This document shows, piece by piece, positions 1 to 124,000 of a DNA stretch of 124,000 nucleotides. The notes below the pieces were generated by a model. It was given only the letters and a program-made list of their open reading frames with translations. It did not search any database and was not told the DNA's origin. Source of the DNA: Octopus vulgaris. Its lineage: Eukaryota. A program made the translations under genes and the position numbers. How positions within the stretch are numbered: position 1 is the first letter of the stretch; every line of letters begins with the position of its first letter. Location of the stretch: positions 35,608,001 through 35,732,000 of the forward strand of contig OX597815.1 of assembly GCA_951406725.2 (NCBI GenBank), given 5' to 3'.

Positions 1-99
1 TTTTATATATTCCTCACGAAAGTTTGCCAACCATCTATTTATTTGTATATAGATATTTAGATGAACTTGCTAGTGAGATGAACCATATGTTAATCTAGG

Positions 100-560
100 T
101 AAGATGTTTTCCATTCGTTCCGAAGAAGTTCTTACGTTTGCTCGGACATCTCCAGATGTGTTGCCACCAGCATACATAATAGATGACATGTCACACGATT
201 TATAGATTCTTGTTTTAATCTCTAGTTTGAAACTGTTAATCCCAATCTTTAATGGTTTTCCTATCCATACCAGCGACTGCTTTGATTCTTACGAGGTGAA
301 ATAAATATCGAAGATGCTTATAGTACCACGAAGAAACTACAGGAGCTACTCGGAAGGTTTGGAAGCTCTTCTCTTAAATCCATTGCCATGTTGGAAACCC
401 TTCTGTATCATCAGCACGTATATCAGGGTCACAACCATTTCGCTTGTACACTTCGCATGAGTTAGACAGCGAGAACTAAGTTAGACGTCGCCTGTGGAAG
501 GGTTCTACCCGCGGTCTCTTGAGCTGGTTTCAGCTGTCATGACTATCTCCTTGGTGTTAA
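100..560 (-). mobile_element. Degenerate RTE-like LINE reverse transcriptase fragment
   Basis: Minus-strand translation gives a decayed ADD motif and KTRIYKSCDMSSIMYA, similar to the RTE post-RT region; frameshifts and stops present. Confidence 0.5.
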
Positions 561-760
561 CGATTTTGTCATATATTTTGGTAGACATATTTATCGATGG
601 CGGTAAAACGTAGTAAAAACTGTTTCAGTATACAAAAGGAAGGGAAAGTACTCAATACATGCTGTAGAGTAGGTTCCCAGATGATTATTTCGCTCCGACT
701 ATACCCTAGTCAGCATATCTCGCAACGTGCAATATTAAACAAAACAAAACTGTGTACGCG

Positions 761-796
<36 letters not shown>

Positions 797-1847
797 CTCT
801 TGCTCTCTCTCTCTCTCTCTCTCCCTCCAAGCTTCCATACATAATTACGTACATGTCTACCTACATACATATGATCATACATCCGTATGTACATACACAT
901 TTATGATACTAATAAATTGATATAAAAGTAGACACATACACACATTCATGCACTCACTCACATGATTGCTCATATCCGTAAAATACACATCGTTTAAAAA
1001 CTTAGATAAGGAAATTTTGACCTCCCAATTACATATATACACATATACATTCAACACTCTTAACTATTTCATACATGACATACAGGCATACATACCCCAC
1101 ACACACACACTCACATAGCGTGCACGCATACACAGATTCTGGATTCCATAATTGCTCTCTGTCTGTCGCATAGATATCTACCATGAAACCAGTTCCAATA
1201 TGGCGAGGTTAAGCATTAGCCATTAGCGTTTAAGCTACCGTGTAGACAATCTTGTTTACATCTTAATGAATAATTTTCTGTTATTGTTGCGCGTCATCTT
1301 GGCAGGAAGAGGCGAACGACCTTCGATGAGTTGTTAAAAAGCAAAGAAATTGATTAGTTGCATTTTGATCCCAAGCTGCCGGAAGTCTCTCGAAAGGTCT
1401 AATTTATAATGGAACTAAATACATTAGAGTATAAGACTACATATTTATTTACTATTTAGAAATATAATCACTGCCAGGCTTCCATATGAAAGAAGCCTTG
1501 CAGTGATTATACGTAAGCGCTGCTTCCGCTCACACACACATACACACGCATACATTCACACGGTGACTGAGATTAACAGTTAATAGGCTGATTATTTTTG
1601 TTTGATTTGTATATTGTATCTCTTTTATCTTTTTATTTGTTTCAGTCGTTAAACTGCGGCCATGCTGGGGCACCGCCTTGGAAAATTTTGAGAACAATGA
1701 ATCGATCCCAGTACTTATATCTGATTTTATTTTAAGCTTGGTTCTTATTCTATCAGTCATTTTGCCGAACTGCTAGATTACGGGACGTAAACACACCAAC
1801 ACTGGTTGTCAAGCGACAGGGGAGATAAACACAGATACGCGCGCGCG

Positions 1848-1886
<39 letters not shown>

Positions 1887-2292
1887 ATATATACATATAC
1901 AACAGGACTGTTTAAATTTTCGTCTCCCAATTTCACTTAGAAACCCGGAACCATTTGGCTGGGAAGTAAACTTCTTATCACACAGCTTGTGTTTATTTTA
2001 GCAGAATACTTTGTTATAATTATTGCTGGCATCACTAATCGTTTATTCTAAATTGATGCATTTGGGATTTGAAAACAAAAAGGTATTAATTTCATACTCG
2101 AGAGAACTATCATGGGTATGGAACCGCCTTATGAGTGTGAGCACATACCTTCGCCATTAGAGTCTGACGAGTCAGCCGTAGGGCTGAGCCTTTATATATA
2201 CGAAACCATTGGTCACGCTATGGCCGGATATATACTTAATTGCATATAAATAAATTACTGTTCTATGCTTTAGAGTGTGCCTATTTTTCGGA

Positions 2293-2329
<37 letters not shown>

Positions 2330-2360
2330 ATATATATATATATATATTATACACTGGCGG

Positions 2361-2409
<49 letters not shown>

Positions 2410-2539
2410 CTCTCTCATGCACCAAATAGCAGTTGCTAAAAAGCCTCCATGAAGTGAAACCAAGTAGCAACACCAAATGGCGGTGCCCCAGCATGGCCAC
2501 AGCTCATAAGCTGAAACTAGAATCAATCAATCAATCAAT

Positions 2540-2603
<64 letters not shown>

Positions 2604-2612
<9 letters not shown>

Positions 2613-2985
2613 GTGAAGGGAAGAAGTGGAGCCGAACGAAGATTCTACAAAATTCCTTTTTATTATTTTCTACACATGTTTCAAAGGCTGCAAATTCCCA
2701 AATTCGGATTGTATAAGGAGACCATTCTGCAGCTTTCTCTTCAAGAAAATCCAGGTGCCATTTTTACCATGGGCTCCTAGGGAGCGTTTTGTTCGAAAAG
2801 CTTGCTGCGCATTTGTTTTGAGATTTTAAATTCCTGGATTTTCCTGAAGAGAATGCTGCAGAATGGTCTCCTTATTCAATCCGAATTTGGGAATTTGCAG
2901 CCTTTGAAACATGTGTAGAAAATAATAAAAAGGAATTTTGTAGAATCTTCGTTCGGCTCCATTTCTTCCCTTCACTAAATATATA
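2604..2985. repeat. Fold-back inverted repeat (~150-bp arms, 77-bp spacer) next to (TA)n
   Basis: agtgaaggga...aatccagg (2604-2755) is the reverse complement of cctggatt...cccttcact (2833-2985). Confidence 0.9.
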
Positions 2986-3131
2986 AAACTTCAATTATCC
3001 GCGCTAAAGCACGGGGGCGAAACCCCATGGTCGTAACCTCAACCGTGTCTTTTCTGGTGTGATTTTTGCTACACAGGTATCGGTTAAATTTTGAATAATC
3101 CATAACAAGATAATTCATTTATCCATTTCAT

Positions 3132-3187
<56 letters not shown>

Positions 3188-3895
3188 ATTATATATGTTT
3201 TGGGCATTATTGGCTCAGACTTTGACTAATTTAATACAATCGATTAAGTAAATATCCTAGTAAATAGTTGTTGTTGACTAAGATATATTCAGGTATACGT
3301 AGTTTGTCCAGATATCGTTTGAAAGTTATGAGATCTTTATATTTGACTTTGTTTTCGAGGGAGGGGGAAAACGAATGCATCGACCCCAGTACTCAACTGG
3401 TGCTTATTTTATCGACGCCGAAACGATAAAGATTGTTACCGCTAAGCATTTCGCCCGGCGTGCTATAAGGAGACCATTCTGCAGCTTTCTCTTCAAGAAA
3501 ATCCAGGTGCCATTTTTACCATGGGCTCTAGACCCCGAAAGGATGGAGCGTTTTGTTCGAAAAGCTTGCTGCGCATTTGTTTTGAGATTTTAAATTCCTG
3601 GATTTTCCTGAAGAGAATGCTGCAGAATGGTCTCCTTATTCAATCCGAATTTGGGAATTTGCAGCCTTTGAAACATGTGTAGAAAATAATAAAAAGGAAT
3701 TTTGTAGAATCTTCGTTCGGCTCCATTTCTTCCCTTCACTAAATATATAAAACTTCAATTATCCGCGCTAAAGCACGGGGGCGAAACCCCATGGTCGTAA
3801 CCTCAACCGTGTCTTTTCTGGTGTGATTTTTGCTACACAGGTATCGGTTAAATTTTGAATAATCCATAACAAGATAATTCATTTATCCATTTCAT

Positions 3896-3951
<56 letters not shown>

Positions 3952-4199
3952 ATTATATATGTTTATGTTTGGCATTATTGGCTCAGACTTTGACTAATTT
4001 AATACAATCGATTAAGTAAATATCCTAGTAAATAGTTGTTGTTGACTAAGATATATTCAGGTATACGTAGTTTGTCCAGATATCGTTTGAAAGTTATGAG
4101 ATCTTTATATTTGACTTTGTTTTCGAGGGAGGGGGAAAACGAATGCATCGACCCCAGTACTCAACTGGTGCTTATTTTATCGACGCCGAAACGATAAAG
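2712..4199. repeat. Tandem duplication of ~750 bp
   Basis: 2712-3440 is repeated at 3463-4199; SINE fragments lie at the junction and inside copy 2. Confidence 0.85.
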
Positions 4200-4897
4200 G
4201 ACAAAGTCGACCTCGGCGGAATTTGAACTCAGAACGTGACGAGGGACGAAATACCGCTAAGCATTTCGCCCGGCGTGCTAACGATTCTACCAGCTCGTTG
4301 CCTTGTTTCCGAATAACATTCTTTTCTATTCTAGGTACATGGCCCGAATTTCTGGGTATGGAGGCCAGTCGATTAGATCGATCCAGTATGCAACTGGTAC
4401 TTAATTTATCGACCCCGAAAGGATGAAAAGCAAAGTCGATCTCGGCGGGATTTGAACTCAGAACGTAAAGACAGACGAAATACCTATTCCTTTACTACCC
4501 ACAAGGGGCTACACACAGAGGGGACAAACAAGGACAGACAAACGGATTAAGTCGATTACATCAACCCCAGTGCGTAGCTGGTACTTAATTTAACGACCCC
4601 GAAAGGATGAAAAGCAAAGTCGATCTCGGCGGAATTTGAACTCAGAACGTAAAGACAGACGAAATACCTATTTCTTTATTACCCACAAGGGGCTAAACAC
4701 AGAGGGGACAAACAAGGACAGACATAGGTATTAAGTCAATAACATCGACCCCGGTGCGTAACTGGTACTTAATTTATCGACCCCGAAAGGATGAAAGGCA
4801 AAGTCGACCTCGGCGGAATTTGAACTCACAACGTAACGCAGACAAAATACCGCTAAGCATTTCGCCCGGCGTGCTAAAGTGTCTGCCAGCTCGCTGC
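4140..4897 (-). mobile_element. Head-to-tail array of tRNA-derived SINE family A
   Basis: Repeated gaccccgaaaggatgaaaggcaaagtcgacctcggcggaatttgaactc core; tRNA-like head at the right end. Confidence 0.9.
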
Positions 4898-5817
4898 TTT
4901 GTTTCTGAGTAATATTAAGAAGGGAATAAAAACGCATGGCCTGTTGAGGAAAAGTAATTGTGTTGCAATGCGATTATGTTTGGTGAACCTGGATTGCGTA
5001 TAGAGGAGAATCCGAGCCTTTCCTGACCATTTGTGTAGACCAGTGGTTCTTATATATATAAGATTTTATTGTTCGAATTTATGTGCAATGAATTGTTTAT
5101 ACTTCTACAATACGCAAGATACTGTAATTTTGGTGGGACAGTTCCTAATAATATTTAATTTATAAAAATACAGTTAGATAATTTTTTTATATACAGTAAA
5201 TAACTATGGAGGTCCAGTAAAGTTAATAAAGGAATCACAGGGGTCCATAGGCAAAATATGGTTGAAAAACACTGCTGCAGATAGTCAACGGCCGATGAGT
5301 TTGACGTGGCTATAAGTTCTTAGGACTCTACCCAGATACATACATACATGCATACATACATACACACGTACGTACGTACGTAGTGAATAGCTTCCTAGAT
5401 TCTTAGTCAAGATTCGAACCCCTACGAGGTCCTTCCTATTCTTCTCGGCACTTGCGCTAATTTTTCGTTTCTTAGCTGCCTTGACCTAAGTTTGACTTGA
5501 ATGGTTAATGAAAGAAGAGAAACTAATATGTATGTGGCAGTAGACTCTCAAAAACTCGTTCTTGAAGAAAAAATGCCGAGAATAATAGAAAAGAATTCGT
5601 AGAAAAATCTAGACTGAGTTTCGAATCTAGGAAGCTATTCGAGGTTGGTAGGTAGTGTAATCTTTGTTTTTAATGTTCGGTAATAATAAAAACAATTTTA
5701 CTGTAATCTTATGGGTTACTATATACATTTGTAGAGTACAAATTTATTATTCTTATACAAGAATGTTGTTGACAGTGACTTCGAAGTTTCGGCCAGCTAA
5801 GCAATCGTCGAACTGCA

Positions 5818-5900
<83 letters not shown>

Positions 5901-6759
5901 TGTATGTATGTATGTATGTATGTATGTATGTATGTATGTATGGATGGATGGATGGATGTATGTATGTATGTATGTATTATTATTTTTTTTAAGAAAAAAG
6001 ATAGAGTAGGAGTGTGCGATTGTTAATGAGCACATTACATGTGCTCAGTGGTGGACAACATTGACATAAGTACAATCCACTGCGTTAAGGGTGTATTGCA
6101 TTCCTGAGTTTGCCGCAGGGCGAAATCGTGTAATGAGGAATTAATTTTCTCATTGATTTTACAAACGGTTTTGAAAAAAGAAGAAAAGCTTCAGAACCTC
6201 TTTTAATTATGAAAATATTTTCAAGATGTAGATAGTACAATATATTTATATAAAAACATTTGAAAATAAATACATTAGAGACTAGGCATGACTCATAATA
6301 TTCTAAAGGGGTACGTTTTTACTTCGAAAGATGTTGACTAAAGTGTGAGGATGCGGGACACTATCTTCTTCCGTACAGTTTAATCATCATTAATATCTAG
6401 TTGATTAGTAAGGTGGCGAGCTGGCAAAATCGTTAGCACGCCGGATAAAATGCTTAGCGGCATTTCATTCATCCTTACGTTCTGAGTTCAAATTCCCCCG
6501 AGGTTGACTTGCCTTTTATCCTTTCGAACTCGATAAAATAAGTACCAGTTGAGCACTGGGGTCGGTGTAAATCGACTTCTCAACTCCTCCAAAATTGCTG
6601 GCCTTATGCCAAAATTTAAAATCAATATTTAGATAGGGCGTGAAGAACTTATCCATAGTTGTTTGATATTTATGGTGCATCATCCTCAATGGTGGAACTA
6701 TCCACTTTGTAGACACCACATATAATCTTTTTTTCCTTCCCGATTGCGGTCGTTATCAG

Positions 6760-8066
6760 CAAAAACTTAAATGCCCTCTGGTGCTACTATAGTGTGATAT
6801 CTACCTTACTATTTGTGATCTACCGTAAATGGCAATGCACTCTACCAAACAACCCACTTACGGCCTTCAGCAATTAATTCTAAGCTATTTAGTTGTTCAC
6901 ACTAGCACCATGCTGGCCAGAGACTTTTACTCAAGTGATGATGAAACGGTGTCTTTTTTTGAGAGAGCACAATCTTATTGACCAGGTAGGAAATGTGTCT
7001 CCTTGTCATAAATGCGGGACACAAATGAAAAAAAAAAAAGAAAGAGGATTAGAACCGGAGAATTCTGGCCAATATTGAGATGTCCAAATAAAAGGCGCCA
7101 AGCTCAGTTCGGGAAGGAAATCAGTTTTTGCACTATACCGTCTTAAATGGGAAGATGAATAGCAGATTGAATGTGTTAAAATTTTAGAATTATTGTCCTA
7201 TTTTATTCACGAAATCCTGATGAGTACTTTACTGGAAAGTTGCCTACTACTATTACAGACTGGTTTAATATGTGTCGTGAAGTTTGTAGCGTGATAATAT
7301 CACACCAAACGAGGAGTGAAATGATTGGTACACAGGAAAATCCTATACAGATCGACGAGGCATGGTTTGCTGGTTGTTGTAAATATAACTGTGGTCGTAT
7401 GTTGACTGGTGATCAACCTCCGAACTCAAAGGAATCTGATGACGAACTTAGAAGAACCATGGGGCATAAATGGCCCCTGAGTTTTTGGTCTGTAAAATGG
7501 GCTTGATTGTCGGTACTTTTATGTTCAACGAAGAGATAGGGTCACTTTGATTCCTATCATAGAACGTGAATGTAAGCTTAGCTCTATGAGTAGCCGTCCT
7601 ACCGTTGCTTAAAGAATATCGGCTATCAGCACAAAACCGTCAATCATCAAGTGTATTATATGGACCCGACATCAGGACCTCACATACAAGCTTTTGAGCG
7701 ATCGTGGCTTGAGGCCAAGATTGAAATATTCAAGAAAAAAAAGAAGCGTACCTACTCAACATTTTCAATCACTTTCGGATCATTATTGTTGGAAAATACT
7801 TAGGAAGAACGATGACCTGTTTACTGCTTTTTTTTAATGATATCAGATCAGTTAACAAACACTAAAATCAATATCTGATGATTTAAAAAAAATTATATAT
7901 AATGTGTTACTGATTTTGAATAAATTTTACACAAGCTGTTTGTTATACTCCTTTCTTCTTCTAGTATAAATGTTTAATGATTTTTAACATATTTCACATT
8001 ACCAACATTTGGTAGATATCATATCATGGTAGAAAATTAATGGCGCGCTTAAAGTAGAATTTCGCC
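6760..8066 (+). mobile_element. Degenerate Merlin (IS1595/ISXO2-like) DNA transposon
   Basis: Fragments PIQIDEAWFAGCCKYNCGR and GYQHKTVNHQVYYMDPTSGPHIQAFERSW match ISXO2-type DDE motifs; the right terminus ...tagaatttcgcc ends at 8066. Confidence 0.85.
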
Positions 8067-9164
8067 GACTTAGGATCTTACCACACTTGTGTGTTACTGA
8101 AATGTTTAACAAAATACTTAACTATTTAACATAGTGAGATGAATATTAGATGACTCACTAAAACCTTCATATAAATGAATAATTTTGACGTCAGTTTCCT
8201 ATCAGGGAACACATTTCAGTTGATCGTCAACAACGTCTCTCTTCTGTCTGCCATCCCTTCTCTCTTTTATGTGTGTGTTTGACATAAATACAGAAACGAA
8301 TACCTCACTAAACTAGAACATCAAAAGTCATGATTCTCACGATCCTCCAGTAAATTTCCCATAATTTTATAGGTTCCGAAATACCGCCAGAAAAACTAGC
8401 TGTGATAATAGGCCATCGATGTACACAGTCGTAAAGGTGCTTGACCTCTGCTTAGGATATTGCATTCATGATCACAAAATCTTGATTTCGATTCTACCAA
8501 CTTCACTTAAATTGATTGCAAAGAATATTACAAACGTTTTGGCATTTATAGAGGAAGGTGGGTGCTACTATTGTATATCCAACATCCATTATGTAGATAT
8601 ACTATAGTAGAAAATGGATGTTGGATATACAATAGTAGCACCCACCTTCCTCTACAAGTGCCAAAACGTTTGTAATATTCTTTGCAATCAATTTAAGTGA
8701 AGTTGGTAGAATCGAAATCAAGATTTTGTGATCATGAATGCAATATCCTAAGCAGAGGTCAAGCACCTTCACGAGTGTGTACATCGATGGCCTATTATCG
8801 CAGCTAGTTTTTCTGGCGGTATTTCGAAACCTATAAAATTATGGGAAATTTACTGGAGGATCGTGAGAATCATGACTTTTGATGTTCTAGTTTAGTGAGG
8901 TATTCGTTTCTGTATTTATGTCAAACACACACATAAAAGAGAGAAGGGATGGCAGACAGAAGAGAGACGTTGTTGACGATCAACTGAAATGTGTTCACTG
9001 ATAGGAAACTGACGTCAAAATTTATTCATTTATATGAAGGTTTTAGTGAGTCATCTAATATTCATCTCACTATGTTAAATAGTTAAGTATTTTGTTAAAC
9101 ATTTCAGTAACACACAAGTGTGGTAAGATCCTAAGTCGGCGAAATTCTACTTTAAGCGCGCCAT
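8040..9164. repeat. ~1.1-kb palindrome (~550-bp arms, ~22-nt spacer)
   Basis: Mirror ORFs 8419-8607(+) and 8602-8784(-) are nearly identical; the arms match out to tggcgcgc/gcgcgcca with few substitutions. Confidence 0.95.
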
Positions 9165-9826
9165 ATAAGCCCGCATAATTTTTTAATTCTTGGTTTCAGA
9201 AAACTTGTGTACTCAGAATTTGTGTACTCCACACGGGAATTCACACAACTATATATGAATATAAGTATACATATATATATATATATATATACATACACAT
9301 ATATATATATACACACGCGTATATTCACACATATATGTATACACACACGCACACACATATATATACACAAACAAACACACATATATATACACATATATAT
9401 ACATATATATACACATATATATATACATATATATATATACACATATATATACACATGTATATATACACATATATATATACATATATATACACATATATAA
9501 ACATATATACATATATATACATATATATACACACACATAAATATATATACACATACATATATATATATACATACATATATATATATATATATATACATAC
9601 ATACATATATATATACACATACATATATATATATATATACATATATACATATATACATATATACACATACATATATATATAAACATATATACACATACAT
9701 ATATATACACACACACATATATATACATATATATATACACATATATCTATACATATATCTATATATGTATGTATATATATACATATATATATAAATACAT
9801 ACATATATATACACATTTATACATAC

Positions 9827-9858
<32 letters not shown>

Positions 9859-9879
9859 TGATGTGAATAAACTTTAAAT

Positions 9880-12335
9880 TCCGTCAGTACGCAGTGAGTT
9901 TATGAGTGGGATAAATAATTTGTCCTGTGATGCAAGCTGGAGGTTTTTCAAAGAAAGAGTGTACGAGATTTGTAGTAACATTCTTGGCTTTGTTGTAAAA
10001 AAAAAAACACCAAGTTTGGTTTGACGATAATGATGAAGTTAATCTTATCTTAGAGGAGAAGCGAAAGGCAGTGGCTACATATTTCAAGGCTGTAAAAGCA
10101 ACAGTGCAGAGGAATTGGTGGTGTGATAGATGCGATAAAATCCAAGAAGCCTCAAATGCTAACAATTCTAAACTTTTTTACTCTCTTGAAAAATGTTTAT
10201 GGACCAGTTTCATCAAAGGTTGTGCCACTTCGGTGCAAGGATGGCACAGAATTATTAACAAATCCTAAAGATATTGTTGGGAGGTGGAAAGAACATTTTG
10301 ATGAGTTGCTCAATAGACCCACTGAAGTTGATCTCTCTTTTCTTGATAATATACCCGAGAGACCAATAAAACGTCTTATAGCAGAAGTTCCAAACCTGGC
10401 TGAAATAAAAGCAGCAATTAGGAAATTGAACAATGGAAAAGCCCCTGGTATGGATGGACTAGATGCAGTGATATATAAATATGGTTGTGATCATCTTTGT
10501 GCAATGCTGACGGATGTGATTCCTCCGGATTGGCGTGATGCAACTATTGAGATACTATATAAATCTAAAGGTGGAAAGGATGTTTGTGATAATTATCGCG
10601 GCACCTGTCTGTTACCTGTTGCTGGAAAGGTCCTTTGTAGGTTAATGCTGGATAGATTGCTTCTGCACATTGCTGATGAGGTTCTACCAGAATCGCAATG
10701 TGGGTTTAGGGATAGTAGTAGTACTATTGATATGATATTTTCGGCTAGACACTTGCAAGAGAAGTGCATCGAACAGGATATGGACTAATACCTGGTTTTC
10801 ATTGACCTAACAAAAGCGTTTGACTCTATCAATAGAATTGCACTTTGGGAGACCCTAAAAAGCTAGGATGCCCTGAAAAATTTGTGAGAATTTCATAACA
10901 AGATGGAAGTGAGAGTTAATGTTAGGGGTACCTTATCAGATCCAATTTCTGTAGAAAATGTTCTAAAGCAAGGTGATATTCCTGCTCCTGCACTGTTTGC
11001 TATACATTTCGCAATAGTCTATCAAATAGCTTTTAAAGATTGCCTTGAAGGGGTCTACATAAGATATAGGACAACAGGAAAACTGTTTAATCTCAAAAGA
11101 CTCTGTGCCAAAACGAAAGTTCTGCATTCTCACCATGTTGAGTTTCTGTGTGCAGATAATTGTGACCTGTTGGCACATTCTCAGAAAAATATGCAGCACA
11201 AAGTGAATGCGATTTCTGCAGCATGTGCAGTATTGGGTCTAACAATCAATCTAAAAAAAACTGTTGTAATGTACCAGCCCGCTCCCTCCAAGATGTATGT
11301 GGAACCTTTTATAACTGTGAATGGTCAAAGGTTGGAGACTGTACCTAGATTTAGTTATTTAGGAAGTACCTGGAGCACTGCTGGTCTTGATGATGAAATT
11401 TCATACAGAATCAGCAGGGCTAGTAATGCTTTTCGTAGGATTGATAGGCGTCTGTAGAAACAACATAATATATCTTCACGGATTAAAGTGAAGGTATGTA
11501 ACACATGCGTCTTCCCATCAATGTTATATGGAAGTGAGGCAAGGGTTGTTTATTGTAGGCAGGTAAGGTAATTGGAACGATTTCATCAATACTGTCTGAG
11601 AAAAATTTTGGGGATAAACTGAAAAATGTCCATTAATAATGTGGAGGTGCTTGAGAGGAGTGGCAGTAGAAGTATAGAGTCAATGATTTTGCAAAGACGT
11701 TTGAGGTGGGGGGAGAACATTCGGTAAGGATGAGTGATGAGCGACTGCCCAAGCAGCTATTGTATGGTGAGCTGGAAGATCGTAGGTGACCAGCGCATAA
11801 GCCTAAACTAAGGTTTAAGGATTGCGTTAAAATTGCTCTAATAAAGAGAGGAATTGCAGCTTGTAATTGGGAGAGGGAGGCACAAGACCGTGATGGATGG
11901 GGGAAGATAGTGCATGATAGTTGTTCAAGGTTTGAGAGGGAGAGAGTGAAGTATGAGAGAATAAGGAGGGGGCTTAGAAGGGGGGAACCTGTGGAAAGAG
12001 AGAGAGTTTTGCTTTTTATATGTGTGGCTTGTGGGCGGAGGTGTTTGAGTCGTGCAGGCCTGGTGAGCCACGAAAATTCTTATAGAAATCGACCCATGAT
12101 AAACAATGATGTGGCTATTAAAATTCATAGCAAAACGTGTCTAAAATGTGGAAAGGTGTGCCTCTCAGTTGGAGGTTTAAAAAGATATGTTAAGAGAGTG
12201 CATATGGTGGCACCTGTTACTCCTGCCAGCCAGCACAGTTGTCTAGTATGTAATAAAATGTGTAAAACACTGGCTGGGCTTAAAAGTCATATAAGAGCAT
12301 CACATGGCAACAATCATGAATCATGTCAGTAAGTC
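9880..12335 (+). mobile_element. Degenerate RTE-clade LINE (RT plus C-terminal C2H2-like fingers)
   Basis: NGKAPGMDG, DNYRGTCLL, ESQCGFR, FIDLTKAFD, KQGDIPAP, FLCADNC and FSYLGS motifs across broken frames. Confidence 0.92.
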
Positions 12336-12473
12336 TTCTTGGCAATGGTTTTTCTCGTGCAACGAGGATGCAGCTGTTATATGTATATATGTATGTATAT
12401 GTATGTATGTAAATATATATATATGTACGTGTGTATATATGTATGTATATGTATGTATGTACAAATATATATG

Positions 12474-12529
<56 letters not shown>

Positions 12530-12561
12530 AGTATATATGTTTATATATATATATATATATA

Positions 12562-13086
12562 CACACAAAAAAGATAGATGGCATGACAGGCCTCGACTAT
12601 TGGGGTCGACTAGAAAAGCTAAAACTCTATTCTCTCCAACGTCGTCGTGAGCGCTACATCATCTGCATGATGTGGAAAATATTCCATCAGCATTGCCCAA
12701 ATGATGTTGGCATCACCTTTAAGGTACATCCAAGGCTTGGGCCCCGTGCCATCCGCCCAAAACAAAAATCGCACTCTCATCTCATAACAACAATACGGCA
12801 CAATTATTTCACCTCAATTGGCCCCGCTCCCTTTAACATTACACCAAAACACATTAAAACAGAAACTGACCCTATAGGGTTCAAGAAGTCTTTGGACAGA
12901 TTCCTTCAAGAAATCCCGGATAAACCCCCTACACCCGGATATGTCTCTGTAAACAATAACTCTCTACTTGAGTGGGCCATAGTGCCCAAATTCTGACTTG
13001 AAAGACTTCACCAGGTGGTGCTATTAAGTTAGACATGGCCTGGGCCAATAATGGCCGAAACCTATCAAAGTATCAAAGTAAAGTAT
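12562..13086 (+). mobile_element. 5'-truncated CR1-like LINE copy with (ATCAAAGT)n tail
   Basis: Nearly identical to the 3' end of the element at 77583-80906. Confidence 0.95.
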
Positions 13087-13120
13087 ATGTGTGTGTGTGT
13101 GTATGTATGTGGGGGGGTGT

Positions 13121-13455
13121 AGAGGCGCAATGGCCCAGTGGTAAGGGCAGCGGACTCGACGTTGTAGGATCGTGGATTCGATTCCCAGACCGAGTGTTGT
13201 GAGTGTTTATTGAGCGAAAACACCTAAAGCTCCACGAGACTCCGGCAGGGGAGGGGGGCACCCCTGCTGTACTCTTTCACCACAACTTTCTCTCACTCTT
13301 TCTTTCTGTTTCTGCTGTACCTGTATTTCAAAGGGCCAGCCTTGTCACACTCTGTGTCACGCCGAATCTCCCCGAGAACTACGTTAAGAGTACACGTGTC
13401 TGTGGAGTGCTCAGCCACTTGCACGTTAATTTCACGAGCAGGCTGTTCCGTTGTA
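13121..13455 (+). mobile_element. tRNA-derived SINE family C (related copies on the minus strand at 20575-20877, 27061-27380, 27955-28215; plus strand at 102383-102610)
   Basis: tRNA-like A/B boxes (tggcccagtggt...ggattcgattccc) followed by a body shared between copies. Confidence 0.8.
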
Positions 13456-13479
13456 ACAGACGGAGTGCCAGGTAATATA

Positions 13480-13540
<61 letters not shown>

Positions 13541-13613
13541 GTATATATACATCTGTATATATATTTGTATATATATATATATATGTTTATATGTATATAT
13601 ATATATATGTATA

Positions 13614-13653
<40 letters not shown>

Positions 13654-13735
13654 TATATATATGTATATATATATACCTTATATATATATATATGTTTATA
13701 TGTATATATATATACCTTATATATATATATTTATA

Positions 13736-15083
<1,348 letters not shown>

Positions 15084-15086
15084 TAT

Positions 15087-15172
<86 letters not shown>

Positions 15173-15174
<2 letters not shown>

Positions 15175-15455
15175 CAGCTCATCCCATATGTTCTGTCCGA
15201 TTTTACCTTTTTTAAAATTGAATGAAATTTAATAGTATTTTAGAATGTCTAATGGAATTAAAATTATTTTTATGCATTTGTGTACATTTAAACTAATTAG
15301 ATATTATAATACAGAATAATAAAATTAAAATTTCTTTGAATAAAACCCTTTCTAACATGTAAGTATCCAAATAACATTTAAGGCACATAATGCTTTATGA
15401 GTACAAAAAAGGAAAGTCTGCAGCCGAAGCGACTCGAAACATACACTCAGAGATC
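15173..15455 (+). mobile_element. Truncated mariner 5' end
   Basis: TIR and HIMLYEYKKG start are homologous to the element at 45013-46275. Confidence 0.85.
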
Positions 15456-16200
15456 TTCGATGCTGCCATCCCGAACTACAACCGGGCTCTGGCTGCCAGC
15501 GATTTTAAGGATAGTATTAGTTACATACCAGACCCTATCCCCACCAAGGGAAAGCGCCACCGGAAAGTACTGTGGTTCACACTGCCATTCTCTTTAAGCA
15601 GTAGATAAGAACTTCCTTTGTTTAATTGATAGACACTTTCCTCGTACCAATATAGTTTACGAAATATTTAATAGACATACTCTGAGACTATCTTTTAGCT
15701 GTGCACCTAGATTAAAAAAAGATTTTAGTAGGTAGACCCAGACCCAAGACTGAAGCATGATGCTCATGTAGGGTTAACACAACTTGTCCACTAAACGGCC
15801 AATGCAATACAGAAACAGTTGTTTCCGAGGCAGAAGTACAGCTTCAGGACCCAATGGACAACCGATCGTGCAGAAATATGTGGAGGCAACGGAAGGCCCC
15901 TTCAGAACCCGCTATAATAACCACAAGTCCTCATTTAACATTCTAGAGAGACTAACGCCACGACCCAAGCCAAGCACAACTGGGCTTTAGAAGAAAGCAC
16001 CACGGAGTACAGCATAAAGAGGAAGATCATGGAAAGATGCAATCCGTACTTCAATAGTAGCAGGAAGTGCAGACTATACGTGGCTGAGAAGAGATCGATT
16101 TTAAAAGGTACCTAACACCCAGATGTTTACCTCAGTAACAGGAGCGAGGTGTTTAGTCCTTTTCTGCATGAAAAAAAGTATATTCTGTCGTACCTACGCG
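15455..16200 (+). mobile_element. Penelope-like element fragment (linker plus GIY-YIG)
   Basis: RHRKVLWFTLPFS and KYVEATEGPFRTRYNNHKSSF motifs. Confidence 0.75.
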
Positions 16201-16892
16201 ACCCACCATGACTGCAACCACAGGTCCCGTGCCTCGACCTTCCGTAAACGACCTCCCGCCAATGCCCTTGGGCCCACCAAAAAGATTTTGACCAAGACAC
16301 ACACCAACGCACCCATGTACACACGCCCATCCCCATAAGGCGGACACCCCGCATATAATTATCCTCCAGCACATACACCCTCACGTAAATTGTACCCCCA
16401 CATATAAACAGACACCCCCCCACACACACACACACACATACACATATATTACACACCGTACCTAATATATAAAAAACACCAAAGTGTTGTCCTTTACAGA
16501 AAGAAAACAGAGCAACGAACACAGCGCTATATATATCTACACCCCGCGAAAAATTTATACATATGACACCGCTACACATACTATACACCACGCAGAAACA
16601 CCACATTATTAATACAAACTCTTGCCGACTTCACAACATACCTAACCAAGGGACATAACTCCCAGCTAAATCCCTGGGCCTTTTTTTCATTTCACCGACA
16701 CACGACGGGCTTCTTTCAGTTTTCCGTCAACTAAATCCACTCACTTTGATCAGCCCGAGGCTATCGTAGAAGACACTTGCCCAAGGTGCCATGCAGTGGA
16801 ACTGAACCCGGAACCATGTGGTTGGGAAGCAAGCTTCTTACCACACAGCCACGACCACATATAAATCTCTGAACGAGGTATAGGGCACAGAA

Positions 16893-17125
16893 GGCGGCGA
16901 GCTGGCAGAAACGTTAGCTGGCCGGGCGAAATGCGTAGTCGTATTTTGTCTGCCGTTACGTTCTGAGTTCAAATTCCGCCGAGGTCGACTTTGCTTTTTA
17001 TCCTTTCGGGGTCGATAAATTAAGTACCAGTTACGCACTGGGGTCGATGTAATCGACTTAATCCGTTTGTCTGTCCTTGTTTGTCCTCTCTGTGTTTAGC
17101 CCCTTGTGGGTAGTACAGAAATAGG
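16893..17125 (+). mobile_element. Full-length SINE family A with TSD
   Basis: ggcggcgagctggcagaaacg head to gaaatagg tail; flanked by a direct repeat atagggcacagaa. Confidence 0.9.
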
Positions 17126-17245
17126 CATAGGGCACAGAAAGTGTGTCAATAGCCAGCTGGAGATGATGTTCTCCCGGAGCTACAAGCTACAGTAGCATCC
17201 ACCCTTAGTGGTTAGCCACATTTAAGTGGCAAATATACTTCAAAA

Positions 17246-17344
<99 letters not shown>

Positions 17345-17691
17345 TATTGTGTGTCTTGCTTATAGGAAAATAACGAGATGGACACAGTTGAAATACTTTC
17401 AATCATAGGTTTACTTAATCAGGACCATCCCGAGATTAAACAACAACGACAATCAAATATTTATCCGCTGATATTCATTTTATCAATTAAACTATTACTC
17501 ATTCTCTGAATGTGAATCTCCCATAATTAACATCTAACTGATTTTTTTGACAGTTTTATCCCAAACTAACATTACTGATTTAAGTAGGTAGCTGTGTGCG
17601 TCAAATTCATAAGCACTGAGTACTCAACTATAACCACGGGTTAATAAATTTCAAGTGCAATGATATAGCCTCTAGGATGTCTATAATGTGT

Positions 17692-17744
<53 letters not shown>

Positions 17745-18499
17745 TGTGTGTGTGTGTGTTTCACTGTAGAAGTTCCATTCCCAAATTAAATGCAACTGAA
17801 TACAAGTAAGGCTTATCTATTCCTTTATTTAAAATACGATACGTCACAAAGTCTCTTTATTTTTGAAGTCAGAAAAGTCTCCAGAATACATCAGCTTACA
17901 AAAAAACCTGTCTATCTTTAGTAATCACTAGTGTATCTTTCAGAAACAAAATATTTGTATCTAGAAAACTTTTCGTTCTTGCGACCTTAGACTACACTCA
18001 AAAACATTTATGCACACGTACACTTATCAGCGTTTGTATAACTATTTTTGTTTGTGGATAACTGCGTAGTGAGTGCAAATTTTGTTGTGTAGATGTCACG
18101 TATGCACTCATAACACCGACCTGTGTCTACCTATTGAACTACAGCAGTACAAGATAATATATTAAACAAATGTTATCAGGGAAGATAACACTCATCTGCC
18201 ATAAATATAGTAAGATCCTGTTAGTATTAGAATATTTGGTTACAAATTTCTAGAATGAGAAAGCTAAGTATGGCAATACTGAATTCATGAACTGAAACTA
18301 GATTAAACTAAACAACGATGGTCCAACGGCAACACCTACAAAACATAGGCAGGACCATTATTGAAATAAATAATCTGCTTGCGTCAGATATGATAGAGAA
18401 ACCGTGTTTCATGAGCTGGAATCAAAATAGAAATCCACTACGCAGTCGTTTGATGTGCTGGAGATAGTAACCAAATCTCTATCGAATTACTCTCACAAA

Positions 18500-18653
<154 letters not shown>

Positions 18654-19683
18654 AACGGTGGTTATCATAGCAGCATTGCCTTTGACCATCGTCCACTCGA
18701 TTCAGTTGGAATCGTCGGGAAAAACAACCTAATCTGCTAGAGTGTATTTTAGTCATATTTACTAGTTATTCCTATCAGCACTACATACAGCACCTAACAG
18801 CCAATACTGTTTCTAGCATCTCCAAAACAATGCCATAACAATCGTTACCACCACTACTGTCACCATCACCACCAAAAGGAATCAGGGAACTTCTGTCTGA
18901 TCAATCGACCTGTTAGAAACTGAAACCAAGTTTCCCTCAAACCATACCCGCCTTTCTTGAAATTCTAAGAAGGAGAAATTAGATAATGCAATCTTAGATA
19001 CACTATATTCGATAAAAAACGGTATGGTCAAGTTTGGGACACCTTTGATCATAGGTTTAACGCCACCGAGGCTGACTTGGAGCAAAACAGTAAGAACAAC
19101 ATTAACAAAGCAACAACAACCCAACTACAATCATTACAAATGCCATTGCGACACCTTCTACCACAACCGCTAACCCACCATGACCATCAACATCACCATC
19201 ACCACTGTCATAACCACCATAACTACCTAGCAACAACCCAAACACCACCACCACCACCATCACTGTATTCATCATCATCATCGCTATCAACACTATGAAA
19301 ATGTCCTATAACTTGTATCGGATCGTTATAATTCGAACCCCGTCTTCGTGGCATTTCCTATGGGTCAATCATGCCCTTATCGACTAAGGAGGGGAAAATC
19401 TCAAATACGAGATGCAGCTGAAACCAAATGGCTTAATCAGGTATCGAAACTGCATCACATTTACTCCAAAGGACTTTACTAATGTGTGGTTGGTAATATT
19501 AGTGCATTTGTTGCCCAGTTTAACACCAACATCTGGTCCTTGGAGGGCTTTAACAGTGTCCGATTACCTGACTGGGGCTAAACAACAATAACTATTAAAA
19601 GTACCAGCAATACACTTTCTATCCAACAACACTGCACTATCACTATTAATATTAGTCTTCAATCCCAATACACCACCAATCAA

Positions 19684-19763
<80 letters not shown>

Positions 19764-20186
19764 ATACTACTACTAATACCATGAAAACAATGATCCAATC
19801 ACTGTCATCATCATCATCATTGTTATAATCGCGACCACACGCCCCATAACTCCCTAACAACAATACACCACCATCACTCACCAATGAAATTTCACAACCA
19901 ACACCACTCCCCGCCCACAATAATGCCCCTACTTTTACTACTACTACTACTACCACCACCACCACCACCACCACCACCATCACCATTCCTCATCAGATAT
20001 TCGGATTGCATGTATTAGAACTGAGTTTCAGCTTTGAAGATAACTCAATGTATCGAGGCATTGCTTCTAGGAAACGTTCACTGGTCCTACAAAAAATAGC
20101 GTTCAAATCTCTTTCAAATCACACCCTAGAGGATCAAGAGAAGAAGGATATATTGAGAAATGTAGTCCTAGATACACCATATCTGA

Positions 20187-20217
<31 letters not shown>

Positions 20218-20978
20218 CCACAGTATGATCAAGGCTACAGCCTAATTTGATCATGGCTCATCAAACAGAGGTAAAACAAGAGCGACAAGGATAACTATCT
20301 AAGGAGGAGGAAGAGGAGGAGGACAGCAACAATAACAATTACAACAGCTAAAAGTCACAAGTCATGATTTCTACCTCCAGTCGCAGGGAAGCTTTGCAAA
20401 GGTCGTGGGTGGTGCTCTTCCTCCTCTGACTAGGCCATAAAATATAAATTTAATTAAAAATGTCCTTGTTTAATAATACATTTACATGTGCGTGTGTATG
20501 CACGCGCGCGCGTGTATTTATATATGTGTATATCTATATAAATATGTATACATATATACATGTATGCATATATTGTTTGTTCCTTCTCGAGCCACCCCTG
20601 GCTCATAAGGGCAGGTTTCCCGGTTTCCTTAGCGTATAAGTACCCCACCTAGACGGGACGCCGGTCCGTCGCAGATGAACTGCAAGATGCAGGAGGAAAG
20701 ATGAGAGAAAGTTGTGGCGAAAGAGTCAGCAGAGGTTCACCATTACCTTCTGCCGGATCTGCGTGGAGCTTAGGTGTTTCGCTCATAAACACACACGTCG
20801 CCCGGTCTGAGATTCGAACCCGCGATCCCTCGACCGCGAGTCCGCTGCTCTAACCACTAGGCCATGTGCCTCCACATGCATATATGTATGTATGCATGTA
20901 TGTATGTATGTATGTATGTATGTATGTATGTATGTATGTATGTATGTATGTATGTATGTATGTATGTATGTGCATGTA

Positions 20979-21019
<41 letters not shown>

Positions 21020-21200
21020 CATGATAGACCGCTAACCATTATACATTCTTCATTTTCTCTCCTTGTTTCTTTTTGTGGAAGAGCGCAGGCTCGAAACGTT
21101 AAAAACTTTTTCACTTCCCGAGCGTTATACTAATACATCTGTTTGTTGTCTACACCACCTGCCTTCGTCTTAAATTTGTTTGTTTTTTGTGAATTCACCC

Positions 21201-21231
<31 letters not shown>

Positions 21232-22064
21232 GACACACACACAAACACATACACGCAAACATACACACACACACATACACGCACACATATACATATGTAT
21301 ATAATCACCACCATCGAGATGGCTATCAAGGCCGCCGTCACTACTTCCACCAACACCAATATCATCTTCAAAACCACCAACAGCGAAGTCAAGGTTTTAT
21401 TGTTTCTTTACAACAGTCGTTGAAACTAAAATCGCAAGACACTTGTGTCACTCTCTTTCTCTCTACTATTATATCTTGTTCACCTTCCTTTCTTCCTCTC
21501 TCTCAATTACTTCTTATTACTTGACCTTTCTTTATATTCATTCTTTTTAAGTGAAATTATACTTCATTTACGTCATCGGATGCCATATGTTGCCAAATGT
21601 CTGCATGCGTGCGCCTGTATGACTGTGAATATGTATATGAAAATAATGTGTACGAGTATATGTGTGCATGTGTACATGTGCACGTACGTGTCTGTGTGTG
21701 TAGGTTAAAGATGCACACGTGCTTCATAGTAAGCCTTTTGATTCATTTAGAAAAGGAAAACGAGGAATTTTTTTTTTGAAGTGTCCAATAATTAATTAGA
21801 ATTTAACGAAAACTATAACAATAAATATCTGTGTAGGAAATAAAATGAGATGGTGGGGTATCTCGAACATCATTTAGGAGACACACGGACGCACACGCAC
21901 AGTTATGGCAAAACATAAGTCTGTATGTATGCAAATAGTGATAAATCTTATTGCTTCCCAAGCACATATTTCCAGGTTCAGTACCACTGCATGCCACCTA
22001 CAATCTCGGGTCGACAAAAGTCTTGCGAGTGGATTTGGTGGACAGAAATTGAAAGAAGCCCGTC

Positions 22065-22098
<34 letters not shown>

Positions 22099-22101
<3 letters not shown>

Positions 22102-22548
22102 CAAAATAAGCAACAAGGATATCCATAGTTAATGCAATACGATCGTTTCATGCGACTCCATTTAACTGATCAATGTAATCATTTCATTACATCAATTTAA
22201 AATGTAGAGCAATCTTCAGCTGCACAAAGACATAGAATTTAATTAAATTAGAAGGACACATTAGTATAATTTTACCTAAAATCTCCAACAGGATAAGGAG
22301 ATAGACAAAAAACATGTTTTACCAACATCATAGTTGTAACTTATCATAGTTGTAACTACACATTAGGTATAATTATACTAATGTGTCCATCTGTTCTAAT
22401 TTAATTAAATTCTATGTCTTTGTGCAGCTGAAGATTGCTCTACATTGTAATTTGATGTAATGAAATGATTGCATTGATCAGTTAAATGGAGTCGCATGAA
22501 ACGATCGTATTGCATTACCTCTGGATATCCTTGTTGCTTATTTTGATT
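22099..22548. repeat. Fold-back inverted repeat (~175-bp arms, ~100-bp spacer)
   Basis: 22099-22271 is the reverse complement of 22371-22548; the left arm abuts (TA)n. Confidence 0.9.
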
Positions 22549-24413
22549 TAAATCACTTTATTTTGAAATTGTATGGATAATACCGTACTAAATTCTGGTG
22601 CCTCAACCTAAGTACCATATTCATCTGAATCTAAATTTATATATATATATATATATATAATGTGTGTGTTTGTCACCCACCACCGCTTTCCAACCGGTGT
22701 TGGTGTGTTTACGTCCCCGTAACTTAGTGGTTCGAGAAAGGGATTAATAGAATAAGTACCAGGCTTTAAAAAAATTGTACTGAGGTCGACTCATTCGACT
22801 AAAAATTCTACAAGTCGGTGCCCCAGCATGGCTGCAGTCTAATAACTGAAGCAAGTAATAGATAAAAAGAATAGATGATTTGCCATAAACATCCCCAAGA
22901 AATAACGATAAAATAAATCAAATATTAATCAATGGCATAGTTAGTGTGTGCGGCCCGAAACAGCCCTTGTTTCCCCACCTGCTCACGGCCCCACCAATCT
23001 TATACAGGCTTATACAACAAACTCAAAATACCGCCCCACCATAATAGCGTCGCCCGGACGAACCGTCTCCAAGTACCCGCTCCCTAACTATTCTATTGAT
23101 ATTAATTCATGAGGTTCATGCAGAACCGTGAGACTCCAAACAATAATTTGTCTGTCCATTCTAAATACGTTCTGGAAGATTCTGGTCGCAGTTATTTTTC
23201 ATCATTGGAGAACATTTCCTTTTCGATAACGTCAATGACCAGTGTAAAAGAACTTAGCGACATCGTGGTGTTTCAACCTTTTTGAGTGTCTCCTCAGATA
23301 AAGCTACCCGGACCGATAATTCTAAAAGGAGTACAGGCCCTTGTTTATAGAAATCAGCAAACAAATTATTTACTGGTATATGTTTATGTCTGCGAAACAG
23401 ATGATAATTCATGAGGCACACACAAAAAGCGAGAATCCAAACAAAAAAGTATGTATTCATTCTCAAGGCATTTTGAACACAAACATCTTGTTCTTTTTGT
23501 TATTGGAGAAGAGCCTGTATTCTTGTTAGATTCATCGGGCTGACGGAGTAGCTTCGACTGAGATGCTCAATAAGGTCGAAACACCGTGGTTTCTCATGTT
23601 CCCTTACATTTGTGAATTGCATGTGTTTTGAACAGACATCGACTAAAGAGAGATATTCTCAGACAAAAAAGAAAAAAAACCACAAAGATCAGATATTCTC
23701 ATTAGAAACTTCTAGGATATAGGGTGCACTGAGTATGAATAAATACATCATTGTAAATCAAATATCTTAAATGAATCTATGAATGGATGACATCTTAACT
23801 ACGATGTAAATGATGGTTTTAATAAGAAAAGCTACAAGAAAAATATAGACAACAAAATAGAGTAAGAACATAAGTAAGAAATTAGTGGTGACGAATAAAA
23901 GCTAAACAGAAATTATTCATCACAACGGCTTTCATTCAACATGTTCAGTCTATGTATCTAAGATCTGAATGAAAGACATCGTTTTCTACAGAGGCATGCC
24001 ACCTACATCATCGCATGTCTGTTGACTCTGTCTATGAAGAATAGATGGTGCTGTTGTTTGCTTCCATATCAGCGCATTTGTTTGTGTGTGAATGTATGCA
24101 TGTGTATTTGTATATGTAAGCGTGTGCGTCAAGAATCGTGTCTGTTTGTCTCTTACGAAGAGAGAAAATATGGCAATCGCTGATTCCAGTCATTGTTTGA
24201 ATACACTTAATCTGGTTCTTTGCGTTCTGAGTTCAAATCCTGTTATAGCCTAGATGTGTGGTAGACTTCATTCGTCGCCCAGTTTAATACCATCACTTAA
24301 TTCTTGGCTACCTTTAATTGAGTCTATTCTATTGCAAGAATTCAGGCCACAGTGTCTCCTGCTTGATGATAACAGTATGTCTGTTTGTCTGTCTGTCTCT
24401 GTCTCTGTCTGTC

Positions 24414-24487
<74 letters not shown>

Positions 24488-25754
24488 GTCCCGTAGATCC
24501 TATAAAGATTCTTTCCTGACAGAAAGATTTAAAAAAAAAACCGCCTTCGAATGTCGTATCATTTCCTTTTGATGGTAACTACTAGCGTCGAATTACACAA
24601 ATCATTAGAATCATGAGAGCGGAGCAAGAGCTCCTTGCAAACTATTCCTTGGTTGATAACCAGGGAAAGATACACATCCAGAGAAGTTGCGCAGCTTTAG
24701 AGCAAAAGATCATCAGACGAAAAACTTTGGCTTATCAGCAGAAGGTCCATGCATGGCTATGTTGTCAGAAAACTTCAACGTGAGATAGAGAGAGGTGGGG
24801 AGCCAAAGAGACAGAGATAACTAGAACACTCTATTTATCAAGCAACTGTTATATTAGCTCTTTGAACGGTATAAGTAGCGTAGCTGGGGGAGGGGGTCAG
24901 CCCCGGGCGACGCTTTTATGGGCAACATTTTTGGATCTACTGTAAAAGCTTGAATAGGCTTGGGAGCTCGGAAGGTTTGCACATTCTAGGCTTGCCTTGG
25001 GAGGCACACACTCAAGCTACTCCACTGAGTGCATTTACAGGATCTAGTTTTTTCCTTTGCAAAATATGCATTTTGTTTTTAAAAAGAAGTAAAAAATCTT
25101 AAAATCGCCTATATTAATGTAGCCTACCAGTCTCACTGCTTTGAAGGTATGATGATGTGGAGAATAAAGTTACAGAGGTTTAAAAATCGAAAAAAAAAAA
25201 CTGTATTTATAGCTAATAGCGAGACAGAATTTCTTTTTTTTCTTTTTTTTTTCTTTTTTTTTTTTTTGCGTTTAGCGGAGCGGTGTCGACTTCAAGGTTG
25301 TACCCTGTGAAATTTATAGTTTAGCGTCTGACCTGTACATTGTAGGTTTCTAAATAAACAGAAATACCTAATAAAATCAACATGTATCATCTTACTATTT
25401 CTTTTGTCTCTTCATTCATTGTATTTTTTATTATTTTTTAAAAATTTGCTATATTAATATATTTGTCTGAATACCCTAACCACTAAGCCACGCGCTTTCA
25501 CATGTTCCTGTTGAAGCCTGTCTAAAACTTTATTTGTCCATTTGTGTACCAATCATGTAAAGTTGGACTTCATGAAACCTGAAAAGTCACGACTAATTAT
25601 GAAATTAATTTACAATTCACTAATAGAAAAGTGAAAATATGTAAAGCATTCCAAAAAATTTAGACCTTTGTAGATACATATTCATGCGCAGAGACCTAAA
25701 AGCATATACGGTAAAACATACAGAACCACACATGCAATAACACCATGCGTGCAC

Positions 25755-25785
<31 letters not shown>

Positions 25786-28700
25786 TGTATGTATGTATGT
25801 ATGTATGTATGTATGTATGTATGTATGCATACATACATACATACATGCATACATACATACATGTGTATATGTATATACACACATACATGTGTATGTGTGA
25901 AAAAAATATATATAAATACACACATACATTTATATATGCATACATGGCTAGCTAGTTAATGTTTTCTAAATTCCATTGAAAACAGACTTTTTTCAGTTTG
26001 CAAACCGGCTCTTTTTCTATTGGTGAGAAATTTTAATGATAAAGCCAGGCGATCATACATACATACATACATACATACATACATACATACATACATACAT
26101 ACATACCTTATGCGTATTTCAGTATTATGTATACATGTCATGTATTTGCGTACATCGTTAATGTATGTGTGCGTGTGTGTGTGTGTGTGAAAGGGGCATT
26201 TGTCTTCAAAACTCCAAAGTTGAGTAACGTTTTTCATACTTGGATTTGTAAACTACGGTAAGAGTAACACTGGTCAACAAAGAATTTGTCCCAAAGAAAA
26301 GAATACCTGTAACTCGTGTGTTTTTGCATGCAGAATTCAAAAATAATGTCAAATTATCTGTATCACCAACAGTTTCTCTGTTCCCCGATGTCCCTCTCAG
26401 TTCCTGTTACGTAGGCTAAATTTCAGTTAAGCTGTTGAAACGTGAAGCTAACGGTTTAAGAAATACTCTTAATTTAGATTTTTATGAATAGAATTAACCT
26501 AGTGAAATCATAAATCCAGCTGAGTCAATGAGTCCCGAAAGAAGAATCAAGTGTGAAAAATCAACACAGACAACAGTGAACCACAATACAGCGTGCGGTT
26601 GTCATGGTAACAAGCTGCTAATGTCACGCCGTCTGTTGATTGGCTAAAATTACCCAAATTTCCCAACTTTAATTCCAAATAACGTCAGATTTTAAAATTT
26701 ACGTGATATAGTAATTGGTTGATCGTAATCAACATTCAAAATTGCATCGATACGCCCAAACTGAAAGCAATCTGAGCAAAATTATTTTCCTAACACAGAA
26801 AATAACAAAATACATGATGCAGAAAAAGGATAGAGACGCAGATTAAAAAACACCTGAATACACTTTCGTGGGAATTGATACTTTATATGTCACACATATC
26901 ATAAGTAATTATCTAGAGAGGCCTCCTGATGCTATCTACGTATGAAGCATAATGAGGTGGCTAAACACGGCACGTTGCGAAAATGACAGTCCTGGAGAGG
27001 AAAGGAATTTCAGTGATGTAAAGAGCGATATCCATAAAAAGGAATACGCGTGGAATATTTCTGTTTCTGGCACTCAGTCGATTACGACGACGAGGGCTCA
27101 ACGGAACCGCCAGCTCGTGGAATTAACGTGCAAGTGACTGAGCACTCCATAGACACGTGTGCCCTTAACGTAGTTTTCGGGGAGATGCAGCATGACACAG
27201 AATGTGACAAGGCTGGCCCTTTCAAATACAGGTACTACTCATTTTTGCCAGCTGAGTGGACTGGGGCAACGTGAAATAAAGTATCTTGCTCAAGGACACA
27301 ATGCGGCGCCGGGCGGGAATCGAACTCACGACCTTACAACCGTGAGCCGAATACCCTAACCACTAAGACACACGCTTTCACATGTTCCTGTTGAACCTCT
27401 GCAAAATGAAGGCACAGCAAATTTGACAATGATCCGGAACGAAGAAAAAGTGCACATTAGTCGCATTCAATTGTCGGTTGTCTTGCAGATTTAAAGAAAA
27501 AAAGGAAAGCCTGTCTAAAACTTTATCTGTCCACCTGTGAATATATTGGCCTGCCTCAGTACCAATCATGTAAAGGTGGAATTCATGAAACCAGAAAAGT
27601 TACGACTAATTATGAAATTAATTTACAATTCACTAATAGAAAAGTGAAAATATGTAAAACATTCGAAAAATTTAGACCTTTGTAGATACATTATATTCAC
27701 GCGCAGAGACCTGAAAGCATATACGGTAAAATATACAGAACCACACATGCAATAACATCCATGCGTGCACACATATATGTGTGTATATATACATACATAC
27801 ATACATACATACATACATACATACATACGTGTGTATGTGTATATAAACACACATACATGTGTATGTGTGAAAAAATATATATGCATATATATATATATAT
27901 ATATCACCGTGATCACCGTGATCACCGTGACCGACCAGGCTATCAGATGTAGTTACACATCGCTGGTCACAATGTGTTCGCATTGTTTTAGCCTTCGAAT
28001 GACGCCACCCCGCTGGCTATGCGAGCAGGCCAACAGAAGAAAGAGTGAGAGAAAGTTGTGGTGAAAGAGTACAGCAGGGATCACCACCCCCTGCCGGAGC
28101 CTCGTGGAGCTTTTAGGTGTTTTTGCTCAATAAACACTCACAACGCCCGGTCTAGGATATCGAAACCGCGATCCTACGACCGCGAGTCTGCTGCCCTAAC
28201 CACTAGGCCATTGTGCCTTTGCAAACTGAAAAAAGTCTTTTTTCAATGGAATTTAGAAAACATTAACTAGCTAGCCATGTGTGCATGTATAAATGTGTGC
28301 TTGTATTCATATGTATATGCATACATATTGATATATATATATATATTTATATATATGTATTATATATACATATATATAAATATATATATTTATCAATATG
28401 TATGCATATACATATAAATACAAGCACACATTTATACATGCACACATGGCTAGCTTGTTAATGTTTTCTAAATTCCATTGAAAAAAGACTATTTTTTTCA
28501 GTTTGCAAACCGGCTCTTTTTCTATTGGTGAGAAATTTTAATGATAAAGCCAGGCGATCGTACATACATACATACATACATACATACATACATACATACA
28601 TGCATGCATGCATGCATACATACATACATACATACATACATACATACATACATACATACATACATACATACATACATACACTAATTACACGAGTGCGAAC

Positions 28701-28850
28701 AACATCCACACATCCACCCACATATACGCACACCATATATTCACACATACCCACGAATCCTAAGAACTGTCTTGATTCAAACAAACAAGCCTTATCAGTT
28801 TCTTAGTAATCGGCTTCATTTCTCCAAAATAGAACTTAACTATTACTTAA

Positions 28851-28916
<66 letters not shown>

Positions 28917-29094
28917 TACAGTCGAATAAAGAAAATTTGGACCTCGGAACTCTACATTCAATAAAGCAGAGGCCCACAATGTGTTTACAGTGCCAGTGCT
29001 CATGCCGACATTCGGGCCGCTTAATGAGATCCGAGCCATTGATGTGAAAACCCGAAAAAATACTAACCAGCACACATAATTTCCACTTCGACAG

Positions 29095-29354
29095 TGACTC
29101 AGTCCGCCTCTAACGAAAACGAGGCGGCAAAAGATTCACATCGATCCAGACTGCCTTTGAATGTTGTTTCATATCCCATCGGCAACTCTTGTCGAAGTGC
29201 ATCACTTGACAAAGTTTGTATTCATGACGCTGATAACATCATAAGACACGGAAAGCAGCTCATTGAGCAGCACTCCTTGTCTGATAACCTTCAATACTTG
29301 CCCAAAGAAGTCACACGACTCTACTGCTATGTATCATCAGATGAAAATATGAAA
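29095..29354 (+). CDS. Candidate internal coding exon of an unidentified host gene
   Basis: TACTAAC branch point at 29061, pyrimidine-rich CAG acceptor, open frame (TQSASNENEAAK...YVSSDENMK), AA|GTATGT donor; phase 1 to 0. Confidence 0.55.
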
Positions 29355-29689
29355 GTATGTCAGCAGGATATGTTAATATATTTATTTCTTTACTACCCTC
29401 AGTGGGCTTAACACAGAGGTGACAAACAAGGACAAACGGACCAAGTCGATTAGATCGACCCCAGTGCGTAACTGGTACTTATTTAATCGACCCCGAAAGG
29501 ATGAAAGGTAAAGTCGACCTCGGCGGAATTTTAACTCAGGACGTAACGGTAGACAAGATACCGCGAAGCATTTCGCCCGGTGTGCTAACGATTCTGCCAA
29601 GCTCTGAGATGATAGTAACATTGATCGTCAAAGCAGTCTATCATGGACCGACTAAATTACTACCTCACACTTTGAAGAGTATGCGTTTG

Positions 29690-30590
29690 CAATCTAGGAA
29701 CAGGGAATATCAACCAAATACCTGATGCACAAAAGGAGCAGAGATACAGGAAAAGCTGCAAAATGTGACAACCGATGCAGACTTTGTGGAGTTAACACCG
29801 AACATATCACCCACATCATAAGCATTTGTCGGAAAATGTAATCACGGTATTATCTACCGATGAGACATGATGTTGTAGCTCGGACACTGTATAATGAAAT
29901 CCGTCGGAAGGATAACCGCGAGGACAAAGAAATAAGAACCCACAGTATGGAGGAAGCCAACGCTACTCATCATAAAAAGGAGACTCGTAGAATGTCCCAG
30001 AGAAAACCTCAATAAAACCTAAACAAATAGACCTGACACAATGATTTGGGATAGAGAAGAGAAACTGTACAGTTCTGGAAATCAGCAGCCCAGCGGATGC
30101 TAACATAAAGCTAAAGATCAGCGAAAAACAAAATACCTACGTTGAAATATTGAGAAATTTGACGCTACTCTATCCAGATTACAAGTTGAGGCTTGTACCT
30201 GTAATTATTGGGACATTGGGATATGTGACACACTACCTAAATGCCAATTTGAGAAATTAGGCTTCTCAAAACTAGAAAAGAAAAAGCTGACTCGAAGACT
30301 GCAGATCCAATCCATCACTGGAACTGTAAAAATCTGTAAAACTTTCCAGAAGTTTATCATTTAAATATACATGAGCATGTCTAGATATGCAACTATAAGC
30401 ACAAGAAAACACACAAATCTGCGCATATACATACATATAAAAATATCCTGTTGATGTTTGTTGAAATTCCAATGAAAGAACCTTGGATCTAGGTTAGAAG
30501 CCGGTTCTTTCTCTATTGGCAAAAAAAAATTTGAAATAAAACTGAATAATGACATTCATACATACACATATGAATACATATACACATACA
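29690..30590 (+). mobile_element. 3' fragment of an RLE-type non-LTR retrotransposon (R4-like) ending in TACA-rich repeats
   Basis: CRLCGVNTEHITHIISIC zinc knuckle, RHDVVA, RPD and VPVIIGTLG motifs; 3' UTR repeated at 114755-115135. Confidence 0.75.
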
Positions 30591-31904
30591 CACATGCATA
30601 CATACATACATATGTTAGCAACCGGGTTGAACATACATACACACACATATGCATACACCTACATACGTATATACGTACGTACGTACGTATGTATGTATGT
30701 ATGTATGTATGTATGTATGTATCTACGTATATACGTACGTACGTACGTACGTATGTATTGTCTGTCTGTCTGTCTGTATGTATGTATGTATGTATGTTAG
30801 CAACTGGTTTGAACCCTCTCAAGAACTTCAATTAAACTGAAAAATCATACTACGCATATACATGCAAACATGCATGCCTACACGATGGCTGTCTACCATC
30901 CGTGTCAATCTCGTTTACAACTCATGAACCGTAAAGTATTGCTTCAAGTCCGCTAGCGAGTGTTAGTCTTTATTGCATACCGCGCATACCGATCAGTAGC
31001 ATTTATATGAAAAACTGCTTGGTTACCCACAATTCAATCGAATCATACCCGTTCTTCGAGTAGACAACTGAAGCTTGATCAAAATTATTTTACAGGCTCC
31101 TTACGCGTGGGTTGGGTTTTACCTGCTTACTTCTAATTGGTAAACTTATACACGTCACCAAATATCTAACCGTCAATAGACTTTCAAATATTTATATCAA
31201 TGGAAATCGCCTGACAATGTAACGTTAACAAAAGATAACTGTATGGGAACTTTTTATAATGAACTGAGATTGCACTTCACATAATTTACTTTTTTAATTT
31301 TCGGCGGAATAAAAGATTAGGTTTTATATCACACAGTAATTCAACTTTTAATCCTCTCCAAACAAAGAGACCCAGCAGGCGTTTGAATTCAGAATTCTCC
31401 CGCTTTCAAATACTTCCCACAACCACCACTACTACCACCACCACCAAAAGCAAAGAGCTCTATTTACTCCTCTGATAGATACATTTATTCTTGGAGTGCA
31501 AACATAAACAATTGTTGTTGTTTTTTTATCGAACGAGCCTAAATACATATTTCGTTATTACCCACAAGGGGCTAAACATAGAGGGGACAAACAAGGACAG
31601 ACATAGGTATTAAGTCGATTACATCGACCCCAGTGCGTAACTGGTACTTAATTTATCGACCCCGAAAGGATGAAAGGCAAAGTCGACCTCGGCGGAATTT
31701 GAACTCACAACGTAACGTCAAACGAAGTACCGCAAAGCATTTCGCCCGGCGTGCTAACGCTTCTGCCAGCTCGCCGCCTAAATACAGTTGAAGGAAAGGT
31801 TGGGTATGTAATACAGATTCAACCAGAGCTAGCTGAAGGCATTGGCAACTTAGGCAGTCTCCTAGGGCCATGCGTGCTAGGGGACTCTAAATCATATTCT
31901 TTTC

Positions 31905-32270
31905 TTTTCTTTATTTCTTTTATTTGTTTCAGTCATTTTACTGTGGCCATGCTGGAGCACCGCCTTTAGTCGAGCAAATCGACCCCAGGACTTATTCTTC
32001 GTAAGTCTAGTACTTATTCTATCACTCTCTCTTGCCGAACCGCTAAGTGACGGGGACGTAAACACACCAGCGTCGTTTGTCAAGCGAAGTCGGGGGGACA
32101 AACACAGACACACAAACTTATACACACACACACACACACACATACGACGGGCTTCTTTCAGTTTTCGTCTACCAAATCCGCTCACAAGGCTTTGGTCAGC
32201 CCGAGGTTATAGTAGAAGACACTTGCCCAAGGTGCCACGCAGTGGGACTGAACCCAGAACCATGTGGTTG
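31905..32270 (-). mobile_element. SINE family B (CORE-like, internal CA/TA microsatellite)
   Basis: tRNA-like head plus ccttgggcaagtg CORE-like motif. Further copies at about 1620-1990, 36595-37025, 47030-47447, 76430-76900, 87700-88145, 90380-90830, 95290-95740, 114010-114485, 120445-120850 (-) and 51128-51535, 53688-54190 (+). Confidence 0.85.
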
Positions 32271-32433
32271 GAAGAGAAAAGAGTTACATGTGTTGTAATT
32301 GACATGTATCCGAGGATAGTGGAAATAATGGTTTCTAACATTGATACAAAATCTTATTTTTGAGGTGGTGGGAAGGAAACGTAGTTATTAAATTGATCCC
32401 AGTATTTGGTTCATACTAATTTTGTCTTTCCAG

Positions 32434-32598
32434 GAAGAATGCAATGCAAAGTTGATCAAAGCGAGGAAAAGACAAAGTATGGTTTTCCACAATAGACATC
32501 CGCCACACAGGTGGTGGCACACAAACCACCATACAATGACCCCCAAGAACTATGCCAATTGGGCGCAAACTCCTTGTAGAGCTTCCTATGCTGGATAG
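32434..32598 (+). CDS. Candidate terminal coding exon, in frame with 29095-29354
   Basis: tactaat branch point, ttttgtctttccag acceptor, phase-0 frame EECNAKLIKARKRQSMV...ASYAG ending in TAG at 32596-32598. Confidence 0.45.
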   Translation, partial: EECNAKLIKARKRQSMVFHNRHPPHRWWHTNHHTMTPKNYANWAQTPCRASYAG

Positions 32599-33778
32599 GT
32601 TAAAGGATGGGGGCCAAACTAATATTGGTTTCAAATTTTTAGTACAATGCCAGAAAGTTCGGGAGAAGGGTTAAGTCGATTACATCGATCTCAGTGCTCA
32701 ACTGGTGCTTATTTTATAGACCCCGAAAGTATTAGAGGCAAAGATGGCCTCAGCAAAACAAAGAAACCAGAACGTAAAGACGGATGAAATGCCGCTAAGC
32801 ATTTTGCCCGGCGTGCTAACGATTCTACCAGCTCACTGTCTTACGCCAAACTTATATTGACCACCAAATGGATTTGCTTAAGGCCAACAACACTAACTAG
32901 AAAAAAAAAAAGCAAAGTTACAGAAGTATCGATGTTAGCTCAAAACCAAACTACAGAAAAACCGTCGATGGCCTATGCTTCATAGGAAGCGAATGACTTA
33001 AGTTAAATATGTAACGATAAATATGAATACGATCACAAATTTTGGGGAAGCGAACGGTCGATTAAATCAACCTCAGTAACTGATACAAACTTAAGGCTGG
33101 CGGGATTTAAATTCAAAAAATGTAAAAGGACGTAGCTAAATACCGCCCGATATTCTATCCGATGCTCTAGTATAAAGAGATTTGAACGCATCAGTACAAA
33201 TTAAGAACATTTACGTTTATATCTGCACTTACTTGTTTAGTAACCTCGCCTCCCGTTCAGCTCTACTCATCACACCTAATAAACTGAAAAGCGTTTCAAG
33301 CGTGACTATCCCATCTTTCACTCAAACGTAGTGTATCTAGAATTACATTACGTAATGTGTTCTTCCTACTTAAAGACGGTGGTTGTATGATTAGACGGTA
33401 ATTGGACTGCCAGTGGAGCAGATACGTAAAGACTCCCGCGAGCATCATGTTTGCCAGAAAATTACTACGATAGAGGAAATCTGAACTGACATAAATCTTA
33501 AATAAACATACACTGTATAGAGGTGCCTGTGTGTACTGCGTGTTGAGGCATGTCCACGGTTCTTTATAACGAATATATATTATACTGTTCCCAATAAAGG
33601 TAGATATAAATATATATGTTCAATGGACAGCTAGGTCGGTAAATTAAGAATCATTTCAAACGGTTTATATGTATTAACACGTCATTCGGTTATTCGAGCT
33701 CTGTGAGTCAGTAATATTTTATCACCAACACACACGTACTTACACACGCGCACACGGAAGTATACGTTACAGTGGGTG

Positions 33779-33856
<78 letters not shown>

Positions 33857-34127
33857 GTGTGTGTGTGTGAAAACCTAATTAAAAATTATCTAATTAAAAC
33901 TTAAAACTTAGAGAACAAATTCACCTAAACCGGAAAGAAATATGTTAATTTAGGTTAGAAAACACTTTACGAAGATATATGAGTAAGTTTTAATTTTTAT
34001 AACACTGTGGCTGTATAGAACTTAATCAGAATTTCCGCTAGGTATGTTCTGTTAGTATTGACAAACCACTCATACAGGAAGCCGACTAGATAATGATAAT
34101 CTACGTCAATCTCTAACTGTACACACA

Positions 34128-34200
<73 letters not shown>

Positions 34201-34529
34201 CGCACGTGTGTGTAGGTAATTATTCAGTTTTATTTCAAGGTTTCTTGCCAATAAAGAGCCGCCCTCTAACCTAAATCCAAGGCTCTTTCGTTGGAATTTC
34301 AACAACAACGAGGTACTTTAGTGTCTGTATATGCAGTATTTTGAATCGTATGTATGTATATATGCATACATGCATACAAACACTCGCATACTAATACAGT
34401 GAACCCACGTTAAACCGTACTAATAGGGTGGATGATAATATTTTTTAGCTGATTCTCTGATTAAACCAAAACTATTGGGATAATAATTTAATTGGGTGTC
34501 TTTCAGTCAGGAAGAAAATTTAGTACCCA

Positions 34530-34928
34530 CTAGCAGTATCGCCCGGCGTTGCTCGGGTTTGTAAGAGAAATAACTATATAAGCATTTTTAGAGAGTTATA
34601 GCCAAAAAATAGCAAAAAAATGCATTAAAAATGGAAAAAAATTAAGGTAAATTTTTGTTATAAATCGTTGACACATCGTAGATATTTTTAGAGAGTTACT
34701 TCCCTTATATAATAGCGAAAAAAAATGCATTAAAATGGAAAAATATGATGGTAAATTTTTTTTAAATCGTAGACTCATCGTAGACGCGCGCTAATACCCA
34801 GAAGGGCTCGATATGACTCACGACTTTAAGATACCCGCTTTTGGTTAAACTGCACCGCAAAATGTGGGAGTAGTTACGAATCTAAATCGTAGGAGACAGA
34901 CACACAACTTCACTTTTATATATAAAGA
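34530..34928 (-). mobile_element. Non-autonomous Helitron
   Basis: 5' TC, 3' hairpin (ccgagcaacgccgg) plus CTAG, inserted between A and T; homologous to 67795-68307. Confidence 0.85.
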
Positions 34929-35036
34929 TATAAGCCACGTAGTTATATACACATACTTTGTTATATACACATTCTTAAAAGAAAATGTTATTTTGAACAC
35001 AACATTTATAAAGAATAAAATATTTTTTGGTTTTTC

Positions 35037-35700
35037 TTAACCCTTTCGTTACTATATTTCTGACCAAAATACACCCCTTATGTGTTTCAATTAATTTCTA
35101 ACGTAATCATAAATTCAGTCTGGTTTCATTAAACATTTATAACTTTTTTATTTATCAATGTATTAACGTGAATTTTGGAAGATAATTTAATGAAATGTTC
35201 TCAACCAATTCTATACTATAATTTTTGTCACAAAGTGACTCTAATTGCAGGTAGATACAGGTAAATTCAACAAAATATAAAATTATTAAAATTTTGTTCA
35301 AACATCGCTATAGAAAATGGGTTATTAGCTAATATTCAATTGGGTATACAACAAAATTTTACGATAGAATTTGTTATTCTGGGTAACTTTCTGATACCCA
35401 TAATAATATTTATGGCAAAATAGGCCTTAATTTCATTTAATGTTGTGGGAAATAACAAACTATCCTTTCTTTCGCTTTGTTTACGTTTAGCGTAACGGTT
35501 CGTTTCCGCCATAATGATTTCAAATGGGCTCATTCGAAAAAGTAAAAAGAAATAGTCGAAGGCTTTACTCTTCTGGGAAAGTCTGTGGCTTGGTCCAGTT
35601 TCTTCAGAAAAATCACCGAAAGAAACAGTTTTTAAATTTTCACTCCATTCAGGTGCCAATTCATTTTCTTTATCGCTGTCGGAGCTCTCGGATTCACTGT
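35037..35700 (-). mobile_element. piggyBac transposon fragment
   Basis: TTAA+CCCTTT terminus at 35037; ETNRYA...TTLNEIKAYFAINIIMGIRKLP piggyBac-type transposase segment. Confidence 0.8.
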
Positions 35701-36130
35701 TTTCACTTTAATCGTTGCACACTTGCAAAGAGACAGGAGGAGATATTAGGGTGATAGCATCAGTGAAGCAGATCGCTCCCTTTTTGTGTGTGTGTGTGTG
35801 CGTGTGCTATAGCCCACACTAAGAAAAGCACTTGACTAACACACCAGAATGTGAGTTTTCTCTAAATTTTGCTTAATTGGGGTTGAAATTTTAAAAACTG
35901 GACCTGGCACGACCCGATTTATTCTACTCTTAAAAATGCTAGGTAAATTGTAATTGAAGAAATCCTATATTGTAGATTTCTATAAGAGACAAAGGGAGGC
36001 AGATAAAATCTGCCTTTTATAATAACAGATGACTCTACATGGCCGGCGAGACCCCGACTTTCCGCCGCCGCCCAGCCCGCCCCAACCAGGCCTTTCGCGA
36101 TACCCTTAAAGTCGTGAACGTTCAGCACCT

Positions 36131-36209
<79 letters not shown>

Positions 36210-36824
36210 TGTGTGTATTCTTTTACTTTTATTTTTTTACTTGTTTCAGTCATTTGACTGCGGCCATGCTGTAGCACAACCAACTGGGCCTCTGCAACTA
36301 CTAATAGTAAGGAGGAGGCAGAGAGGCAGAGAGGAAAATATTCTCAAGCTGAGAAGGTGACCTGAATAATTGCAATCGTGGATTGTGTAAAGACATACAA
36401 GATTCCAGGAGTGGTTTTTAACTGGGAGACAAATTACGTATAACCACCCATGTGTCAATATCATCACCTGCAGGTTTTACAAGGTTCAGATGATTAGGAC
36501 GAAGTTGAAGAATGAATCGGACCTTTGCGATGTTTCTGCTCGTTGGTGCCAATCCTGGGTAATGTGGTACTTTTAAGGTTCTGAGATACTCTTTACTCAT
36601 TTACTCTTTTACCTGTTTCAGTCATTTGACTGTGGCCATGCTGGAGCACCGCCTTTAGTCGAGCAAATCGACCCCAGGACTTATTCTTTGTAAACCTAGT
36701 ACTTATTCTATCGGTATCTTTTTGCCGAACCGCTAAGTTACAGGTACGTAAACACACCAGCGTCGGTTGTCAAGCGATGTTGGGGAGGGGGACAAACACA
36801 GACACACAAACATATACACACACA

Positions 36825-36866
<42 letters not shown>

Positions 36867-37650
36867 TACGAAGGGCTTCTTTCAGTTTCCATCTACCAAA
36901 TCCACTCACAAGGCTTTGGTCGGCCCGAGGCTATAGTAGAAGACACTTGCCCAAGGTGCCACGCAGTGGGACTGAACCCAGAACCATCTGGTTTGGTAAG
37001 CAAGCTACTTACCACACAGCCACTCTTGGAACATCTGAAGTTTCCACTAAGATATTGTTAACCAAGGGATTCTCGTTTGACAGAAAGGGTGGTGAGATTG
37101 ACGACATCGATATCCAGCGTGAATACTTATTGGTTAATACCTATTTCTTTATTACCCACAAGGGGCTAAACACAGAGGGGACAAACAAGGACAGACATAG
37201 GTATTGAGTCGATAAAATCGACCCCAGTGCGTAACTGGTACTTAATTTATTGAACCCGAAAGGATGAAAGGCAAAGTCGACCTCGGCAGAATTTGAACTC
37301 ACAACGTAACGACAGACGAAATACGGCTACGCTAAGCATTTCGCCCGACGTGCTAACGTTTCTCGGCAAAAAATAAATACATGGTGAAGGATTCGTGGTC
37401 TTGTTCGAATACATGCCATAGAATGAACTCCATTGTATACATCTAAAAACCGATTAGCGGTGGTAAACCAGGTGGCATATTGGGATATTCATTGACATAA
37501 CACTGGGTTGCCTCTCGCACATACACTTCACCATCTGATGATAGATGTTTTATCATATATATATTTTGGGAACAATGGCATCATCGATTATATATTTTCT
37601 CTGGTTCACTTACATTTCGGAGAATAAGAGTGAGATGGGAATGTATGTTT

Positions 37651-38297
37651 CGACTCTAGGTCAACACAAATCGAGAAGACTCTATGGCAACACTAATCGA
37701 GAAGACTCTATGGCAATACTAATCGAGAAGACTCTAGGGCAACACTAATCGAGAAGACTCTATGGCAACACTAATCGAGAAGACTCTAGGGCAACACTAA
37801 TAGAGGACACTCTAGGGCAACACTAATCGAAAATACTCTAGGGCAACACTAATAGAGAAAACTCTTGGGCAACACTAATCGAGAAGACTCTAGGGCAACA
37901 CTAACAGAGAAGACTCGAGGGCAACACTAATCGAGAAGACTCTAGGCCAACACTAATCGAGAAGACTCCAGGGCAACACTAATCGAGAAGACTCTATGGC
38001 AACACTAATCGAGAAGACTCTAGGGCAACACTAATAGAGGAGACTCTAGGGCAACACTAATCGAAAAGACTCTAGGGCAACACTAATCGAAAATACTCTA
38101 GGGCAACACTAATAGAGAAGACTCTAGGGCAACACTAATCGAAAAGACTCTAGGGCAACACTAATCGAGAAGACTCTAGGGCCACACTAATCGAGAAGAC
38201 TCCAGGGCATCACTAATCGAGAAGACTCTAGGGCAACACTAATCGAAAAGACTCTTGGGCAACACTAATCGAGAAGACTCCAGGGTAACACTAATCA
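37651..38297. repeat. 26-bp minisatellite, ~25 copies (GGCAACACTAATCGAGAAGACTCTAG)
   Basis: Contiguous tandem units with point variants and no spacers. Confidence 0.95.
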
Positions 38298-39014
38298 AAG
38301 GTTTTCTAATCATGACTACTCCGGTTTTTAATTATTTATTTATTTATTTATTTATTGTTGTCTTTACAGTCGTATCTAAGACTACATGAATAATGTCCGA
38401 ATCTTATTTAAAGTTGGGATTTGAAGGAGATTTGGCTACTATTTCTAATAGATCGAACAACCACCTTAGAGGCTTCCTCGTTGGCTCTGGTGAATAATAC
38501 TTGCGTGGTGCTCTCCCAGCATGTGATAGGAAGGCTGGTATTGAGAGTAGGGTTAGCGGGGGCTGCGAGTGCATTGCTTGCACCTGGAGCATTGACGCGG
38601 AATTGGTAATGCAGATTGACTACTCAGAGCATCCTGATTAAGTTTAAAAATACACTCATACGGAGAAAAGATGACGAGGAGGAAGAAGCGAAAGAAGGGA
38701 ATAAGGAGGAGAACAACAAAGAGGAATAGGAGGGTAGTGCTGATATATTTCGCTCACCAATTTTGGTATACATTTCACCATCGAATAATGGATGTTTTAT
38801 CATATATATATTTTTGGAACTATGGCATCATTGATTAGATATTTCCTCTGGTTCACTGACATTTCGGAGAATAAGAGTGATATGGGAGTGTGTGTGGATT
38901 GACCCAACAATTTACTGAAATTTCAATGATGATGATAAAGATGATGAAGATAATAATGGTGACGGCGACGTCGCCGGCGACGATGACGATTATAATGATG
39001 ATGATAGCGTGGAG

Positions 39015-39495
39015 GGCGGAGAGCTGGCAGAAACGTTAGCACGCCGGGCGAAATGCGTAGTCGTATTTCGTCTGTCGTTACGTTGTGAGTTCAAATTCCG
39101 CCGAGGTCGACTTTGCCTTTCATCCTTTCGGGGTCGATAAATTAAGTACCAGTTACGCACTGGGGTCGATGTAATTGACTTAATACCTATGTCTGTCTTT
39201 GTTTGTCCCCTCTATGTTTAGCCCCTTGTGGGTAATAAAGAAACATATAATGATGATGATAGCGTGGAGGGCGGCGAGCTGGCAGAAACATTAGCAGGCC
39301 AGGCGAAATGCGTAGCCGTATTTCGTCTGTCGTTACGTTGTGAGTTCAAATTCCGCCGAGGTCGACTTTGCCTTTCATTCTTTCGGCGTCGATAAATTAA
39401 GCACCAGTTACGCACTGGGGTCGATGTAATTGACTTAATACCTATGTCTGTCTTTGTTTGTCCCCTCTATGTTTAGCCCCTTGTGGGTAATAAGG
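39015..39495 (+). mobile_element. Tandem pair of SINE family A
   Basis: Two full copies, each preceded by gatgatgatagcgtggag. Confidence 0.9.
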
Positions 39496-40010
39496 AAAGA
39501 AAAAATGGTGGTGACAATGATGATTATCTTGACAACGACCGCAACTACGGCGACAACAACGACGTCACCAAAGACTGCGAGGACGACGATGATATATTTC
39601 TTGTACGTTTAACGATGGTAATAACCATGACCCGACGACGACGACGACGACGATGGTGAGGATTATTAGCGTTTAACATGACAGGAATAGTAGCAGTAGT
39701 TAGTTTCAGCAAGTGAAAAAGAAAACAAGTGTATGACCTACTCACAACATCCTAATACGTCACACATTAGTTAGTGTATGCGCGCGCTTGTATGTACGGG
39801 ATCTTTTACTCGTTTTAGTCAACGGACTAACGTCCATGCTGGGGCATTGCCATAAAGGATTTTAGTCGAAGAAATCGCCCCCAATTTTTTCTTTTGGAAG
39901 GGCGGGGTTGTCTTTTTAAAGTTTGCTATTATATATCGGCCTCTTTAGGCTAAGTTACAAGGACACCCGATGGCAAACCGTGGTGGATAACAAACACAAA
40001 GACACAGGCA

Positions 40011-40087
<77 letters not shown>

Positions 40088-40088
<1 letters not shown>

Positions 40089-40301
40089 AGAGGTGGGGGC
40101 GAAAAGTTCCTGGCTTTGGGTAAAAGAAAATGCAGGATAATCAGTTAATTATGATTTTATTCAACACGTTCCCCACTCAGATACACACACTTATTGCAGC
40201 GGTCCTTCTGATCCTTTTAAGCCCTGAAAAAGAACTCAGAAGGCTGGACCTCCAGCCAGGCCTTTCGCGACACCCTTAAAGTCGGGAACTTTTCAGCCCC
40301 T

Positions 40302-40306
<5 letters not shown>
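40088..40306. mobile_element. mariner-type MITE (partial copy at 36035-36135)
   Basis: Imperfect TIRs gaggtgggggcgaaaagttcc / gggaacttttcagcccctcctcg. Confidence 0.6.
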
Positions 40307-40364
<58 letters not shown>

Positions 40365-40589
40365 CATGTGTGTGTATTCTTTTACTTTTATTCTGTTACT
40401 TGTTTCAGTCATTTGACTGCGGCCATGCTGTAGCATCATCTTTAGTGGAACGAATCGACCCCAGGACTTATTCTTTGAAAGCCTAGTACTTATTCTATCG
40501 ATCTCTTTTGCCGAACCGTTAAGTTGCATGAACGTAAACACACCAATATCGGTTGTCAAGCGATGGTTGGGACAAACACAGACACACAA

Positions 40590-40679
<90 letters not shown>

Positions 40680-41198
40680 GTGGGGTCATAGGGTTGTGAG
40701 GGTTGTAATATAATATTTATGGCCATACCTAGTCATGAGCTGTCAACTCACTCTATTCTTTTATTTAAGATAGACACAGTCGTCTAGGCTCAGATTTATT
40801 AGCTGATAAAGAGATATATGAATTAGAAATGAATTACAACCCTTACAATCCAATGGCTCCACTATACTCCATGTGATTCCTATAAGTTGTAGTCTATTCC
40901 TAGCTACAACAACAACAACATGAATTTCCTCCATCTTTTTACTCTGTTAAATTATTTAAGAAAAATTATATTAATGTGTCCTACTTGATAAAATTCCACT
41001 TATTTGGGCAACTGAAGATAGCACTGCATTTAAACTGATGTAATGAATGCATTGTTCAATTAAATGGAGACGCTAGAAACGGTCGTACTGCATTTGATAT
41101 TCTGTTGCTTATTTTGATTTTACTCACCTTACTTCGAGGTATGCGGATAATACCGGACTGACTTAGTGCTTTAACTTAAGTATCTAATTCAACTAAAT

Positions 41199-41263
<65 letters not shown>

Positions 41264-41707
41264 CAAAAGATGGGGTGTATTTCCACGCAGGAAAAAATAA
41301 AGGCAAATTTGTTGTTGAAAATGCACCTAAATTTGAAAAACTTGTAATTGCTTGAAATAAATTTATTTACATATATACCAAATAAGTTTCAACAATACGT
41401 TTTGTTTATCAATGGTAAAAGTTTTAAATTATGAATCAGAAAAACAGCATTAAAAGTTTCAATGTTGACAAATTAAAATGTTCGTAACAGACAAATTTAG
41501 AACATTGAATTAGGAAAACATGTTCAGAAATTTCGATGTCGACAAGTCTAAATGTTCATAACAGTCAATAATATTAGACCTGTGCATCAATTTATTTGAA
41601 TGTACAAAGCTCATTAGTGTTAGTAGTAATCGACAAGAAATGAATATCATAAAACTTTTAATCATACTGAGTTAAGAGGGAAAAAGACAAGGGAAAAAAT
41701 GGAGATA

Positions 41708-42120
41708 GGCGCAGGAGTGGCTGTGTGGTAAGTAGCTTGCTAACCAACCACATGGTTCCGGGTTCAGTCCCACTGCGTGGCACCTTGGGCAAGTGTCTTC
41801 TGCTATAGCCCCGGGCCGACCAATGCCTTGTGAGTGGATTTGGTAGACGGAAACTGAAAGAAGCCTGTCGTATATATGTATATATATATATATGCATGTG
41901 TGTGTGTGTTTGTGTGTCTATGTTTGTCCCCCTAGCATTGCTTGACAGCCGATGCTGGTGTGTTTACGTCCCCGTCACTTAGCGGTTCGGCAAAAGAGAC
42001 CGATAGAATAAGTACTGGGCTTACAAAGAATAAGTCCCGGGGTCGATTTGCTCGTCTAAAGGCGGTGCTCCAGCATGGCCGCAGTCAAATGACTGAAACA
42101 AGTAAAAGAGTAAAAGAGAT
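41708..42120 (+). mobile_element. Full-length SINE family B (also 89884-90295)
   Basis: ggcgcaggagtggctgtgtggt head through a gtaaaaga repeat tail. Confidence 0.9.
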
Positions 42121-42129
42121 AGTAAAAAA

Positions 42130-44010
42130 GGGGATTTGGTTTACTTTCTCTGATCCTCTTTTCGTCGTGCGTAGGAACTTTCGCTTGTAGCGATGTGCTT
42201 TGGAATCCGGTGTATTTATAATTTATTCCGCGAGCGGATCTGATTTTTTATTCATTAAAGTACAGGTGCGTCTTGTTTTTCTGGTTGTCAAGTTTGTCGT
42301 TCTGCCTGGTTGGCTTCCTTGTGGGGTACGGGCATCAGTCTTTCCGGTTGATTGATTCTCTTAAAGTGTCATTTTGTTGTATTTGCTGATGTTCGGTTTC
42401 GATTTGTCTAGAGTTAGGCGACGTCAGCAACTAGCGTTTGTAAAATTTCATTGGTCTAGACATAGGTGACGTCGGCAATTGGTGTTTGTATGGTGATTTG
42501 GAGTTGCAGTTTCGAAACCCGGGTGGAAGACTTTTACTAAAGTATTTAAAATTGTTTGTTGTTCCTAGTTATTATTTTTGTTTTTGTGGAGAAATTGAAC
42601 CTTTTTCCCTTTTTCTCTTTAGTGTTTTTTCTTCTTTCTAAAGCTGTGCTTTATATTTTTTAATGAACACACTTTCCTTATTTAAACGGAATTGGGTTGA
42701 TAGAGAGGGAAGATATGGTATTTCAGGTTTATATTTACAGGGCATTGGTCTAGATGTTTGCTTACGGGAATTAGTCTGTCCCTCAAGGTTAAACTAATTT
42801 GACCTATGTAGTCTCCACCACACTCTCCACATTTGGGAACATAGACTAAGTTCTTCAAAGCACAGGGGAAGTGATTTTTTAATGGTAAAACTTTGACCTG
42901 ACCTAAATTTGTATGTTGAGCCCTCTAAGAGGAAGATGCAAGTTCTGCAGTTAGGGCGGTTGCGTATTTGGCTAATGAGGTTGTATTTTTGGTGGGTAAT
43001 TTGGCGCTGGTGAATAACTTTTTTTAGGGATTGCGGTTGTCTTTTGCTTTTAATAATCCAGTATTTCCAGTGCCTTTTCTATTCGTGGGTCCTTCATATG
43101 GAGGGGTATATTTTGGTGGGTGATGTTTTATGCTTCCATGTTCCTCAGAGTGTGTGTTGATATGAAAGATAAAGTTTTCAGTGTGTCATGGTGCCTTCTT
43201 GTTTTCCGTAATTCTTGGTTGTCTATCATTTTTGCGCATTCTATTCCGTTTTTTATTAGATTGGCCGGGTATTTTCTATCTAGTAATGTGTTTTTAAGTT
43301 CTTGGAGTCGCTTTTCTCGGGTTTCAGGATATGATGCAATCGTGCAAATTCTTCCAGCTAAGTTAAACGATATATTTATTTTAGTATGTTTTGGGTGGCA
43401 GGAGGAGAATAGAAGATATTGTTTTGAGACCGATGGTTTGAAGAAGATGTCGGTTTCAATCTTAGTATCTCTCTTTATTATTAAGATGGCCGGGAAGGGT
43501 AGTTGTTGGTGGTTGTATTCCATAGTGAATTGGATACTGTGATCAATGCTGTTGATTAAGTTTTTAAATTCTGTGAGTTGTTCAATGTTATGCGGCCAAA
43601 GGATGAAACAGTCATCCAGATAGCGTTTCCAGTTGGTAAGTAGGTATTTTTGGAAATTTTCCCCAAATTTTAATCTTGCGTGTTCGTATATTTGGACTTC
43701 CAAGTATGCCATGACAAGGTTGGCAAAAGTAGGTGCTACTCTCGTTCCCATCACCGTGCCCGATTTTTGTCTATAAGGGTTTTCGTTGAAATTGAAGAAG
43801 TTGTTCTGTAGAATGAACCTTATTCCTTCAACGATGAATTCTTTTCCAATTTGGTCAGGAAAGTCATTTGAGAATTTTTCAAGTCAGTATTGCTTGGCTA
43901 TTATTCCGAATTCGTGAGGAATCGAGGTGTAGAGGTTTATTACATCGAATGAAACCAGAAGGGAGTCCTTGCTGGTTTTGCTCGGGAGATACTTTAAAAA
44001 GTCCAGATCA
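42130..44010 (-). mobile_element. Penelope-like retroelement (RT plus degenerate GIY-YIG region)
   Basis: MGTRVAPTFANLVM, WKRYLDDCF and SSCHPKHTKINI Penelope RT motifs; downstream C-x2-C linker. Confidence 0.9.
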
Positions 44011-44089
44011 TCTCTTATAAAGCTTCGTATATGTTGGAGAATAGGTTTAAGGTGAAGATGCATATATATATATATATATTATTATTATA

Positions 44090-44155
<66 letters not shown>

Positions 44156-44873
44156 TAATTGAACACCACGCATCCATTTCCAAGCAAGTTTATCTTCACC
44201 GTTTGATGCCATTCTACTCTATACTGTTTTCTCCCTCCATCTTTTCTAATTCCCTCTTTCTTCCCTCCCTCTTTCACCGTTTTCTATCTCTCTCTCTCTC
44301 TCTCTCTCTCCCTCTTTCTCTTTTTTCTGTCTCTCTCTCCTCTCTTTCTCTTTCTCTCTTTCTCTCTCTCTCTCTCTCTCGTTGGTCACACGTGACCATC
44401 GTCCATCTTTCTTTTCTTCACGTGGCCATCTTTCTTTTCAAGGAAAATATTTGTCCCGGCGTTCACTATTTTCCTCTCGTCCTAGTCCAACGATCCTCCA
44501 TGTTTGTTTTTGTTCGGTTTCCTTGTATGTCTCCACTGTCATGTTTTTGTTCTCAACTTTGACTCTCCGTAAATCCTAAATTTTATTTTAGAATTTATGG
44601 GAGCAACTGTCTTTGAAGTTGTCATATTATCGTTGAATGCTCGAAATGAGGATTAGATAGACAGCCGACAACTGATGAAGAGTTGTTTCTCTGTGCTTAC
44701 TTTCCTGTTTTCCATTTTTCCTCACGTTGTTTGCGTATTTAACTCGTTTGTTTATGTATTTCATGTTGCTTACACAGTTGGTGAAGTCCTGTACCCATAT
44801 ATGCATGTGTGTGTGTGTGTGTATAATTTATATTATTACTTAATTGAACGCCACGCATCCATTTCTAAGTAAG

Positions 44874-44982
<109 letters not shown>

Positions 44983-45012
44983 GTGTATGTATGTATGATT
45001 GTATGCATAAGT

Positions 45013-46275
45013 ATAACAGATCCTCTCATAAGTTCAGTTCGATTTTATCTTTTTTTTAATTGAATAAAATTTAATAGAATTTTAGAATATCTAATGGAAT
45101 TTAAAATTATTTTTATGCATTTGTGTACATTTAAACTAATTAAAAATTATTTTACAGAATAACAGAATTAAAATTTCTTTGATTAAAACCCTTTCTAACA
45201 TGGAAGTATCCAAAGAGCATTTGAGGCACATAATGCTTTATGAGTACAATAAAAGGAAACTCTGCAGCCGAGCAACTCGAAATATACACTCAGATTATGG
45301 GAAAGAATGCTTGAATCAAAGATGGTTTGCAAAATTCAGAAGTGGAGATTTCAACCTCAAAGATGAAGATCCAACAGGACTTCCCGTTGAGTTTGATGAT
45401 AAGCTCCTTAAGGTATTACTTGAAGAAAATCCTGCATTATCAGTTGAAGAATTTGGCAATAAAGCTTAGTTCAAACCACACAACTGTTCATCGTCATCTT
45501 CAACAACTTGGAAAGGTTCCTAAACTTGGAAAATGGGTGCCTCATGAATTGTCCGAAAACAACCGCAAATCCCGACTTGACATCTGCTCTTCTTTCCATT
45601 CCCGCGAACTCATTTCACCCTTTTTGGATAGACTTGTGACTGGTGACGAAAAGTGGATCTTCCATCGAAATGTTAAACGTTGTAAACAGTGGCTTGGTAA
45701 AAAGGAAAAAGTTCAACCACAACCGAGAAGGGAACTTTATGGGGAAAAGGTTCTTCTCTCTATCCGGTGGGATTGTAAAGGAGTAACTCACTTTGAATTG
45801 TTACCACCTAATGCAACAATCAAAGCCCAAGTCTACTGTCAGCAATTAGAGTATTTCAACCAAACTTTGAAGGAAAAGAGACCTGCTTTAGTGAATCGGA
45901 ATGGAGTGATGTTTCATGAGAACAATGCGCAACCCACACACAGAAGGTCGAAGAACTTGGGAAAAAATTCCTCATCCACCTTATTCTCCCGACCTTGCTC
46001 CTTCAGACTACCATTTGTTTCGTAGTTTACAGAATCATTTAGGGGACATAACTTTCGCAAGCCAGGAGGAGGTCGAAACTGACATTTCAGAGTTGTTCGC
46101 TTAGAAACCAAAAGAGTTTTACATTGATTGGCTTAAAAAGCTTGTAAGTAGATGGAAGGAAGTCATAGATAATCAGGGAAAGTACATTGATGATTAAATT
46201 TCGATTAAGTATAACATTTGACCACTTGTTTTCTTTATTCAAAATTCGGACAGAACTTATGGGATGACCTGATAT
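45013..46275 (+). mobile_element. Near-full-length degenerate mariner (DD34D)
   Basis: WVPHEL, VTGDEKW and YSPDLAPSDYHLF motifs; ~28-bp TIRs; frameshifted. Confidence 0.95.
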
Positions 46276-46806
46276 ATATATAGCGGACTTATTCATTTGC
46301 CACCCACCAGATCCGCTCACAAGGTTTTTGGTCAGCCCAGGGTTATAGTAGAACACATTTGGCCAGAGTGCCACACTGAGACTGAATTCAGAACTATATA
46401 GTTGGGTATAGGCGGCGAGCTGGCAGAAACGTTAGCAGGCCGGGCGAAATGCGTAGCCGTATTTCGTCTGCCGTTACATTCTCAGTTCAAATTCCGCCGA
46501 GGTCGACTTTGCCTTTCATCCTTTCGAGGTCGATAAATTAAGTACCAGTGACGCATTGATGTAGATATAATCGACTTAATACTTTGTCCTTGTTTGTCCC
46601 CTCTATGTTTTGCTTCTTGTGGGTAATAAAGAAATATATATAGCTGGGAAGCAAATTTCCTTCCATATAGACACTCCAGCGTCTTTAATATATTTTTAAT
46701 GTGTTTATCTTTTATTTTTCACTTGTTTGACATTAGACCGCAGCCATGTTGTGCAACACTAGCATCACTTGTCAAACGGTGAAGGGGGACAAATAGACAG
46801 AAACAG

Positions 46807-46851
<45 letters not shown>

Positions 46852-47266
46852 AATACATACGACTGGCTTCTTCCAGCTTCCCTCTACTGAATCCCCTTAC
46901 AACCATGTGGTCGGGAAGCAAGCTACTTACCACACAGCCACGCCTTCTTTATTTATTAGTAACCAAGAAGGAATTTTTTTTATTTAAAAACTTAACTTAT
47001 TTATTATTTCTTATCATTAGTCATAGTCTTATTATTTTATTTGTTTCAGTCATATGACTGCAGCCACGCTGGAGCACCGCCTTTTAGTCGAGCAAATCGA
47101 GCCCAACACTTATTCGACTCCAGTACTTATTCTATCGGGCTCTTTTGCCGAACCGCTAAGTTACGGGTGACGTAAACTCACCAGCATTGGTTGTCAAGTG
47201 ATGTTGTGGGGGACCAACGCAGATACCACAAACATATACACACACGCACGCACACACACGCACACA

Positions 47267-47330
<64 letters not shown>

Positions 47331-48007
47331 GGGGCTTCTTTCAATTTCCGTCAACCAAATCCACTCACAAGGCTTTGGTCGGCTGCCCAAAGTGCCACGC
47401 AGTAGGACTAAACCCGGAACTATGTGGTTGGTAAGCCACTCCTGCGCTTATGTTAACTAATTTCAATCAGTTTCGGATGTGGATTCCACGTGATAGAAGT
47501 TTACAAACTTCACAAGTTCAAACCTAGAAGAGGTCAACTTTGACGTTTATTCTTCCAGGCTGGATATTATTAGTACCAGTTGCTGTTGCTACTGTTTAGC
47601 CCATGGTCAATCTTGAGCAAGTACACCTGTGTATCCCAGTCTTCCTGTATCTAAAATTACACAATGGAAATGTGTCTCTATTTTAAAGTATGGTTTGGGA
47701 GAGATTTGACTGCTATTTCTAATCGATGGAAAGGCTATGTAGTGGTTTCCTTTTTGGTTCGACACGTACCAGTAAAATATTCGGATAAGTTTGATTATGG
47801 TCTCTAGAAGAATCGTTAGAGCGACGGTCAAAATGCTTAGCAGTATTTCTTCCGACTTTATGTCCTGGGTTCAAATGCCTCCGAAACCGACTTTAGTTTT
47901 CATCCTTTCGGGGTCGATAAAGTAAGTACCAGTTGAACATTGGGGTCGAGCTAATTGATTTATTCCCCCTCACCTAAAATTGCTAGTCTTGTACCAAAAT
48001 TTAAAAC

Positions 48008-48083
<76 letters not shown>

Positions 48084-48527
48084 ATTATTATGTAAAAGGT
48101 GGCGAGCTGATAGAATCGTTAGCACGCAGGGCGAAATGCTTTGCGGCACTTGGTCTGTCTGCACGTTCTGAGTTCAAATTACGCCGAAATCGACTTTACC
48201 TTTCATCCTTTCGGGGTCGATAAAATAAGTACCAGTTACGCACTGATTCGATGTAATCGTCTTAATCCCTTCCCCCAAATTTGAGGCCTTGTGCTTCCAG
48301 AAGAAATAATTATTATTATTATTAAGATAGTCAGGTGGCAGAACTGGTAGCACGCCGGGTAAAATGCTTAGCGGCATTTCGTCCGTTTTTGCGTTCTCAG
48401 TTGAAATTCCACCAAAGTCGACTTTACCTTTCATGCTTTCGGAGTCGATAAAATAAGTACCAGTTGAGCACTAGTTTCGATGTAATCGACTTAGCTCCAC
48501 CCCCACCTTGTGTCTTTAATAGAAAAG

Positions 48528-48584
<57 letters not shown>

Positions 48585-49339
48585 GAGTGCCACGTAGTAT
48601 TACTGGCTCATTCGTCTCAAAAATTAGTCGTAGACCGTTTAGAGAATAACTAACGTTTTGGGTGGATCACGTTATAAATAGATTCTCCTACTCTTATACA
48701 GAAGTAGTGGAGTTATAAAAATATATATTTATAGCAACATAAACTGAGACAGCGAGACAAGTTAATTGATCAAGCCATACAAGTGGATCGGTGTTGGTAA
48801 CAACAGGATGTCATTCGTCGTTCCGTCATCTCGTAATCCAAACAACCAACCGCATCTGTCAACAGTAGCTATGTTTTTGAATCCTTGTCACAAAAATCTA
48901 AACACGTACATTTAAAAATGATCAAATTTCAGGTTCTGTGACCGAAACAGTTATTCTCTAACAAAATACCTTGCTGTATTTGATTGAAATTTCTTCACGT
49001 TTTGATTTCAAATCTCACCGAGGTCTTTCATCCCTCTGAGGTCGATAGAATAAGTTTCCAGTCAAGTACTGGAATCAATGTAATCGACTCCCCCACCCAC
49101 ACACACAGCCTCAAAAACTGCTGAAATTATTGGAGAGGTGGATGAAATGTCCGAATCGTTGGAACGTCGAAGAAAATGCTTTTCCGTATTTGTTCCAGCT
49201 TCGTATGCTCAGAGTTCATATGTCACCTTTTGGAATCGATAAAGTAAGGTACCAGTCAAGTATTTATAATTTTTCGTTATAATCGAATATTGCAGCCTCC
49301 CTCAAAATTGCGCTTGAATTGGTTTCAAATGTGTGGCAC

Positions 49340-49935
49340 AAGGCCAGCAATTTCGATGGCGGAGTTAAGACGATTACTTCGACTCCAATGTTCAACTGGT
49401 ACTTATGTTATCGACCTTGAAAGAATGAACGGCAAAGTCGACCTCGGCGGAATTTGAACTCGGAACGTAAAGATGGACGAAATACCTATTTCTTTATTAC
49501 CCACAAGGGGCTAAACACAGAGGGGACAAACAAGGACAGACACACGGATTAAGCCGATTACATCGACTCCAGTGCGTAACTGGTACTTATTTAATCGACC
49601 CCCGAAAGGACGAAAGGCAAAGTCGACCTCGGCGGAATTTGAACTCACAACATAACGGCAAACGAAATACCTATTTCTTTACTACCCACAAGGGGCTAAA
49701 CACAGACGGGACAAACAAGGACAGACAAACGGATTAAGTCGATTACATCGACCCCAGTGCGTAACTAGTACTTATTTAATCGACCCCGAAATGATGAAAG
49801 GCAAAGTCGACCTCGGCGGAATTTGAACTCAGAACGTAACAGCAGACGAAATACCGCAAAGCATTTCGCCCGGCGTGCTAACGTTCTCACAACGTAACGG
49901 CAGACGAAATACCGCTAAGCATTTCGCCCGGTGTG
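49340..49935 (-). mobile_element. Head-to-tail array of SINE family A
   Basis: Three bodies joined at gaaatac|ctatttc junctions. Confidence 0.9.
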
Positions 49936-50200
49936 AAAACTTGCTGCCTTAAAAGATTGTGTCTAAATTAAAGATAATTAAGGGCAGCGAATTAGCAGAA
50001 TCGTTGGCGCATTGGGCAAAATGTCTTGCAGTATTTTGTTGCATCATTCTGTTTTGAGACCAAATCCATTTTGTGCGTGATGTAACATTACGACGACTGA
50101 TGACAACATTTCGACAACGAAACATTCAACGATGGAAGTTTTAACGAGTTTTAAAGAATAAAGTCATGTGAAATGTTCGGACAGGCATGTAATGCGAAAA

Positions 50201-50245
<45 letters not shown>

Positions 50246-50361
50246 ACACACACGCACACACAAATACATAAACTGAAATTAAACGTTAAATTACAAAAAA
50301 ACTTTTTTTTTTTTTTTTAGTAATTCAACTCTTGGAGTTTGTCAAACAAATTACAATTTTC

Positions 50362-50882
50362 GGCGGAATTCTGGTTTAAGCACCCCCATAAGCCCCCAGA
50401 ACTATTTTAGTTTTTGGAATCTACAGAAAATTTTCGCGAATTTCTATTCTAGACACAGGAATTCATACAATTATGCAAAAAAAATAATAATAATTTCTTT
50501 AACCATCAACCCAATAAACTCTTCAAATTCCACTGTTTTCGAAATTTTTAAAAATCAGGGTTTAAAATAAGGACACTCCGAATTGTTTGCTTAAATCCCA
50601 GCTGTAGACCACACTTGAGTGCATCATCGTTCAGTTTAATGATATTATAGAGAAAAGGGTATTGAAAACATCAATACATGTCGGAGTGACAAAGAAACGA
50701 GGAAGGTATCAGGTGGTCGTGAGTTGTGCTAAAGCAACAACTAAATCACCTTTAAATCACACACTTTTTTTTTTCATAATCGTATAAATTCCCGTGTGTA
50801 GAACATAAAATTCGCAAAAATTTTCTGTAGATTCCAAAACTTTTTTAAAAAAAGTTATGAGTGCTTAAGTCAGCATTCTGCC
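50362..50882. mobile_element. Merlin-type MITE with 8-bp TSD
   Basis: ~110-bp imperfect TIRs starting GGC; TSD caattttc on both sides; the TIR is homologous to 9138-9250. Confidence 0.8.
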
Positions 50883-52256
50883 CAATTTTCATATCTCATG
50901 AGCCATATCAACTCGCAGAAATATGAATCAACCATAGAAGGGTGGATCCCACAGCGACAGTAATAGACGGGTACAAGCAGGAAACCACAATGCTACTGAC
51001 GAGTCAGCAAGCTACAAAACAGCTTGGCTTGGAAACAGGCACCAATATATCTGTGGTTTTCGACAAGCTAAAATTACCCCAAATCTGCTAACTTCAAAAG
51101 CTATTAACTTTTTATTAATTAATTTATAGGCGCAGGAGTGGCTGTGTGGTAAGAAGCTTGCTTACTAGTCACATGGTTCCGGGTTCATGCCCACTGCGTG
51201 GCACCTTGGGCGTTTTCTACTATAACCTCGGGCCGACCAAAGCCTTGTGAGTGGATTTGGTAGACGGAAACAGAAAAAAGCCCGTCGTATATATGTGTAT
51301 ATGTATATATATGTATGTATGTGTGTGTATGTTTGTGTGTCTGTGTTTGTCCCCCCAACATCGCTTGACAACCGATGCTGGTGTGTTTACGTACCCGTAA
51401 CTTAGAGGTTCGTTAAAAGAGGCCGATAGAATAAGTACTAGGCTTACAAAGAATAAGTCGTGGGATCGATTTGCTCGACTAAAGGCAGTGCTCCAGCATG
51501 GCCACAGTCACATGACTGAAACAAGTAAAAGAGTTCTGATGGAAATGAATTTCATTTCCATAATTAGCATACAAAACTAAATCAATACTCCAAATTTGAA
51601 ATCAATTGGAACAAAATTGAAGGAATTGAAAAGTGAAAGCCAAACAGAGAAGATTCGAAATGGATGATTTTGTTGCACACTTCATGAGTAATACTAGCAT
51701 TTCAAAGCAGAAAGAGCATTCACCGAAGGCGATCGCTAATCCTTCCACGAAGGCTAAACCTTTCACTACAACGGACAACGACAACATTGAGAAAGAGAAA
51801 ATTGTTGCGTGAAGTTCCCATGAAGATCGTGCCACATGACTTTGAGAGAAAAATTAAGGTTAATTGTTTTGCCGTAAAAATGTGCAGACAGAAAGAGCAC
51901 TGAGTCATAGTCAGTCGGAAGCTTTCGAAATATGATAAAAACTTTTCTGAAAATGTGAGAGAACAAATGGTGGAACGTGGGTGGATGGCTACGACGTTGA
52001 GACAAAATGACAGTCGGTCATCGACATTAGTTGGGTCATCATCGCTGTGGGGAAAGGAAAAGCTTGTCAACACAACAGCCGTTACCTCCACCGCTACCAC
52101 CATAATCACAGCCACCACCAGCAGCTCCACCGACATCATCACATCGCCACCAGTTCCACCACCATCACCATCACCACCACCACCACCACCACCACCACCA
52201 CTCGAATCACTATTAACATTATCACCAGCACCACCATCGATACCATTAAAATCAAC

Positions 52257-52290
<34 letters not shown>

Positions 52291-53014
52291 ACAGTGCCGC
52301 CACTACCACCACCATCACCACCACCACCACCACCCGAATCACAATTAACATTATCACCAGCACCACCATCGATACCATTAAAATCAACACCACCACCACC
52401 ACCACCACCATCATGATCATCAACAGTGCCGCCACTACCACCGTCATCACCAGCAAGACGAAGCATCGCAGAAGCAACTCCACAGGCTGGCATTAAATTA
52501 CTCACAGGCACGCTTCAGCACTACAAGCAGCGACACCACCAACACCACATCCTACGGTACTGCTACCAGCTCCACCAACACTATCGCCACCATGAAACAC
52601 CATAAAACACCACCACGCCTGTCACCACTTACTTGTCGGTAGGAAGCGGCGGCTCACTGTTAGGCAACGTTGGCCTTGACAGACACACCACATTGTTTGA
52701 TTATGTAAGAGGCCAGTGAATCAGATGTTTGTCACACTAACGTCACGATTGTCCTCACCACACGCACTCGTATGCGACGTATGTGGTTGGTTGTGAGCAC
52801 TTTATACACGCGCGCGCACTTCTAGGGCCTCATTGAAGCAGAACAAGTAATCTTCGAAGATAATTAAACTACGCTAGGTTCTCACAAAAGTTGACATATG
52901 TGAGAACGTACTGAATAAGTTATTTAGTTTGGAGAACACTCCTCTGTGAGATTTTTCCCTAACCACATTGTTCATGACTGAATACAGTCTGATTTGATGT
53001 GGGTGGATAATTTA

Positions 53015-53103
<89 letters not shown>

Positions 53104-54255
53104 ACACACAGAGTATACACATCACATGCGCGCACGCACACATAACATTACACACACACAGGTATTCTTTCTCAAACACAAGCATAAACTTACATAAATT
53201 GGTGCATACAAGCACCTATACACACACACACACATACACTAACATTTTCTTGTGTCCATAGAATGCATACACACCAAGACATGCCTATATGCACATATAA
53301 ATAATTATATTCACATAAGAAAAATTATATGCATAAGCTGATATTACCAGGCATTTAGTAGATAAAAACTTTCGCCAGAGAGTATTTTAATATCTAAGAA
53401 CAAGCAGGGATTACAATTCCAATAATTTGAGATAACTGAAATTTTTAGGCAATATCAATAATGTAGACGTGATCTTTAAAGCAACTTGTGAAAGTAACAG
53501 ACAGGTTTTGGTCTTATTAGACGTCCTTGGCATACCATATTCTATTCATTTTGCAAGTCTTAGACTGATTAGTATAGAGAGAAAAATACAAGGATTATAA
53601 TGATACAGTTTGGGTTGGTTACTGGAGTTCTGAATGTGTAATTCAAATACAACGGGGTCTTACATATAAAATGTAATGTTGAAAACGCAGGCATAGCCAT
53701 AGCCGTGTTGTAAGAAGTTTGCTTTCCAACCACATGGTTCTGGGTTCAGTCCCACTACAAGGCACCCTGGGCAAGTGACTTCTACTATAGATCCGGGCCG
53801 AACAAAGCCTTGCGAGTGGATTTAACGGGCTGAAACTGAAAGAACCCCAACCTCATTATGTGTATGTGTGTGTGTGTGTGTGTGTGCGTGTGTGTGTGTC
53901 TGTGTGTGTGTGTCTGTGTGTGTGTCTATGTGTGTGTGTGTGTGTGTCTGTGTATGTGTATGTGTGTGTGTGTGTGTGTGTGTGCCTTTGTGCTCTTGTT
54001 TGTCCTCCACCACCTCTTTACAACCGGTGTTGGTTTGTTTACGTCCCCCGTAATTCAGCACTTCTACAAAAGAAACTGAAAGAAAAAGCACCAAGTTTAA
54101 GAGACTTCTGGAGTCGGTTTGTTCAGTTAAACCCTTCAAGGCGATACTCCAGCATGGCCGTAATCCAATGACTTAAACAAGCGAAAGAGATGCAAGTAGT
54201 AGACAAAATCTCGTTCTCATCTCCTGTCTTTGTCATTTGTTTTTTTGTAAATTCC

Positions 54256-54317
<62 letters not shown>

Positions 54318-54689
54318 GGAGATGTACTTGCATAGCGAGTGACTTGATCTGAGATCGTGTGCTGGAACGAAAACAATTAAGCGTGGAAGGTGTTTATAAG
54401 CCATTTAAGAAACACACAAAAACCGTTAGATTCACTTCAACATTTAAATTTAATTTGTCAAAATATTTTCGTCGCTTTGAGACCGCAACCTGTTCACTGA
54501 CAAAACTTCGTTCTGCATCTCAGAGTGCAGTGAATATATTGTCGTCTAAATTACGCAAAAATGAAAATAACACGGACATCTCATTTTAACAGATGTATTT
54601 ACCAAAATTATATAAAAATATCTTGAAATACTAAAGAGTAAATTTATTCAATAAAATCACCATTGGCTTCAACCACAGCCTCTAGACCA

Positions 54690-55260
54690 CTTCAGAATTT
54701 CCTGCAACTCCACTGGACGGTTTCCTTGTTTAAATTGGTCAATGCTGCCGTAATCCTTACCGACAGTTCATCATTTGTGTTACAAAAAGTTTAATTGGTC
54801 TCTCGCTCAACTGCGCTCCACACATAATAATCAAGGGAGTTGCATTCTGGGGAGTTAGGTTGCCAGATGTTAGGGGTGATGTGGTCGAAGAAATTGTCTG
54901 ACAGCCATGACTGGCTTCTCTAGTTTGTGTAGCTTGGTGCAGTGTCCTGTTGCCACTCCTCCAGGCACTTAATGTCCGCCTCGGTATTGAATCTGAGGCC
55001 GTGAGGGAAGATGAATGGAGGCATAACGTCGCCATCACTAGTGATCACTCAAAACACCATCATGTTGACTGTATGTTTGATTTTTATCACTCTCAGTACA
55101 CGCACTGTCCTCAGATCGACATCCAATCACTCTGAAATGTTCATATTGAAGCTTCCGGTGCGAATGCCAAGCAGTACAGTATGTTGTTTCCAAATTTCTG
55201 GAAGAGTTAATTTCGTCATGGTGCTGTTTTTCTCACAGACAGTCCAACTGACCCTACTAT
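54690..55260 (-). mobile_element. Tc1/mariner-superfamily transposase fragment
   Basis: (W)xPNSPECNSLDYYVWSAVERETN-like catalytic motif in a broken frame. Confidence 0.65.
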
Positions 55261-56288
55261 ACTGTGTAGTCAACAAAATCAAAAGCTAACAATGCGCATG
55301 CGTGAAATTAAAAATACAACAACGCGAGGACGTGGAACAAGTATAGTGTTACTGGGCGCTCATGAAAGGAAAGAAAGAAGGATTTAACGTTTCGAGCGGA
55401 GCTCTTCGTCATATATATAATGAAAGAATGGATATTACTAATGAGTGAAACGTAAACACACAAGAGATAAGTACAAGACAAAATTCCAAAAACATACGCA
55501 ATAAGTACAGGACATCACCAACGAGTGAAAAATACGTAGACACACGCGAGAAAAGTACAATGCAAAATACTAAAAGAAGATAATTCCTCATCAGTTGTCG
55601 GACTGTTTATTACTCCTATTTCATGCTTTTAATGACAATATAGGGACCTTCATAAGACAGCAGCATCCAGAAATTTAAAAAAAATTTTAATTTAAAAATT
55701 CATGGAAAGCCAGAGCTTCGAACGAATAAATAACGAAAGAGTGGACGTACAGAGTAAACAATCGACAAAGGGCTGTTAGGCCAAGACGAATCGTAATGAG
55801 TAATGCCTGGGAGAAATTTTATCAAGGAAATAGGATAACAGAAGGGAAGAAAATAGTAGAAGAGAATAATTAGAAGAGAAGAAAATAGTAGAAGAAAAAA
55901 ATTTCGAGAGTCGAGAAGAATTACATCCAACCCGATGAACGACCAGTCCAGAAAAGAAAGGGACAATAGAAATAGCCTGTAGTCACGTGTGAGTAACAGA
56001 GGTAGAGTGGAAGATGAACAAAAGAAATGATGAGGGAAAGAAACAAAAGAAGTGAGGAGAAGGGAGAAGGAACGACAGATAGTAGGGAGTGGAAGAAAGA
56101 CAGATAGGGGAAGCAAAGGTTATAGTGGGATAGAGAGAAAGAAAGAAAACAGTATGAAATCGCAGAAATTATGAATAAAAGTAAGAACTTGCTGTGGTCA
56201 AGGCTGCGTTGTTCTGTACACAATGTGTACTTTTCGTTTTATATATTCATAATTGAACGCCACGCAGTTTTGACCACAGTAAATTCTC

Positions 56289-56339
<51 letters not shown>

Positions 56340-56342
<3 letters not shown>

Positions 56343-59300
56343 GCATACCTCGTTTTACGTAACCCCGATTTACGAAACCTCAACTTTACGAATTGTTGAC
56401 GAGAAACAAAAACAAATGGTTAGTTACCATGGCAACGAGCGTCACTTCCGGCCTGGCAGCACTTGTTATCTCCAGCGATCGTCTGCAACTACTTTTTGGA
56501 TTTGAAGTGTGTCAGTGCCTGCCCGACTGGCTTCGCGCTAGCCTGCATTTTATCTTCCTTCATTCTATTCACTTCTTTATTTTTATTTTTATTTTTTACG
56601 CATTTTATTCTTTTGACTACCCTTGTGGTGGCTTCGAAAAGAAAGAATTCTGGAATGCAAAGCAAATATAAGAAGAAACGTAAAACAATTAATCTAGAAA
56701 TATAATACGGATTGATTAAACAACACGAAAAAGGTGCAACTTTTAAAGATTTATCAAAAAATTTGATATGGCTCCTTCATCTGTTTGTACCATCTTCAAG
56801 CCAAAAGAAAATTATTTCGATAAAGTTAAAGGATGTCATTCTCTAAATTCAACTTGGTTACGAAGAAGAGATAATGAAAGTTTAGTCTCACGCACAGAAA
56901 AACTTTTGACAGCTTGGATTAACGATCAAATTCATAGACGTCATATGCCACTTAGTCAGGCAATAATTGGTAGTAAAGCAATTTCACTTTTTAACTTGCT
57001 TAAGGATAAATCAGATGGATTAAATGAAGCCTTTTTAACAAGCAATGGTTGGTTCGATGGTTTCAAAAAAACAAGCAAATCTACACTTTTGCAATGGTTG
57101 GTTTGATGGTTTCAAAAAAACAAGCAAATCTACACTTTTGCAATGGTTGGTTTGATGGTTTCAAAAAAACAAGCAAATCTACACTTTTGCAATGGTTGGT
57201 TTGATGGTTTCAAAAAAACAAGCAAATCTACACTTTTGCAATGGTTGGTTTGATGGTTTCAAAAAAACAAGCAAATCTACACTTTTGCAATGGTTGGTTT
57301 GATGGTTTCAAAAAAACAAGCAAATCTACACTTTTGCAATGGTTGGTTTGATGGTTTCAAAAAAACAAGCAAATCTACACTTTTGCAATGGTTGGTTTGA
57401 TGGTTTCAAAAAAACAAGCAAATCTACACTTTTGCAATGGTTGGTTTGATGGTTTCAAAAAAACAAGCAAATCTACACTTTTGCAATGGTTGGTTTGATG
57501 GTTTCAAAAAAACAAGCAAATCTACACTTTTGCAATGGTTGGTTTGATGGTTTCAAAAAACAAGCAAATCTACACTTTTGCAATGGTTGGTTTGATGGTT
57601 TCAAAAAAACAAGCAAATCTACACTTTTGCAATGGTTGGTTCGATGGTTTCAAAAAACAAGCAAATCTACACTTTTGCAATGGTTGGTTTGATGGTTTCA
57701 AAAAAACAAGCAAATCTACACTTTTGCAATGGTTGGTTCGATGGTTTCAAAAAAACAAGCAAATCTACACTTTTGCAATGGTTGGTTTGATGGTTTCAAA
57801 AAAACAAGCAAATCTACACTTTTGCAATGGTTGGTTCGATGGTTTCAAAAAAACAAGCAAATCTACACTTTTGCAATGGTTGGTTCGATGGTTTCAAAAA
57901 ACAAGCAAATCTACACTTTTGCAATGGTTGGTTCGATGGTTTCAAAAAAACAAGCAAATCTACACTTTTGCAATGGTTGGTTTGATGGTTTCAAAAAAAC
58001 AAGCAAATCTACACTTTTGCAATGGTTGGTTCGATGGTTTCAAAAAAACAAGCAAATCTACACTTTTGCAATGGTTGGTTTGATGGTTTCAAAAAAACAA
58101 GCAAATCTACACTTTTGCAATGGTTGGTTCGATGGTTTCAAAAAAACAAGCAAATCTACACTTTTGCAATGGTTGGTTTGATGGTTTCAAAAAAACAAGC
58201 AAATCTACACTTTTGCAATGGTTGGTTCGATGGTTTCAAAAAAACAAGCAAATCTACACTTTTGCAATGGTTGGTTCGATGGTTTCAAAAAAACAAGCAA
58301 ATCTACACTTTTGCAATGGTTGGTTCGATGGTTTCAAAAAAACAAGCAAATCTACACTTTTGCAATGGTTGGTTTGATGGTTTCAAAAAAACAAGCAAAT
58401 CTACACTTTTGCAATGGTTGGTTTGATGGTTTCAAAAAAACAAGCAAATCTACACTTTTGCAATGGTTGGTTTGATGGTTTCAAAAAAACAAGCAAATCT
58501 ACACTTTTGCAATGGTTGGTTTGATGGTTTCAAAAAAACAAGCAAATCTACACTTTTGCAATGGTTGGTTTGATGGTTTCAAAAAAACAAGCAAATCTAC
58601 ACTTTGCAATGGTTGGTTTGATGGTTTCAAAAAAACAAGCAAATCTACACTTTTGCAATGGTTGGTTTGATGGTTTCAAAAAAACAAGCAAATCTACACT
58701 TTTGCAATGGTTGGTTTGATGGTTTCAAAAAAACAAGCAAATCTACACTTTTGCAATGGTTGGTTCGATGGTTTCAAAAAACAAGCAAATCTACACTTTT
58801 GCAATGGTTGGTTTGATGGTTTCAAAAAAACAAGCAAATCTACACTTTTGCAATGGTTGGTTTGATGGTTTCAAAAAAACAAGCAAATCTAAACAATGTA
58901 AAGATCCAAGGAGAATCGTCTAGCGGAGATCAAAAAGCCGCAGAAACAATTCCTCGCCAATTAGAAGATTTGGTTGAAGAAGAAGGCTGTCTCAAATATT
59001 TAATGTGGATAAAACGGGTCCATTTTGGAAACGAATGTCTTCAAGGATTTTTATTGCGAGAGAAAAATCTTCAAGGCCAGGATTCAAAGCTGCAAAAAAT
59101 GGGATAACATTGCTTCTGGGAGGAAATTTTGAAGAGGACTGCAAACTCAAGCTCATACTTAATTATCGATCTGAAAACACCCGTACTTTAGAAGGAATAG
59201 ACAAGACGAAACTTCCTATAATCTGGAAGCATAACAAAACAGTTTGGATGGCAGGAACTCTATTTGAAGATTGGTTTTCTTATCACTTTGTTCCCAAAAT

Positions 59301-60300
59301 GGAAAAAAATATTGTAAGGATAAATAATTCCTTTCAAGATTCTTTTGATAATGGATAGTGCTCCCAACCATGCTGCATTTTTAAAGCATCACCATCAAAA
59401 TATTAATGTTTTTTTTTTATACCTCCTAATACAACATCTTTATTGCAGCCTATGAATCAAGGAGTCATTTCATCGTTTAAATATTACTAATTCCTTTTCA
59501 CCTTTGAAAGACTCATCGGAGTGACTTATAAAGAAAATGGTTCTACGATTCAAGAATTTTGGAAGCGCTTCAACATCCTTGATGCAATAAAATTGATAAA
59601 GAAAGCATTGGATAAGATCGCCGTAAAGAACATGAAAGGAAATTGGAAAAATCTCTGTCCCAAATTAATTGACAATTTTGAAGGATTTGATAATCTTCAT
59701 GAAGGTCTTCAAAAAGAAACTGACACGCAAAGGAATCGAACTTAGAAATTTCACCTGAAGATATAAAAGAAGCTCTTTATGCTCACAGTGATGAAATTAC
59801 AAATGAAGAATTGCTAGAAATGAAGAAGTTTAAACGTGACAGAGAAGAAGAAGAAGAAGAAGAAGAAGAAGAAGAAGAAGAAGAAGAAGAAGAAGAAGAA
59901 GAAGAAGAAGAAGAAGAAGAAGAAGAAGAAGAAGAAGAAGAAGAAGAAGAAGAAGAAGAAGAAGAAGAAGAAGAAGAAGAAGAATGCCGGAGTGCATGAA
60001 ATCTTTGAGCAGCAAGGTGCCGATTTTGAAAGAAGCTCAACTGTTACTGCAAATTTAATGAGAGGTCATGCTTGTTATCGTGATATCTACTGTGAAATGA
60101 TGAAGAAATCTTTTCAACAAACAACTTTAGATAAGCTTTTAACGAAGAAAACTAATTCGGACCAAACAACAAAACAAAAAGAAACTCAACAAATGGAATT
60201 GACATGCTCTCAAGAGGCCCCAGTGACGTTAGACCCAATGGATACGAATTAAATTTCATGGGTTGAATATTTTGTTTTATAGGTTTTTCTATTTTTCATT
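56340..60300 (+). mobile_element. Tigger/pogo transposon, degenerate and interrupted by a satellite
   Basis: CENP-B HTH (HMPLSQAIIGSKA...FLTSNGWFDGFKK), MDKTGPFWKRM, MDSAPNH, PPNTTSLLQPMNQG; Tigger-like left TIR caagcatacctcg. Confidence 0.9.
57042..58891. repeat. 49-bp tandem satellite (~38 copies) inside the Tigger ORF
   Basis: Unit gcaatggttggtttgatggtttcaaaaaaacaagcaaatctacactttt; variants are mainly tt/tc and A-run length. Confidence 0.97.
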
Positions 60301-60485
60301 CTGTAGTTTGTGATTATTTATATCTTAACCTTTTTTTTTTCAATTTTAGAAAGTTTAAGAATCAACTTCTTTAGTGGGAACTAATTAAAGGTATATTCAT
60401 TGTTTTCCATGGACGATAATACCCCAACAATACGAATTTTTGACTTTACGAATCTAGTCAGGAACGACTATATGTATATATGTAC

Positions 60486-60518
<33 letters not shown>

Positions 60519-60520
60519 CA

Positions 60521-63500
60521 CTAGCAGAGATACCCGGCGTTGCCCGGTTACATTCAATAGAAGAATTAGACTTTTCTGTTATATATATATATATGGATAC
60601 ACAAACACATACACACACAAATATATGTATATTAATATAAATACATGAAAGTACATGAATTTTGTTAAAAAAAAGGGGATCTTGTATATACCTCCTGGCT
60701 GTTGAGATTATAACACCTCGTTGTAAACAATGTTCCTTGTTTTTCCTTGTGGAGCATATACAAGAAGGTTTCTTTTGGTTCCTACTCTTGAGCAGCCAAC
60801 ATACAGTTGCCTATGCGAGAAGCAGGGCTCTTCCAAGAGAAGACCAGCTACAGAGAGGGTTTGACCCTGAGATTTGTTAATGGACATGGCAAAGCTGACA
60901 CGAAGGGGGAATTGCAGTCTTCTGAATGTAAATGGAATTTCTGCTCCTGATGGAGTAAGAGGAAATCTTGGAATAAAGACGTCATCACCTTTTCCACATC
61001 CAGAAAGAATGATCGCCTCGATAACGTGTGATATCATTTTCTTTATCACCAGTCGTGTTCCATTGCAAAGTCTTGGTGGTTCCAGATTGCGGAGTAGCAT
61101 TACAGGAGTTCCAACTTTAAGTGGTAATATGTGTGGAGGTAGTCGAAGAGGCTCCAGTGAATTGAGAAATTCAGGAGGATAGTTCACAACTTCATTTATA
61201 TCTGGAATTGTATCAACAGACTTGTAAGTGTGTCTAGTGCCGGGAAGAGAATGCATTAGCTGTTGATTAATTTTGTTAACAGCGACGTTTTTTGGAGCTA
61301 ATATGGCTCTTTCACACCGCCAATTGTGATTTTGGTAGTTTTGTGTGAAGTTGGGAAAGACTTTGTTTTTGAGGTCATCTACAGAATGAACAACAGAGGA
61401 AAATGACCACATGTTCCATTTGTCCTGCAGCATCGAGAGGCATCTTGCCTTCACCAAGTGTCAAAATGTCGTGTGCAAACTTTGTGGACATTTTGTCGCC
61501 TTGTAGCTGAGCTCTCATGTTAGTGGTGAGACTAAAGATTGCAACATGATGACATAGGGTAGAGGACTTTAGGCATGCTTGAACTTCATCAGCTCTAGTG
61601 CCTTTCGGAATGATAGGAAGAGTTTGCCTGAAATCACCTGACAACAGAAGCGTTACACCTCCCATTGGAGCCTGACAGTCACGGATGTCTTTCAGGGTTC
61701 TATCTAATGCTTCCAAAGCTCCCTTGTGAGCCATAGTGCACTCAGCCAGACAATTACATAACACATTTTAAGTACTTGTCCCTGATCTGAGCTTTTGTTG
61801 ATGTTGCATGAGAGGGAGTTTAAAAGTTGAGTGTGCTGTCCTGCCACCGGGTAACAAAGTAGCTGCAATGCCAGAGGAGGCTACAGCTACTGCAATGTCC
61901 TGATGCTACCTAACTTCTGCAAGGAGAAGCTTTGTAATAAATGTTTTTTCTGTCCCTCCAGGAGCACCGAGGAAGAAGATTGGTCCCTCGCGTTGGCGTA
62001 CACTGTTAAGAATAGTTCTGTAGGCCTGCAGCTGGTCCGGAAGTAATTTAGGCTCATTTTCAACAATGTACTTTGAAAGCGCTTGAGTGTCGTAGGTTGT
62101 TTCACGAATGACAGCAGTGGGAAGGCTATTTGACCTTGACCTGAATGCTTATGGCAGGCCATACGTCGACAATTCATTTCCACCCAGTTTATCAATTCTG
62201 TCTTCAACGTCAATGAGTGTTTTGTTATAGATTTCATTGCTGATACCCTCCATGTCAGGATAGAGCAGTTGAGCTTGGCGCTGAAGGGGACAATGTTTTT
62301 GAGATTCCGGTTCGAATGTAAGGCAGGATTGAAAGTGTTCCCAACAGTTATTAGTTGTAGTGGTAGAGTGTTTATGCCGAATATGTACGTATGTATATAT
62401 ATGTATGCATGCCTGTATATATGTACAAAATCCACTGAGAAGGCTTTTGATGGTCTGAAGCTACAGCAGAAGACACATGCCAAGTCACCACACAGTGGGA
62501 CCGAACCCAGGACCATGTGTTTGGAACGTAGTTTGTTACCACACAGCCACACCTGCCCCTACGTATGTGTGTGTGTGTGCGTGTGTGTTATGGGTAGATA
62601 TGTTATGCATGTATATATGTGTATATATATGTGTACATATTACATGTACATCTATATATATACATCTACACATAAAATACAAAATACAAAGTTATATCAT
62701 GATATCGCTAGTGATAACAATACTCAAAATATATAACAGACTGGAATTGTAGGCCCGTCTCTTGCAATTTCGATCAATTGGATCTTGTCCTCCCTCTTGT
62801 ATAGAAGTGTACGGCTGCAGCGAAATTCAATTTTGGACTTTCTTCTTTCGAAGGCATTTTAACAAAAATGCTTCCGTAAAGACAGTGAAAATATTGTCAA
62901 TTACCCCAAACAGGGACATAATTCAATTTTTAAACAATAACCAAAGCCCCTTCTCCGAAAGGGGGAGGGTTACGGTTTACAATTATTTAACAAATGCAAC
63001 ACAACAACGTTTCCCTGACGAGGAACCAACAAACGTGATTACAATAGTCAAACAGTAATAATAATAACAACAAACCTTTTTAATTTATCCCCATTTATGT
63101 GAAACCGCTTATTCAAGTTCAAGTCATTGATGCAATTTTATACGAATTGCTAATACACACACACACACACACACACACACATAATAAGAGTGAAAAATTG
63201 AATATTAATTTGATTAATATGAATTGAAAACCAGTGGTGTAGCATATAAGACCATAGCGGATCTTCCTCTAGCAAAAAGGATGACAACTATTAATGGCTC
63301 ATCCCTGTTATATAATACTTTCACTTTAATAGTTTCACACTTGCAAAGAGAAAGTGTGGTGGTAATAGCAGGAGTAAACCACTTGAAATGAGAGAGGCAA
63401 ATCGTAAAATATTGAGTTTTCTTGAATTTTTGCTTAATTGAGGGTCAAACTGAAAAAATTTATATGCCATGACCCAATCGAATCTACTTCGAAAAATCAT

Positions 63501-63593
63501 AGGTAAATTCCAATTGAAAAAAATCTATATTGTAGAATTGTATTAAAAAGGAACATGGGAACAGGCAGAGAAAATCTGCCTTTTATCATAAGA
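60521..63593 (-). mobile_element. Internally deleted Helitron retaining a Pif1 helicase remnant
   Basis: FFLGAPGGTEKTF, SGDFRQTLP, RRLQFPLRVSFAMSINKSQGQTL; 3' hairpin plus CTAG at 60521; 5' TC end at 63593. Confidence 0.9.
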
Positions 63594-63658
63594 TATATAT
63601 ATATATATATACACACACACACGCACATACACACATATATATATACATATAGACAGAC

Positions 63659-63741
<83 letters not shown>

Positions 63742-64486
63742 GCATGTCTGACAGTCTTTAAAACATGAAATTGCCTCTATACGGTCACTCCAGTTAGATT
63801 AAGTCACTTTTGTTTTCCTTATATCACAATTTTTTATATCATTTATATCATTATATCATTTTTTGAATATACCTATTTATTGAATAATGCTTCTAGTAAT
63901 ATATTAAACGGTCATAGTCATGCCTTTTGCATCCTGCTCACTCAGAACCGACCTTGAACTAAACCACAAAACCAACGTCATAGGTAAACCATTAAGTGCA
64001 AAGTAACAATGCATTGCTATAAGTCTTTCCGTATCTACTCAGAATCCGGAACTCTTACACGGAACTTAGCTAATCGTACTCCATGAACTATTTAGATTTC
64101 TTTTAAGTTTTTTCTTTTTAGTTATTATTAAAGTATCAGATTTATTGTTATCATTGTTTAAAAAGAATATTATGTTTAGAGAATCATGCAAAGTATTCTT
64201 ATGTACATTAAAGTACACTAGGATATAGTTTTATTTGTCGTTTCTTTGTTTCCGAATTTTCCATCAAAACCCCGTTTTCAAAGAGAAGGTGTAACTGTGT
64301 CGTTAGAAGTTTGTTTCCTTACCACATGGTTCCAGATTCAGTTCCACTGCATGGTGCTTTGGGCAAGTGTCTTCTACTATAGCCCCGGCCGATCGCAACA
64401 ACATAGCAAAAAAAAAAACAAGAACAACAACGGGTGTCTTTCGACTAATATGGACAAGCAAAACTGAGCTGGCGTGTAAAGTAGAA

Positions 64487-64539
<53 letters not shown>

Positions 64540-64544
<5 letters not shown>

Positions 64545-64720
64545 CCACTACACTCACGGAGTGGTTGGCGTTAGGAAGGGCATCCAGCCGTAGAAACATT
64601 GCCATATCAGACTGGGCCTGGCGCAGCCTTCTGGCTTCCCAGACCCCAGTTGAACCGTCCAACCCATGCTAGCATGGAAAGCGAACGCTAAATGATGATG
64701 GTGATGATGATGATGATAAG
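64540..64720 (+). mobile_element. LINE 3' UTR-type repeat with (ATG)n tail (also 97550-97895)
   Basis: Shared cggagtggttggcgttaggaagggcatccag...ccaacccatgctagc sequence. Confidence 0.6.
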
Positions 64721-65733
64721 CGCATGTGTGTATGTTTTTGTGTCTGTTCCCCACCATCGCTTGAAAACAGATGTTGGTTTGTTTGTGTCCACCTAACTTA
64801 GTGGTTCGACAAAGTAACTGATAGAATAAGTACCAGGCTTTAAAAACAAGACCTGGAACTGATTCGTTCGGCTAATACACTTCAAGGCGGTGTCTCAGCA
64901 TAGTCCAGTCCAATGAATGAAACAAATGAAAGATAAAAAGCGGTACGTAGAAAGGAAAGTGAATCAGACGAATCAACAAACAGACGAACAACTCAACCCG
65001 GATGTCGAGTGATCCGCTTCAAAAGATTTCATTCTAATCAGCAAGCACTCATATACTTCCTGCTAAGCAGAGTGAACGAATCAACAGTAAGTTCCCGCGA
65101 TCAAGAAATAAATGAATGAACATACTTTGGTCATCGATGATTAGTCGGAATATTTTGATTAATCTGTTTCGGCGATATTTGAAGCAAAATTTGAACAAAT
65201 TTGAAGGCCAAAACAATGCATTTATTATATAGACCCGTTGATTGGCTTTCTTTCTCTTTATTTAATTTTTTTAGCCTGATTTCCAATCACAAAGATCCCC
65301 TTTCCATCGAGTTCATTTTTTTGGTCTTTGTTGCCATACACATTCGGTAGCTTTCTTACAACGGGGTCTAATGCTCTTAGCTTAGACTTTTTGGGGGCAA
65401 CCAGATCGAACTGTTTCAAGTGTAACTGCTCGAAACGGTCGTGACCTCAGTTACTTGACGAAAGAAGGCCACGAGTGACCCGTCTTATAAAGAGACAGGG
65501 GTTTAAAGTTTGAGGTAGAGAAGAGATAAAAGTAACCCGGAAAGAGAGGGTTATAGGTATGGAAGTAGTGAGGGCAGGTAAAGGTATTCAGACCGAAAAG
65601 TTTTTATAAGTTGTAGTGTTACAGGTGCTATTGTATGTATGATTTTATAGTTTCTAGGGGATATGTGATTTTGTCGAAAGGAGACTTACATAAAGTCATT
65701 AAAAATATACATAACATGATCAGTGGGTTAGAA

Positions 65734-65934
65734 CAGTGGTTTTCAACCAGGGTTCCGCCAGTACAGTGCAGTGGTTCCGCAAGAAGTTACAAAACTGCTA
65801 AAATCGGCAGGGATTTTTAAGTCTCCTGTGCAGATATGTGTGCATAAGACTATTAAATTATTGCACAGGGGTTCATCGAGCCAGTGGAATGTTTCCTTGG
65901 GGTTCCGCTCCAGCAAAAAGTTTGAAAAGCACTG
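65734..65934. mobile_element. hAT-type MITE with 8-bp TSD (related elements at 5041-5274, 93213-93459)
   Basis: TIR cagtg(g/c)ttttcaa; TSD ggttagaa on both sides. Confidence 0.85.
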
Positions 65935-66209
65935 GGTTAGAACATAGAAAGTTAAGTAGTGTAATCAACAAAAGAGGATGAAGTCAGACTAACCAGTCAG
66001 GGGTTATCATGAGATAGTATTATATATAGCACACCACATACCATAACACATAGTTTATAACATATGCAATTCAATTTAATTCACCATATAACATAATATC
66101 CCATGATTTTATTATATTTACAACGGATACGACACCAACATTAATTCCCTCCTTCAAAGTTCAAGTATGGCACCTGTAATCGTTAGTTTCGAAAATACTT
66201 AAATATACG

Positions 66210-67150
66210 GGTGACGCTATGCATGCATGATACCCTTAAGTGGAGTTGGTATCTCTGGGTGCATGAACTAAATGGGATCTCCCTAACAAGAAGCTCACAT
66301 GGACCGGCCTGTGGAGATTGGAATCTTTGCACATCTTCCTGCTATAGCTGGTATATGACACACTCCCGACACAAACAAACCTGCACAGATGGGGTTTGCG
66401 AGAAGACCAGCTGTGTAGACTTTGTGGAAAAAGGGGGCACTCTGGCACACATTTTGGCAGGGTGCAGAATAGTACTTTCTCAACGCAGATATAAATGGCG
66501 CCACGATAGGGTGCTTGCAACACTTGCTCATACCATGGAGCATGAAAGGCGCAAGAAACATCATCACCAAGGGAATGCAACAGCAGCAATTAATTCCATG
66601 AAAGAGGGAGAGAGACCAGTAAAGTCAGCAAAAACAATACATACCTTGCTGCAAGGATCTCAACCATGGGATATGAAAGTGGGCTTAAGGAAGAGATTGC
66701 ACTTTCCCCAGTTTGTCCATACAACCCTGAGGCCAAATGTGGTCCTGTGGTCTGAAAAGTCCAAGAAAGTTATCGTAATTGAACTAACAGTCCCGTGGAA
66801 AGTAGGGTAGGATGAGGCCCATGAACAGAAGCGTGCCAGATATGAGAGCCTTCTGCAGAATTGCAGGGAGAAGGGATGACAGGTATGGCTTTTCACAGTT
66901 GAGGTTGACTGTAGGGAATTCCCTACTCAGTCGACATGGATGATGCTTACAACAATTGGAACGAGAGGTAAGGAGCAAAGCGTGGCTGTGCGCAGGATGG
67001 GAGAGGTAGCTGAAACAGCCCCTTGTTGGCTTTGGAGTAAGAGAGAAGAGTTAAGCTGGAAGCCAGAACGAAATGAGGAGCAGTGACTTGGTCACCTCTC
67101 TAACCCACCAGCGGAAGGGTGTTACAGTGCAGGTTCGAAACACCCGATGA
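66210..67150 (+). mobile_element. HERO-like RLE non-LTR retrotransposon 3' fragment
   Basis: DTLPTQTNLHRWG, CRLCGKR/GTLAHILAGC, RYKWRHDRVL and RPNVVLWSEKSKKVIVIELTVPW motifs. Confidence 0.8.
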
Positions 67151-67162
67151 ATGTTGGATACC

Positions 67163-67394
67163 TATTTCTTTATTACCCACAAGGGGCTAAACACAGAGGG
67201 GACAAACAAGGACAGACATAGGTATTAAGTCGATTACATCGACCCCAGTGCGTAACTGGTACTTAATTTATCGACCCCGAAAGGATGAAAAGCAAAGTCG
67301 ACCTCGGCGGAATTCGAACTCACAACGTAACGCAGACGAAATACCGCTAAGCATTTCGCCCGGCGTGCTAACGTTTCTGCCAGCTCGCCGCCTT
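67163..67394 (-). mobile_element. Full-length SINE family A with 13-bp TSD
   Basis: TSD aatgttggatacc at 67150-67162 and 67395-67407. Confidence 0.95.
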
Positions 67395-67507
67395 AATGTT
67401 GGATACCGTCTGACAACATCAGTTCCTCTTGGCTAAGGCTCCATTCACTTTGGTGAATGGATAAAGCACCTCCTTATAAGTGTTATTAACATACATACGC
67501 ATAATAT

Positions 67508-67567
<60 letters not shown>

Positions 67568-67568
67568 G

Positions 67569-67672
<104 letters not shown>

Positions 67673-67794
67673 GAGAAAGAGAGAGAGAGAGAGAGAGCGT
67701 TCCAGACCTATGCCGAAATTCTTCAAATGTTGAAAATCCTGGATTCACGACGGTAACACCGTTGTAGGGATTATACACGTATATAAACAATATA

Positions 67795-68307
67795 TCTATA
67801 TATATAAAACTGTAGTTGTGTGAGTGTCTGTCCCCTTCGATTTAGATTCCTAACTACTCCCACATTTTGCGGTGCAGTTTAACCAAATTTGGGTATCTTA
67901 TAGTCGTGATTCATATCGAGCCCGTCTGAGTATTAGCGCGCATCTACGATGAGTCTACGATTTTAAAAATAATTTAACATCATTTTTTATTCCATTTTAA
68001 TGCATAATTTTTCGTGTGTCGATGGCGGCGGAGTTGGCGTCCATGGTCACACCTGCACCTGTTTTCTTCTCCCCCTTCTTCCCTCCCTCGTGAAGCTGTG
68101 GGGAAGGGAATGTAAGGAAATCAACGTCGTAAAGCGTTGTCAAGGAGACCAGCGTTCTTTTAGAACAACGACTTCATGGCTTGAAGACACCAAAACAGAA
68201 ATGGCTAAGAAAGCCCGAATTGGCATCCATAAGGGAAGTAACTCTCTAAAAATGCTTATATAGTTATTTCCCTTACAAACCCGAGCAACGCCGGGCGATA
68301 CTGCTAG
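67795..68307 (+). mobile_element. Non-autonomous Helitron
   Basis: 5' TC, 3' hairpin plus CTAG; homologous to 34530-34928. Confidence 0.85.
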
Positions 68308-68455
68308 TACAAGTATATAAATCGATTATCTTACATCGTCACTTGAATGGTTCTGTAGCTGTTTGAATACTCAGTGACGATTTCCGTCCTGGAGGGAACT
68401 GCGTCAGGCAGCTCCTACACCCGGACGGAAACCGTGCTGCGTGTCAGTGACCAAC

Positions 68456-68527
<72 letters not shown>

Positions 68528-68893
68528 ATGTATGTATGTATGTATGTATGTATGAATGGATTTGCCTTTTATCCATTCGGATTCAGTACCGAAAAACATA
68601 ATGTGTGTCTTGCCAAGGAGGCGGCAGGTTAGCAGAACTGTAAGGACGTCGGACCGGTTGCTTTGCAGTATTTATTCCGGCTCTTTGCGTTCTGAGTTCA
68701 GATCCCACCGTGGCCTACTTGGGTGATAGGTTTTAACTCGTCATTTGGTCCAACACCACCATTTGGTATTTCCGGTGACTTTAGCGGAGTCTTATCTGTT
68801 GCAAGCATACGGAACAGGCTTCCGTTGTGGGGATCGTTTCCACCAGTCTCGGACTCCTTCCCACCTGAACAAAACATGCACACACACACACAT

Positions 68894-68935
<42 letters not shown>

Positions 68936-68938
<3 letters not shown>

Positions 68939-69923
68939 CATTCATACTTTGAATTTGGTGATACTAGCTGTGGCTTCTAGCTCGCTCTGATACTGAGTTG
69001 AGTTGGTGCCTTCTAGTATCTCAAAATTCAATATTCAATCATTCATGATTGTTAGTATCCTGCGCTGATGAAAGAAGAAGTCTGGGTAAAGTAGAGTTAT
69101 CTAATTCTTATGATTTCCTAAGACTTGATCTCGAAACGTACGTCCGTAGGTGACTTAAAACTGTATGATAGATTGCCGTTAATTCATTCTCTTTTACCTG
69201 TTTGTGTTTGCCTTTCAAATGCTGTGCCTTTACTGTGATCTCCCTTTTAGTAGAAGAAATAGCTATAATCTCTTTGACTGCTATTTCTAAATTCGGTGTG
69301 TGGTAAGGCAATTCGTTGCTAAACCCTTAATTGCTTAGTATTACTTAAATTTTCCTCGAATGAGGCTTTTACATGCCGAAGACTACTTGGTGTAATTGAT
69401 AATTGTTCCAAATTAATTAATTTCACCCTTCATTGTTACTCATAAACCATATTCATCCCAGTAAATGACCACAGCACTTTGTCCTGGCTACACGCGGGTG
69501 GGAAGGGACTGGTGACACAAGCTTTCATTCATACTTTGAATTTGGTGATACTAGCTGTGGCTTCTAGCTCGCTCTGATACTGAGTTGAGTTGGTGCCTTC
69601 TAGTATCTCAAAATTCAATATTCAATCATTCATGATTGTTAGTATTCTGCGCTGATGAAAGAAGAAGTCTGGGTAAAGTAGAGTTATCTAATTCTTATGA
69701 TTTCCTAAGACTTGATCTCGAAACGTACGTCCGTAGGTGACTTAAAACTGTATGATAGATTGCCGTTAATTCATTCTCTTTTACCTGTTTGTGTTTGCCT
69801 TTCAAATGCTGTGCCTTTACTGTGATCTCCCTTTTAGTAGAAGAATAGCTATAATCTCTTTGACTGCTATTTCTAAATTCGGTGTGTGGTAAGGCAATTC
69901 GTTGCTAAACCCTTAATTGCTTA

Positions 69924-69927
<4 letters not shown>
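68936..69927. repeat. Direct duplication of ~405 bp bracketed by (TA)n
   Basis: 68936-69341 is nearly identical to 69523-69927. Confidence 0.9.
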
Positions 69928-69966
<39 letters not shown>

Positions 69967-70566
69967 GTACGTCAAAGTCGATCTCGGCGAAATTTGAACT
70001 CAAAACGTAAAGACAGAAGAAATACAGTTAAGCATTTCACCCGACGCGCTAACGTTTCTGCCAGCTCACCGCCTTAGAAAGTAAAAGTTGATATTTTCTT
70101 TATTCTTATAGCTAAAGCGTTACTCCCTTACTTTTACTGACAGGAAATTTCGTAACATTTTACCTCATAACTATTTTTCTACTAAATATTGTTCAATGCG
70201 ACTAGTGATTCTGAATTTCTCATGCATTTTTCTATCATTTAAGCCCAAGAAAGGTATACTTTTAATTCAAATTTAAATAGTTTATGTTAATTGAAGGTGA
70301 ATAGGTGCCTTACTACTCCCCTTGAGGTCGTAGATATTTTGACGTTACTTTTTTTTCTACTGAACCAAATCTTAAACTATTTATGCCAAAGTGTAGCTGA
70401 GGAAGTGTCCTCTTTAAAACTATTAAGTTTGCAATTTAGTTGAGAACTGAATTAGTGAAGTTTGGAAGCTGCTGTGATTGACGAAATGGTGCACTTAAGA
70501 ATATATTCAACCACTACCGTGGTTGAATGATACATGTATATGCATATACATACATGCATACATATA

Positions 70567-70622
<56 letters not shown>

Positions 70623-70702
70623 TATGTATATACATACATATATATATATATACATATATACATACAAATATATATGTGTGTATGTATATATACATACATA
70701 CA

Positions 70703-70735
<33 letters not shown>

Positions 70736-70767
70736 GCATACATACATATATGTGTATATATATATAC

Positions 70768-70812
<45 letters not shown>

Positions 70813-70832
70813 TGTATATATGCATACCTACA

Positions 70833-70874
<42 letters not shown>

Positions 70875-73449
70875 TGTTGGTTGCGCTCAGCGCACGACAA
70901 TTAATTATTCCCTTCAGGTTTCGGCTATTATAGTTAATCGTGTTAAATTCACACTGTCACGTGTTCATAAGGGGTCCTGTGCCGTCAGAGATGGGCTATT
71001 AAGTAATACACAGAGTGCATCAATAATGACAGAAGAGTATATGGGCTTGAACATAGTATTCCTTTATTTTGTCTGTTACGTATGTTTCAGTATACGGTAA
71101 CACATGATGTCACACTATAGTTGCAATCCATAGATGCACCTAAGGGGAACATGCATGAGTAAACACATCTTCAGACACATAACCGAGAAATGCAAGCCAC
71201 AAATATGCATTAACCAAGTTTAGATCCTTGAGAGGTACAAGGCTAAAGGAGGAGTGTCCGGGAGGATCATGATCCCCACAGCAACAAATGTGAACTAGTC
71301 TTGGTAAGAACAGACCGAACTATAGAGTAGGAGACCTAACTATAAAAGGATATAGACTCGAATTTAATATGACAAATGCATTAATGAATATATCTAATAA
71401 AGTTGCACAAGGTCTGACATATTAGTAGAACACCCGAATTCATTTACTCAGACGCCTTTTTTCTTGTGCAACGTGGCGCAGGGTGAGCAGTCAATAACAA
71501 CAAAATGACAAGATTTTGAAAATTCAGTTTTGTTTCCAATTTTTGTACCAGGATAACTTCTTATCACTAAGATGAAACTATATAAAACTATATATATTCT
71601 GAACATATACCTAATGGTGAGTATAAAAATCTAAAAAATACAGCATTTGGAACTACTCTAAATATGAAGTTTTATCCCCTGAAAATGAGTCAAAATTAAA
71701 TTCTCACTATGGTAGGTAGTTCAGAACTGCGAAAATCGATTAGAAAAACTTTAGAACCTGGAAATGGCTATACAAAAATTACGAAGTGATTGATCAATGG
71801 GACCTCATACATTTATAATATCTTTATAGATTCAGGGGGGGGGGGGGCGAAAAGAAGAAAGATTCTTCTAGTCTCATATTGAGAGTTGATGGGTCAACCA
71901 TAAAAGTTTTCTTAGACCATATTTTGCCTCCAAAGTTGAATAACAATTAGTAAAACGAGTAAAATGTCAAACATAACATAGAAAGCGAAATAAATCAAAA
72001 ACAGTTCGCCAGGTTAATACGTATGATATCAAACTTTGTAAATGTTTAATATCATTGCATGAAATATTATTGAAACGATTAGTTATGTTTCCAAAAGAAG
72101 GATCGACGTTTTTACAATTATGTCTTTTACTGAAATCCAACAAATATTTTTTTAGCCAGAAAAATTGACTGGCGGAGCCTTTAGGACGAAAGAACTTTAC
72201 ACTAATATCAGAGTGTTCAGCTGAAACATAATTGCCACTCCGAAGTACCAATCATTATCGTACCGACACACATAGTTATCTTGTAGTGGCTGTCCTCATG
72301 AATGATTTCCAGATACAAGACTCGTGGATATGTCATTATATATTCACTAGAATGACCTTTTTTTTTTCAGTCAGGTACTCGTCGAGCAAAATGCATGGCA
72401 GTGTTGCGTCCGTCTTCACGTTCTGAATCAATATGTTTTTGGGGTCAATAAAATAAGTATCAGTAGAGTACTGGAATTGATGTAATCGACTTACCCCTCC
72501 CCAAAAATTGCTGGCCTTGTGCCAAAATTTCAAACCGATGGAACCCACCGTGGGGATCGCCTCATCACCTACCTTCAATAAAGCAGTGTTCCTTTATCTA
72601 ATGGCCGACATTTTATGTCTGTCTTTGTATTGTCCTCCCTCATCCTTCGCTCTGTTGGCAAATAAAAGAAATTGTTATTGTTGTAGTCGTCGTTGTCGTT
72701 GTTGTTGTTGTTGTTGTTACTACAGTTGCTGCTACTGTTATTGTTATAACAGCCCTAGGAAGTCTCCCTCTTTTCGGGAATTTTGGTTATAATTGTATAT
72801 TGTTAGTTTTGTTTTTACTTTTTACATGCCTCTTTTATAACTCCGCATTGCATTGTCTGATACTCTCCCCAATGCTTTTCGTGAACCCTTAAGGGTTAGA
72901 GTGAGAGAGCAATGCATCCCATCTAAGTAACATTGGGGTACAAATATACGAAGCCCAATATACCTACTATGACTACCCGTCTGATAAGGGCACACCAGGC
73001 ACATACATCACAACCATATGTGAGCGACATGGTGATCTTATACCAGGACAAACAGCGCATGACCTTGTAGATGGGGCCCAGTTACAATTTTCTTCAGATT
73101 GAGTAGTGCATGCCGCACAAAAGGTCCCTGAATAAGGTTTGTTTAAGGATGATGAACAAAACGCCCATGTTTCCAGAGGTGAATTATTCAAACCCCGAAG
73201 AATTCCTCTCAACACATGGCTATGATGCTCCCTCACTACATCTGCTCGTGATCAGAGATGCGCATATCGTCAGCCACTAAAGGACAGGCTCAACTGGTTA
73301 AGGTCAAGCAACTGACAAATTTGTGGTATTGAGCAGAATATCTGCTGTAACCCTTCTTTTATACAGAGACAAAACATTTACATGATGGCACTTCCAATCA
73401 ATTATGATCAAAAGCCATGAGAGCCTCTACCTGGTACTGCATTAGGGCA

Positions 73450-73511
<62 letters not shown>

Positions 73512-73695
73512 AGTGAGAGAGTAGTGCATACCATCAAAGTGACACTGGGGTAAAAGATACGAAGCCCAGTATACCCATCATGACTACCCCGTCTGATAAG
73601 GATACACCAGGCACATGCATCACAACGATACGTGCGTGACATGGTGATCTCATATCAAGATAAACAGCGCATGACCTTATTATTATTATTATTAC

Positions 73696-73809
<114 letters not shown>

Positions 73810-73810
73810 C

Positions 73811-73863
<53 letters not shown>

Positions 73864-73869
73864 CATTAG

Positions 73870-73938
<69 letters not shown>

Positions 73939-73961
73939 CATCATTATTATTATCATCATCA

Positions 73962-73997
<36 letters not shown>

Positions 73998-74792
73998 CGC
74001 AGAGGTCGAATTTGTCTTTTATTCTTTCGCAGTCGATGAAATAAGTACCAGTTGCGTACTGGGATCGATGTAAATGGCTAGCCCCTTGCTACAAAATTTT
74101 AGACTTTGTGCCTACAGTAGAAAAGAGTGTTGTTGTTGTTGTTGTTGTTGTAGTTCCTACTGCAGTTGCTGCAGTGCCTACTGCAGCTGCTCTTATTTGT
74201 ACTTAAGCATATATACGCGCATACTAGCACACACGCATACTCATACATACTCTGATGCACTCACAAACTAATACGCAAATACTCACATGACTGTATGTAG
74301 GAGTGTAAATAATTTGTCTGAAGTGTACAGACGATTCCGCTATATTATCTGCATAAAATGCTCCTACTCCGCTTGGTGGTGCTAAGTCCTAAAAAATAAC
74401 TTCAGTAACAAATAGCTTACTGTGTCCACAATGAAAACAAGGTGTGTAAATCATACTAAATTCTAAACCCTCATCTCCACTCTAAGTCGATGTTAAGAGA
74501 CTAATAAAAACTCATTGTTCTATGAAGTGCAGTTAAGTCCAAATTTTTATCTATACGAATATCTATCCATTTGGTTTGTCAGCTGACTGGTTAGTTAAGT
74601 ACCTACGTACCTATTTATCTATCTATCTGTCAATTTATCTATCTATTAATCTTGCTAGCTAGCAAGTTGTCTGCCTGTCTGTCTGTACGTGCGTATGTAC
74701 GCACGTATGTATGAATGTATGTGTGTGTATTTGTATACACACACTTGCACGCACGTTTCTTTCTATGTTAAATTATAATAAAAACAATTTTA

Positions 74793-74977
74793 GGATCTTT
74801 TCGGTTTGAACGGCAGTTTTTTAAAATAATTTCCACATAACTAAACACTTTTAAACTTCGTATACCCTAACCCTAAAACAGATTGAAATGCAATAGATCG
74901 ATAGTAGGGTCATAATTATGGGTGACAAATTCATATGACACCGCTAGAAAAAACTGCCGTTCAAACCGAAAAGATCC
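74793..74977. mobile_element. MITE with GGATC TIRs, 8-bp TSD and a CCCTAA core
   Basis: TIR ggatcttttcggtttgaacggcagttttt; TSD caatttta. Confidence 0.8.
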
Positions 74978-75279
74978 CAATTTTACATTAAACTGAAGGA
75001 TTACTCGATACTTTTGTAGAGTACAAATCTATTATTCCTCAACAAGAATAGTATTGACTGTAACTTTGAAGTTTCGGCCAAATAAGCCATCATTGGGCGT
75101 ATGATGGCTTAATCATTGTCAATACTATTCTTATAAAAGAATTCTCTCTTTCTCTCGATTAGATCTAATTACCTTTTGGTTATACACTTTTTATATGCAT
75201 CTGTATTGACTTTCTCTCTAACAATGCCTTTCCCTATATATTGCCCTTATGTAATTCTTTTCCCCAAATGAATTGCACT

Positions 75280-76130
75280 CCATACAGTGCAGTGACGTCC
75301 AATTCGAGGTCTGGTATAACTCTCAATTCCAAAGTTTGGTGCCAGCCCTCCAGTATCTTCCACACATATATTACTGCATACCTCTCTCTTCTCCGCTTCT
75401 GGGAGTAGAGTCATAACTATTTCAGTCTCTCCCAGTAGCTCAGCTGATGTAATCTTCCTTGTGTAGCATCACTGAACCGCCTCAAGTTCTGCTATTAATC
75501 TGACACTGTAAGGTGACCACAGTTGACAACAGTAGTCCAGATGGCTGAGTTTCCTGGTCTCTTGTTCTGAAGGTTTTCAGAATCCATCCAGCCATTCGCC
75601 AGCATAGTGCCACCATCGTTGCTCATATCAGTCCCAAGATCATGCACCGTATGTGATTCTACGACTGCCGCTCCTTTTCGTTCAAAGTATCATTGTTGAG
75701 ACTTCTGAGTACCAATTAACTGGTAGTGGAGGGTTTGGAATTTGCCTGCATTAAATTGCATGTTGCTGTCCTCAGCCCATTTATATATGGCATCTAGGTC
75801 TTTCTGTAGGGGATTAACATCAGAAGGTTCCTTGACTGCTTGTACTACTTTTGTGTTGTCGGCATAGCTTAGTAAGTGTGGCTGTCTGTGTAACTGATGG
75901 CATATCTAAAAGATCCACCATAAACAGTAGCAACCCCAACACAATTCCCGGAGACACTCCACTTTCTATTACTATCTCCTTGGAGAGGGTTCCGTTCGCT
76001 GCTACAGCCTCGTTTCTGTCTTTAAAGAAGCCAAGCAACCACTCTCTGAGTCTGCGACTTATCGTCCCGTGATCAACCTTATAAAAGGCCTTTCCAAAGT
76101 CGACATGTATGACATCCATGTGTGAGCGAT
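75280..76130 (-). mobile_element. Old CR1/L2-like RT fragment
   Basis: DVIHVDFGKAFYKVDH and SGVSPGIVLGLLLF motifs, decayed. Confidence 0.75.
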
Positions 76131-76137
76131 TCATATG

Positions 76138-76236
<99 letters not shown>

Positions 76237-76628
76237 ATATATATACATATATATAATAATAATATTAGGGAGTAAATCCAAACTTACATGGAAAAATTAG
76301 ATTTAGGATTAAAGTTTATATATTCCGTGTATTCTAAATGTATCTTAATGAAAACGTTATTGTCTTTTGTACACCCTAATGATTTTGCATGCAAAGTATT
76401 TAATATGCAAAATTATATACTCACTTTTAGACTTTTACTTGTTTCAGTCATTTGACTGCGACCATGCCGAAGCACCGCCTTTAGTCAAGCAAATCGACCC
76501 TCAGGACTTATGCTTTGTAAGCCTAGTACTTATTTTATTGGTTTCTTTTGCCGAACCGCTAGGTTATGGGGACGTAAACACACCAGCATCGGTTGTCAAG
76601 CGATTTGGGGGGAAAACAAACACAGACA

Positions 76629-76736
<108 letters not shown>

Positions 76737-77146
76737 TACGACGGGCTTCTTTCAGTTTCCCTCAAGCAAATCTACTCACAGGGCTTTGGTTGGCCCGAGG
76801 CTATAGTAGAAGACACTTGCCCAAGGTGCCACGCAGTGGAACTGAACCCGGAACCATGTGGTTGTAAGCAAGCTACTTACCACACAGCCATTCCCGCGCC
76901 TATTTATATATATTTCGAAATTTTTATTTTGTTTGTGAAATGGAACAATTGTTGGTGAATATATTGTTTAATTCATAAATTAATTTGTATCCATTAGATC
77001 TGTTTTCAAACTCGATAATAATGTTTGATATTTTACCATATTTTATATAATATATTCATTGAAAAGAATGTCTTCAAAATTCAGTATATTAAACAAATGT
77101 ATCTTGGATAAATATCCCTAAATAGCCTCACTGTGACTATATATAC

Positions 77147-77219
<73 letters not shown>

Positions 77220-77220
77220 C

Positions 77221-77310
<90 letters not shown>

Positions 77311-77470
77311 TTTAAGCAGCAGAAAATTCAACAAAATCTGTTACTCTGAGTTTCTCGTTGAGTAACAGATTTTGTTGAATTTTCTGCTGCTTAAAATAAA
77401 GCATATTACTCTACCACTGGTATTTGAGTACTCTTTTTTCCACCTTGTTTCACATTTATGTGTTTACTCC

Positions 77471-77510
<40 letters not shown>

Positions 77511-77582
77511 GTATATATATATGTATATATATATATATATGTATATATATGTATATAGATATATATATATATATATATATAT

Positions 77583-80500
77583 ATACTTTGATACTTTGAT
77601 ACTTTGATAGGTTTCGGCCATTATTGGCCCAGGCCATGTCTAACTTAATAGCACCACCTGGTGAAGTCTTTCAAGTCAGAATTTGGGCACTATGGCCCAC
77701 TCAAGTAGAGAGTTATTGTTTGCAGAGACATATCCGGGTGTAGGGGGTTTATCCGGGATTTCTTGAAAGAATCTGTCCAAAGACTTCTTGAACCCTATAG
77801 GGTCAGTTTCTGTTTTAATGTGTTTTGGTGTAATGTTAAAGAGAGCGGGGCCAATTGAGGTGAAATAATTGTGCCGTATTGTTGTTATGAGATGAGAGTG
77901 CGATTTTTGTTTTGGGCGGATGGCACGGGGCCCAAGCCTTGGATGTACCTTAAAGGTGATGCCAACATCATTTGGGCAATGCTGATGGAATATTTTCCAC
78001 ATCATGCAGATGATGTAGCGCTCACGACGACGTTGGAGAGAATAGAGTTTTAGCTTTTCTAGTCGACCCCAATAGTCGAGGCCTGTCATGCCATCTATCT
78101 TTTTTGTGATTGCCCTTTGAGGTGCTTCAACTTTTATGATACCTTGTATTGTGTGGGGAGACCACAGTGGACAACAGTATTCAAGGTGGGGTCGGACAAA
78201 AGTGGAGAAGAGAAGGATAATGGTGTGGATATCTCTCGACTGGAAAGTTCTGAGAATCCAGGAACACATTCTGCGGGCCATGTCAACTTTGGTGTTTATA
78301 TGAGTGGCCCAGCTTACGTTGTTGTCCACAATTACTCCCAAGTCTCTGATGTTGTTGGACGCCGCGAGAGTTTCACCTGAAGGAAGGGAGTATGGGAGTT
78401 TCAGGGCATCCTCTTTTCCAAAGTGGATTAGCTCAAATTTATCCTCGTTCAGCAGCATATTGTTTTTTTCTGCCCATTGGATAACAGCCAGTAGATCTGA
78501 CTGAAGGCATGTCCGGTCACCCGCCTCATTTATGACCTTCTGTAGCTTGGAGTCATCTGCAAAGATTTTTATGTTGCTGTGCTTGATGATGTCATTAATG
78601 TCATTAATGTAAATGATGAAAAGAAGTGGGCCCAGCACAGTGCCTTGCGGAACGCCACTACTGACTTTGGCTGGGCTTGATTTTACCCCTTCAACTACAA
78701 CATGTTGAGATCTGTCTGTCAGGAAACACTTAATCCATTTCAGTAACTTTCCAGAGACACCAATGTTGGATAGTTTTTTCAATAGGATCTTGTGATCGAC
78801 CCTGTCGAAGGCCTTACTGAAATCAAGGTAGATGACATCGGTGTTGGAGCCCTCTCCCAAAGCTCTCAAAATGTCCTCAAAGTGATGCAGGAGCTGCGTT
78901 AGGCAGTCCCTTCCATTACGGAACCCATGTTGGTTGGAGATCAGCCGTCTGTTGCTTTCCAGAAATTGGGTTATTCGAGATCTCACCACCCTCTCAAATA
79001 CCTTGATGATATGAGAGGTGAGTGAGATCGGACGGTAATTCACTGCAAGGGACTTGTTTCCCTTTTTGAAAACTGGGACAACAGACTGGGACAGAAGGTT
79101 TTTTGGAATATAGCCAGCATCCAGTGAGTTTCTCCACAGATTAGCAAGGGGAGATGCAAGTTGGTGTCGACACACCTTCAGGACACAAGCAGGGAACCTA
79201 TCGGGGCCTACTGCTGAATTGTGTTTTATTTCGTTTATCGCCGCTAAGACATCAGGGGCACTAAATGTTATGTCCGATATAGTGTGTTGGGGGTTGACAT
79301 CACTGATACAGCCCAGATCGGCCATATCAGGATTGCTGAAAACAGAGCAGTATTGTTTCTGCAGTATCTCGGCCATGGATTTGGCATTATCTTGGAGAGT
79401 GCCAGTTTCGTCAATTAGAGGGCCTACAGTGGAGACAGTGACCCTGCGTTTCCTCGCAAATGAAAAGAACACTTTGGGGTTGAGTTTGATTTTTTCAATG
79501 GCCCACTTCTCCTCAGCTGATCTTTGGTTATTGATGAGGGTCTTCATGCATTGTTGGAGGTTATATTTTTTGGATTCAAGCAGTGCGATAGCCGTCGAAT
79601 GTGTGTGCTGCTGTTGGCAGTACTTTAGTTTGTTAATTTTTTTGTTTGTTCTTTTTATTTTTCTGATAATGGTTTTTCTGTTTTGGGGGATTCTGCACTT
79701 TTTGTTCACAGGTCTTGGTGGGGAGTGTTTTGCACATATGTCTGTGACGGTGTCTACAAAGATCTGCCAAGATGTTTTATGGTTGGTGGAGATGTGTGTA
79801 TGTGTAAAGGACCAGTCAACATTTGATAGCTCGTTCCTGATTGCATCCCAGTTGGCTTTATGGAGATCCATGTTGTCAAATGGGTGGGCTGGAGGAAGGT
79901 CACTAGGATTAGCTTTCGGCTGGTGGAATTTCATGTTACAGAGAACCATGTCATGGTCTGAAAGAAGGGTTTTTTCCACTGTAACGTTATGTATAGTGTT
80001 AGTGTGGTTACTAAACACTAGGTCCAAAATGTTCTGATGTCTTGTTGGTGCAAGGACAAGTTGGGACAAGAAAAACTCATTCGTAAAGTCGAAAAGTGAC
80101 TCTGCTGCTTCTTTGTCAGCGGTTGAGGCGGGAGTGCTTGGTTTCAAACAGTTTGTAGTCCAGTCAACACAGGGTAGATTGAAGTCTCCCATCATGAGTA
80201 TGTTGCTAGAATGGCACTGTTGAATAAAGCACTTAATGCTGTTGAGGCATTCTTTAAAGCACAGTATGGGTGTTTGGGGCGGCCTATAGAGCCCAATTAC
80301 TGTCAGGTCATTGGCTTTGTTGTGCACGGTGACTGATTCACAGTAGCCGTTGGAGAATATACTATTTCCATCTGCCGTAAATGAATCATGCAGGAAAATG
80401 GCAGTTCCACCCTTCCTCCTGCCGATACGATCCGCGCGGATGGTTGTGAAATTCTTCACTCTCACTTCGGCTTCCAAGTGGGAGTTGTCAAGGTGGGTCT

Positions 80501-80906
80501 CAGTGAGAATGAAGAAAGGGATGTGGTGTGAATGGTTACCAACCCAGTCTTCAATGAATTGGACCTTCCATTTTTGTGCATTGATGGAAGGGCTGACACC
80601 TTGTGCATTGAGTAGGAATGTGGAGGTTAGTGTAGTGGCTGGTTTTGACTGTTGCAGGGGGCTTGGATTTTGTGTGTGTGTTAGTGGCAGCAATGTGGGG
80701 AATTGGTGCACTGGGGTAATAGCATAGGATGGTGTTGAGTGATGGCTAGAATGTTTTTGTGTATCTCTTTTGCCATGTTCAACATGGCTAAAAAGAATTT
80801 TCCTGCTTAGGGAGCAGTTTTTGGCTGGAGGTGTGGTTGCACTGTTGGATAGGGTTGTAGTTTCCACTTTTGTTGTTGTTGTTTTTGTGTCTTCCTGAAA
80901 AGACAC
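77583..80906 (-). mobile_element. CR1-like LINE with uninterrupted ORF2 (APE endonuclease plus RT), 5'-truncated
   Basis: No stop from ~80906 to 77676; [45 protein letters not shown]; 8-mer tandem tail (ATCAAAGT)n. Confidence 0.97.
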
Positions 80907-81045
80907 ATATATATATACATATATATACATATACATATAAATATATATATATATACATACATATACATATATATACATATATATATATATATATATTGTA
81001 TACATATATATATATGTATATATATTATATATATATATATATATG

Positions 81046-81077
<32 letters not shown>

Positions 81078-81083
81078 TGTGTG

Positions 81084-81134
<51 letters not shown>

Positions 81135-81303
81135 GACGGGCTTCTTTCAGTTTCCGTCAACCAAATCGGTCGGCGCGAGGCTATAGTAGTAGACACTTGC
81201 CCAAGGTGCCACGCGGTGGGACTGAACACGGAACCATGTGGCTAGTAAGCAAGCTACTTACCACATAGCCACTCCTGCGCCTTACCACACAACCACTCCT
81301 CTC

Positions 81304-81335
<32 letters not shown>

Positions 81336-82585
81336 TGTGTGTGTATGTGTGTGTGTGTATGTGTGTGTGTGTGTGTATTTCTATGTATGTATCTACATAT
81401 ATATATATGTATGTATGTATGTATGTATTATGTATGTATGTATGCATATGTGTATATGTGTCTATATATATATATATACATACACACATAAATACATACA
81501 TACATAATACTTACCTACATACATACGTACGTACGTACGTACGTACATACATACATACATAAATACATACATACATAAATACATACATACATACATACAT
81601 ACATACATACATACATACATACATACATACATACATACATACATACACACACTCATACCTCGGTATTACAGACCACCCTTTAACGAATTCCTGAAGCAGC
81701 GGACAAAAGCAAAGCGTATCAACAACGCCGCTTCACCATCCATGGGAAGTCTGATTTTAAATTAAAAATGTTGAATTTACTGTATTATAGTCTATATTTA
81801 CAGTGTACAGGTATTTTACATTGTCAGATTGGATAGCGTACTTGATTAAAAGTATAGTACTGTATTTATTCCTGTCTTTCGTAATGTGATTGTTGATATT
81901 AGCCACTCCTAACGTAACCTAACCGTAGTGTCGGTACCTACGGACAATCGGCTTCATCGGACCGGTGTTTCCCCCTTTTAATCCGTAGTACCTATTTCTT
82001 TACTACCCACAAGGGGCTAAACACAGACGGGACAAACAAGGACAGAAAAACAGATTAAGTCGATTACATCGATCCCAGTGCGTAACTGGTACTTATTTAA
82101 TCGAACCCGAAAGGATGAAAGGCAAAGTCGACCTCGGCGGAATTTGAACTCAGAACGTAACGGCAGACGAAATACCGCTAAACATTTCGCCCGGCGTGCT
82201 AACGTTTCTGCAATCTCGCCGTAGTACCGCGATATGAGTGTATATGTGTGTGTGTATGTATGTATGAATCCATATCGATATGCATATACATAGTATATAT
82301 GTATAAATACATTGGTCGATATTTACGAAGAAGGAAGCGAGTATTCAATATATTATAAAATATATTATATGTACAAAGCAACCAGCGGGCAGAATTGTTA
82401 GCACGCCGGGCATAATGCTTAGCGGCGTTTCATCCATCTTTATGTTGTGAGTGCAAATTCGGTTGAAGTCGGCTTTACCTTTAATCCTTTTGATGTCGAT
82501 AAAATAAGTTAAGCACCGGTGTTAATTTAATCAATTTGCTCCCTCTTGAAATTGCTAGTCTTGTGCCAAAATTTGAAACTAATAT

Positions 82586-82632
<47 letters not shown>

Positions 82633-83136
82633 CGTTGTTATTATGCAAAAGTGTTGTAAGTCCAAAGCATTGCTTTCCCAGAAAACGAAAAAATAGTTTT
82701 ACTATTCCATAGCAATACCTATTTTTTTACTACCCACAAGGGGATAAACACAGAGGGGACAAACAAGGACAGACAAACGGATTAAGTCGATTATATCGAC
82801 ACCAGTGCGTAACTGGTACTTATTTAATCGACCCCGAAAGGATGAAAGGCAAAGTCGAACTCGGCGGAATTTGAACTCAGAACGTAGCGGCAGACGAAAT
82901 ACCGGTAAGCATTTCGCCCGGCGTGCTAACGTTTCTGCCAGCTCACCGTTGTACTACACTTCGGCAATTTTTGATATCTTGGCATCTGAAGCAGCTGGAG
83001 TCATGATAGTCTGACCAAAAGAACCGGCTATTGTAAGCAAGAATAAATATTGAAAACAATGCATTTGGCGAAATTTGGACATACGACAGTTTCACATAAT
83101 AGCAACGATATATATGTGTGTGTGTAAGTATATGCT

Positions 83137-83213
<77 letters not shown>

Positions 83214-83920
83214 ATATATATGCATATATATGTGCGTGAGTGCGTCTATCTGTGCGTGTGTGTGTGTATGCGTGTGTGTTGAACGATGTGTAGAATATTT
83301 ATAATGCATATATCAACTTATAATTTCTAGTGCCTATATTTACATACATACATACACACATACATACATACATACATACATACATACATACATACATACA
83401 TACATACATACAAACAAAGTTAATACTCTGTGATATAAGGTAACGATATGATACCTGAGGTTTAGCCTTTCTGAAAGCAGACTATCCTTCAAGGAATGAA
83501 TTAAAAGAAAGAAACTTGCGCTGTGGCCTTAATGCCTTTTTCCATCACCCTATGCAGCCGTATATACGAAATCCCCATGTGAAGTAAATTTACGCAACGA
83601 AATCGAAGTAAAATTGCCGCGTTATTCGAAAACGGATATTCATTATTATTGATTGGATAGTAAAGTCGATGAAGTAATCAAAAATATTCGGTAATCTAGT
83701 TCAAGCGTTAGAATAACTAAAGTGTAAATAAATCCTTGACCGTATTCAATGAGCGGGTTTTTACACAAATATAACAGTACAGTTCTTAATACCTGTTCTG
83801 AAGGTAATATACCCGTGTAATTACATATCCGCATAAATTTTAATATTTGAATTCTTTCTGCTAGTAATAAATTCCTGTCGTCTCTGTTGTGTGTAATGTT
83901 TGTTGTTACGGCGCATTCAA

Positions 83921-84035
83921 TGACGTCAATTTGCGTTGGAGGTGCGGCTTCTTAATAAAAACGGAGGGGTGGAGCTTAGCCATATACGGCTGAAGTGGGA
84001 AATTAAACTGAAATGAGATCAGACAGCTATATAAG
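83921..84035 (+). promoter_or_regulatory. Candidate promoter: palindromic CRE, CArG-like box, TATA box
   Basis: TGACGTCA at 83921-83928, CCATATACGG at 83980-83989 (one mismatch to CC(A/T)6GG), TATATAAG at 84028-84035, ~270 bp upstream of an ATG. Confidence 0.6.
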
Positions 84036-84306
84036 CTATCACGGCGTTACGAAACTTTATTCTGAAACTTTGACACTCACCAACGAAGTACACAGTGAAA
84101 TAGTGAAATATCTGAAGTGAGAAACACTCGACTTATAAATTCAAATCGAGGAACTTTTTAAAACTAAACTAAACGAAAGAAGGTACAGTGAAATATTTAT
84201 TTGAACTTTCATCTAATTTCATACAGACTTCGCTCAGCAATATTGCATAATATCGTCGCTGCCCTGTGAATTTTCTTACCAAACAAATTATTTCTATTTC
84301 ATCAAC

Positions 84307-84933
84307 ATGCTTGATAACGAAGTATATTTGAAATACGGACCCTACCGTCGCATTCGCAGAAATGCTTTGGCCAATATAATGGAAGGGTTAAATCAAGAAG
84401 CCGTTAACTGGCTGTCGAAAAATATTGCACATCAGTCCAATTCGGTTGACCATCGATGTGAGAAATATACTGATGATGAAAGTAACGTTAGTGGTGATGA
84501 AGGCGACGATGAAAATGAGAATGATGATGACGACGACGATGACGATGCCGGAGGCGTTGAAACCGTCGAAGAAAAAAAAGATGGGAAATATCTGGCTATA
84601 GATGAAGAGAAATCCGTGTTAAATCAGGAAAATAATGAAGGCATTACCTGCCAGAACGATTCTGAATTAAACAAGGCGGATTGTTTCAGACGTCTGAGTT
84701 CACCTATGGAATGTCGATTCCAGTCGTCATTTGCGGCGATCCGGCGGAATGCTTTACACAATTTATTGGAAACATTAACACCAGCCGAAATCTCAACACT
84801 TGGCAAGTTGTATCAGTTGCAACATTCTGTGAAGGACTTAACTTTAGAACAAGAGCGATTCGATCACTTGGTGACACCTGTTCAATACCCATACATTGAG
84901 ACATATTTCGACAAATATTTAACCCAAGTATGA
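84307..84933 (+). CDS. Apparently single-exon 208-aa acidic protein with two PKI-like RRNAL pseudosubstrate repeats
   Basis: Long non-repetitive ORF, aacATG start context, internal repeat RRNALxN(I/L)(M/L)ExL, acidic linker; no transposon motifs seen. Confidence 0.75.
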   Translation: MLDNEVYLKYGPYRRIRRNALANIMEGLNQEAVNWLSKNIAHQSNSVDHRCEKYTDDESNVSGDEGDDENENDDDDDDDDAGGVETVEEKKDGKYLAIDEEKSVLNQENNEGITCQNDSELNKADCFRRLSSPMECRFQSSFAAIRRNALHNLLETLTPAEISTLGKLYQLQHSVKDLTLEQERFDHLVTPVQYPYIETYFDKYLTQV

Positions 84934-86076
84934 TTGAAGATATTGCAACAAACGGAAGAGAAAATAAAATCATTTTAAATGTTTTAAAATGCCGAGAAAA
85001 AAAAACTGAAGCATGCGTTTCTATGAAAATTCCTTATCGGTCAAAATTTCTGAAATGAGCAGAAAGAAGAAAGAAATTATACCAAGTAGGGCGAAATGAG
85101 ATAGAACAGGATTTTGTCCATAGAAACAAAGCAACGAACAAACCTTTTTCACTAAAATCTCTGCTCATAAAAAGCAGACGACCGATTGAATGGGCTTACA
85201 GAAAATATGTATGGTGAGCAGAGATTGTGCATATGTTATGCATTTTGTGTTTTCTCAATTAGCATGCAGTTTTGTTTTGATTAATTTATATATTTTCTGC
85301 GTGCGAAATATTTGATGACTAACAATTTGTTAACGAGAAATAATGGATAAGAAGCATAAAATGTTTCGAAGTAAACTCTATATTGTTCAAAAGGAAAAAA
85401 GAAAAAAAAAACGAACAAAGAAAAGAAAATGGAAGAAAAAAGATCGACTAACCCGTATTGAATGAGAGACGAAAGAATTTCTTTTTGAATTTTTTTTTAA
85501 CTGGAATGCTTACATAATTCGTTCGCTTATTTATTTACCAAAAGACTCCGAAATATCGAGTAAGAAGATTACCTGTTAAAAACTGAACATTAGAGACAAG
85601 TGTGTTCTTCTGATACACACGCTTGCACACAAAACATTTGTAAACCAGACATGTGTATTGGAACTTACTTTTAAAAAGATACCAAAGCATAAACATTTTC
85701 TCCCGTTTGTGTATCATATCTGATATGTCATACAATGATATATATATATGTTATGTGCCACATAAAACAAAGTTTATTGTAACACTCACTCACACAAACG
85801 CACACACACATTAACTAAACATGAATAAACAAGTCGCTCTCAGCCGAAGACAACTACTTACTTCAACAGGTAGTTATAATCAACATCATTCTCCCTCTCA
85901 CTCTCACTCTCTCTCTCTCCACTTATATTTTATTTATTTATTTATGTTATAAACATTATATCGCATTCGATGTAAATTTTGTCATCCCTTTATTATCATT
86001 TAAAACAAACACGTACATGAACAATATATATATACATACATATATACATATATATGTGTATGTATATATTATATAT

Positions 86077-86151
<75 letters not shown>

Positions 86152-86269
86152 TATATTATATTATATTATACATACATACATATATTCATACATTCATACA
86201 TACATTGTAATATTTAGGGATGATAATTCGTTTTAGTCGAAAATCTAACGTCATCTTCAGCCAGTATAT

Positions 86270-86300
<31 letters not shown>

Positions 86301-86438
86301 CATACATACATACACAGCATATTCATTTTTTTTTAAAGCTAGTTACTGACTCAGTGATTCGCCCGATGTTGTTCGAGCATTCGTATCGAGCGAGTCAACT
86401 GCTAAACAGCAACGGAGGGAATCACTATTTTCATACAA

Positions 86439-86540
<102 letters not shown>

Positions 86541-87905
86541 GTGTGTGTGTGTGTACAACAAATAGTTTAGAAACACTTCATTAAAACTTATTTATATTTT
86601 TGGTTCACTTTTTTTTTCATAACGCAAACTCCCATTTTTAACTGTGTAGTTTCATGTATCATCTGTATCAGCATATATATATATATATATACACGTATTT
86701 ATATGTATATATGTATGTACTGTATGTATTGTAAACTCAAATTAGACCCACAAAGTGTACTGGTGCCATATCCAGAACTGTGCTGATATCACACACACGG
86801 AAATCCTATACCATGGTGATAATAATATATATTTCTTAAAAGAAAACTGTCATGTACCCACTAATCATCACCTCATCATCAGGAAGTTTTACACTTAATA
86901 ACATTTTTACAATGAGGCTGTGCTTAATGTCTTAAAATAATGTCTTGGTTAAATCTGTTTTGTACAACAAACGACGAAATAAAACACATGGTTGATACGA
87001 ACTAAATTTATCGGTTTTTGTCATTTTTGTTGAACGAAATTTGCAATAGCTGTCTCTCGGAGTCCCCCACAACTCACAGGAAACGAAAAGAATAATTTTT
87101 ACTCCCTTCAGTATTGTTGTGGTCTCACACAACAGAAATTACGACACTGGAATTTTTTTCACCTAAAATCTCAATTTTTTTTTAATATACTTGTTTTCCC
87201 CTTCACCACCACTATTTCCGTACACTTTTCGTTACCCATCTGTATGAGGTTTCGAGAGACAGCTATTCCAAAGATCCAGCTTCCGTTATTGAATTTTTCT
87301 TTACAAAACATCGTAAAAAATAAAACATGTACCGACTAGAGGAATAAGGAATTTCAAGAAGTTTTGAAAACAATATATTCGATCTTCAGTAACTGACAAC
87401 ACACTTCAACAAAGAATTATTGCTGTTATGTGATTTACCAACCAGTTTATATGAGAAAATATCCCATTGTTCACGGAAACCCGTTACGAAGAAATTTTTC
87501 ACACGTGAAAACAGAATTTGGGGAGGTGAATAATTATAATTCTTTAAAATGTAGTTTATTTTCTTTTATTTTCCTGGTCAGGTATAAAAGCCACAGATGT
87601 ATTTCGAAAATCAGGGGTTTACTTACGTTATGTCTAAAGGGAGATGTTATGCGAATGACGTTACTGACCCACCAAGCAATACCATTTTTTTCTCTTTTAT
87701 TCCTTTACTTGTTTCTTTTATTCTTTTACCGGAGACCCGCCTTGAAGAGTATTAGTCGAAGAAATCGACCCCTGGACTTGTTCTTCGTAAGCCTTGTACT
87801 TATTCTATCGGTCTCTTTTGTCAAACCGCTATGTTACGGGGACGTAAACACACCAACCTCGATTATCAAGCGATGGTGTGAGGATAAACATAAACACAAA
87901 CACAT

Positions 87906-87937
<32 letters not shown>

Positions 87938-88605
87938 TTATATGAATATATATAGAGATATATATACATATATATATACATATACTCGATGGGTTTCTTT
88001 TAGTTTCTGTCTACCAAATCCATTCACAAGGCTTTAGTCGGCCCAAGGCTGTAGTAAAAGACACTTGCCCAATGTGCCACGCAGTGGGACTGAACCCGAA
88101 AACATATGGTTGGGAAGCAAGCTTCTAACCACACAGCCACACCTGCAACACCAAACTTTTTTTCCCCGTGGCTCTGCGCTGAAATTAGCTTACGTGCAAA
88201 TTTGGTCTTTCTTTGCAAAGTATTTATGCAAGTATTTATGTGAGTAACCATTTTTAATTTAAAAGAAAAAATTCAATTTTACCTTGAAAACCCTGTGCGC
88301 GCACATTTTTTTAGCACATGTTGTAAAACACGTCCTGGGTATGTAAGATTGAGGTAGTGCTTAGCGTGGGAACTCGTGGGACAATAGGTGTGTCGAGAAA
88401 CGGAAAGACGAGTGAGTCAGGAGTCCTCAAGCAGAGGTGGCACGAACCCAAGAGCCCCGATGAGCAGATATTACTTTAGTAGCAGTCAAAAATGTGACTA
88501 AAGGCAACAAAATGTCTGTGGGAAAGAGACGATGGACGACTTCATCAAGTCACCCGAGGGTGTTCCATGTGTGAAAAAAACAACGATATTCTGTCACCCA
88601 TAGAT

Positions 88606-88642
<37 letters not shown>

Positions 88643-88739
88643 AGTGGCTAAGCCAGAATAATGTTTTCGCCACTTGACCCTTCTAACCTCTTCTGTTTCA
88701 CCAATAGCTAGAACAGAGACTTCCAACGAAATTTATTGT

Positions 88740-89150
88740 TCTCAACAATATGTCTATCCTTCGGGCTAGTTTTGGATAGTTATAAAAACAAGAACTCCGT
88801 AAGCCAAAGTCCCTTTAACAAGGAAAAGCAGGCGTCATTTTTCTGTGTAGTAGCCGAATTGAAAGAGACAGTATGGGTGACGCGTGGAAGAAGAATTGAG
88901 ACAGGCAACTTTACCTCCGGGCACAGGTTGATTAGTTTGTTTTTTTTAACTACCACCTGTCCAGAAAGATCAGTCTGGAGAAAAGGTGCCTACCTCAAAG
89001 GACATTTGAGAAAAGATGGACAACTGTCCTAAGGAAGTTGAGAGTGAATGGGGCTGCGCTAGTGTAGCCGGTCTGAGCAGAAAAGAAGAAGAAAAAATAA
89101 CAAAAGAAAAGTTATAAAGTGGAAAAAAAGAAAAAAAAGACGGCGGATCG
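88740..89150 (+). mobile_element. L1/Tx1-like LINE C-terminal fragment (homologue at 99250-99530, minus strand)
   Basis: Two mutually similar peptides (FFCVVAELKETVWVTR / FLSIVAVAKEVVWKTR). Confidence 0.55.
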
Positions 89151-90614
89151 AACACGAACCCGAAAAATATTTCATCGTTTAATTTTAAAATTCATTTCGA
89201 TTTTATTGTATTGTGTAAATTCAACGATTTCATTATATCCGATTTTTAGACGAACTAAGTAATGTATAACCCCAGCCCCTAAATGTTTTTAGTTTTGTCC
89301 TTCTGCTGTCCCCTCTGTGTCATGGCCTGTTTGCCAAATAAAAGAAATTAGTTAGTGAGAGCGACCATCAGTGAGTGTGAACGGTCGACCACAAACAAGC
89401 AGGCAACCAAACGGCCAGAGGGAGAAAGAAAGTTACAATCAGCGACTATGCGAGACAACTTCCCTCGATCTCTCACTTTTACTAGCTCACTTTCTTTTCT
89501 CTGTAACATTACCTTATCTCTATCTATATACTACTATGAGAACGTGTACACACATACCTATTTCTTTACTACCCACAAGGAGCTAAACATAGAGTGGACA
89601 AACAAGGACAGGCAAACGGGTTAAGTCGATTATATCGACCCCAGTGCGTTACTGGTACTTATTTAATCGACCCCGAAAGGATGAAAGGCAAAGTCGACCT
89701 CGGCGGAATTTGAACTCATAACGTAACGGCAGACGAAATACCGCTAAGCATTTCGCCCGGCGTGCTAACGTTTCTGCCAGTTCGCCGCCTTATATACCGG
89801 CCGAAATTAACTCTTTTTTACCTCACATGCTTTTCCATTTACTAATTATACATACCAACCCACCGTGGTTTTGAATATATATAGGCGCAGGAGTGGCTGT
89901 GTGGTAAGTAGCTTGCTAACCAACCACATGGTTCCGGGTTCAGTCCCACTGCGTGGCATCTTGGGCAAGTGTCTTCTGCTATAGCCCCGGGCCGACCAAA
90001 GCCTTGTGAGTGGATTTGGTAGACGGAAACTGAAAGAAGCCTGTCGTATATATGTATATATATATATGTGTGTGTGTATGTGTTTGTGTGTCTGTGTTTG
90101 TCCCCCTAGCATTGCTTGACAACCGATGCTGGAGTGTTTACGTCCCCGTTACTTAGCGGTTCGGCAAAAGATACCGATAGAGTAAGTACTGGGCTTACAA
90201 AGAATAAGTCCTGGGGTCGATTTGCTCGACTAAAAGGCGGTGCTCCAGCATGGCCGCAGTCAAATGACTGAAACAAGTAAAAGAGTAAAAGAGTAAAGTA
90301 ACGGTAAATAGAAATCTCTTTACAACTTCATTCGCTGTTCTTCAACATGCATTTGCAACTGAAAACATTACCTTTACATGTTCTTTTACTTATTTCAGTC
90401 ATTTGACTGCGGCCATGCTGTAGCACCGCCTTCAGTTGAGCAAATCGACCCTAGGTCTTATTCTTTGTAAGCCTAGTACTTATCCTATCGGTCACTTTGC
90501 CGAACCGCTAAGTTACGGAGACGTAAACACAACAGCATCGGTTGTCAAGCGATGTTGTGGGGACAAACACATACACACAAACATACACAGACATACACAG
90601 ATATATATACACAA

Positions 90615-90674
<60 letters not shown>

Positions 90675-90844
90675 GGCGGGCTTCTTTCAGTTTCTGTCTA
90701 CTAAATCCACTCACAAGGCTTCGGTCGGCCCGAGGCTATAATAGAAGACATTTGCCCAAGATGCCACGCAGTGGGACTGAACCTGGAACCATATGATTGG
90801 TAAACAAGCTATTTATCACACATCCACTCATATATATATATATA

Positions 90845-91033
90845 GGGAGAATTCACGAAAAAAACAAAAGACGAAGACAGATGGTGTAGAAAACTAATAG
90901 ATGTATTAGTATAACCCTCGGGAATTGAAAAAGTCTTTTACGTTTCGAGCCTACGCTCTTCCATAGAAAGGAACACAGAAAGAAACAAGGAGAGAAAAAA
91001 ATGTGTGTAGTGGCTAACGATCAATCATGGTGA

Positions 91034-91037
<4 letters not shown>
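90845..91037 (-). mobile_element. ~190-bp (TA)n-embedded element with minimal hammerhead-like motif (family also at 21018-21200, 92756-92920, 118068-118275)
   Basis: ctttct(a/g)tggaAgagc-loop-gctcGAAAcgt(a/t)aaag is conserved between copies. Confidence 0.65.
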
Positions 91038-91072
<35 letters not shown>

Positions 91073-91227
91073 CATAAGGGACTAAAGCCATCTGAATATG
91101 GCTAGGGACAGGGCAGGGTGGTGGGGGTGTTACTGTTGCATTTAGCCCCAGGCGAACATCGACGTCACCAGAAAGGCTCGACACCGTCACGGTGCCCTAA
91201 ACCTGCAAAGGGAGGTAATTCCCCGAT

Positions 91228-91301
91228 GAAGCGGAAACCACACACGGACCATGGTTTCAAGGTGTATTGCCTATCATCGGCGTGTGGTAGGCCTCCGCTT
91301 C
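91228..91301 (-). ncRNA. Type I hammerhead ribozyme fold, copy 1 (copy 2 at 91587-91660)
   Basis: Reverse complement of the fold described at 92073-92146. Confidence 0.7.
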
Positions 91302-92072
91302 CTCGACGAATTCTCACTATGCAGGATTTCTTATATAGATTTTCAAGCAAAATACATTTGCTGATTTCGAAAATCTGTTCGAAAGCAATAATAATTCTCT
91401 AAAAGGGATATAGACAGTAACTGCTCGATAACATAAGGGACTAAAGCCATCTGAATATGGCTAGGGACAGGGCAGGGTGGTGGGGGTGTTACTGTTGCAT
91501 TTAGCCCCAGGCGAACATCGACGTCACCAGAAAGGCTCGACACCGTCACGGTGCCCTAAACCTGCAAAGGGAGGTAATTCCCCGATGAAGCGGAAACCAC
91601 ACACGGACCATGGTTTCAAGGTGTATTGCCTATCATCGGCGTGTGGTAGGCCTCCGCTTCCTCGACGAATTCTCACTATGCAGGATTTCTTATATAGATT
91701 TTCAAGCAAAATACATTTGCTGATTTCGAAAATCTGTTCGAAAGCAATAATAATTCTCTAAAAGGGATATAGACAGTAACTGCTCGATAACATAAGGGAC
91801 TAAAGCCATCTGAATATGGCTAGGGACAGGGCAGGGTGGTGGGGGTGTTACTGTTGCATTTAGCCCCAGGCGAACATCGACGTAACACCCCCACCACCCT
91901 GCCCTGTCCCTAGCCATATTCAGATGGCTTTAGTCCCTTATGTTATCGAGCAGTTACTGTCTATATCCCTTTTAGAGAATTATTATTGCTTTCGAACAGA
92001 TTTTCGAAATCAGCAAATGTATTTTGCTTGAAAATCTATATAAGAAATCCTGCATAGTGAGAATTCGTTGAG

Positions 92073-92146
92073 GAAGCGGAGGCCTACCACACGCCGATGA
92101 TAGGCAATACACCTTGAAACCATGGTCCGTGTGTGGTTTCCGCTTC
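92073..92146 (+). ncRNA. Type I hammerhead ribozyme fold (variant core CCGAUGA)
   Basis: Stem I CACACG/CGUGUG extended by GAAGCGGA/UCCGCUUC; core CCGAUGA; stem II AGG/CCU; GAAA; palindromic stem III ACCAUGGU; GUC site, predicted cut 92127/92128. Confidence 0.72.
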
Positions 92147-92347
92147 ATCGGGGAATTACCTCCCTTTGCAGGTTTAGGGCACCGTGACGGTGTCGAGCCT
92201 TTCTGGTGACGTCGATGTTCGCCTGGGGCTAAATGCAACAGTAACACCCCCACCACCCTGCCCTGTCCCTAGCCATATTCAGATGGCTTTAGTCCCTTAT
92301 GTTATCGAGCAGTTACTGTCTATATCCCTTTTAGAGAATTATTATTG

Positions 92348-92397
<50 letters not shown>

Positions 92398-92928
92398 GAG
92401 TAAAAAATTGTTAAATGATTTATTACCAGTGGTCTTCATGTACAATAAAAGTTATAAGACGCAAAATATTTGTTTTTAGAGTGTATAAATTACACGAGGA
92501 GAAAACCATCTTACATGCTGGAAAGGGCTGTCGCAATCTAAACCACGAATAAAATTCTTAAAGCACATTGCTTGTGTGCACTAGAATGAATAAAAATTCA
92601 GTAAACCTTATACTCATGAGTTTCATTATTAAGAATTTATTTCGTGGTTTGGGTTGTGACTGCCCTTTCCAACATTTAAGAAGCCCTATCGATGGTCGTT
92701 TCTTAGTGTATTTATACGCTCTTATAAACATGTATATATATATATATATATATACGCTAGCCACTACACATTTTTTATTTTCTCTCCTTGTTTCTTTCTG
92801 TGTTCCTTTCTGTGGAAGAGCGTAGGCTCGAAACGTTAAAGACTTTTTCATTTCCCGAGCATTATACTAATACAGCTGTTTGTTGTCTACACCACCTGTC
92901 TTCGTCTGGGAATTCCCCCTATATGTAT

Positions 92929-92982
<54 letters not shown>

Positions 92983-93024
92983 ATATATATAGGGGGAATT
93001 CCCAGACGAAGACAGGTGGTGTAG

Positions 93025-93103
<79 letters not shown>

Positions 93104-94862
93104 GCAGTATGAAACTTTGAGTAACGATGTTTTCACCTAAAGCTACACACATATTTTCGTTTACTTGCTTCAGTCATTTTATAGCGGCCATGCTGGGGCA
93201 CCACAATTGACTCAGTGGTTCTCAACCAGTTTTTGCCCATGTCCACCTTTGATTCTTGTTTTACTCTGCTGGACTTCCAAAGTCATTCAATGTATATTTT
93301 AGAAAATCCCACTGTAGTGGGATTTTTTAAAAATTAAATATCATTAGGAGCTGTATAAAAAGAAAGCAAAATATTTTGTGCATTGTAGAAGTATAAGGAA
93401 TTTATTGCAGATAAATTTTAACAGCAAAATCTTATATGGACCCTGGTTGACAACCACTGCTTTAGCTGAACAAAATGACCCCTGTACTTCTTTCAGGTTT
93501 GATATTCATTCTATCGTTGTCTTTTTCTCGAATATATAAGTTATGAGAAGATATGTTTCTTTATTAGCCACACAGGGCTGCACACAGACGGGACAGATTA
93601 CAAAGTAGAGCTTTTCTTTTTGGGGGAAAAAAAAAAGAAAGGTGGGGTAGGTTTTCGATCAAAAGGGATCGTAAAAGGGAAAGAAGAAGAAAAAAGGAAA
93701 AAAAGGAAAAGAAACAAAAGAAAAAAAAGCGATCAATAAGGATCGTGTATCACAGTGTCATGATGTAAAGTGTAAAGGGAGAAGCAGATAAGGTTTATCC
93801 GTGGGAAGAAAAGCCTACGGAAAAGACCACGGTAACCTCGGTCAGTATTGTTACATGTTACCACATTTGTTTGCAAGTAGGTAACCCTCTGTTTTAAATT
93901 TCCGGTTCATAGGATTATGCTCAAGGTGGCTTCGTCATTCATACGTGCCATCCTTGCTACATTCACCCATCTTTTTTTAAAACATTCGCTAGACAAAACT
94001 TGCCTCTCTACTCTCACTTTCCTTTTCAAGTGATACGAGAAGATGAACAAATCTAACACTGGTTGTTAAGTGGTGGTTGAGGCGGGGGAGAGGGCAAGCA
94101 CTGACGCACGTGCAAATATATACGAAGGGCTTCCACGCAGTTTCTAAATTCGCTTACTAGAAATTAGTTTGAATGTATGTGTTTGTGCGTGTGCGCACGT
94201 TTGTGATCCACATTTACTGAAGGCGGAACTAATTTTTCCACTAGAAAAATGAAATTTTCCTGGAAATTAAGCATTCAAAGTGAAACACTTGCTTCCAACT
94301 AAATCCTGTGTTACACTTAATCAGCTGACTTTACCAGGAAATATCAATATGTTCTTATTCTCTGTAACAGTGACTACACTCCTATTCTATATAATAGCAA
94401 CGACATGACAATTCTAATGACTTGATACTTTTAGATAACAGCCACTTGAAAGTATTATGTAGCCACTAGGCCTGCTAGAAATTGTAGCCGAATCGCCCCC
94501 AGATCCAAGCCTGCCGTCTTAAATAAGAAAAGGTCTCATTTGATTATGTAGTCCTAGTTATCCCTAAAAAGACCAGGTGATCACAGCTGGAATTTCTTTG
94601 ATCATAAGACTACGTTAGGACTTTGATCATAGGACTACGTTATTAGGACTGAGATAGAGCTACATGCCTACGAAAACAAGGAGTGTTTACAAAGGCTTCA
94701 TCATAGAATGTATTTAATTTCAATGAATGAATATCATAGACTTTTAAGAAAGTTGAAGTAAAACATAAACAAAAAGCTGTTATTTTCTAACAAATAGCTT
94801 TCCTGTTATAGAAATTGATGTCTATATTCTGTAGAATAAATTCGGTATTGGGGGAGTATTTC

Positions 94863-94918
<56 letters not shown>

Positions 94919-95026
94919 TCATAATTAATCAATATAGGGTGGCAAAAAAATTTTGTAGAATTCTTTTGCCACCAGCGGCCTAGTAGGAAAAAATTAAAAT
95001 AGTCATAGACCATTTTTAAGTTCAAC

Positions 95027-95265
95027 ATCAACAATAAAGGAACGGCCATAATAGGCCATTCACCCACTAGAAATAACAGCCAAAGCTTCAACCGCAAATA
95101 AAAGTTAATTCAGTAAACCAGGAGAAAATTTAAAAAACATTTACCCTGTAAATGTTTTTTAAATTTTCTCCTGGTTTACTGAATTAACTTTTATTTGCGG
95201 TTGAAGCTTTGGCTGTTATTTCTAGTGGGTGAATGGCCTATTATGGCCGTTCCTTTATTGTTGAT
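95027..95265. repeat. Perfect palindrome, 118-bp arms and 3-nt loop, abutting (AT)n
   Basis: Centre ...catttac-cct-gtaaatg...; arms match throughout. Confidence 0.95.
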
Positions 95266-95522
95266 ATATATATATATATATATATTCTTTTTTCTTCTTT
95301 TATTTGTTTCAGTCATTTTACTGTGGCCATGCTGGAGCACCGCCTTTAGTCGAGCAAATCGACACCAGGACTTATTCTTTGTAAGCCTAGTACTTACTCT
95401 ATCGGACTCTTTTGCCGAACCGCTAAGTTACAGGGACATAAACACACCAGGATCGGTTGTCAAGCTATGTTGGGGGGACAAACACAGACACACAAACATA
95501 CACACACACACACACACACACA

Positions 95523-95569
<47 letters not shown>

Positions 95570-95737
95570 TATATATATGCATATATACGACGGGTTTCTT
95601 TGAGCTTACGTCTACCTAATCCACTCACAAGGCTTTGGTCGGCCCGAGGCTATAGTAGAAGACACTTGCCCAAGGTGTCACGCAGTGGGACTGAACCCGG
95701 AACCATGTGGTTGGTATGCAAGCTACTTACCACACAG

Positions 95738-95785
<48 letters not shown>

Positions 95786-95990
95786 ATTATTATTATTAAT
95801 ATTTAGCAGAAGCAACAGAGTGACTCAAGGTCTGAGAGTTTCGTGCGTCTGCACTGTTTGATAAGTACCAACGCACGAAACACTGGGACCTTGAGTCACT
95901 TTGTTGCTTCTGCTAAATATTAATAAAAATATACATATATTTTGGGCTTTGTTTGCACCAACATACCTACATAACTATATGCAGTGTATG

Positions 95991-96060
<70 letters not shown>

Positions 96061-96131
96061 ACAGTTAATAATGCGTATCGTTGGCGATTTTTTCCTCCGT
96101 CTTCCCTTCCTTGGATCTTTCCTTTTCCTAT

Positions 96132-96166
96132 GTTTCTGACGAAGAGCTCCGCTCGAAACGTTAAAT
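96132..96166 (+). ncRNA. Minimal hammerhead-like motif with intact CUGACGA core (copies at 55381-55411, 115872-115906, 117085-117119, minus strand)
   Basis: GUUU-CUGACGA-A-GAGC(UCC)GCUC-GAAA-CGUU-AAAU. Confidence 0.65.
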
Positions 96167-96454
96167 CCTCCTTCTTTGTTTCCTTTCCTGAGTGTTCAAT
96201 AACACTATATATATTCCACGACCTCGCGTTGTTGTGTTTTCTCTTTGTGTTTTCATGTTTGGATTAACTATATATATATATATATATATACACACACATA
96301 GGCGCAGGAGTGGCCGTGTGGTAAGTAGCTTGCTTACCAGCCACGTGGCACCTTGGGCAAGTGTCTTCTCCTATAGCTTCGGGCCGGCCAAAGCCTTTTG
96401 AGTGAATTTGGTAGACGGAAACTGAAAGAAGCTCGTCGTATATATGTATATATA

Positions 96455-96527
<73 letters not shown>

Positions 96528-96656
96528 TTGTGTGTCTGTGTTTGTCCCCCAACATCGATAGACAACCGATGCTGGTGTGTTTACGTTCATATCACTTAGC
96601 GGTTCGGCAAAAGGACCCGATAGAATAAGTACTAGGATTATATATATATATATATA

Positions 96657-96697
<41 letters not shown>

Positions 96698-96892
96698 GTA
96701 TATATACATATACATACATATACAGGCGTAGGACTGGCTGTGGCTGTGTGGTAAGTAGCTTCCATACCAACCACATGATTCCGTGTTCAGTCCCACTGCG
96801 TGGTATGTTGGGCAAGTGTCTTCTACTATAGCCTCGGGCCGACCAAAGCCTTGCGAGTGGATTTGGTAGACGGAAACTGAAAGAAGCCCGTC

Positions 96893-96928
<36 letters not shown>

Positions 96929-97177
96929 CTGTATGAGTTAGATAGAGGTTGAGAAACCAACTAAGGGATAGCACCTATCCAGTACACTGCTGGTAGTAGT
97001 CTACGCAATTATTCATATCCAAGTACTAGTTATTGTATGCCAATCTTGCAATTGGGCATTATATATGGGTGGGGATAACAAGTGGTTTACCCTTGATTTA
97101 TACGGCAAATAAGAAAACGGAGGGAATATAAAATCGACAGACAGACATCATATCCTCGCTGTTTTCTTATGTATGTG

Positions 97178-97256
<79 letters not shown>

Positions 97257-97905
97257 GTGTGTGTGTGTATATATAAGAGTTACGGAATGGAGTAGGTAAC
97301 ATCCAGGCTACATATGTTTCATAGCGGACGGAACTTCAGAAGTGGTATTCCACCGGCTACCTCTCAGGCCAGGGATATCATGACTAAATTAAAGGTTACA
97401 TTGTCGTAACAAGGACGTACATGCTGACGCATGGAAGATTCAATCAGAATGTGTAGAGAGCATAGTATGAGAGGAGTATATAAATTTAGGGAGAAATAGG
97501 TATACTTATTCCTCCCTGCATTTATCTACTCCTCTCAAACCGTGGATGATCTTTACCAGCGTCGCCTTACTGGCACTTGTGTCGGTGGCACATGAAAAAA
97601 CATTCGAACGAGGTCGTTGCCAGTGCCGCTGGACTGGCTCCTGTGCAGGTGACACGTAAAAAAAAAACACCATTTGAGCGTGGCTGTTGCCAGTACCGCC
97701 TGACTGGTCCTCGTGCAAGTGGCACCTAAAAGCACCCACTGCACTCTCGGAGTGGTTGGCGTTAGGAAGGGCATCCAGCTGTAGAAACTCTGCCGGATCA
97801 AGATTGGAGCCTGGTGCAGCCATCTGGTTCGCCAGTCCTCAGTCAAATCGTCCAACCCATGCTAGCGGACGTTAAACGATGATGATCATCATCATGATGA
97901 TCATG

Positions 97906-97986
<81 letters not shown>

Positions 97987-98259
97987 CTGAAGTACTCAAA
98001 ACCATAAACGGGTAAGTTTATCGGGGAAATACACTTTACACGGGAATTTGAAATAGCGAACATGTTTTATTGAGATCATAACTTGTTTACAGGTCACAGC
98101 CATTTTCAGTACATTTTTCATAAATATAGTGTATTGTTACATTTGGGGATGGTCTTCTTTTGTCAATTAAACACGATTCATTTGATCAAATACATGAAAA
98201 GTAAGCGTTTCTAGGCAGGGAAGGACGGAGGAAGGAAGGAAGGAAGGAAGGAAGGAAGG

Positions 98260-98315
<56 letters not shown>

Positions 98316-98340
98316 GGATGGATGGATGGATGGATGGATG

Positions 98341-98421
<81 letters not shown>

Positions 98422-98466
98422 GTATGTAGGTAAGTAGGTAGGTAGGTAGGTAGGTAGGTAGGTAGG

Positions 98467-98546
<80 letters not shown>

Positions 98547-99688
98547 GGTCAACGGTTAAAGTCCAACACTGGATAGCTCATGGAAATTGTAAATTTAAGA
98601 GAAATCAAGTAACAACGGGAAAATGCTGAAATTACATACACGTACCCATAACTTATTGCTTTCCCAATAATTCCTTCCGATGTTTTTTCAGCTAAATTAA
98701 ATAATTACTATGACGTTAGTAATCATTGAAATAAGGAATTATGTGACGTCAATACGAGCCTGCCTTTATTAATCATTTCAGAGTTAAATACACATAAAGA
98801 ATAGAGACATTCTTTCTGCTGATTATATTATTGGTAAGGCAAAGCAGTTGGTTGAATCGATCCGTGAATCCATATGAACACTTTTGTTGCCATTCAATAC
98901 CGTATTAACCGAGTAACAATACCGTATTAACCGTGTGCGCTGGGCTTTTCATTTTCAGCAGCAGCGCGTTAAATGCTTTTATCACTCTTTTTTTTTAATC
99001 TTTAACTGGTTTCAGTCAGTTTCTTTATTAACTATAAGGTTTTTAAAAAAGAGGGGACGATAGGAGGACAGACAAAACAAACATTGGAGTCAGGGTTTCG
99101 AATGAGACGAAACGTATGAATAAACAAACAATTAAAATACATACAATTAAATGAGAATGAGTGATTAACAAAAAATGAAGCGGTGGACGCGGTCGACCCC
99201 ACAAACCATATACTCACACTGAAGACTTTGCTTTCTCCTTTTTATATTCTCGTTTAAACAGGTTCTTTCACTCGTAATATACTTGCTATATACTTCCATC
99301 TTTTACGAAACACACTTCGCGACAGGCATTTTTTTCTCCGGCCTTATTTTCCGTTTTCATGTGGAAAACGAAAAAGTCGATTAGCTCGAGACTGGAGATG
99401 AACATGCCTGTTGCAATTCCTTTCACTCTCGTCTTCCATACTACCTCTTTCGCAACAGCAACTATCGAAAGAAAACAGGCTCGGTCCTCCCTATTCAGGG
99501 AGGTCGGGGCTGCGGCCACGTTGGGGCGTGGCCTTGAAGACTTTTAGTCGGCTAGATCGATCTCTGTACTTATTTTTTAAAGTATGATACTTATTCTATC
99601 ATTTCTTTCGCCGAACTGTTAAGTTACACGAACGTAACCAAACCAAACACTGGTTATCAAGTGATGTGGAGAAGAAATACAAATACAG

Positions 99689-99801
<113 letters not shown>

Positions 99802-100160
99802 TGTATAAACATGCATATATGGGTACAGGACATCACCAACGGTTCAAATAACATGAAATACGTAAACAACAAGAAAAAAATGGAAAACAGGACAAGTAAA
99901 CACAGGGAAAGGACCCTTCAGTTGTCGGTTTTCTATCTACGCCTCATTTCGAGCATTCAACGACAATATGAGTCTTCAAAGAAATGGCAGTGGAGACATA
100001 CAAGGAAACCGAACGAAAGCAAACATGGGGTGGGGTCGTTAGATCAGAACGAGAGGAAAATAGTGAACGCTGGGAGAAACATTTTGAAAAGAGAAAAGAT
100101 AGAAGAGAGAGAAAAACACGTCCGTTCTTTTAAATGTCCGTGCAGCAAAAGAAAGATGGT

Positions 100161-100216
<56 letters not shown>

Positions 100217-100221
100217 ATGTT

Positions 100222-100265
<44 letters not shown>

Positions 100266-101149
100266 TGTTAGTGTACATAAACGAGATTCCCTTCACTTTT
100301 CGTCAGCCAAATGCACCCACAATGCATTGGTCGGTCTGGGACTATAATAGAAGACATTTGCTCAAGGTGCCGCGCTGAAGAACTGAATCCCAAATCCTGT
100401 GTTTGCAAAGCGAGCTTCTTAACCAAGCAGCCATGCCTGTACTCATATCGTACCTTTAAGATTCGTTGGATATTTAAAGTTGATTCAATACTCAGACGAC
100501 ACTTCAAATTAAACGCTTGCAAGCTACCAATTCCGATTCAATGATTCTGCACTTGTTCTTTTACGATAATATGAATCCAGTGCAGCTTTATAATTAGGGT
100601 GGTGTGTCAAGGAAGTGTATTTAACGTGTGCATCTTATTTAAGCACTATTATGAATTCGTGCAACATAATATTTAAGTCTTGAGTTCTTAGATGTGGTTT
100701 TTGAACGAAATCGAGGTCTGTAGAAGATGAGTTCACCCATTCAAATTCGTCAAAGTTTACCACGTCTAAGTCGCACGGTTAACTTCCTAAATGTTTCAAA
100801 TTCATCAACCACCAGGTAAATATCAAGTTCTGGAGTAAAACAACAAACAGTGTAACGAGTATAATCCTTTTATTCATATCGATTATTCCTTCTCTCAAGT
100901 ACCACCCTTATCACCTTTACAAGCTGATCCTCATATATTCATCCTTAAACCCTTTATAAGAGGTTTTGGCCTTCACAATAGCTTAATGTGGTCCTATTCT
101001 CATTAGTTCCTTATATACAAATATCGCACTTATGAAAGCCGAGCAAACAGTAAATGATTTACAGTGGATAATAGTATTCTTATATTGACACAAATCAATA
101101 AATTTGCAGGAGTAGAATCTAATAGATTTAATCTACTCAGAAGATGAAG

Positions 101150-101600
101150 TTGGTCAAAAAAGCAGACTCGCTATTTTCAATTCGGTTTTCGTGGCTATCC
101201 TCACCTATGATCATGTTTGTTGAGTAATGACCGAAAAAAATACGATCGCGAATACAAACGGTCAAAATGAGATTCCTCCGGGGGAGCTCTAGAGTAACCT
101301 TACTCGACAAGGGGCGTAGCTCGGAGATGGTGAGTCTATCCGGATCAAGCTGCAATTTCTCCTTACTGAGAGGTTGCAGTTCCAGTACTGCGGAGAAGTG
101401 ATTGGAATATCGCAGGAAAGAGTCGCAAGACGGATTCGTCAAGCCAAGACAACCGGCAGAAGACCTATAAGTAAATGAAAAATGATATGGTTGGATAATA
101501 TTCATAACCTCAGTTGGCTGCGATTGGGAATCCTGCCGGAAAGTGTAATAAAAGTCACTTCTGATAGGATCCTATGGAGGTGTTTGAGGACTCTATCCCC
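101150..101600 (+). mobile_element. Old RTE (Expander/Rex3-like) 3' fragment
   Basis: LTYDH...MTEKIRSRIQTVKMRFLR...LLDKGRSSE, decayed. Confidence 0.55.
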
Positions 101601-103552
101601 CACGGCCCTCCTAGAAATAGAGGGCGGAGAAGATGGATGAATGGATGGACGGACGGGCGGACGGATGAATTAATAGTATTTTATAACCATATTATTCATT
101701 AATGCTGCACTTATTGCCACCCAGTAATTGTTTCTATGCGATGCAGTGTTATAATTGTAACAATTTGGTCATGTAATTGTTATATATTACTTACAAATGT
101801 AACGGATACCGTGCTTATTAGTATTGATAATAGATTAGTTAAAACTTCATTAGACAGTGTGATACACACCTAATGAATGAACAGAAGGTAAAAATAAATT
101901 CTTAGAGATTTTATTCATGTCATAATTCATCTTGTTAGAGATAGCGTGCGGAGGCTGTTGTTGCTGTTGTTGATGTTAAGCAATAAGACGGGTGAGGGTG
102001 ATTAGGTGATGGTCTACGGTTTAGGGACGGGAGACCCCAGACCTTGAAAAAAAAAACAAAAAGCTTTGGTCGTCTTGTTGTAGTCGAGGGCTCTTCGTTG
102101 ACGCCCGACATCACTGGAAGGTGGCCCTCGAAATCGCTGGAAATGGAGATCTCCAGGTCCAAATTCTAGGACGGCGCGTGCGGAGGCTGTAGTAGTCGGC
102201 TGTTTTACAGTGATAAGAGAATGATAGTAATGAGTTGCATAACTTTTGGCAATGTTTCTGTCAGATGTAGGAACCAGAAAGAGATAGGCGTTCTAGGAAA
102301 AGATAGACACGCGAGAAAGAGATATACATGTTCATTTGCCGAAGTGTCAGACAATAGAGAGAAGCATGTTCCTCTGGCGTGGAGGCGCGTGGCTTAGTGG
102401 TTAGGGTGTCAGCATCATGGTCGTAAGATTGTGGTTTTGATTCCTGGACCAGGCGACGCGTAGTTTTCTTGAGCAAAACACTTCGTTTCACGTTCCTCCA
102501 GTCCACTGGCAAAAATGAGTAACGCTGCGATGGACTGGCGTCCCCCGTCCAGCTGGGGAACACATACGCCATTGAAACCAGGAAACCGGGCCCGTGAACC
102601 TGGTTAGGCTTTATTTATTTTTTTAATGTTCCTCTGGCAAAGTGCCAAGTGAAAGAAGAAATGTTCCTCGGGTAAGATGCCAAGCAAACCAGAGAGAAAA
102701 GATTTTGTTTGGGTTCAGTATTTACACATGTTCGAAAGTTAAAAATAAGTCGGGAAGACAAAGGTGAATGTGTTTATCTGTATTGAACACGATTTAACTT
102801 AAGATGCTCAGGAAAAGAATAGTACTTATCTAAGTTGAACGGATTATGAAAGCTGACTCTCATAAATTTCCAAGTTCGAATGCCGAAAACAATGGAAAGT
102901 AGCTTACAGAAAAATTTAGACTAAGGTTTTGATTGCTGGCTAAGAATCTAGGAAACCAATCGTTTGAAGTCTCTCTGATGTCCAACCTGTTTCTGTATCT
103001 CTTTTATTGTTTAGTTCCAGATTAGTTCCAAACAGGAGACATGTGAGCAAAAGCGTTTCAGCCATGACCACTTCGTCTTTATTCCATACTTTTTTTTTCA
103101 GTAATAGTGTATCTAGAACTCTATTATCTTCATTTTTGTTTTAAGACGTTAGAGTGTTATATGCGAGATATTTAGCTGTTATTTGTAGCAAATCGAGCCA
103201 CTGCATAGATGCCTTCTTTTTAACTGTTATTTCTGTGATTATGTGCTTTTAAGTTCTCTATACTTGATAGGAAATGTAGATCTATATTTGAATCAGAGGA
103301 TTCTCCTTGCAGGACGAAGCTAAAAATAGCTCGGTGATATTTGACCGGCTATTACCGTCTTATCGGAAGTGTCTACATGTATTCAATTAAAAAAAAAAAA
103401 ACACAAGTAATTAACTGCAAATGAAACATACGAGTAATACGAGTAATTTTCATATTTGCTTTTTGGTATGTTCACTGGCTACATATAATGTTAATTTATA
103501 ACTAAGTACTGACACAGCAGGGTGTGGATTAATTGTTTATTAGTCTGTATAT

Positions 103553-103602
<50 letters not shown>

Positions 103603-104809
103603 ATGCGTGTGTGTGTGTGTGTGCTTTGGGTGTGGGTGTTGGGTGCATTCAGCTTCACTGCATAAATAGATCTGTGTCATGAGATTTTATACCACATCCG
103701 TTTGTTTCGTAGTCTTTGAATCGAGTTATCATAAAACATCTCCACAATAATTGTTTTCTTACAAAGATATAATAATGCTTAAGGTTTATATCAGAGGGAG
103801 AATGAGAATATGTGGCGTTCATGCTTGTTTTAAAAGTACTAATGAAAGTAGATCTGAAATGATGACAACAGAGACACGAAAATGCGTCGAGGACACGTTA
103901 AACTAAGGCTACGCAGTCAAGTTAAAGTAAACGTAATTAATAAAACGTGATGGGTTTATCCCTACCAACAGACTGCACATTCTGATCTCTAAAATATGGC
104001 CGGAAAATGTCATCTGAAAACTTGACCCAATAAATCCTGTATTCGCAACTATCTAAAGAAAACGACTTTTCCCAAGCTATAAGATCCCACAAAGTGAAAT
104101 CTAAAAATACGGGATTTAAACTACGAACGTTCATCGCTAACTAAGGAATATCAGAACGATGGAGGTCAAATAGTTATAAAATGTATAGTCGTTAGCGATC
104201 GACAGCGTCGTGTGTGTGATGGACTCTCCCGTCGAAAACAACGAATGAATGCTCAGCTTTTGCCGAAGGATCTACACAAATGATTTCTTTATAGTGATCA
104301 AATGTTCTTGCCGCACATTAGCTCATTCTCTCCATCAAATCGACGTTGTCTGAACAGGTACACTGTGGACCACGTAGGTTTCAGCCCTAATATTAAACAT
104401 ATTAAACTCCTGCCTTCGCTTGTACACTCAGGTTGTCCGAATCCGAAGGTTGACTTTGACGTAATACAAAGGGCACAGCAAAGATAAGAAGAAAGAACAT
104501 GGGCGCAACTTGGTACTCCATTATTTCTCTTGTTGCATGTTTCAGTATTCGGCAACACATAACTTCACACTATGGATACAACCAACAGATACAGCTTATA
104601 CGCTCAGCATGGAGCAAACACATCGTCAGACACTTGAAACAATTGGAATAAAGGAATACCAAGTTATGACCTTGGTCTTTTCTCTTTGGTAGTGCTAATA
104701 AGTTCAGGTAGAGCTATTAGGTTAGACATGACCTTGGCCAATCTTCGGCCGAAACACATATACATATATATACATAGTGAAAATTTACAAAAGACAAAAA
104801 ACGAAGACG

Positions 104810-104867
<58 letters not shown>

Positions 104868-105507
104868 TATACATAGTGAAAAATTACAAAAAACAAAACA
104901 CGAAGACGGGTATATATATATATATATCATTTAACTACGGTAGTAGTTGAATAATATCCTTAAGGCCGCAATTAACTCACACGCAGCATTTTTCAGAGTT
105001 TGTTGCTAATTCTATGCTCAACCAAATTGAAAACTGTTAACATTTTTGAAGACAACTGGTCCCTAGCTACAAGTCTGCCCTCTCCACGATACCGATGTTC
105101 ATCGAAGGAAGACAGCGCCATCTGGAGTCGAGATTGTTTCGCATTTGTGTTGTCACAGACATTACTATCAGAACCCGAAGAGTCGCCACAGGTACTGTAG
105201 GGCATCTTGCCCGATCCTCTTGAATTGCTGCTTTATTATTGACCCCGAAAGGACGAACGGTAAAGTTGACCTCAGTGGGGTTTGAGTGAACTCATAGAGC
105301 AGAAAGGCAGAATGAAAACCACGTGACATATCATCCAACGCGCTAACGACTCAGCTACTAAGCAAACAATTGACAGAGTCGTTAGCTACTTCCGTCTAAA
105401 TTCCCAACACGAAAGTTGTTTAAAATTACCTTGAGAAATTGTTTGCGCGTCACACAATTACAATTCCTGTCTTTATTATCCACGAAGTTGTTGCTGAGAA
105501 ATCAGTC

Positions 105508-105588
<81 letters not shown>

Positions 105589-105740
105589 ATTGTTCTTTAA
105601 GCCGACGTTTATCTAGGTTAAGCAATCCTATGATCGAAGACACTCTCACCATATTTAGGATATCTCGGACATCACCAATTGAACCGCCTTTGTTCAAGGT
105701 GATGGGTACATGTATAAATACATACGTACATACATACATG

Positions 105741-106597
105741 CAAGGTCTGACCAACAAGTATCCGGACTGTTGCTGTAGTAACGACGCTAAAGCACGGAGT
105801 GTGAAACGGCTTGGCATAGATTGACCTTGAACTCTGCTGTACATGAGCATTAAGTTTTAACGCCCTAGCTCACTTCTGCTGTTTGCAGCAATGCTTGGAA
105901 GGAACGTGTGTAACGTGTGATCATCGCATTGACCATGACAGAGAAAGCTGAGCAGAGAATCTGCATCAAATTTTACCAAAAGCTTGGCGATACCGGCTCA
106001 GAGGACTAGGCAAAATTTTCAAAAAGTTTTCATTGTTCTCAACACAATCAAGGAGATCTTGTGCAACTGAAACCCGAGTGTCTTTTTGGGCAGCTGAAAG
106101 CAGTTTTGGCACAAATATCACAGACATGCGTCTCATACCCAAATCTTCAGTGATAATGGACTGGACCGAACCGTAACTAATCTGCATATCTTCTGATAAC
106201 ACACGGATGGTGATTCGACGATTTCCCTTCACAGCTGCATGCACATCTGCGATATTTTTGTCTGTTCTGCTGGTTGCGGGTCTTCCAGAACGTTCATCAA
106301 TATCGACATTTTTTTCGGCCATCTTCAAAACGTCTGAATCACTCGTACATTTGTGTACGGTTCATACACTTCCCTCCATACACTTTCTGCAAGTTTGAGC
106401 AGGCCTCTGAGCAGGTATTGCCATGAAAGCTCTCTCTGTCATAGTCAATGCGACGATCACACGCTACACACCTTCCTTCCAAGTATTGAACATGCACAGC
106501 AGAGTTCAAGGTTAATCTGTGCCAAGTGATTTCAATCTGCGTACTTTAGCTTCGTTACTATGGCAACAGTCTGGATACTTATTGATCAGGTCTCATA
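105741..106597 (-). mobile_element. Internally deleted mariner with ~105-bp imperfect TIRs
   Basis: DERSGRP, NRRITIR, FVPKLLS N-terminal transposase; inverted ends. Confidence 0.85.
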
Positions 106598-106623
106598 CAT
106601 ACATACATACATACGCGCGCACA

Positions 106624-106670
<47 letters not shown>

Positions 106671-107604
106671 TGGCTGTCACTCGATTTCGAGCAATGCCAT
106701 CTCTTGATTGTTCTCTAAAACAGGAGTAGCATAGATGTGACTTTTCAGTTTTACTAGAGACTCTTTTGCTGAACGGCTAAGTTACGGGGCTGTAAACAAA
106801 CGAGTACCGGTTGTCAAGTGGTTACTGGGGTAAACACAAATACACACACACATACATGCATATATATATATATATATATGATGGGCTTCTTTCAGTTTCC
106901 GCCTACTAAATCCACTCACAACGCTTTGGTCGGAGCGAGACTACAGTAGAAGAAACTCCTCCTAGGTGTCACGTAGTGGGATTGAACCTGAAACCATGCG
107001 GTTGAGAAGTAAGCTTTTTTTTACCGTACACTCACGCCTCTGTATGTGTGCGCGCACGTGTGTGTGTGTGTGTGTGTGCGTGAGTGTGTTTTTTTATCTT
107101 TTCGGCAAGGGAGAAGGTAGAGTCCATGGACTGTAAAAGTGCCACCGACACTGATGTAAGGGACGAAGGGAGAAAGGGATTTTGTATCTTCAAACTGAAG
107201 ATCTAGCGCCTGAATGCTTGCAACAAAGTGGACTCCATTAAGGGAACCTAAGTTGACAGACAATGGTGCTGAAACTCAGCGGCAAATTCAAGTACAAACA
107301 TGAGTATGCATGTATATATATTTATGTATGCAAGCATGGATACATGTATACATGTAGGTATGAATGCGTGTATGTATTCATGTAAGCATTATGTATGCGT
107401 TTATGTATGTATGCACACATGTATGCATGTATGTATGTATGTATGTATGTATGTATGTATGTATGTATGGTATGTATGTATGTATGTATGCACACACATG
107501 TATGCATGTATGTATGTATGTGTTTATGTAGGTATGTATGCATGTATATATGTATGTGTTTATGTAAGTATGTATGCATGTATATATGTATGCACGTATG
107601 AATA

Positions 107605-107640
<36 letters not shown>

Positions 107641-108344
107641 TGTACGTACGTATGTCTGTATGTATGTATGTATGTATGTATGTATGTATGTATGTATGGA
107701 GTATGGAGCTCATTATTTCTTGAATCTGTGTTAGACTCTACAGTATACGATAGACAGACATTGCCTTGACCTTAGTCTGCACAATTTTACTCCACTATTA
107801 CTATAACTGCATAACGAAACAAAAGACCAAGTTCTGCTAAACTAAAATATTATAATTATCACACCATACGTTACACTAGTTTACTTCAATATCCGTATTT
107901 CTCTTTCAAATATTTACATTTTAATTTAGTGCTATGCCTTAAACACAAAGATTACAACTGGCTGTTTTTTTCGTACAATGTAGTAGTTTCTTTATTCTTT
108001 TGTTCTTGCTCCACTCATTACTAATTGTTATGGCACACTTCTTTGAAATTTCTATTGTTTAAGTTACATGGCTTGGCTTTTATCTAGTTACCGTCGTAGA
108101 AGAAATTTGGCTGCGGAGAAAAAATAAATCATTAAACCGTTCCTTAGAGTTATTTTTCCCGGCACAAAAGCGAATAAATACATATGTTAAAAAAAAAAGG
108201 AATAAAAAACTGTTATTTATTTAGTTTGTTGTGACCTTGTATTGTTTTATTTTCCAGTTCAATCCTACATGTTTTCCATGATGTCATTTTACTTTGTGTT
108301 CTAATTTGTTACTTATTTACTTCTATATTTTTGTTCAAAGGAAG

Positions 108345-109333
108345 GCGGCGAGCTGGCAGAAACGATAGCACGCCGGGCGAGGTGCTGAGCGGTGTTTCGT
108401 CTGCCGTTACGTTCTGAGTTCAAATTCCGCTGAGGTCGACTTTGCCTTTCATCCATTCGGGGTCGATAAATTAAGTACCAGTTACGCACTAGGGTCGATG
108501 TAATTGGCCTAATCCGTTTGTCTGTCCTTGTTTGTCCCCTCTATGTTTAGCCCCTTGTAGGCAATAAAGAAATAAGAAACGTTAGCACGCCGGGTAAAAT
108601 GCTTAGCAGTATTTCGTCTGCCGCTACGTTCTGAGTTTAAATTCCGCCGAGGTCGGCTTTGCCTTTCATCCTTTCGGGGTCGATAAATTAAGTATCAGTT
108701 ACGCACTGGGGTCGATGTAATCGACTTAATCCCTTTGTCTCTCCTTGTTTGTCCCTCTGTGTTTAGCCCCTTCTGGGTAGTAAAGAAATAGGTATTTCGT
108801 CTGTCGTAACGTTTTGAGTTCAAATTCTGCCAAGGTCGACTTTGCCTTTCATCCTCTCGGAGTCGATTAAATAAGTACCAGTTACGCACTGGGGTCGATA
108901 TAATCGACTTAATCCCTTTGTCTCTCCTTGTTTGTCCCCTCTGTGTTTAGCCCCTTCTGGGTAGTAAAGAAATAGGTATTTCGTTTGTCGTTACGTTCTG
109001 AGTTCAAATTCCGCCGAGGTCGACTTTGCCTTTCATCCTCTCGGGGTCGATTAAATAAGTACCAGTTACGCACTGGGGTCGGTATAATCGACTTAATCTG
109101 TTTGTCTCTCCTTGTTTGTCCCCTCTGTGTTTAGCCCCTTGTGGGTAGTAAAGAAATAGGTATTTCGTCTGTCGTTACGCTCTGAGTTCAAATTCTGCCG
109201 AGGTCGACTTTGTCTTTCATCCTTTCGGGGTAGATAAATAAAGTACCAGTTTCGCAATTGGGTCGTTGTAATCGACTTAATCCTTTTGTATGTCCTTGTT
109301 TGTCCCCTCTATGTTTAGCCCCTTGTGAATAAT
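108345..109333 (+). mobile_element. Five-unit head-to-tail array of SINE family A
   Basis: Units joined at aaagaaatag|gtatttcgt. Confidence 0.92.
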
Positions 109334-111154
109334 AAAGAAATATATATTTTTGTTCAAATTTTAATTTATTTTATTTTTTTCTTGGATTTAATGATTGTAT
109401 ATGACCCTAGGTTAGTTCGGATCGAACGGATTTATGATCAAAAATATTCCAACTGCAAGAGCACCGACACTTTTTTCTCAGATATTGTTTATCCTTGGCT
109501 TACCTTATTTAATGTATCCTTCCTCGCATGGCTTTTAAGATAATAGGCAAGATCGGCGCGGGCAGGATGTTATCTATTTCTTTACTACCCACAAGGGGCT
109601 AAACACAGAGGGGACAAACACATACAGACAAACGGATTAAGTCGATTACATCGACCCCAGTGCGTAACTGGTACTTAATTTATCGACCCCGAAAGGATGA
109701 AAGGCAAAGTCGACCTCGGCGGAATTTGAACTCAGAACGTAGCGGCAGATGAAATACGATTACGCATTTCGCCCGGCGTGCCAACGTTTCCGCCAGCTCG
109801 CCGCCTTCCGGGAGGATTTTATCTCCAGCAAGTCGAACGACAACGTTGAGGTTCCTTCGAGGGCTCTGCTTTTTTTTTTGTTGATGTTCTTTTCATTAAT
109901 TTTGTTTTACAGTTATTTTACGACAGACGAGCCTAATATTCTTAGTCATGATCATTCTGTCTAGAGACAAATTCATATATTCTATTAAAATATATTTCAA
110001 TAGAATACATGTCACGAGGACTTTTTTCAGCTATTATTTTTTCCACTATAACTATTCCACTATGTAAAAAGTCCGACTCGGTGCAGTCACCAAAGTGGAA
110101 ACACTAAAACTAATGTTTTTAAAGTTAATAATTGACAAAATAACACATCATAGCTTTTTAATATTGTTTTAAATATGCTATGCCGGGCAAAATGCTTGGC
110201 GACATTTCCTCCGCCTTTACAATCTAAGTTCAAATTCCGCCAAGGTCGACTTTGCCTTTCTTCCTTTCCGGGTCGATAAAATAAGTACTAGTCGAGCACT
110301 GGGTGAATCTAATTGATTTAACTCCTCCTCCGAAATTTCTGGTCCTGCGCAAAAATTTGAAATTAATATTTTAAAATATGCCGTTGTTTTTTTTTTTAAT
110401 AAAATTTTCATTAAATATCTAGTATATTTATACAATGATACAATTTTTCCGCTGTTACGAACAATAGCCGTAGATACACCCCTGAGCACACCCTGAGCAA
110501 GATACACCCCTCACTCCAAAACCTTTCAATATATTGAACTTAGTGTTTGTATCACAAATCATTAGCATACGAAGGAAGTAAAGTGGAAGAATTGTGTTTT
110601 TGTGAATAACAAAAGCTTGCCGAGAGTAATACGTAGACCACACATCCTGTTTGAATGATTTATTATTTTTTATAGTATTTAGCATGCTCAAATAGGAAAT
110701 AAGAGAGATATATAATGGTTTCGAATTTAGACACATGACCGAGAAGTTTAAGAGGAGAAATTAATCAATTCCATCAACTCCATTACATGACCGATACTTT
110801 ATTTTAATGACTTCTTAAAGTTGATAGGCAAGGTTGACCTCGACGAATCTGGACTCAGAACATGAAACTGGTGTGTACCGAAAAGTATATAATGAATGGA
110901 AACACAATAGGTTGTGATACAAGGGTGGAAACACGTGTCAGTATAGGAGAGACGTCTGGAAATTCTCCAAATTTTCTTGGCTATGACACTCCAATGATCC
111001 GGTTAGTGCGCACGCACACACCCGCCCACCCAAACACGCATACACAAAATTTAACATTAAAGATAAAGATGAATTCCGCGTACGTCGCTGCTCAGTGGAG
111101 CCAAATCAATCTATAAGTTATCCCCAAAATAAGAGAAGCCGTTCATTCTTTTTA

Positions 111155-111156
<2 letters not shown>

Positions 111157-111191
<35 letters not shown>

Positions 111192-111553
111192 TAGTATATT
111201 TTTTATATCGTGCTTTCACTTCACTACCGAGCGCAGCTCTGTGTGCCTTAGGTATGTGCTGTGATTTGTTGTGATGCTCTAATGGTTATTGTATGGAAAG
111301 TGTTCTGCGTAGGATGTGTGCAGTGCCTAGTAGTGCAATTTTCTGTATGTTATATGTGTTTGTAAGTCCTGGTGTTTTTGTTATGTATTTGTCTGAATAT
111401 TTTTTTATCATGCCTAATGCACCTACTATGATAGGAATTGTTTCTGTTTTTAGATTCCACATTCTGGTTACTTCTATTTCCAGGTCTTTGTATTTTGAGA
111501 GTTTCTCCATTTCTTTTAGAGACACGTTGTCATCTGCCGGTATTGATACATCA

Positions 111554-111597
<44 letters not shown>

Positions 111598-111610
111598 CAT
111601 TATTATTATT
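111157..111610 (-). mobile_element. R4/Dong-like RLE 3' fragment embedded in (TAA)n
   Basis: IDVSIPAD...EKLSKYKDLEIE...IPIIVGALG...LGTAHILRRTLS; (TAA)n on both sides. Confidence 0.8.
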
Positions 111611-111839
111611 TCTTTTTGTCACAGGTTTTGTTGGAACTCCTGCAGTCTTGTATGCGTAGCGGGTTTGCTACTAGCAGCATACAGTACCATGCTATCCGTT
111701 CTTTTCAGCTATCTAATACTTTCTTGATTATTCTGATCGTGCCAAGGAGACAAACCTTTTATATCAGTTCTACAGGACACTCTATTCCAATTTCCTTGAT
111801 ATCCCTCTTGATTCTTTCTGATACTGTTCCCAAGGACCC

Positions 111840-111916
<77 letters not shown>

Positions 111917-111989
111917 GACGTCGCACAGTATACAATATCGTGAGGTTGTTGATTGGAGATTTCTGTCTACTGGGGGTTTTACTGTTTGT

Positions 111990-112930
111990 CAAGTCATAAC
112001 AAGGACCTCAGACAGACAGTACTTTACGCAATATGCGTGCAGTTCCAAGTAATGCTGACTTTTGCAATGCATCAAGATTGTAGGGTATTTCTAAGGGTTT
112101 CAGATATCTTTTCAGGCTGGGTGGTATTGAACCCAATGCTCCAATGACAATAGGGATAGACTTTATGTTTGACTCTCGTAGCTGCCACATCTTAGCGATC
112201 TCAATTCTCAGGTCTCCATATTTATCACCTTTTCTCTTTCTTTCAGGATGATATGTTGATCCCCTGGCACTGCCACGTTCATTATTAGGCACTCTTGTTT
112301 GTCTCTCCTAAAGGTTAATATATCCGATCCTCGGTGCTCTAACACCTTGTCTGTCTGGAAATCAAAGTCCCAGAGGATTTTTGCCTTCCCCTTTTCGTCC
112401 ATTACCTTTTTTGGTGTATGTTGGTACCAAGCACCCGTAACCTCATATCCATACTTACGGCATAGTAGCCAGTGGAGGTTTGGGGCTACCTTGTTGTGTC
112501 TATGCTTGTACTCTTTCTGCGTAAGACTTTCACAAGCACTAACAATGTGAGTCACGCTTTTGAACCGCTTCCCACATATTTTGCCGAGGATCGATGCACT
112601 CGTATGGTATATATTCTTTTTCACTGAGTTGGTATTCAATGCATGGTCCTGGACAGCGATGATTAAGCTTTCAGTATTCTTTTTTAGGTCACCCTTGTTG
112701 AGCCACTTCCATGATGCTTCCTGGTCTTTTAATTTGTTGGTTTCACGGTGGAACTGACCATGTAATTCCATACGGAGTAGAGTTTCTTCTTTCTCATTGG
112801 CTGTCCTTGATCGGAATTCATGAGCGCTTCCAAGTTCATTTTTGTTTACTCCTTCTGCACCAGCAGCATATTATATCCAGGCCATGCATAAGTTTTTTGG
112901 TACCGTTTACAGTTCTTCATTATAACCTTG
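111990..112930 (-). mobile_element. R4/Dong-like RLE non-LTR fragment
   Basis: HGQFHR, QDHALNT, ICGKRFKSVTHIVSAC, ILWDFDFQTDK motifs. Confidence 0.85.
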
Positions 112931-113098
112931 ATGAAATAACCGAAATACAACTACTTCAACAAAAAATAACTTCCAAAATACAGAATTTTATCAACAACGC
113001 TTAGAGTAAAAGATGTTTTGTGACACATTCTACTAGTATACGAAGTTTGAAAGTGTTTATATATATATATATACATACATATATAAACGCACATGACC

Positions 113099-113171
<73 letters not shown>

Positions 113172-114270
113172 CGTGTGCACAAGCATGTGGCTGTGCAATA
113201 AGAAGTTTGCTCCTCAACCACATGGCTCCAGGTACCGTCCCACGGCGTGACACCTCGATCAGATGTCTTCTACTGTTGCAACGGTTAAACCAAAGCGCTG
113301 TGGGCGGATTTGGTAGGCGGAAATTGAAGGAAACCCATCATACAAATATATATATTTATATATATATCCCGAGGAAGGTCTTAGGGTTTCCGCAGCCACC
113401 TACCCTTCGTGCCCAAGTCAATATAGACTTGTACAGCTTACGGAAAAGAGCTGTCTCCATAAAAGCGTCACCAGGGTGGACCGTCTCTCCCCGCCTGCCT
113501 TCGCTACTGATGCATGCACGCGCACATACATACAAACATATATACATACTTGCATACATACATACATACATACATACATACATACATACCTGTAAAGGCA
113601 GATATACACACATATATACACACACATACATACATACGTGCATACATACAGACAAACCTTCGTATACACACACACACACATACACATATATATAGGCAAA
113701 AATATACACACATACACGCATACATACATGCATATATACACACATACACACATACATACTTACATACATACATACACATACATACACAAATACATACAAA
113801 CAGCCATACGTATATGCATGTATACATACACACATACATACATACATAATTCATACATACATACATACATACATACATACATACATACATACATACATAC
113901 ATACATACATACATACATGCATACATATCCAATCCATCACTGGAACTGTATTTGTGTTTGTACGTATGCAATTATGCATGTATATGTGTTTGTGTGTATG
114001 TATATTTTTTTAATTCTATTATTTGTTTCAGTCATTTGACTGTGGCCATGCTGGAGCACTGCCTTTAGTCAAGCAAAACGACCCCCCAGGATTTATTCTT
114101 TGTAAGCCTAGTACTTATTCTATTGGTTTCTCTTGCCGAAACGCTAAGTGACGGGGACGTAAACACACCAGCATCGATTGTCAGGCGATGTTGAGGGGGG
114201 TGCAAACACAGACACACAAACATATGCATACACACACACACACGCACACACATACACACACACAAATACA

Positions 114271-114328
<58 letters not shown>

Positions 114329-114512
114329 CGACGAGCTTCTTTCAGTTTCCGTCTACCAAATCCACTCACAAGGCTTTGGTCGGTACAAGGCTATAGTAGA
114401 AGACACTTGCCCAAGGTGCTACGCAGTGGGACTGAACCCGGAACCATATGGTTGGTAAGGTAGCTACTTACCACACAGCCACGTGCCTATATATATAGAG
114501 AGATAGATAGAT

Positions 114513-114599
<87 letters not shown>

Positions 114600-115389
114600 C
114601 ACACACATATATATGTACATGTATATGTATATATATATATATATAAATTAAAAATACACACACACTCATGTATGCATGTATGTATGTATGTATGTATGTA
114701 TGTATGTATGTATGTATGTATGTGTGTATGTATGTATGTATGTATGTATGTAAAACTTTCCAGAAGTTTATCATTTACGTATATGAGCATGTCTAGACAT
114801 ACAGCTATATGCATGAGAATACATATATAAAGCAAAATATACAAATCTGCTCACACACACACACACATACATACATACATACATACATACATACATACAT
114901 ACATACATACATACATACATACAATCATACATACATACAATCATACATACATACATACATACATACATACATACATACATACATACATACATACATACAT
115001 ACATACATACATACATACATACATACCCTGTTGTTGATATCGAAATGTCAATGAAAGAGCCTTGAATCTAGGTTAGAAGTCGGCTCCTTTTCTATTCGCA
115101 AGAAATCTTGAAATATAACTGAATAATGACATACGTAACATAACATAACACGAACAATTTTATTGATTTCGGACGACAGCTCTCTAACAATCAGGCAAAA
115201 GTTCAGAGTATACAGTGCGTGAATCTTACGTCATCAATTATTCGACAAATAACAAAAATCTTTTCTAAGCAGATGAACAAACATCCGTGAGAAGTTTTTA
115301 AACCGCAAATACTTAATACACAGTAGTAGATAAAAAGGTGCAGTAATTTTTCTGTGAAAATTACGACATAATTATTTTCACTGCTTTTA

Positions 115390-117850
<2,461 letters not shown>

Positions 117851-118026
117851 CTTGTGCCCATAGTAGAAAGAACTATTATTCTCCATCTCGTTCATTATAT
117901 ACAAGTATGTGTGACTTCATCTTTATTTTATTTATCTTATTCAATTTTAGGAAAATTGAAGCACGATTTTAACAATTCCGGAGTGTATTGAAATTATTTT
118001 GTGCGTGATCTTTTACCAAGCCTGTA

Positions 118027-118069
<43 letters not shown>

Positions 118070-118274
118070 ATGTTGATTCGCTAGCTTCTGCACGCATTTT
118101 TTTTCTCTCCTTGTTTCTCTCCGTGTTTCTTTTCTGTGTATCTTTCTGTTGAAGAGCGTAGACTCGAAACGTAAAAGACTTGTTTTATTTATATTCCTGA
118201 GCGCCATACTAATACAATTGTTTGTTTGTATTCCACCTGCCTTCGTCTTTTGTTTATTTTCATAAAGCTTCCCG

Positions 118275-118375
<101 letters not shown>

Positions 118376-119606
118376 CGAACTATGTAAAGGTATAGTTACT
118401 TTGTGGTTAATACCTTGGACCAATCTATAACGGACTTGCTATTGCCCTTTATCCGTAAATCTAATTCCCTATCTAACTTGTTTAGAATAGAATCTAAGAT
118501 ACTCTTACTAATAATTCCAATTTCCAGCTTTGCTGGGTGAATTAGTCTGCATTTGTGGTTTCTACTAAAATTGGCTTTGTGGTCCATTAGGGTAATAAAG
118601 GGCAGACGTAGGGGAAAGTATTCGATCCTATCACTAACTTTAAGGTTGGTAGCGATTTCGATATTCATCTCTTTATATCAGTTAGTACATACATACATAT
118701 ATACATACATACATACATACATACATACATACATACATACATACATACATACATACATACAAACATACATACAAACATACATGCATGCATGCATACATAC
118801 ATACAAACATACATACAAACATGCATACATACATACATACGTACAAACATACAAACATACATACAAACATACATGCATACATACATACATACATACATAC
118901 ATACATACATACATACATACGTACGTACGTACGTACATACATACATACATACATACATACGTACATACGTACATACAAACATACATACATACATACATAC
119001 ATGCATGCATACATACATACATACATACATACATACATACATACATACATACATACATACATACGTACATACGTACATACAAACATACATACATACATAC
119101 ATACATGCATGCATACATACATACATACATACATACATACATACATACGTCCGTACGTACGTACATACATACATACATACATACATACATACAAACATAC
119201 ATACATACATACATACATACATACATACATACATACATACATACATACGTACGTACGTACATACATACATACATACATACATACATACATACATACATAC
119301 ATACATACATACATACATACATACATACATACATACATACATACATACATACATACATACATACATACATACATACATACATACATACATACATACATAC
119401 ATACATACATACATACATACATACATACATACATACGTACATACATACATAAGTTAGTATTTGCTTTTTTATAAGTGTCTGTAATGTTAGAAAGTAGTCG
119501 TTTGTAAAGATTTTTTTCTACAGCATGGAGGTCTTTTGTTTTGTGGGGCTTCACGAAAATCTTATTCCGTCAAGATAGACTGTGTGTGTTTGTGTGTGTG
119601 TGTTTT

Positions 119607-119655
<49 letters not shown>

Positions 119656-119668
119656 TTGTGTGTGTGTT

Positions 119669-119725
<57 letters not shown>

Positions 119726-119737
119726 GTTTGTGTGTTT

Positions 119738-119771
<34 letters not shown>

Positions 119772-119838
119772 TTGTTTGTGTGTGTGTGTTTGCGTGCGTG
119801 TATGTTTGTTTGTGTGTGTGTGTTTGTGTGTGTGTGTT

Positions 119839-119898
<60 letters not shown>

Positions 119899-119910
119899 TG
119901 TGTGTGCGCG

Positions 119911-119970
<60 letters not shown>

Positions 119971-120403
119971 TGTGTGTGCGTAACGACAAAGATTTAAATA
120001 TAAATGTCATAATGCAGAGGAGAAATGATTAAGAAACAATATTTGATTGATTATTAATATGGCCTTTTATTAAGATTGATCGTAATATAAGTCGTTACAA
120101 CATAAAATTAACGACGTCGTCGCGTCATTGTGTGTGCTCAAGTTATTTGTTTGTTGCAGTGATGTATTTTCTGTAGCTTCTCTGCGACTACCGCGCAGAA
120201 AGACAAACGAATAACTGTTTTTATAATTAGAGACACTGATAATTCTATTATCATGCATCACTCTTTGATTAGAGACCGGCCGTTGCCCTTGGTTTGGCGT
120301 CGCATTTACTAAAGAAAAAGACTGCCATAGGTTTTTGTTTTTAGAATGTTGCTAATTAAAATAGGTCAAGCTAAAAACAATAGATTTAAGATTTGCTTGA
120401 CTC

Positions 120404-120451
<48 letters not shown>

Positions 120452-123399
120452 TCTTTTACTTGTTTCAGTCATTTGACTGCGGCCATGCTGGAGCACCGCC
120501 TTTAATCGAGAAACTCGACCCCGGGACTTATTCTTTTGAAAGCCCAGTACTTATTCTATCGGTCTCTTTTGCCGAACCGCTAAGTAACGGGGACATAAAC
120601 ACACCAGCATCGGTTGTCAAGCAATGCTAGGGGGACAAACACAGACACACAAACACACACACGCATATATATATATATACATATATACGACGGGCTTCTT
120701 TCAGTTTCCGTTTACCAAATCCACTCACAAGGCTTTGGTCGGCCCGAGGCTATAGTAGAAGACACTTGCTCAAGGTGCCACGCAGTGGGACTGAACCCGG
120801 AACCATGTGGTTGGTAAACAAGCTACTTACCACACAACCACTCCTGCGCCTATACATACATACATACATAAGTTAGTATTTGCTTTTTTATAAGTGTCTG
120901 TAATATTAGAAAGAAGTCGTTTGTAAAGAGCTGGTCATAAAGAGAAGTCGTTTGTAATGCTGGTCATAAATAAAGTGAGAAGACTCTTTAGTTTAAGTCA
121001 AGACAGCTGTGAGTTTGCAAATATATGAGTTAGTATGTACATACATGAAGGTTCATATGCGGATATCACATCATCTGTGTCCAAACACTTGCGCCCTATC
121101 GTCTCAGTCTGCACAACAACTAAACCGGGATGGTGCTACGTCTACATCGCATCCCAAAAAAGGACCACTCGAATGAATGGAATGAAGTCGTTCATCAACA
121201 CACACCAGTCTTTAACCTTCACACGTACTGGTCTCCATGTTATGCTTTTTCTATCATTATTACAATAGTAATCTTGAAATCTCTCAATGCACATATTTTC
121301 CCCCTTGCAGCTGTCTACTTTTAACTGTCGTTGAAGACTATAGGAACAGTCGCTTTCCAGCCGCCACAAAAACAGCATACGGCTATGCCTGTATTTGACA
121401 AGCTCTTATATAACCAACCAAGAAGTCAACGTCTGTTTGTTGTCATTCACTGTTGTGTATCTGCAACCGAAATTCTTGATTCGCACACAGCCCTGCAAAC
121501 TAGAGCTACAGGTTAGAAACGAATCGCCTCTCGAAATATTGGAAGCACTGTGATTTAATTGGTAGCTTTCTGTTAAGTTTAATTTATCTTGTTATAACCA
121601 AAAGACAAGAATCTTGAACATCCAGGGACTTATGAAACCATCCACACAAACACACACGCACATAATTATACTTTGTCTAATTTTATTGTAAATTTAGCAA
121701 AGTTTTGCGAAAAATAACTTCATTACGTAACATAGATTTAACCAGCTCCGGGGCGATGGAAGACAAAGCTCAACATTCATGCAGGATTTAAAAATCAGTG
121801 TATGGATAAATAAACTAAATTGCTAAGGCACTGAACTGCTGACTTATTGATTACGAGTACAATCCCTCGGTAGATATTGCCTGCAAGACAATTCTACATT
121901 GAATCAGCTCACTTTGCTGTTACCCGGTATTTCTTGGTAAATAACGAACGAGTGAGTAAGATTAGAGTGTTAATCGCCGAGGAATTTGTTGATTGTTTGC
122001 TTGATGTTTAGGAGACCGGATGTAGATATCAGCCCTATTGGCTTGTGGTCGAGTTACTCGCATTGACAAACCGATCTTTCCCATTATATGTAATTAACTC
122101 TTTAGCTTACCCTATCAAATTTAATAATGCTTTTTTATTTACATTGTTTTGATTTAATCCTGCATTTATCTCACAGCTTCGAGATTTTAATGATGTAATT
122201 GTTTTTATTTTTAGAACGACACTGTAGGTAGGTGTGAGAGGCCTGATCTGGTCGGTTTGAACATAAAAGGCTGAATCTGACCAGTTAAAATGCTAGAGGT
122301 ATAAAAGTACTCAGAATCAAATATTTTTGACCATGGGAAAACAACACAACAGAAGTGGAGATATTCGAGCCATTCATTTGACGTTTCGACAAATTAGTCC
122401 GCAACTTTATCGATTCGGCCAACAAATTTCAGTTCTCATAAAAATCCAGTTAATCTGCATGACTGCATTGCATCGAGAATCAAAATCACGAAATTTTCTT
122501 AAGTAGTGTAGTGATATTCTTTTCTACTCTAGGAACAAGGCCCGAAATTTTGGGGGAGGGGGCCAGTCGATTAGATCGACTCCAGTACACAACTGGTACT
122601 TCATTTATCGACCCCGAAAGGATGAAAGGCAAAAGAGCGTAAAGACAGACGAAATGCCGCTAAGCATTTCACCCGGCGTGCTAACGATTCTGACTGCTCG
122701 CCGCCTTAAAAAATGTGTATATTTTTTTCTACTCTATGCCTGAAATTTGTGGGGAGGCGGCCAGTCGATTAGATCGACTCCAGTACACAACTGGTACTTA
122801 ATTTATCGACCCCGAAAGGATGAAAGGCAAAAGTCGACCTCGGCGGTATTTGAAAGTAGTGTAGTGATGTCTTAAGTATGTAGTGGATGTAGCGATGGAG
122901 ATAGTAGTGGTATTGGAAGTGGTTGTGATGGTGGTGGTAGTGGTAGTTATAGTAGTAGTGGTGGAAGATGTAGTTGTAGTAGTGATTGTTGATTTTGTGT
123001 AAACCAGGGCAGACCTGATTGATAACACCTATAATCAAAGGCATTCCAGCTACATGAAATGATTATATGCACCAAGTGAGTAGCATAAACACAAAATAGT
123101 ATTAATTGAAATGACCCCTTATTTTAAGTTCTATTATCCATCTTGTAGGTAGTTAAGTTCTTCCTTTGTTGACTTCTAGAAGGACGGATGCAAGAAAGAA
123201 ATATAAAGAGTAAAATAATTTGAACAAGTAGAGAGGCTGAAAGTTGTGTAGTCGCACGCTGACAAGTCATACATGAAGTGAGAAAAATAGAGATGTGGTC
123301 TTTTTGGTCAGGGGCCAAGTGAAGGAGGTAAGAACCGAATTTGGGTTCCTTACTTATATTTTCTAACGAAATTAGGTCAGGCTAAATAAAGGATTTGGA

Positions 123400-124000
123400 T
123401 CTTTACCTTTTGACCTACAGATTTAAATAATAATTTTTTGTAACTAAACACCTTCAAACTCCGTATAGTGGTAGAATGTGTCATATAAAACACCATTACC
123501 TCTTAGCGTTTTTGAGAAAAGTTTATGTTTACAAAGTTATTTCGTGTTGAAATTCTCGTATTTCGCTAATTTCAACCAATCAATGACGTGTATTCAGCTG
123601 AATAAAATTACTACCGTTGTTTGTCAACAACAACTATCGGCGGCGTATTTTTCATTTGTCACTGTTATTTATGACATTGTTCGTGCGTTTGTACTGGTTT
123701 TAGCTTTAAGGTTTTAGGATTAGGGTTAGGGTTTTAGGGTTAGGGTTAGGTTTTTAGAGTTAGGGTTAAGGTTTTAGGGTTAGGGTTTGGGTTTTAGAGT
123801 TAGGGTTGTAATAAATAACAGTGACAAACGAAATATGCACCGCCGGAAGTTCTTGTTGACAAACAACAGCAGTAATTTTATTCAGCTGAATACACGTCAT
123901 TGATTGGTTGAAATTACCGAAATACGAGAACTTCAACACGAAATAATTTTGTAAACATAAACCTTTCTCAAAAACACTAAGAGTAAATGGTATTTTTATA
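123400..124000. mobile_element. Long-TIR fold-back element with degenerate (TTAGGG)n core
   Basis: ~190-bp inverted arms (123480-123670 / 123810-124000) around ttagggtt repeats at 123712-123808. Confidence 0.75.

What the first reader, a model, noticed from the sequence alone, without database searches (positions are those of the whole stretch)
91071..92349. Candidate octopus retrozyme: 359-bp tandem repeat with one hammerhead fold per unit
Seen: near-identical 359-bp units (starts 91071, 91430, 91789), non-coding and (TA)n-flanked; each full unit folds into a type I hammerhead. Known: metazoan non-LTR retrozymes (e.g. mussel, coral, axolotl) are tandem repeats of a few hundred bp with one type I hammerhead per unit; they yield self-cleaved monomers and circular RNAs and are thought to borrow Penelope RT. 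Inference: a minus-strand transcript would be cut at 91606/91605 and 91247/91246, releasing an exact 359-nt monomer that could circularise. Penelope remnants occur in the same window. I am not aware of such a system described in cephalopods but cannot check.
Basis: partly seen in the sequence, partly recalled or inferred. Interest (0 to 1): 0.92.

Follow-up and report, generated by a model that had tools for sequence, protein, structure and literature searches.

The report
Hammerhead-bearing retroelement repeat in octopus DNA
A very young 359-bp repeat, inserted into a TA microsatellite partly head-to-tail and partly flipped, carries a hammerhead-like self-cleaving RNA motif with one changed catalytic base; it looks like a cephalopod relative of the known animal "retrozymes", copied in by Penelope-type machinery.

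Summary
The 359-bp period, the unit starts, the 100% identity and the (TA)n flanks are real. The array is not three direct units, though. It holds 2.27 direct units (91071-91883), then 1.30 units in reverse orientation (91882-92349), which makes a 468-bp near-perfect inverted repeat.

Each full unit carries a type I hammerhead-like motif, twice on the minus strand and once on the plus strand. Its build matches retrozyme hammerheads shown to cleave: 6-bp helix I, 4-position helix II, GAAAC, palindromic helix III (ACCAUGGU) and a GUC cut site. The catalytic core reads CCGAUGA, not CUGAUGA (U4 to C). Rfam gives no hammerhead match. A model I built from coral, mussel and axolotl retrozyme hammerheads ranks the three copies top in the window, but only at 18 bits.

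A partial tandem plus an inverted 5'-truncated copy, set in (TA)n, is the published insertion signature of Penelope-like elements. A Penelope RT-endonuclease remnant and Penelope-type minimal hammerheads lie in the same window.

Best reading: a recent retrozyme-like insertion with a weakened or dead ribozyme. Read-through transcripts would form a long hairpin rather than release monomers.

A second tandem locus (587-bp unit, 68936-69927) has a canonical hammerhead core.

Copy number, stem covariation and cleavage could not be tested.

The parts
91037..91071 (.). Left (TA)17 microsatellite flank; target of the insertion
   Evidence: TRF. The junction shares ATA with the unit.
91071..91883 (-). 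Direct arm: 2.27 units of 359 bp (91071-91429, 91430-91788, 91789-91883). The hammerhead-sense strand is the minus strand, so its 3' end abuts the left (TA)n and its 5' end lies at the centre.
91239..91288 (-). Hammerhead-like motif of unit 1; predicted cut between 91247 and 91246
   Evidence: Descriptor. CM R1 18.0 bits. Stays unsequestered in the read-through fold.
91598..91647 (-). Hammerhead-like motif of unit 2: helix I CACACG/CGUGUG, core CCGAUGA, helix II UAGG/CCUU with loop CAAUACA, GAAAC, helix III AC-CAUG-GU, GUC. Predicted cut between 91606 and 91605.
   Evidence: Lies inside the inverted-repeat arm and is sequestered in the read-through fold.
91852..91881 (.). 30-nt spacer (unit offsets 64-93) between the inverted-repeat arms
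91882..91883 (.). Inversion junction: the GT dinucleotide is shared by the end of the direct arm (offset 95) and the start of the inverted arm (offset 63)
91882..92349 (+). Inverted arm: 1.30 units, reverse complement of 91384-91851. The hammerhead-sense strand is the plus strand, and its 3' end abuts the right (TA)n.
92086..92135 (+). Hammerhead-like motif of the inverted arm; predicted cut between 92127 and 92128
92069..92069 (.). The only difference between the arms. T here on the plus strand, where the complement of G91664 would give C: a CpG to TpG change in the hammerhead-sense strand.
92349..92394 (.). Right (TA)23 microsatellite flank
   Evidence: TRF. 1-nt (T) junction overlap.
90869..91016 (-). 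Flanking short element with a degenerate Penelope-type minimal hammerhead (CUAUGGA...GAGC-GUAG-GCUC-GAAACGUA), bounded by (TA)n
92756..92920 (+). Inverted partner of the flanking element, with a degenerate minimal hammerhead (CUGUGGA core), bounded by (TA)n

Best explanation
**What it is.** This is a very young insertion of a small, non-coding, hammerhead-derived retroelement of the metazoan non-LTR retrozyme kind. It was copied into a (TA)n microsatellite by target-primed reverse transcription of the Penelope-like-element type.

**How it was inserted (inferred).**
- An RNA longer than one unit served as template. It was either an uncleaved multimer or a circular monomer copied round and round.
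- The two 3' ends of a break in the (TA)n tract primed on AU-rich stretches of that RNA. Microhomologies are ATA on the left and T on the right.
- One cDNA ran 2.27 units and the other 1.30 units.
- Their 5' ends were joined head-to-head at a 2-nt GT microhomology.
- The result is a partial tandem plus an inverted 5'-truncated copy.

**What is shown.** The anatomy, the junctions, the hammerhead-shaped motif in each unit, the stable fold of the motif-bearing strand, and Penelope remnants in the window.

**What is inferred about function.**
- The motif descends from a real type I hammerhead.
- The U4-to-C change in the catalytic core makes cleavage weak, perhaps negligible.
- At this locus a monomer (cuts at 91606/91605 and 91247/91246) would be released only from transcripts that start inside the left arm.
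- Read-through transcripts of either strand fold into a ~467-bp double-stranded hairpin. That would be a likely substrate for RNA-silencing or editing enzymes.
For: **Array anatomy**
- Period 359; the two full direct units are identical.
- 468-nt inverted repeat with a 30-nt spacer. The single difference is CpG to TpG, as expected of real, slightly aged paralogous copies.
- Junction microhomologies are ATA, GT and T. Sense-strand 5' ends meet at the centre and 3' ends abut (TA)n.

**Match to the Penelope insertion signature**
- The same paper reports (TA)n microsatellite bias and multicopy head-to-tail insertions of non-autonomous elements (PMC8557442).

**Hammerhead motif**
- It has a 6-bp helix I, 4-position helix II, GAAAC, palindromic ACCAUGGU helix III and GUC.
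- This is the plan of the coral, mussel and axolotl retrozyme hammerheads that cleave in vitro (sequences in the PMC7229834 supplement; general description in PMC4209133).
- A U.U at the base of helix II occurs in axolotl HHR_Amex2 and in other natural hammerheads.
- The descriptor finds only these three sites in the window. 3 of 20,000 unit shuffles match.
- CM R1, built without this sequence, ranks them top in the window (18.0 bits).

**RNA properties**
- GC 46.8%; circular MFE -113.3 kcal/mol, z -4.3, 67% paired.
- Pairing of two copies through helix III is favoured by about 7 kcal/mol.

**Penelope context**
- An RT plus C-terminal GIY-YIG remnant lies at 42641-44066 (-). Homologues are in Octopus sinensis, O. 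bimaculoides and Argonauta.
- Minimal hammerhead elements lie at 96136 and 117115 and flank the array.
- A second (TA)n-flanked tandem, with a canonical-core hammerhead, lies at 68936-69927.
Against: - Core position 4 is C. U4C 'considerably decreases activity in vitro' (PMC3088659). It also fails the CUGANGA filter used to define retrozyme hammerheads.
- Rfam Hammerhead_1 gives nothing even in a 96-nt query, although it scores the 587-unit hammerhead at 17.1 bits.
- My CM score is modest. A probable false positive at 59481-59527 scores 17.5 bits.
- All copies are identical, so there is no covariation.
- No other copy exists in the window, and none turned up in the pattern scans or the protein-handle search.
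- In the thermodynamic fold of the 78-nt domain, a rod (-33.7 kcal/mol) beats the hammerhead fold (-15.2 kcal/mol).
- In the read-through fold the unit-2 motif is buried in the hairpin.
- Neighbouring minimal-hammerhead elements have spread with a dead core (CUGUGGA in three copies), so a hammerhead-shaped relic need not be functional.
- No 30-40-bp Penelope 'tail' is seen.
Confidence: 0.62

Rival explanations
1. The repeat is a mobile or satellite sequence with no ribozyme ancestry. On this view the hammerhead shape is a chance resemblance, helped by relaxing core position 4.
For: - No Rfam hammerhead match at any threshold tried.
- The strict CUGANGA descriptor finds nothing.
- A similar CM score (17.5 bits) occurs at an unrelated site.
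- The first-stage scan looked at many windows. By extrapolating the measured rate of 1 hit per 40 shuffled windows to a genome of assumed gigabase size, a relaxed motif would occur by chance hundreds of times genome-wide; the genome size is my assumption, not a measurement.
Against: - Only 3 of 20,000 shuffles of this unit give the relaxed motif.
- The motif also has features the descriptor did not require. These are a palindromic helix III, a GUC site, a 7-bp distal extension of helix I beyond an internal loop, and a position on the better-folding strand.
- It sits in a tandem unit of retrozyme size, inserted in Penelope fashion, in a window with two other hammerhead families.
Confidence: 0.13
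2. The array arose at the DNA level, without reverse transcription. A pre-existing tandem repeat underwent a fold-back inverted duplication by replication template switching.
For: - An inverted duplication with a short spacer and 2-nt microhomology at the turn is also what replication fold-back events produce (established knowledge, not tested here).
- Identity is near-perfect.
Against: - The inverted arm ends inside a unit and abuts (TA)n directly. The array starts at (TA)n on the other side.
- This fits a single insertion into one microsatellite. It also fits the published Penelope pattern.
- A second, unrelated hammerhead tandem 22 kb away is also bounded by (TA)n on both sides.
- This view does not explain how the first tandem came to lie in (TA)n.
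Confidence: 0.12
3. The inverted half, or the perfect identity of the units, is an assembly artefact such as a chimeric or fold-back long read.
For: - Identity between the arms is 100% and 99.8%.
- The literature notes that Penelope tandem/inverted structures cause assembly problems.
- No reads are available to check.
Against: - The palindrome is not symmetric. There is a 30-nt spacer, the arms measure 813 and 468 nt, and the flanks differ.
- The one difference is a CpG-to-TpG transition, not an indel.
Confidence: 0.06

Closest known systems
Metazoan non-LTR retrozymes (Cervera and de la Pena 2020, PMC7229834), e.g. mussel Mg353 and axolotl Ax353
   Same: - Non-coding tandem unit of a few hundred bp (mussel 350-390 bp) and GC below 50%.
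- One type I hammerhead-shaped motif per unit, with a 6-bp helix I, a short helix II and a palindromic short helix III.
- A U.U at the base of helix II, as in axolotl HHR_Amex2.
- Stable self-paired RNA.
- Penelope-like elements in the same genome.
   Different: - The core has C at position 4 instead of U.
- Rfam does not recognise the motif.
- This locus is a partial tandem joined to an inverted copy.
- Expression, circles, cleavage and genomic copy number are unknown.
- No sequence similarity to the published units beyond the motif.
Penelope-like element insertions and their non-autonomous derivatives (Craig et al. 2021, PMC8557442; Li et al. 2026 preprint, 10.64898/2026.07.22.740005)
   Same: - Partial tandem plus an inverted 5'-truncated copy adjoining the 5' end.
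- Insertion in a (TA)n microsatellite, so no target-site duplication can be read.
- A hammerhead motif in the repeated part.
   Different: - No RT/endonuclease ORF in the element.
- No detectable similarity to the Penelope remnant or the minimal-hammerhead elements of this window.
- The hammerhead has the canonical retrozyme build, not the minimal Penelope type.
- No 30-40-bp tail.
Natural U4C hammerhead variant of a viroid (cited in Perreault et al. 2011, PMC3088659)
   Same: The same core substitution, in an otherwise complete hammerhead within a small, highly structured RNA.
   Different: - The viroid variant was shown to retain enough activity in vivo. Nothing has been tested here.
- Different hammerhead type and different host kingdom.
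Amphibian satellite 2 and Schistosoma type I hammerheads that act as dimers (PMC4209133)
   Same: - Weak helix III with a palindromic loop that can extend to an 8-bp intermolecular helix.
- Tandem genomic arrangement.
   Different: Those have the canonical CUGANGA core and their cleavage has been demonstrated.

Membership tests
Metazoan non-LTR retrozyme | Canonical catalytic centre CUGANGA / GAAAY / RUH in the hammerhead of each unit (criterion stated in the PMC7229834 supplement) | tested here: not met
   GAAAC and GUC are present, but the first box reads CCGAUGA in all three copies.
Metazoan non-LTR retrozyme | Type I topology with helices I, II and III of typical size (6 bp; 4 bp; 1-2 bp with a palindromic loop) | tested here: met
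   Helix I is 6 bp. Helix II has 3 bp plus a U.U. Helix III has 2 bp plus CAUG. Compared with the description in PMC4209133.
Metazoan non-LTR retrozyme | Short tandem repeats of 150-450 bp in multiple copies | tested here: met
   Period 359. There are 2.27 direct plus 1.30 inverted units.
Metazoan non-LTR retrozyme | Non-coding, no LTR, GC below 50% | tested here: met
   GC is 46.8%. The longest ORF (94 aa) has no homologue. No terminal repeats other than the units themselves. PBS and PPT were not searched for.
Metazoan non-LTR retrozyme | Highly self-paired RNA | tested here: met
   Linear MFE -119.9 kcal/mol, z -5.1. Circular MFE -113.3 kcal/mol, z -4.3, 67% paired.
Metazoan non-LTR retrozyme | Dispersed family with many genomic copies | not testable with these tools
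   No cephalopod genome collection is on hand. There is only one locus in the 124-kb window, and pattern scans of the metagenome and viral collections were empty.
Metazoan non-LTR retrozyme | Self-cleavage and accumulation of linear and circular monomer RNA | not testable with these tools
   Needs transcription assays, northern blots and RNA-seq.
Metazoan non-LTR retrozyme | Co-existence with autonomous Penelope-like elements | tested here: met
   An RT plus C-terminal GIY-YIG remnant lies at 42641-44066 (-). Only a degraded copy was seen in this window.
Hammerhead ribozyme type I (Rfam RF00163) | Score at or above the family's gathering score (34 bits) | tested here: not met
   No match at gathering, none at E<=10 in 1.6 kb, and none in 96 nt. 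As a control, the 587-unit hammerhead reaches 17.1 bits.
Hammerhead ribozyme type I (Rfam RF00163) | Conserved core nucleotides C3 U4 G5 A6 G8 A9 G12 A13 A14 A15.1-U16.1 H17 | tested here: not met
   All are present except U4, which is C.
Hammerhead ribozyme type I (Rfam RF00163) | Stems supported by covariation | not testable with these tools
   The three copies are identical in the motif, and no homologues could be obtained.
Penelope-type insertion | Partial tandem with an inverted 5'-truncated copy adjoining the 5' end | tested here: met
   Definition from PMC8557442.
Penelope-type insertion | Insertion into a microsatellite, (TA)n for several clades | tested here: met
   (TA)17 and (TA)23 directly abut both ends.
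Penelope-type insertion | 30-40-bp tail at one end | tested here: not met
   Both ends pass directly from unit sequence to (TA)n. The source describes the tail as frequent, not universal.

The most novel reading that the evidence does not exclude
The U4C hammerhead is active enough in vivo, so this is a live cephalopod retrozyme family. On that reading this near-zero-age insertion would be structural evidence that retrozyme RNAs are integrated by Penelope-type target-primed reverse transcription. The evidence is the partial tandem plus inverted 5'-truncated copy, primed from (TA)n ends on AU-rich stretches. In addition, the head-to-head locus would act as a hairpin-RNA source that feeds silencing or A-to-I editing of the family.
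Probability: 0.15. Interest if true: 0.7.

Novelty: new variant of a known kind. Interest (0 to 1): 0.45.

Why it matters
- **Who mobilises animal retrozymes.** Penelope-like elements have been proposed as the mobilisers, mainly on co-occurrence and, recently, on phylogeny of the pseudo-LTR. A fresh insertion that shows the peculiar Penelope insertion anatomy, in a TA microsatellite, would be direct structural support. It would also give a concrete locus to test, for example by looking for an empty site in relatives or for polymorphism.
- **Reach of the family.** It would extend retrozyme-like elements to cephalopods.
- **The core change.** It raises the question whether a U4C core can serve an animal element, or whether such elements, like the CUGUGGA minimal-hammerhead elements next to it, spread without a working ribozyme.
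- **If the motif is dead.** The locus is then an ordinary young repeat insertion.

Tried and rejected
- **Rfam.** The scan at gathering score over the whole window found nothing. E-value scans around the array returned only microRNA-like matches at 91810-91925. These are artefacts of the perfect inverted repeat.
- **ORF as a search handle.** I used the unit's 94-aa ORF to fish other copies out of the protein collection. It gave no hit.
- **Pattern scans.** Exact-pattern scans of the metagenome and viral contigs for the unit's hammerhead gave nothing. A looser pattern (GATGA...TGAAACCATGGTC) returned 120 loci, mostly chance. Three (L014, L024, L115) are canonical type I hammerheads with the same helix III but are unrelated otherwise.
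- **RT remnant at 10123-11457.** I considered it as the 'Penelope remnant' and rejected it. Its motifs and C-terminal region look LINE-like. The real Penelope remnant lies at 42.6-44.1 kb.
- **Axolotl Ax330.** It was dropped from the model alignment because MAFFT misaligned its helix II.
- **CM R1 with default filters.** It missed the array. Only the unfiltered search scored it.
- **Similarity between units.** No significant similarity was found between the 359-bp and 587-bp units (best blastn match 27 nt, E 0.029). The 359-bp unit also found no other match in the window (best outside the array E 0.036), so it is not similar to the minimal-hammerhead elements.
- **CM hit at 59481-59527.** It was judged to be chance, with several non-pairs and no helix III.

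Full report
**1. The observation**

Tandem Repeats Finder reports a 359-bp period with 2.3 copies and 100% matches at 91069-91883. It also reports (TA)17 at 91037-91071 and (TA)23 at 92349-92394. Units 91071-91429 and 91430-91788 are identical.

The array does not continue as a third direct unit.
- The direct run ends at 91883 (unit offset 95).
- From 91882 to 92349 the sequence is the reverse complement of 91384-91851.
- That is 468 nt with one mismatch and a 30-nt spacer.

The structure is therefore 2.27 units in one orientation joined head-to-head to 1.30 units in the other. The single difference between the arms is G91664 against T92069 on the plus strand. This is a CpG-to-TpG change on the strand that carries the motif. 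No other copy of the unit exists in the 124-kb window.

**2. The hammerhead-like motif**

The motif lies on the minus strand of the two full direct units and on the plus strand of the inverted unit. The RNA reads:

CACACG-CCGAUGA-UAGG-CAAUACA-CCUU-GAAAC-CAUG-GUC|CGUGUG

Its parts are:
- a 6-bp helix I, continued after an internal loop by 7 more pairs (GAAGCGG/CCGCUUC);
- a helix II of three pairs above a U.U;
- a helix III of two pairs capped by CAUG, so that ACCAUGGU is palindromic.

The cuts would fall at 91606/91605, 91247/91246 and 92127/92128.

This plan matches the one described for metazoan type I hammerheads: helix I 6 bp, helix II 4 bp, helix III 1-2 bp with a small palindromic loop (PMC4209133). 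It also matches the coral, mussel and axolotl retrozyme constructs that cleave in vitro, whose sequences I took from the supplement of PMC7229834. The U.U at the base of helix II is known from axolotl HHR_Amex2 and from other natural hammerheads.

One thing does not fit. Core position 4 is C, not U. [quoted passage not shown]

**3. More than chance?**

*Own descriptor*
- The strict descriptor (CUGANGA) finds nothing in the window.
- Relaxing position 4 finds exactly the three array sites in 248 kb of window sequence (both strands).
- The relaxed descriptor hits 3 of 20,000 dinucleotide shuffles of the unit and 1 site in 40 shuffles of the whole window.

*Rfam 15*
- It gives no hammerhead match at gathering score, at E<=10 over 1.6 kb, or in a 96-nt query.
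- As a control, Rfam Hammerhead_1 scores the canonical-core hammerhead of the 587-bp unit at 17.1 bits. It misses the Penelope-type minimal hammerhead at 96136 altogether.

*Own covariance model*
- I built the model from the coral, mussel and axolotl Ax353 hammerheads, without the octopus sequence.
- With filters off it places the three array motifs at the top of the window (18.0 bits, E about 0.008 per 62 kb).
- A probable false hit at 59481-59527 reaches 17.5 bits, so this support is modest.

Taken together, the motif is very unlikely to be chance at this locus. It is, however, a deviant hammerhead, and its activity is open.

**4. RNA properties**

| Property | Value |
|---|---|
| GC of the unit | 46.8% |
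| Minus-strand RNA fold | -119.9 kcal/mol, z -5.1 |
| Plus-strand RNA fold | z -2.6 |
| Monomer folded as a circle | -113.3 kcal/mol, z -4.3, 67% paired |
| Pairing of two motif copies through helix III | favoured by about 7 kcal/mol |
| 78-nt domain, rod-like alternative | -33.7 kcal/mol |
| 78-nt domain, hammerhead fold | -15.2 kcal/mol |

The rod beating the hammerhead fold is usual for viroid-like RNAs. It means cleavage would have to be co-transcriptional.

A read-through minus-strand transcript of the whole block folds into a 467-bp perfect hairpin. In that fold the unit-2 motif is fully sequestered and only the unit-1 motif stays free.

**5. How it got there**

The 3' ends of the motif-bearing strands abut the (TA)n tracts on both sides, and their 5' ends meet at the centre. 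The junctions carry microhomologies of ATA (left), GT (centre) and T (right).

Craig et al. (PMC8557442) describe Penelope-like insertions as follows:
- 5'-truncated partial tandems;
- often with an inverted 5'-truncated copy adjoining the 5' end;
- a bias for microsatellites, (TA)n in several clades;
- non-autonomous derivatives that give multicopy head-to-tail insertions.

The locus matches all of this except the optional 30-40-bp tail.

I infer target-primed reverse transcription from both ends of a break in (TA)n. The template would be an RNA longer than one unit, either an uncleaved multimer or a circle. This step is inference. A DNA-level fold-back duplication gives a similar centre but explains the (TA)n boundaries less well.

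An assembly artefact is unlikely for three reasons: the palindrome is asymmetric, it has a spacer, and the only difference is a CpG transition. It cannot be excluded without reads.

**6. Context**

- *Penelope remnant.* A degraded Penelope-like element lies at 42641-44066 (-). It has the C-terminal half of the RT followed by a GIY-YIG endonuclease region. Its homologues are in Octopus sinensis (90% over part), O. bimaculoides (61%) and Argonauta hians, and several of them carry PF01541. This also supports an octopod origin of the window.
- *Minimal hammerheads.* Penelope-type minimal hammerheads with a canonical core (CUGACGA-AGAGC..GCUC-GAAACGUU) lie at 96136 (+) and 117115 (-).
- *Flanking elements.* A sister subfamily has the core CUGUGGA (A6 replaced). 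It occurs at 21044, 90915 (-) and 92781 (+). The last two flank the array in inverted orientation, each itself bounded by (TA)n. So this microsatellite has been hit repeatedly, and hammerhead-derived elements with a dead core have still spread here.
- *Second tandem.* A second, unrelated tandem lies at 68936-69927. Its period is 587 bp with 1.69 copies that differ by one substitution and one 1-bp indel over 405 bp, and it is bounded by (AT)18 and (TA)19. It carries a type I hammerhead with the canonical CUGAUGA core, a long helix II and the palindromic helix III ACGUACGU.

**7. Comparison with what is known, and novelty**

In function and anatomy the closest kind is the metazoan non-LTR retrozyme. 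Most of its descriptive features are met: tandem unit size, non-coding, low GC, self-paired RNA, type I topology, and Penelope elements alongside.

The strict catalytic-core criterion and the Rfam threshold are not met. Copy number, expression and cleavage could not be tested. I therefore file it as a retrozyme-like variant, not as a confirmed member. It may simply be a decayed copy of a canonical family.

I found no paper describing retrozymes in cephalopods. Type I hammerhead matches have been counted in the giant squid genome, 235 of them (PMC6962438). Retrozyme-like repeats are reported as widespread in invertebrates, including a mollusc. A specialist would not be very surprised by the element itself.

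The more useful aspect is the near-zero-age insertion with Penelope-style anatomy. It bears on who mobilises retrozymes.

**8. Verdict**

- Best explanation: a young retrozyme-like insertion made by Penelope-type machinery, with a weakened or dead U4C hammerhead. Confidence about 0.6.
- Interest is moderate.

Noticed in passing
window 68936-69927: A second hammerhead tandem. The period is 587 bp with 1.69 copies that differ by one substitution and one 1-bp indel, bounded by (AT)18 and (TA)19. The plus strand carries a type I hammerhead with the canonical CUGAUGA core, a long helix II (~61 nt), GAAAC, palindromic ACGUACGU and GUC (69057-69152 and 69644-69739). Rfam Hammerhead_1 scores it 17.1 bits, below gathering. 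It is unrelated in sequence to the 359-bp unit and is a better candidate for an active retrozyme.
   Followed up: partly
window 96136-96162 (+), 117115-117089 (-), also 115852-115932 (-), 55362-55442 (-): Penelope-type minimal hammerheads (GUUU-CUGACGA-A-GAGC-UCC-GCUC-GAAACGUU|AAAU) in short dispersed elements. Rfam does not detect them.
   Followed up: partly
window 21044-21124 (+), 90915-90995 (-), 92781-92861 (+), element also at 118114-118248: A sister subfamily of about 165-bp elements, bounded by (TA)n. Their minimal hammerhead has CUGUGGA (A6 replaced by U) or further decay. A hammerhead-derived element appears to have spread with a dead core.
   Followed up: partly
window 42641-44066 (-): [quoted passage not shown] Best homologues are in Octopus sinensis, O. 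bimaculoides and Argonauta hians.
   Followed up: yes
window 77676-81005 (-): An uninterrupted 1109-aa ORF with apurinic-type endonuclease and reverse transcriptase domains. This is a possibly intact LINE and another conceivable source of reverse transcriptase.
   Followed up: no
window 10123-11457 (+), 45327-46022 (+), 59005-59355 (+), 60711-61457 (-): Other transposon remnants: a LINE-like RT in pieces, a mariner-type transposase fragment, a DDE_1 transposase fragment and a Pif1-helicase fragment (Helitron-like).
   Followed up: no
window 92395-92732: A 338-bp segment bounded by (TA)n on both sides, with an internal 53-bp inverted repeat (92509-92561 and 92629-92681). It is possibly another microsatellite-targeted insertion. 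No hammerhead was found in it.
   Followed up: no
window 91810-91925: Sub-threshold Rfam matches to many microRNA families (best 57.6 bits to mir-4776, gathering 97). They are produced by the centre of the perfect inverted repeat and are not evidence of a microRNA gene.
   Followed up: yes
loci L014, L024, L115 (metagenome contigs OFFA01019883.1, Ga0099805_1272795 and the contig held as L115): Canonical type I hammerheads (GGCAA-CUGAUGA-GAUCC...GGAUU-GAAAC-CAUG-GUC-UUGCC) share the same palindromic helix III as the octopus motif but are otherwise unrelated. The source organisms were not examined.
   Followed up: no
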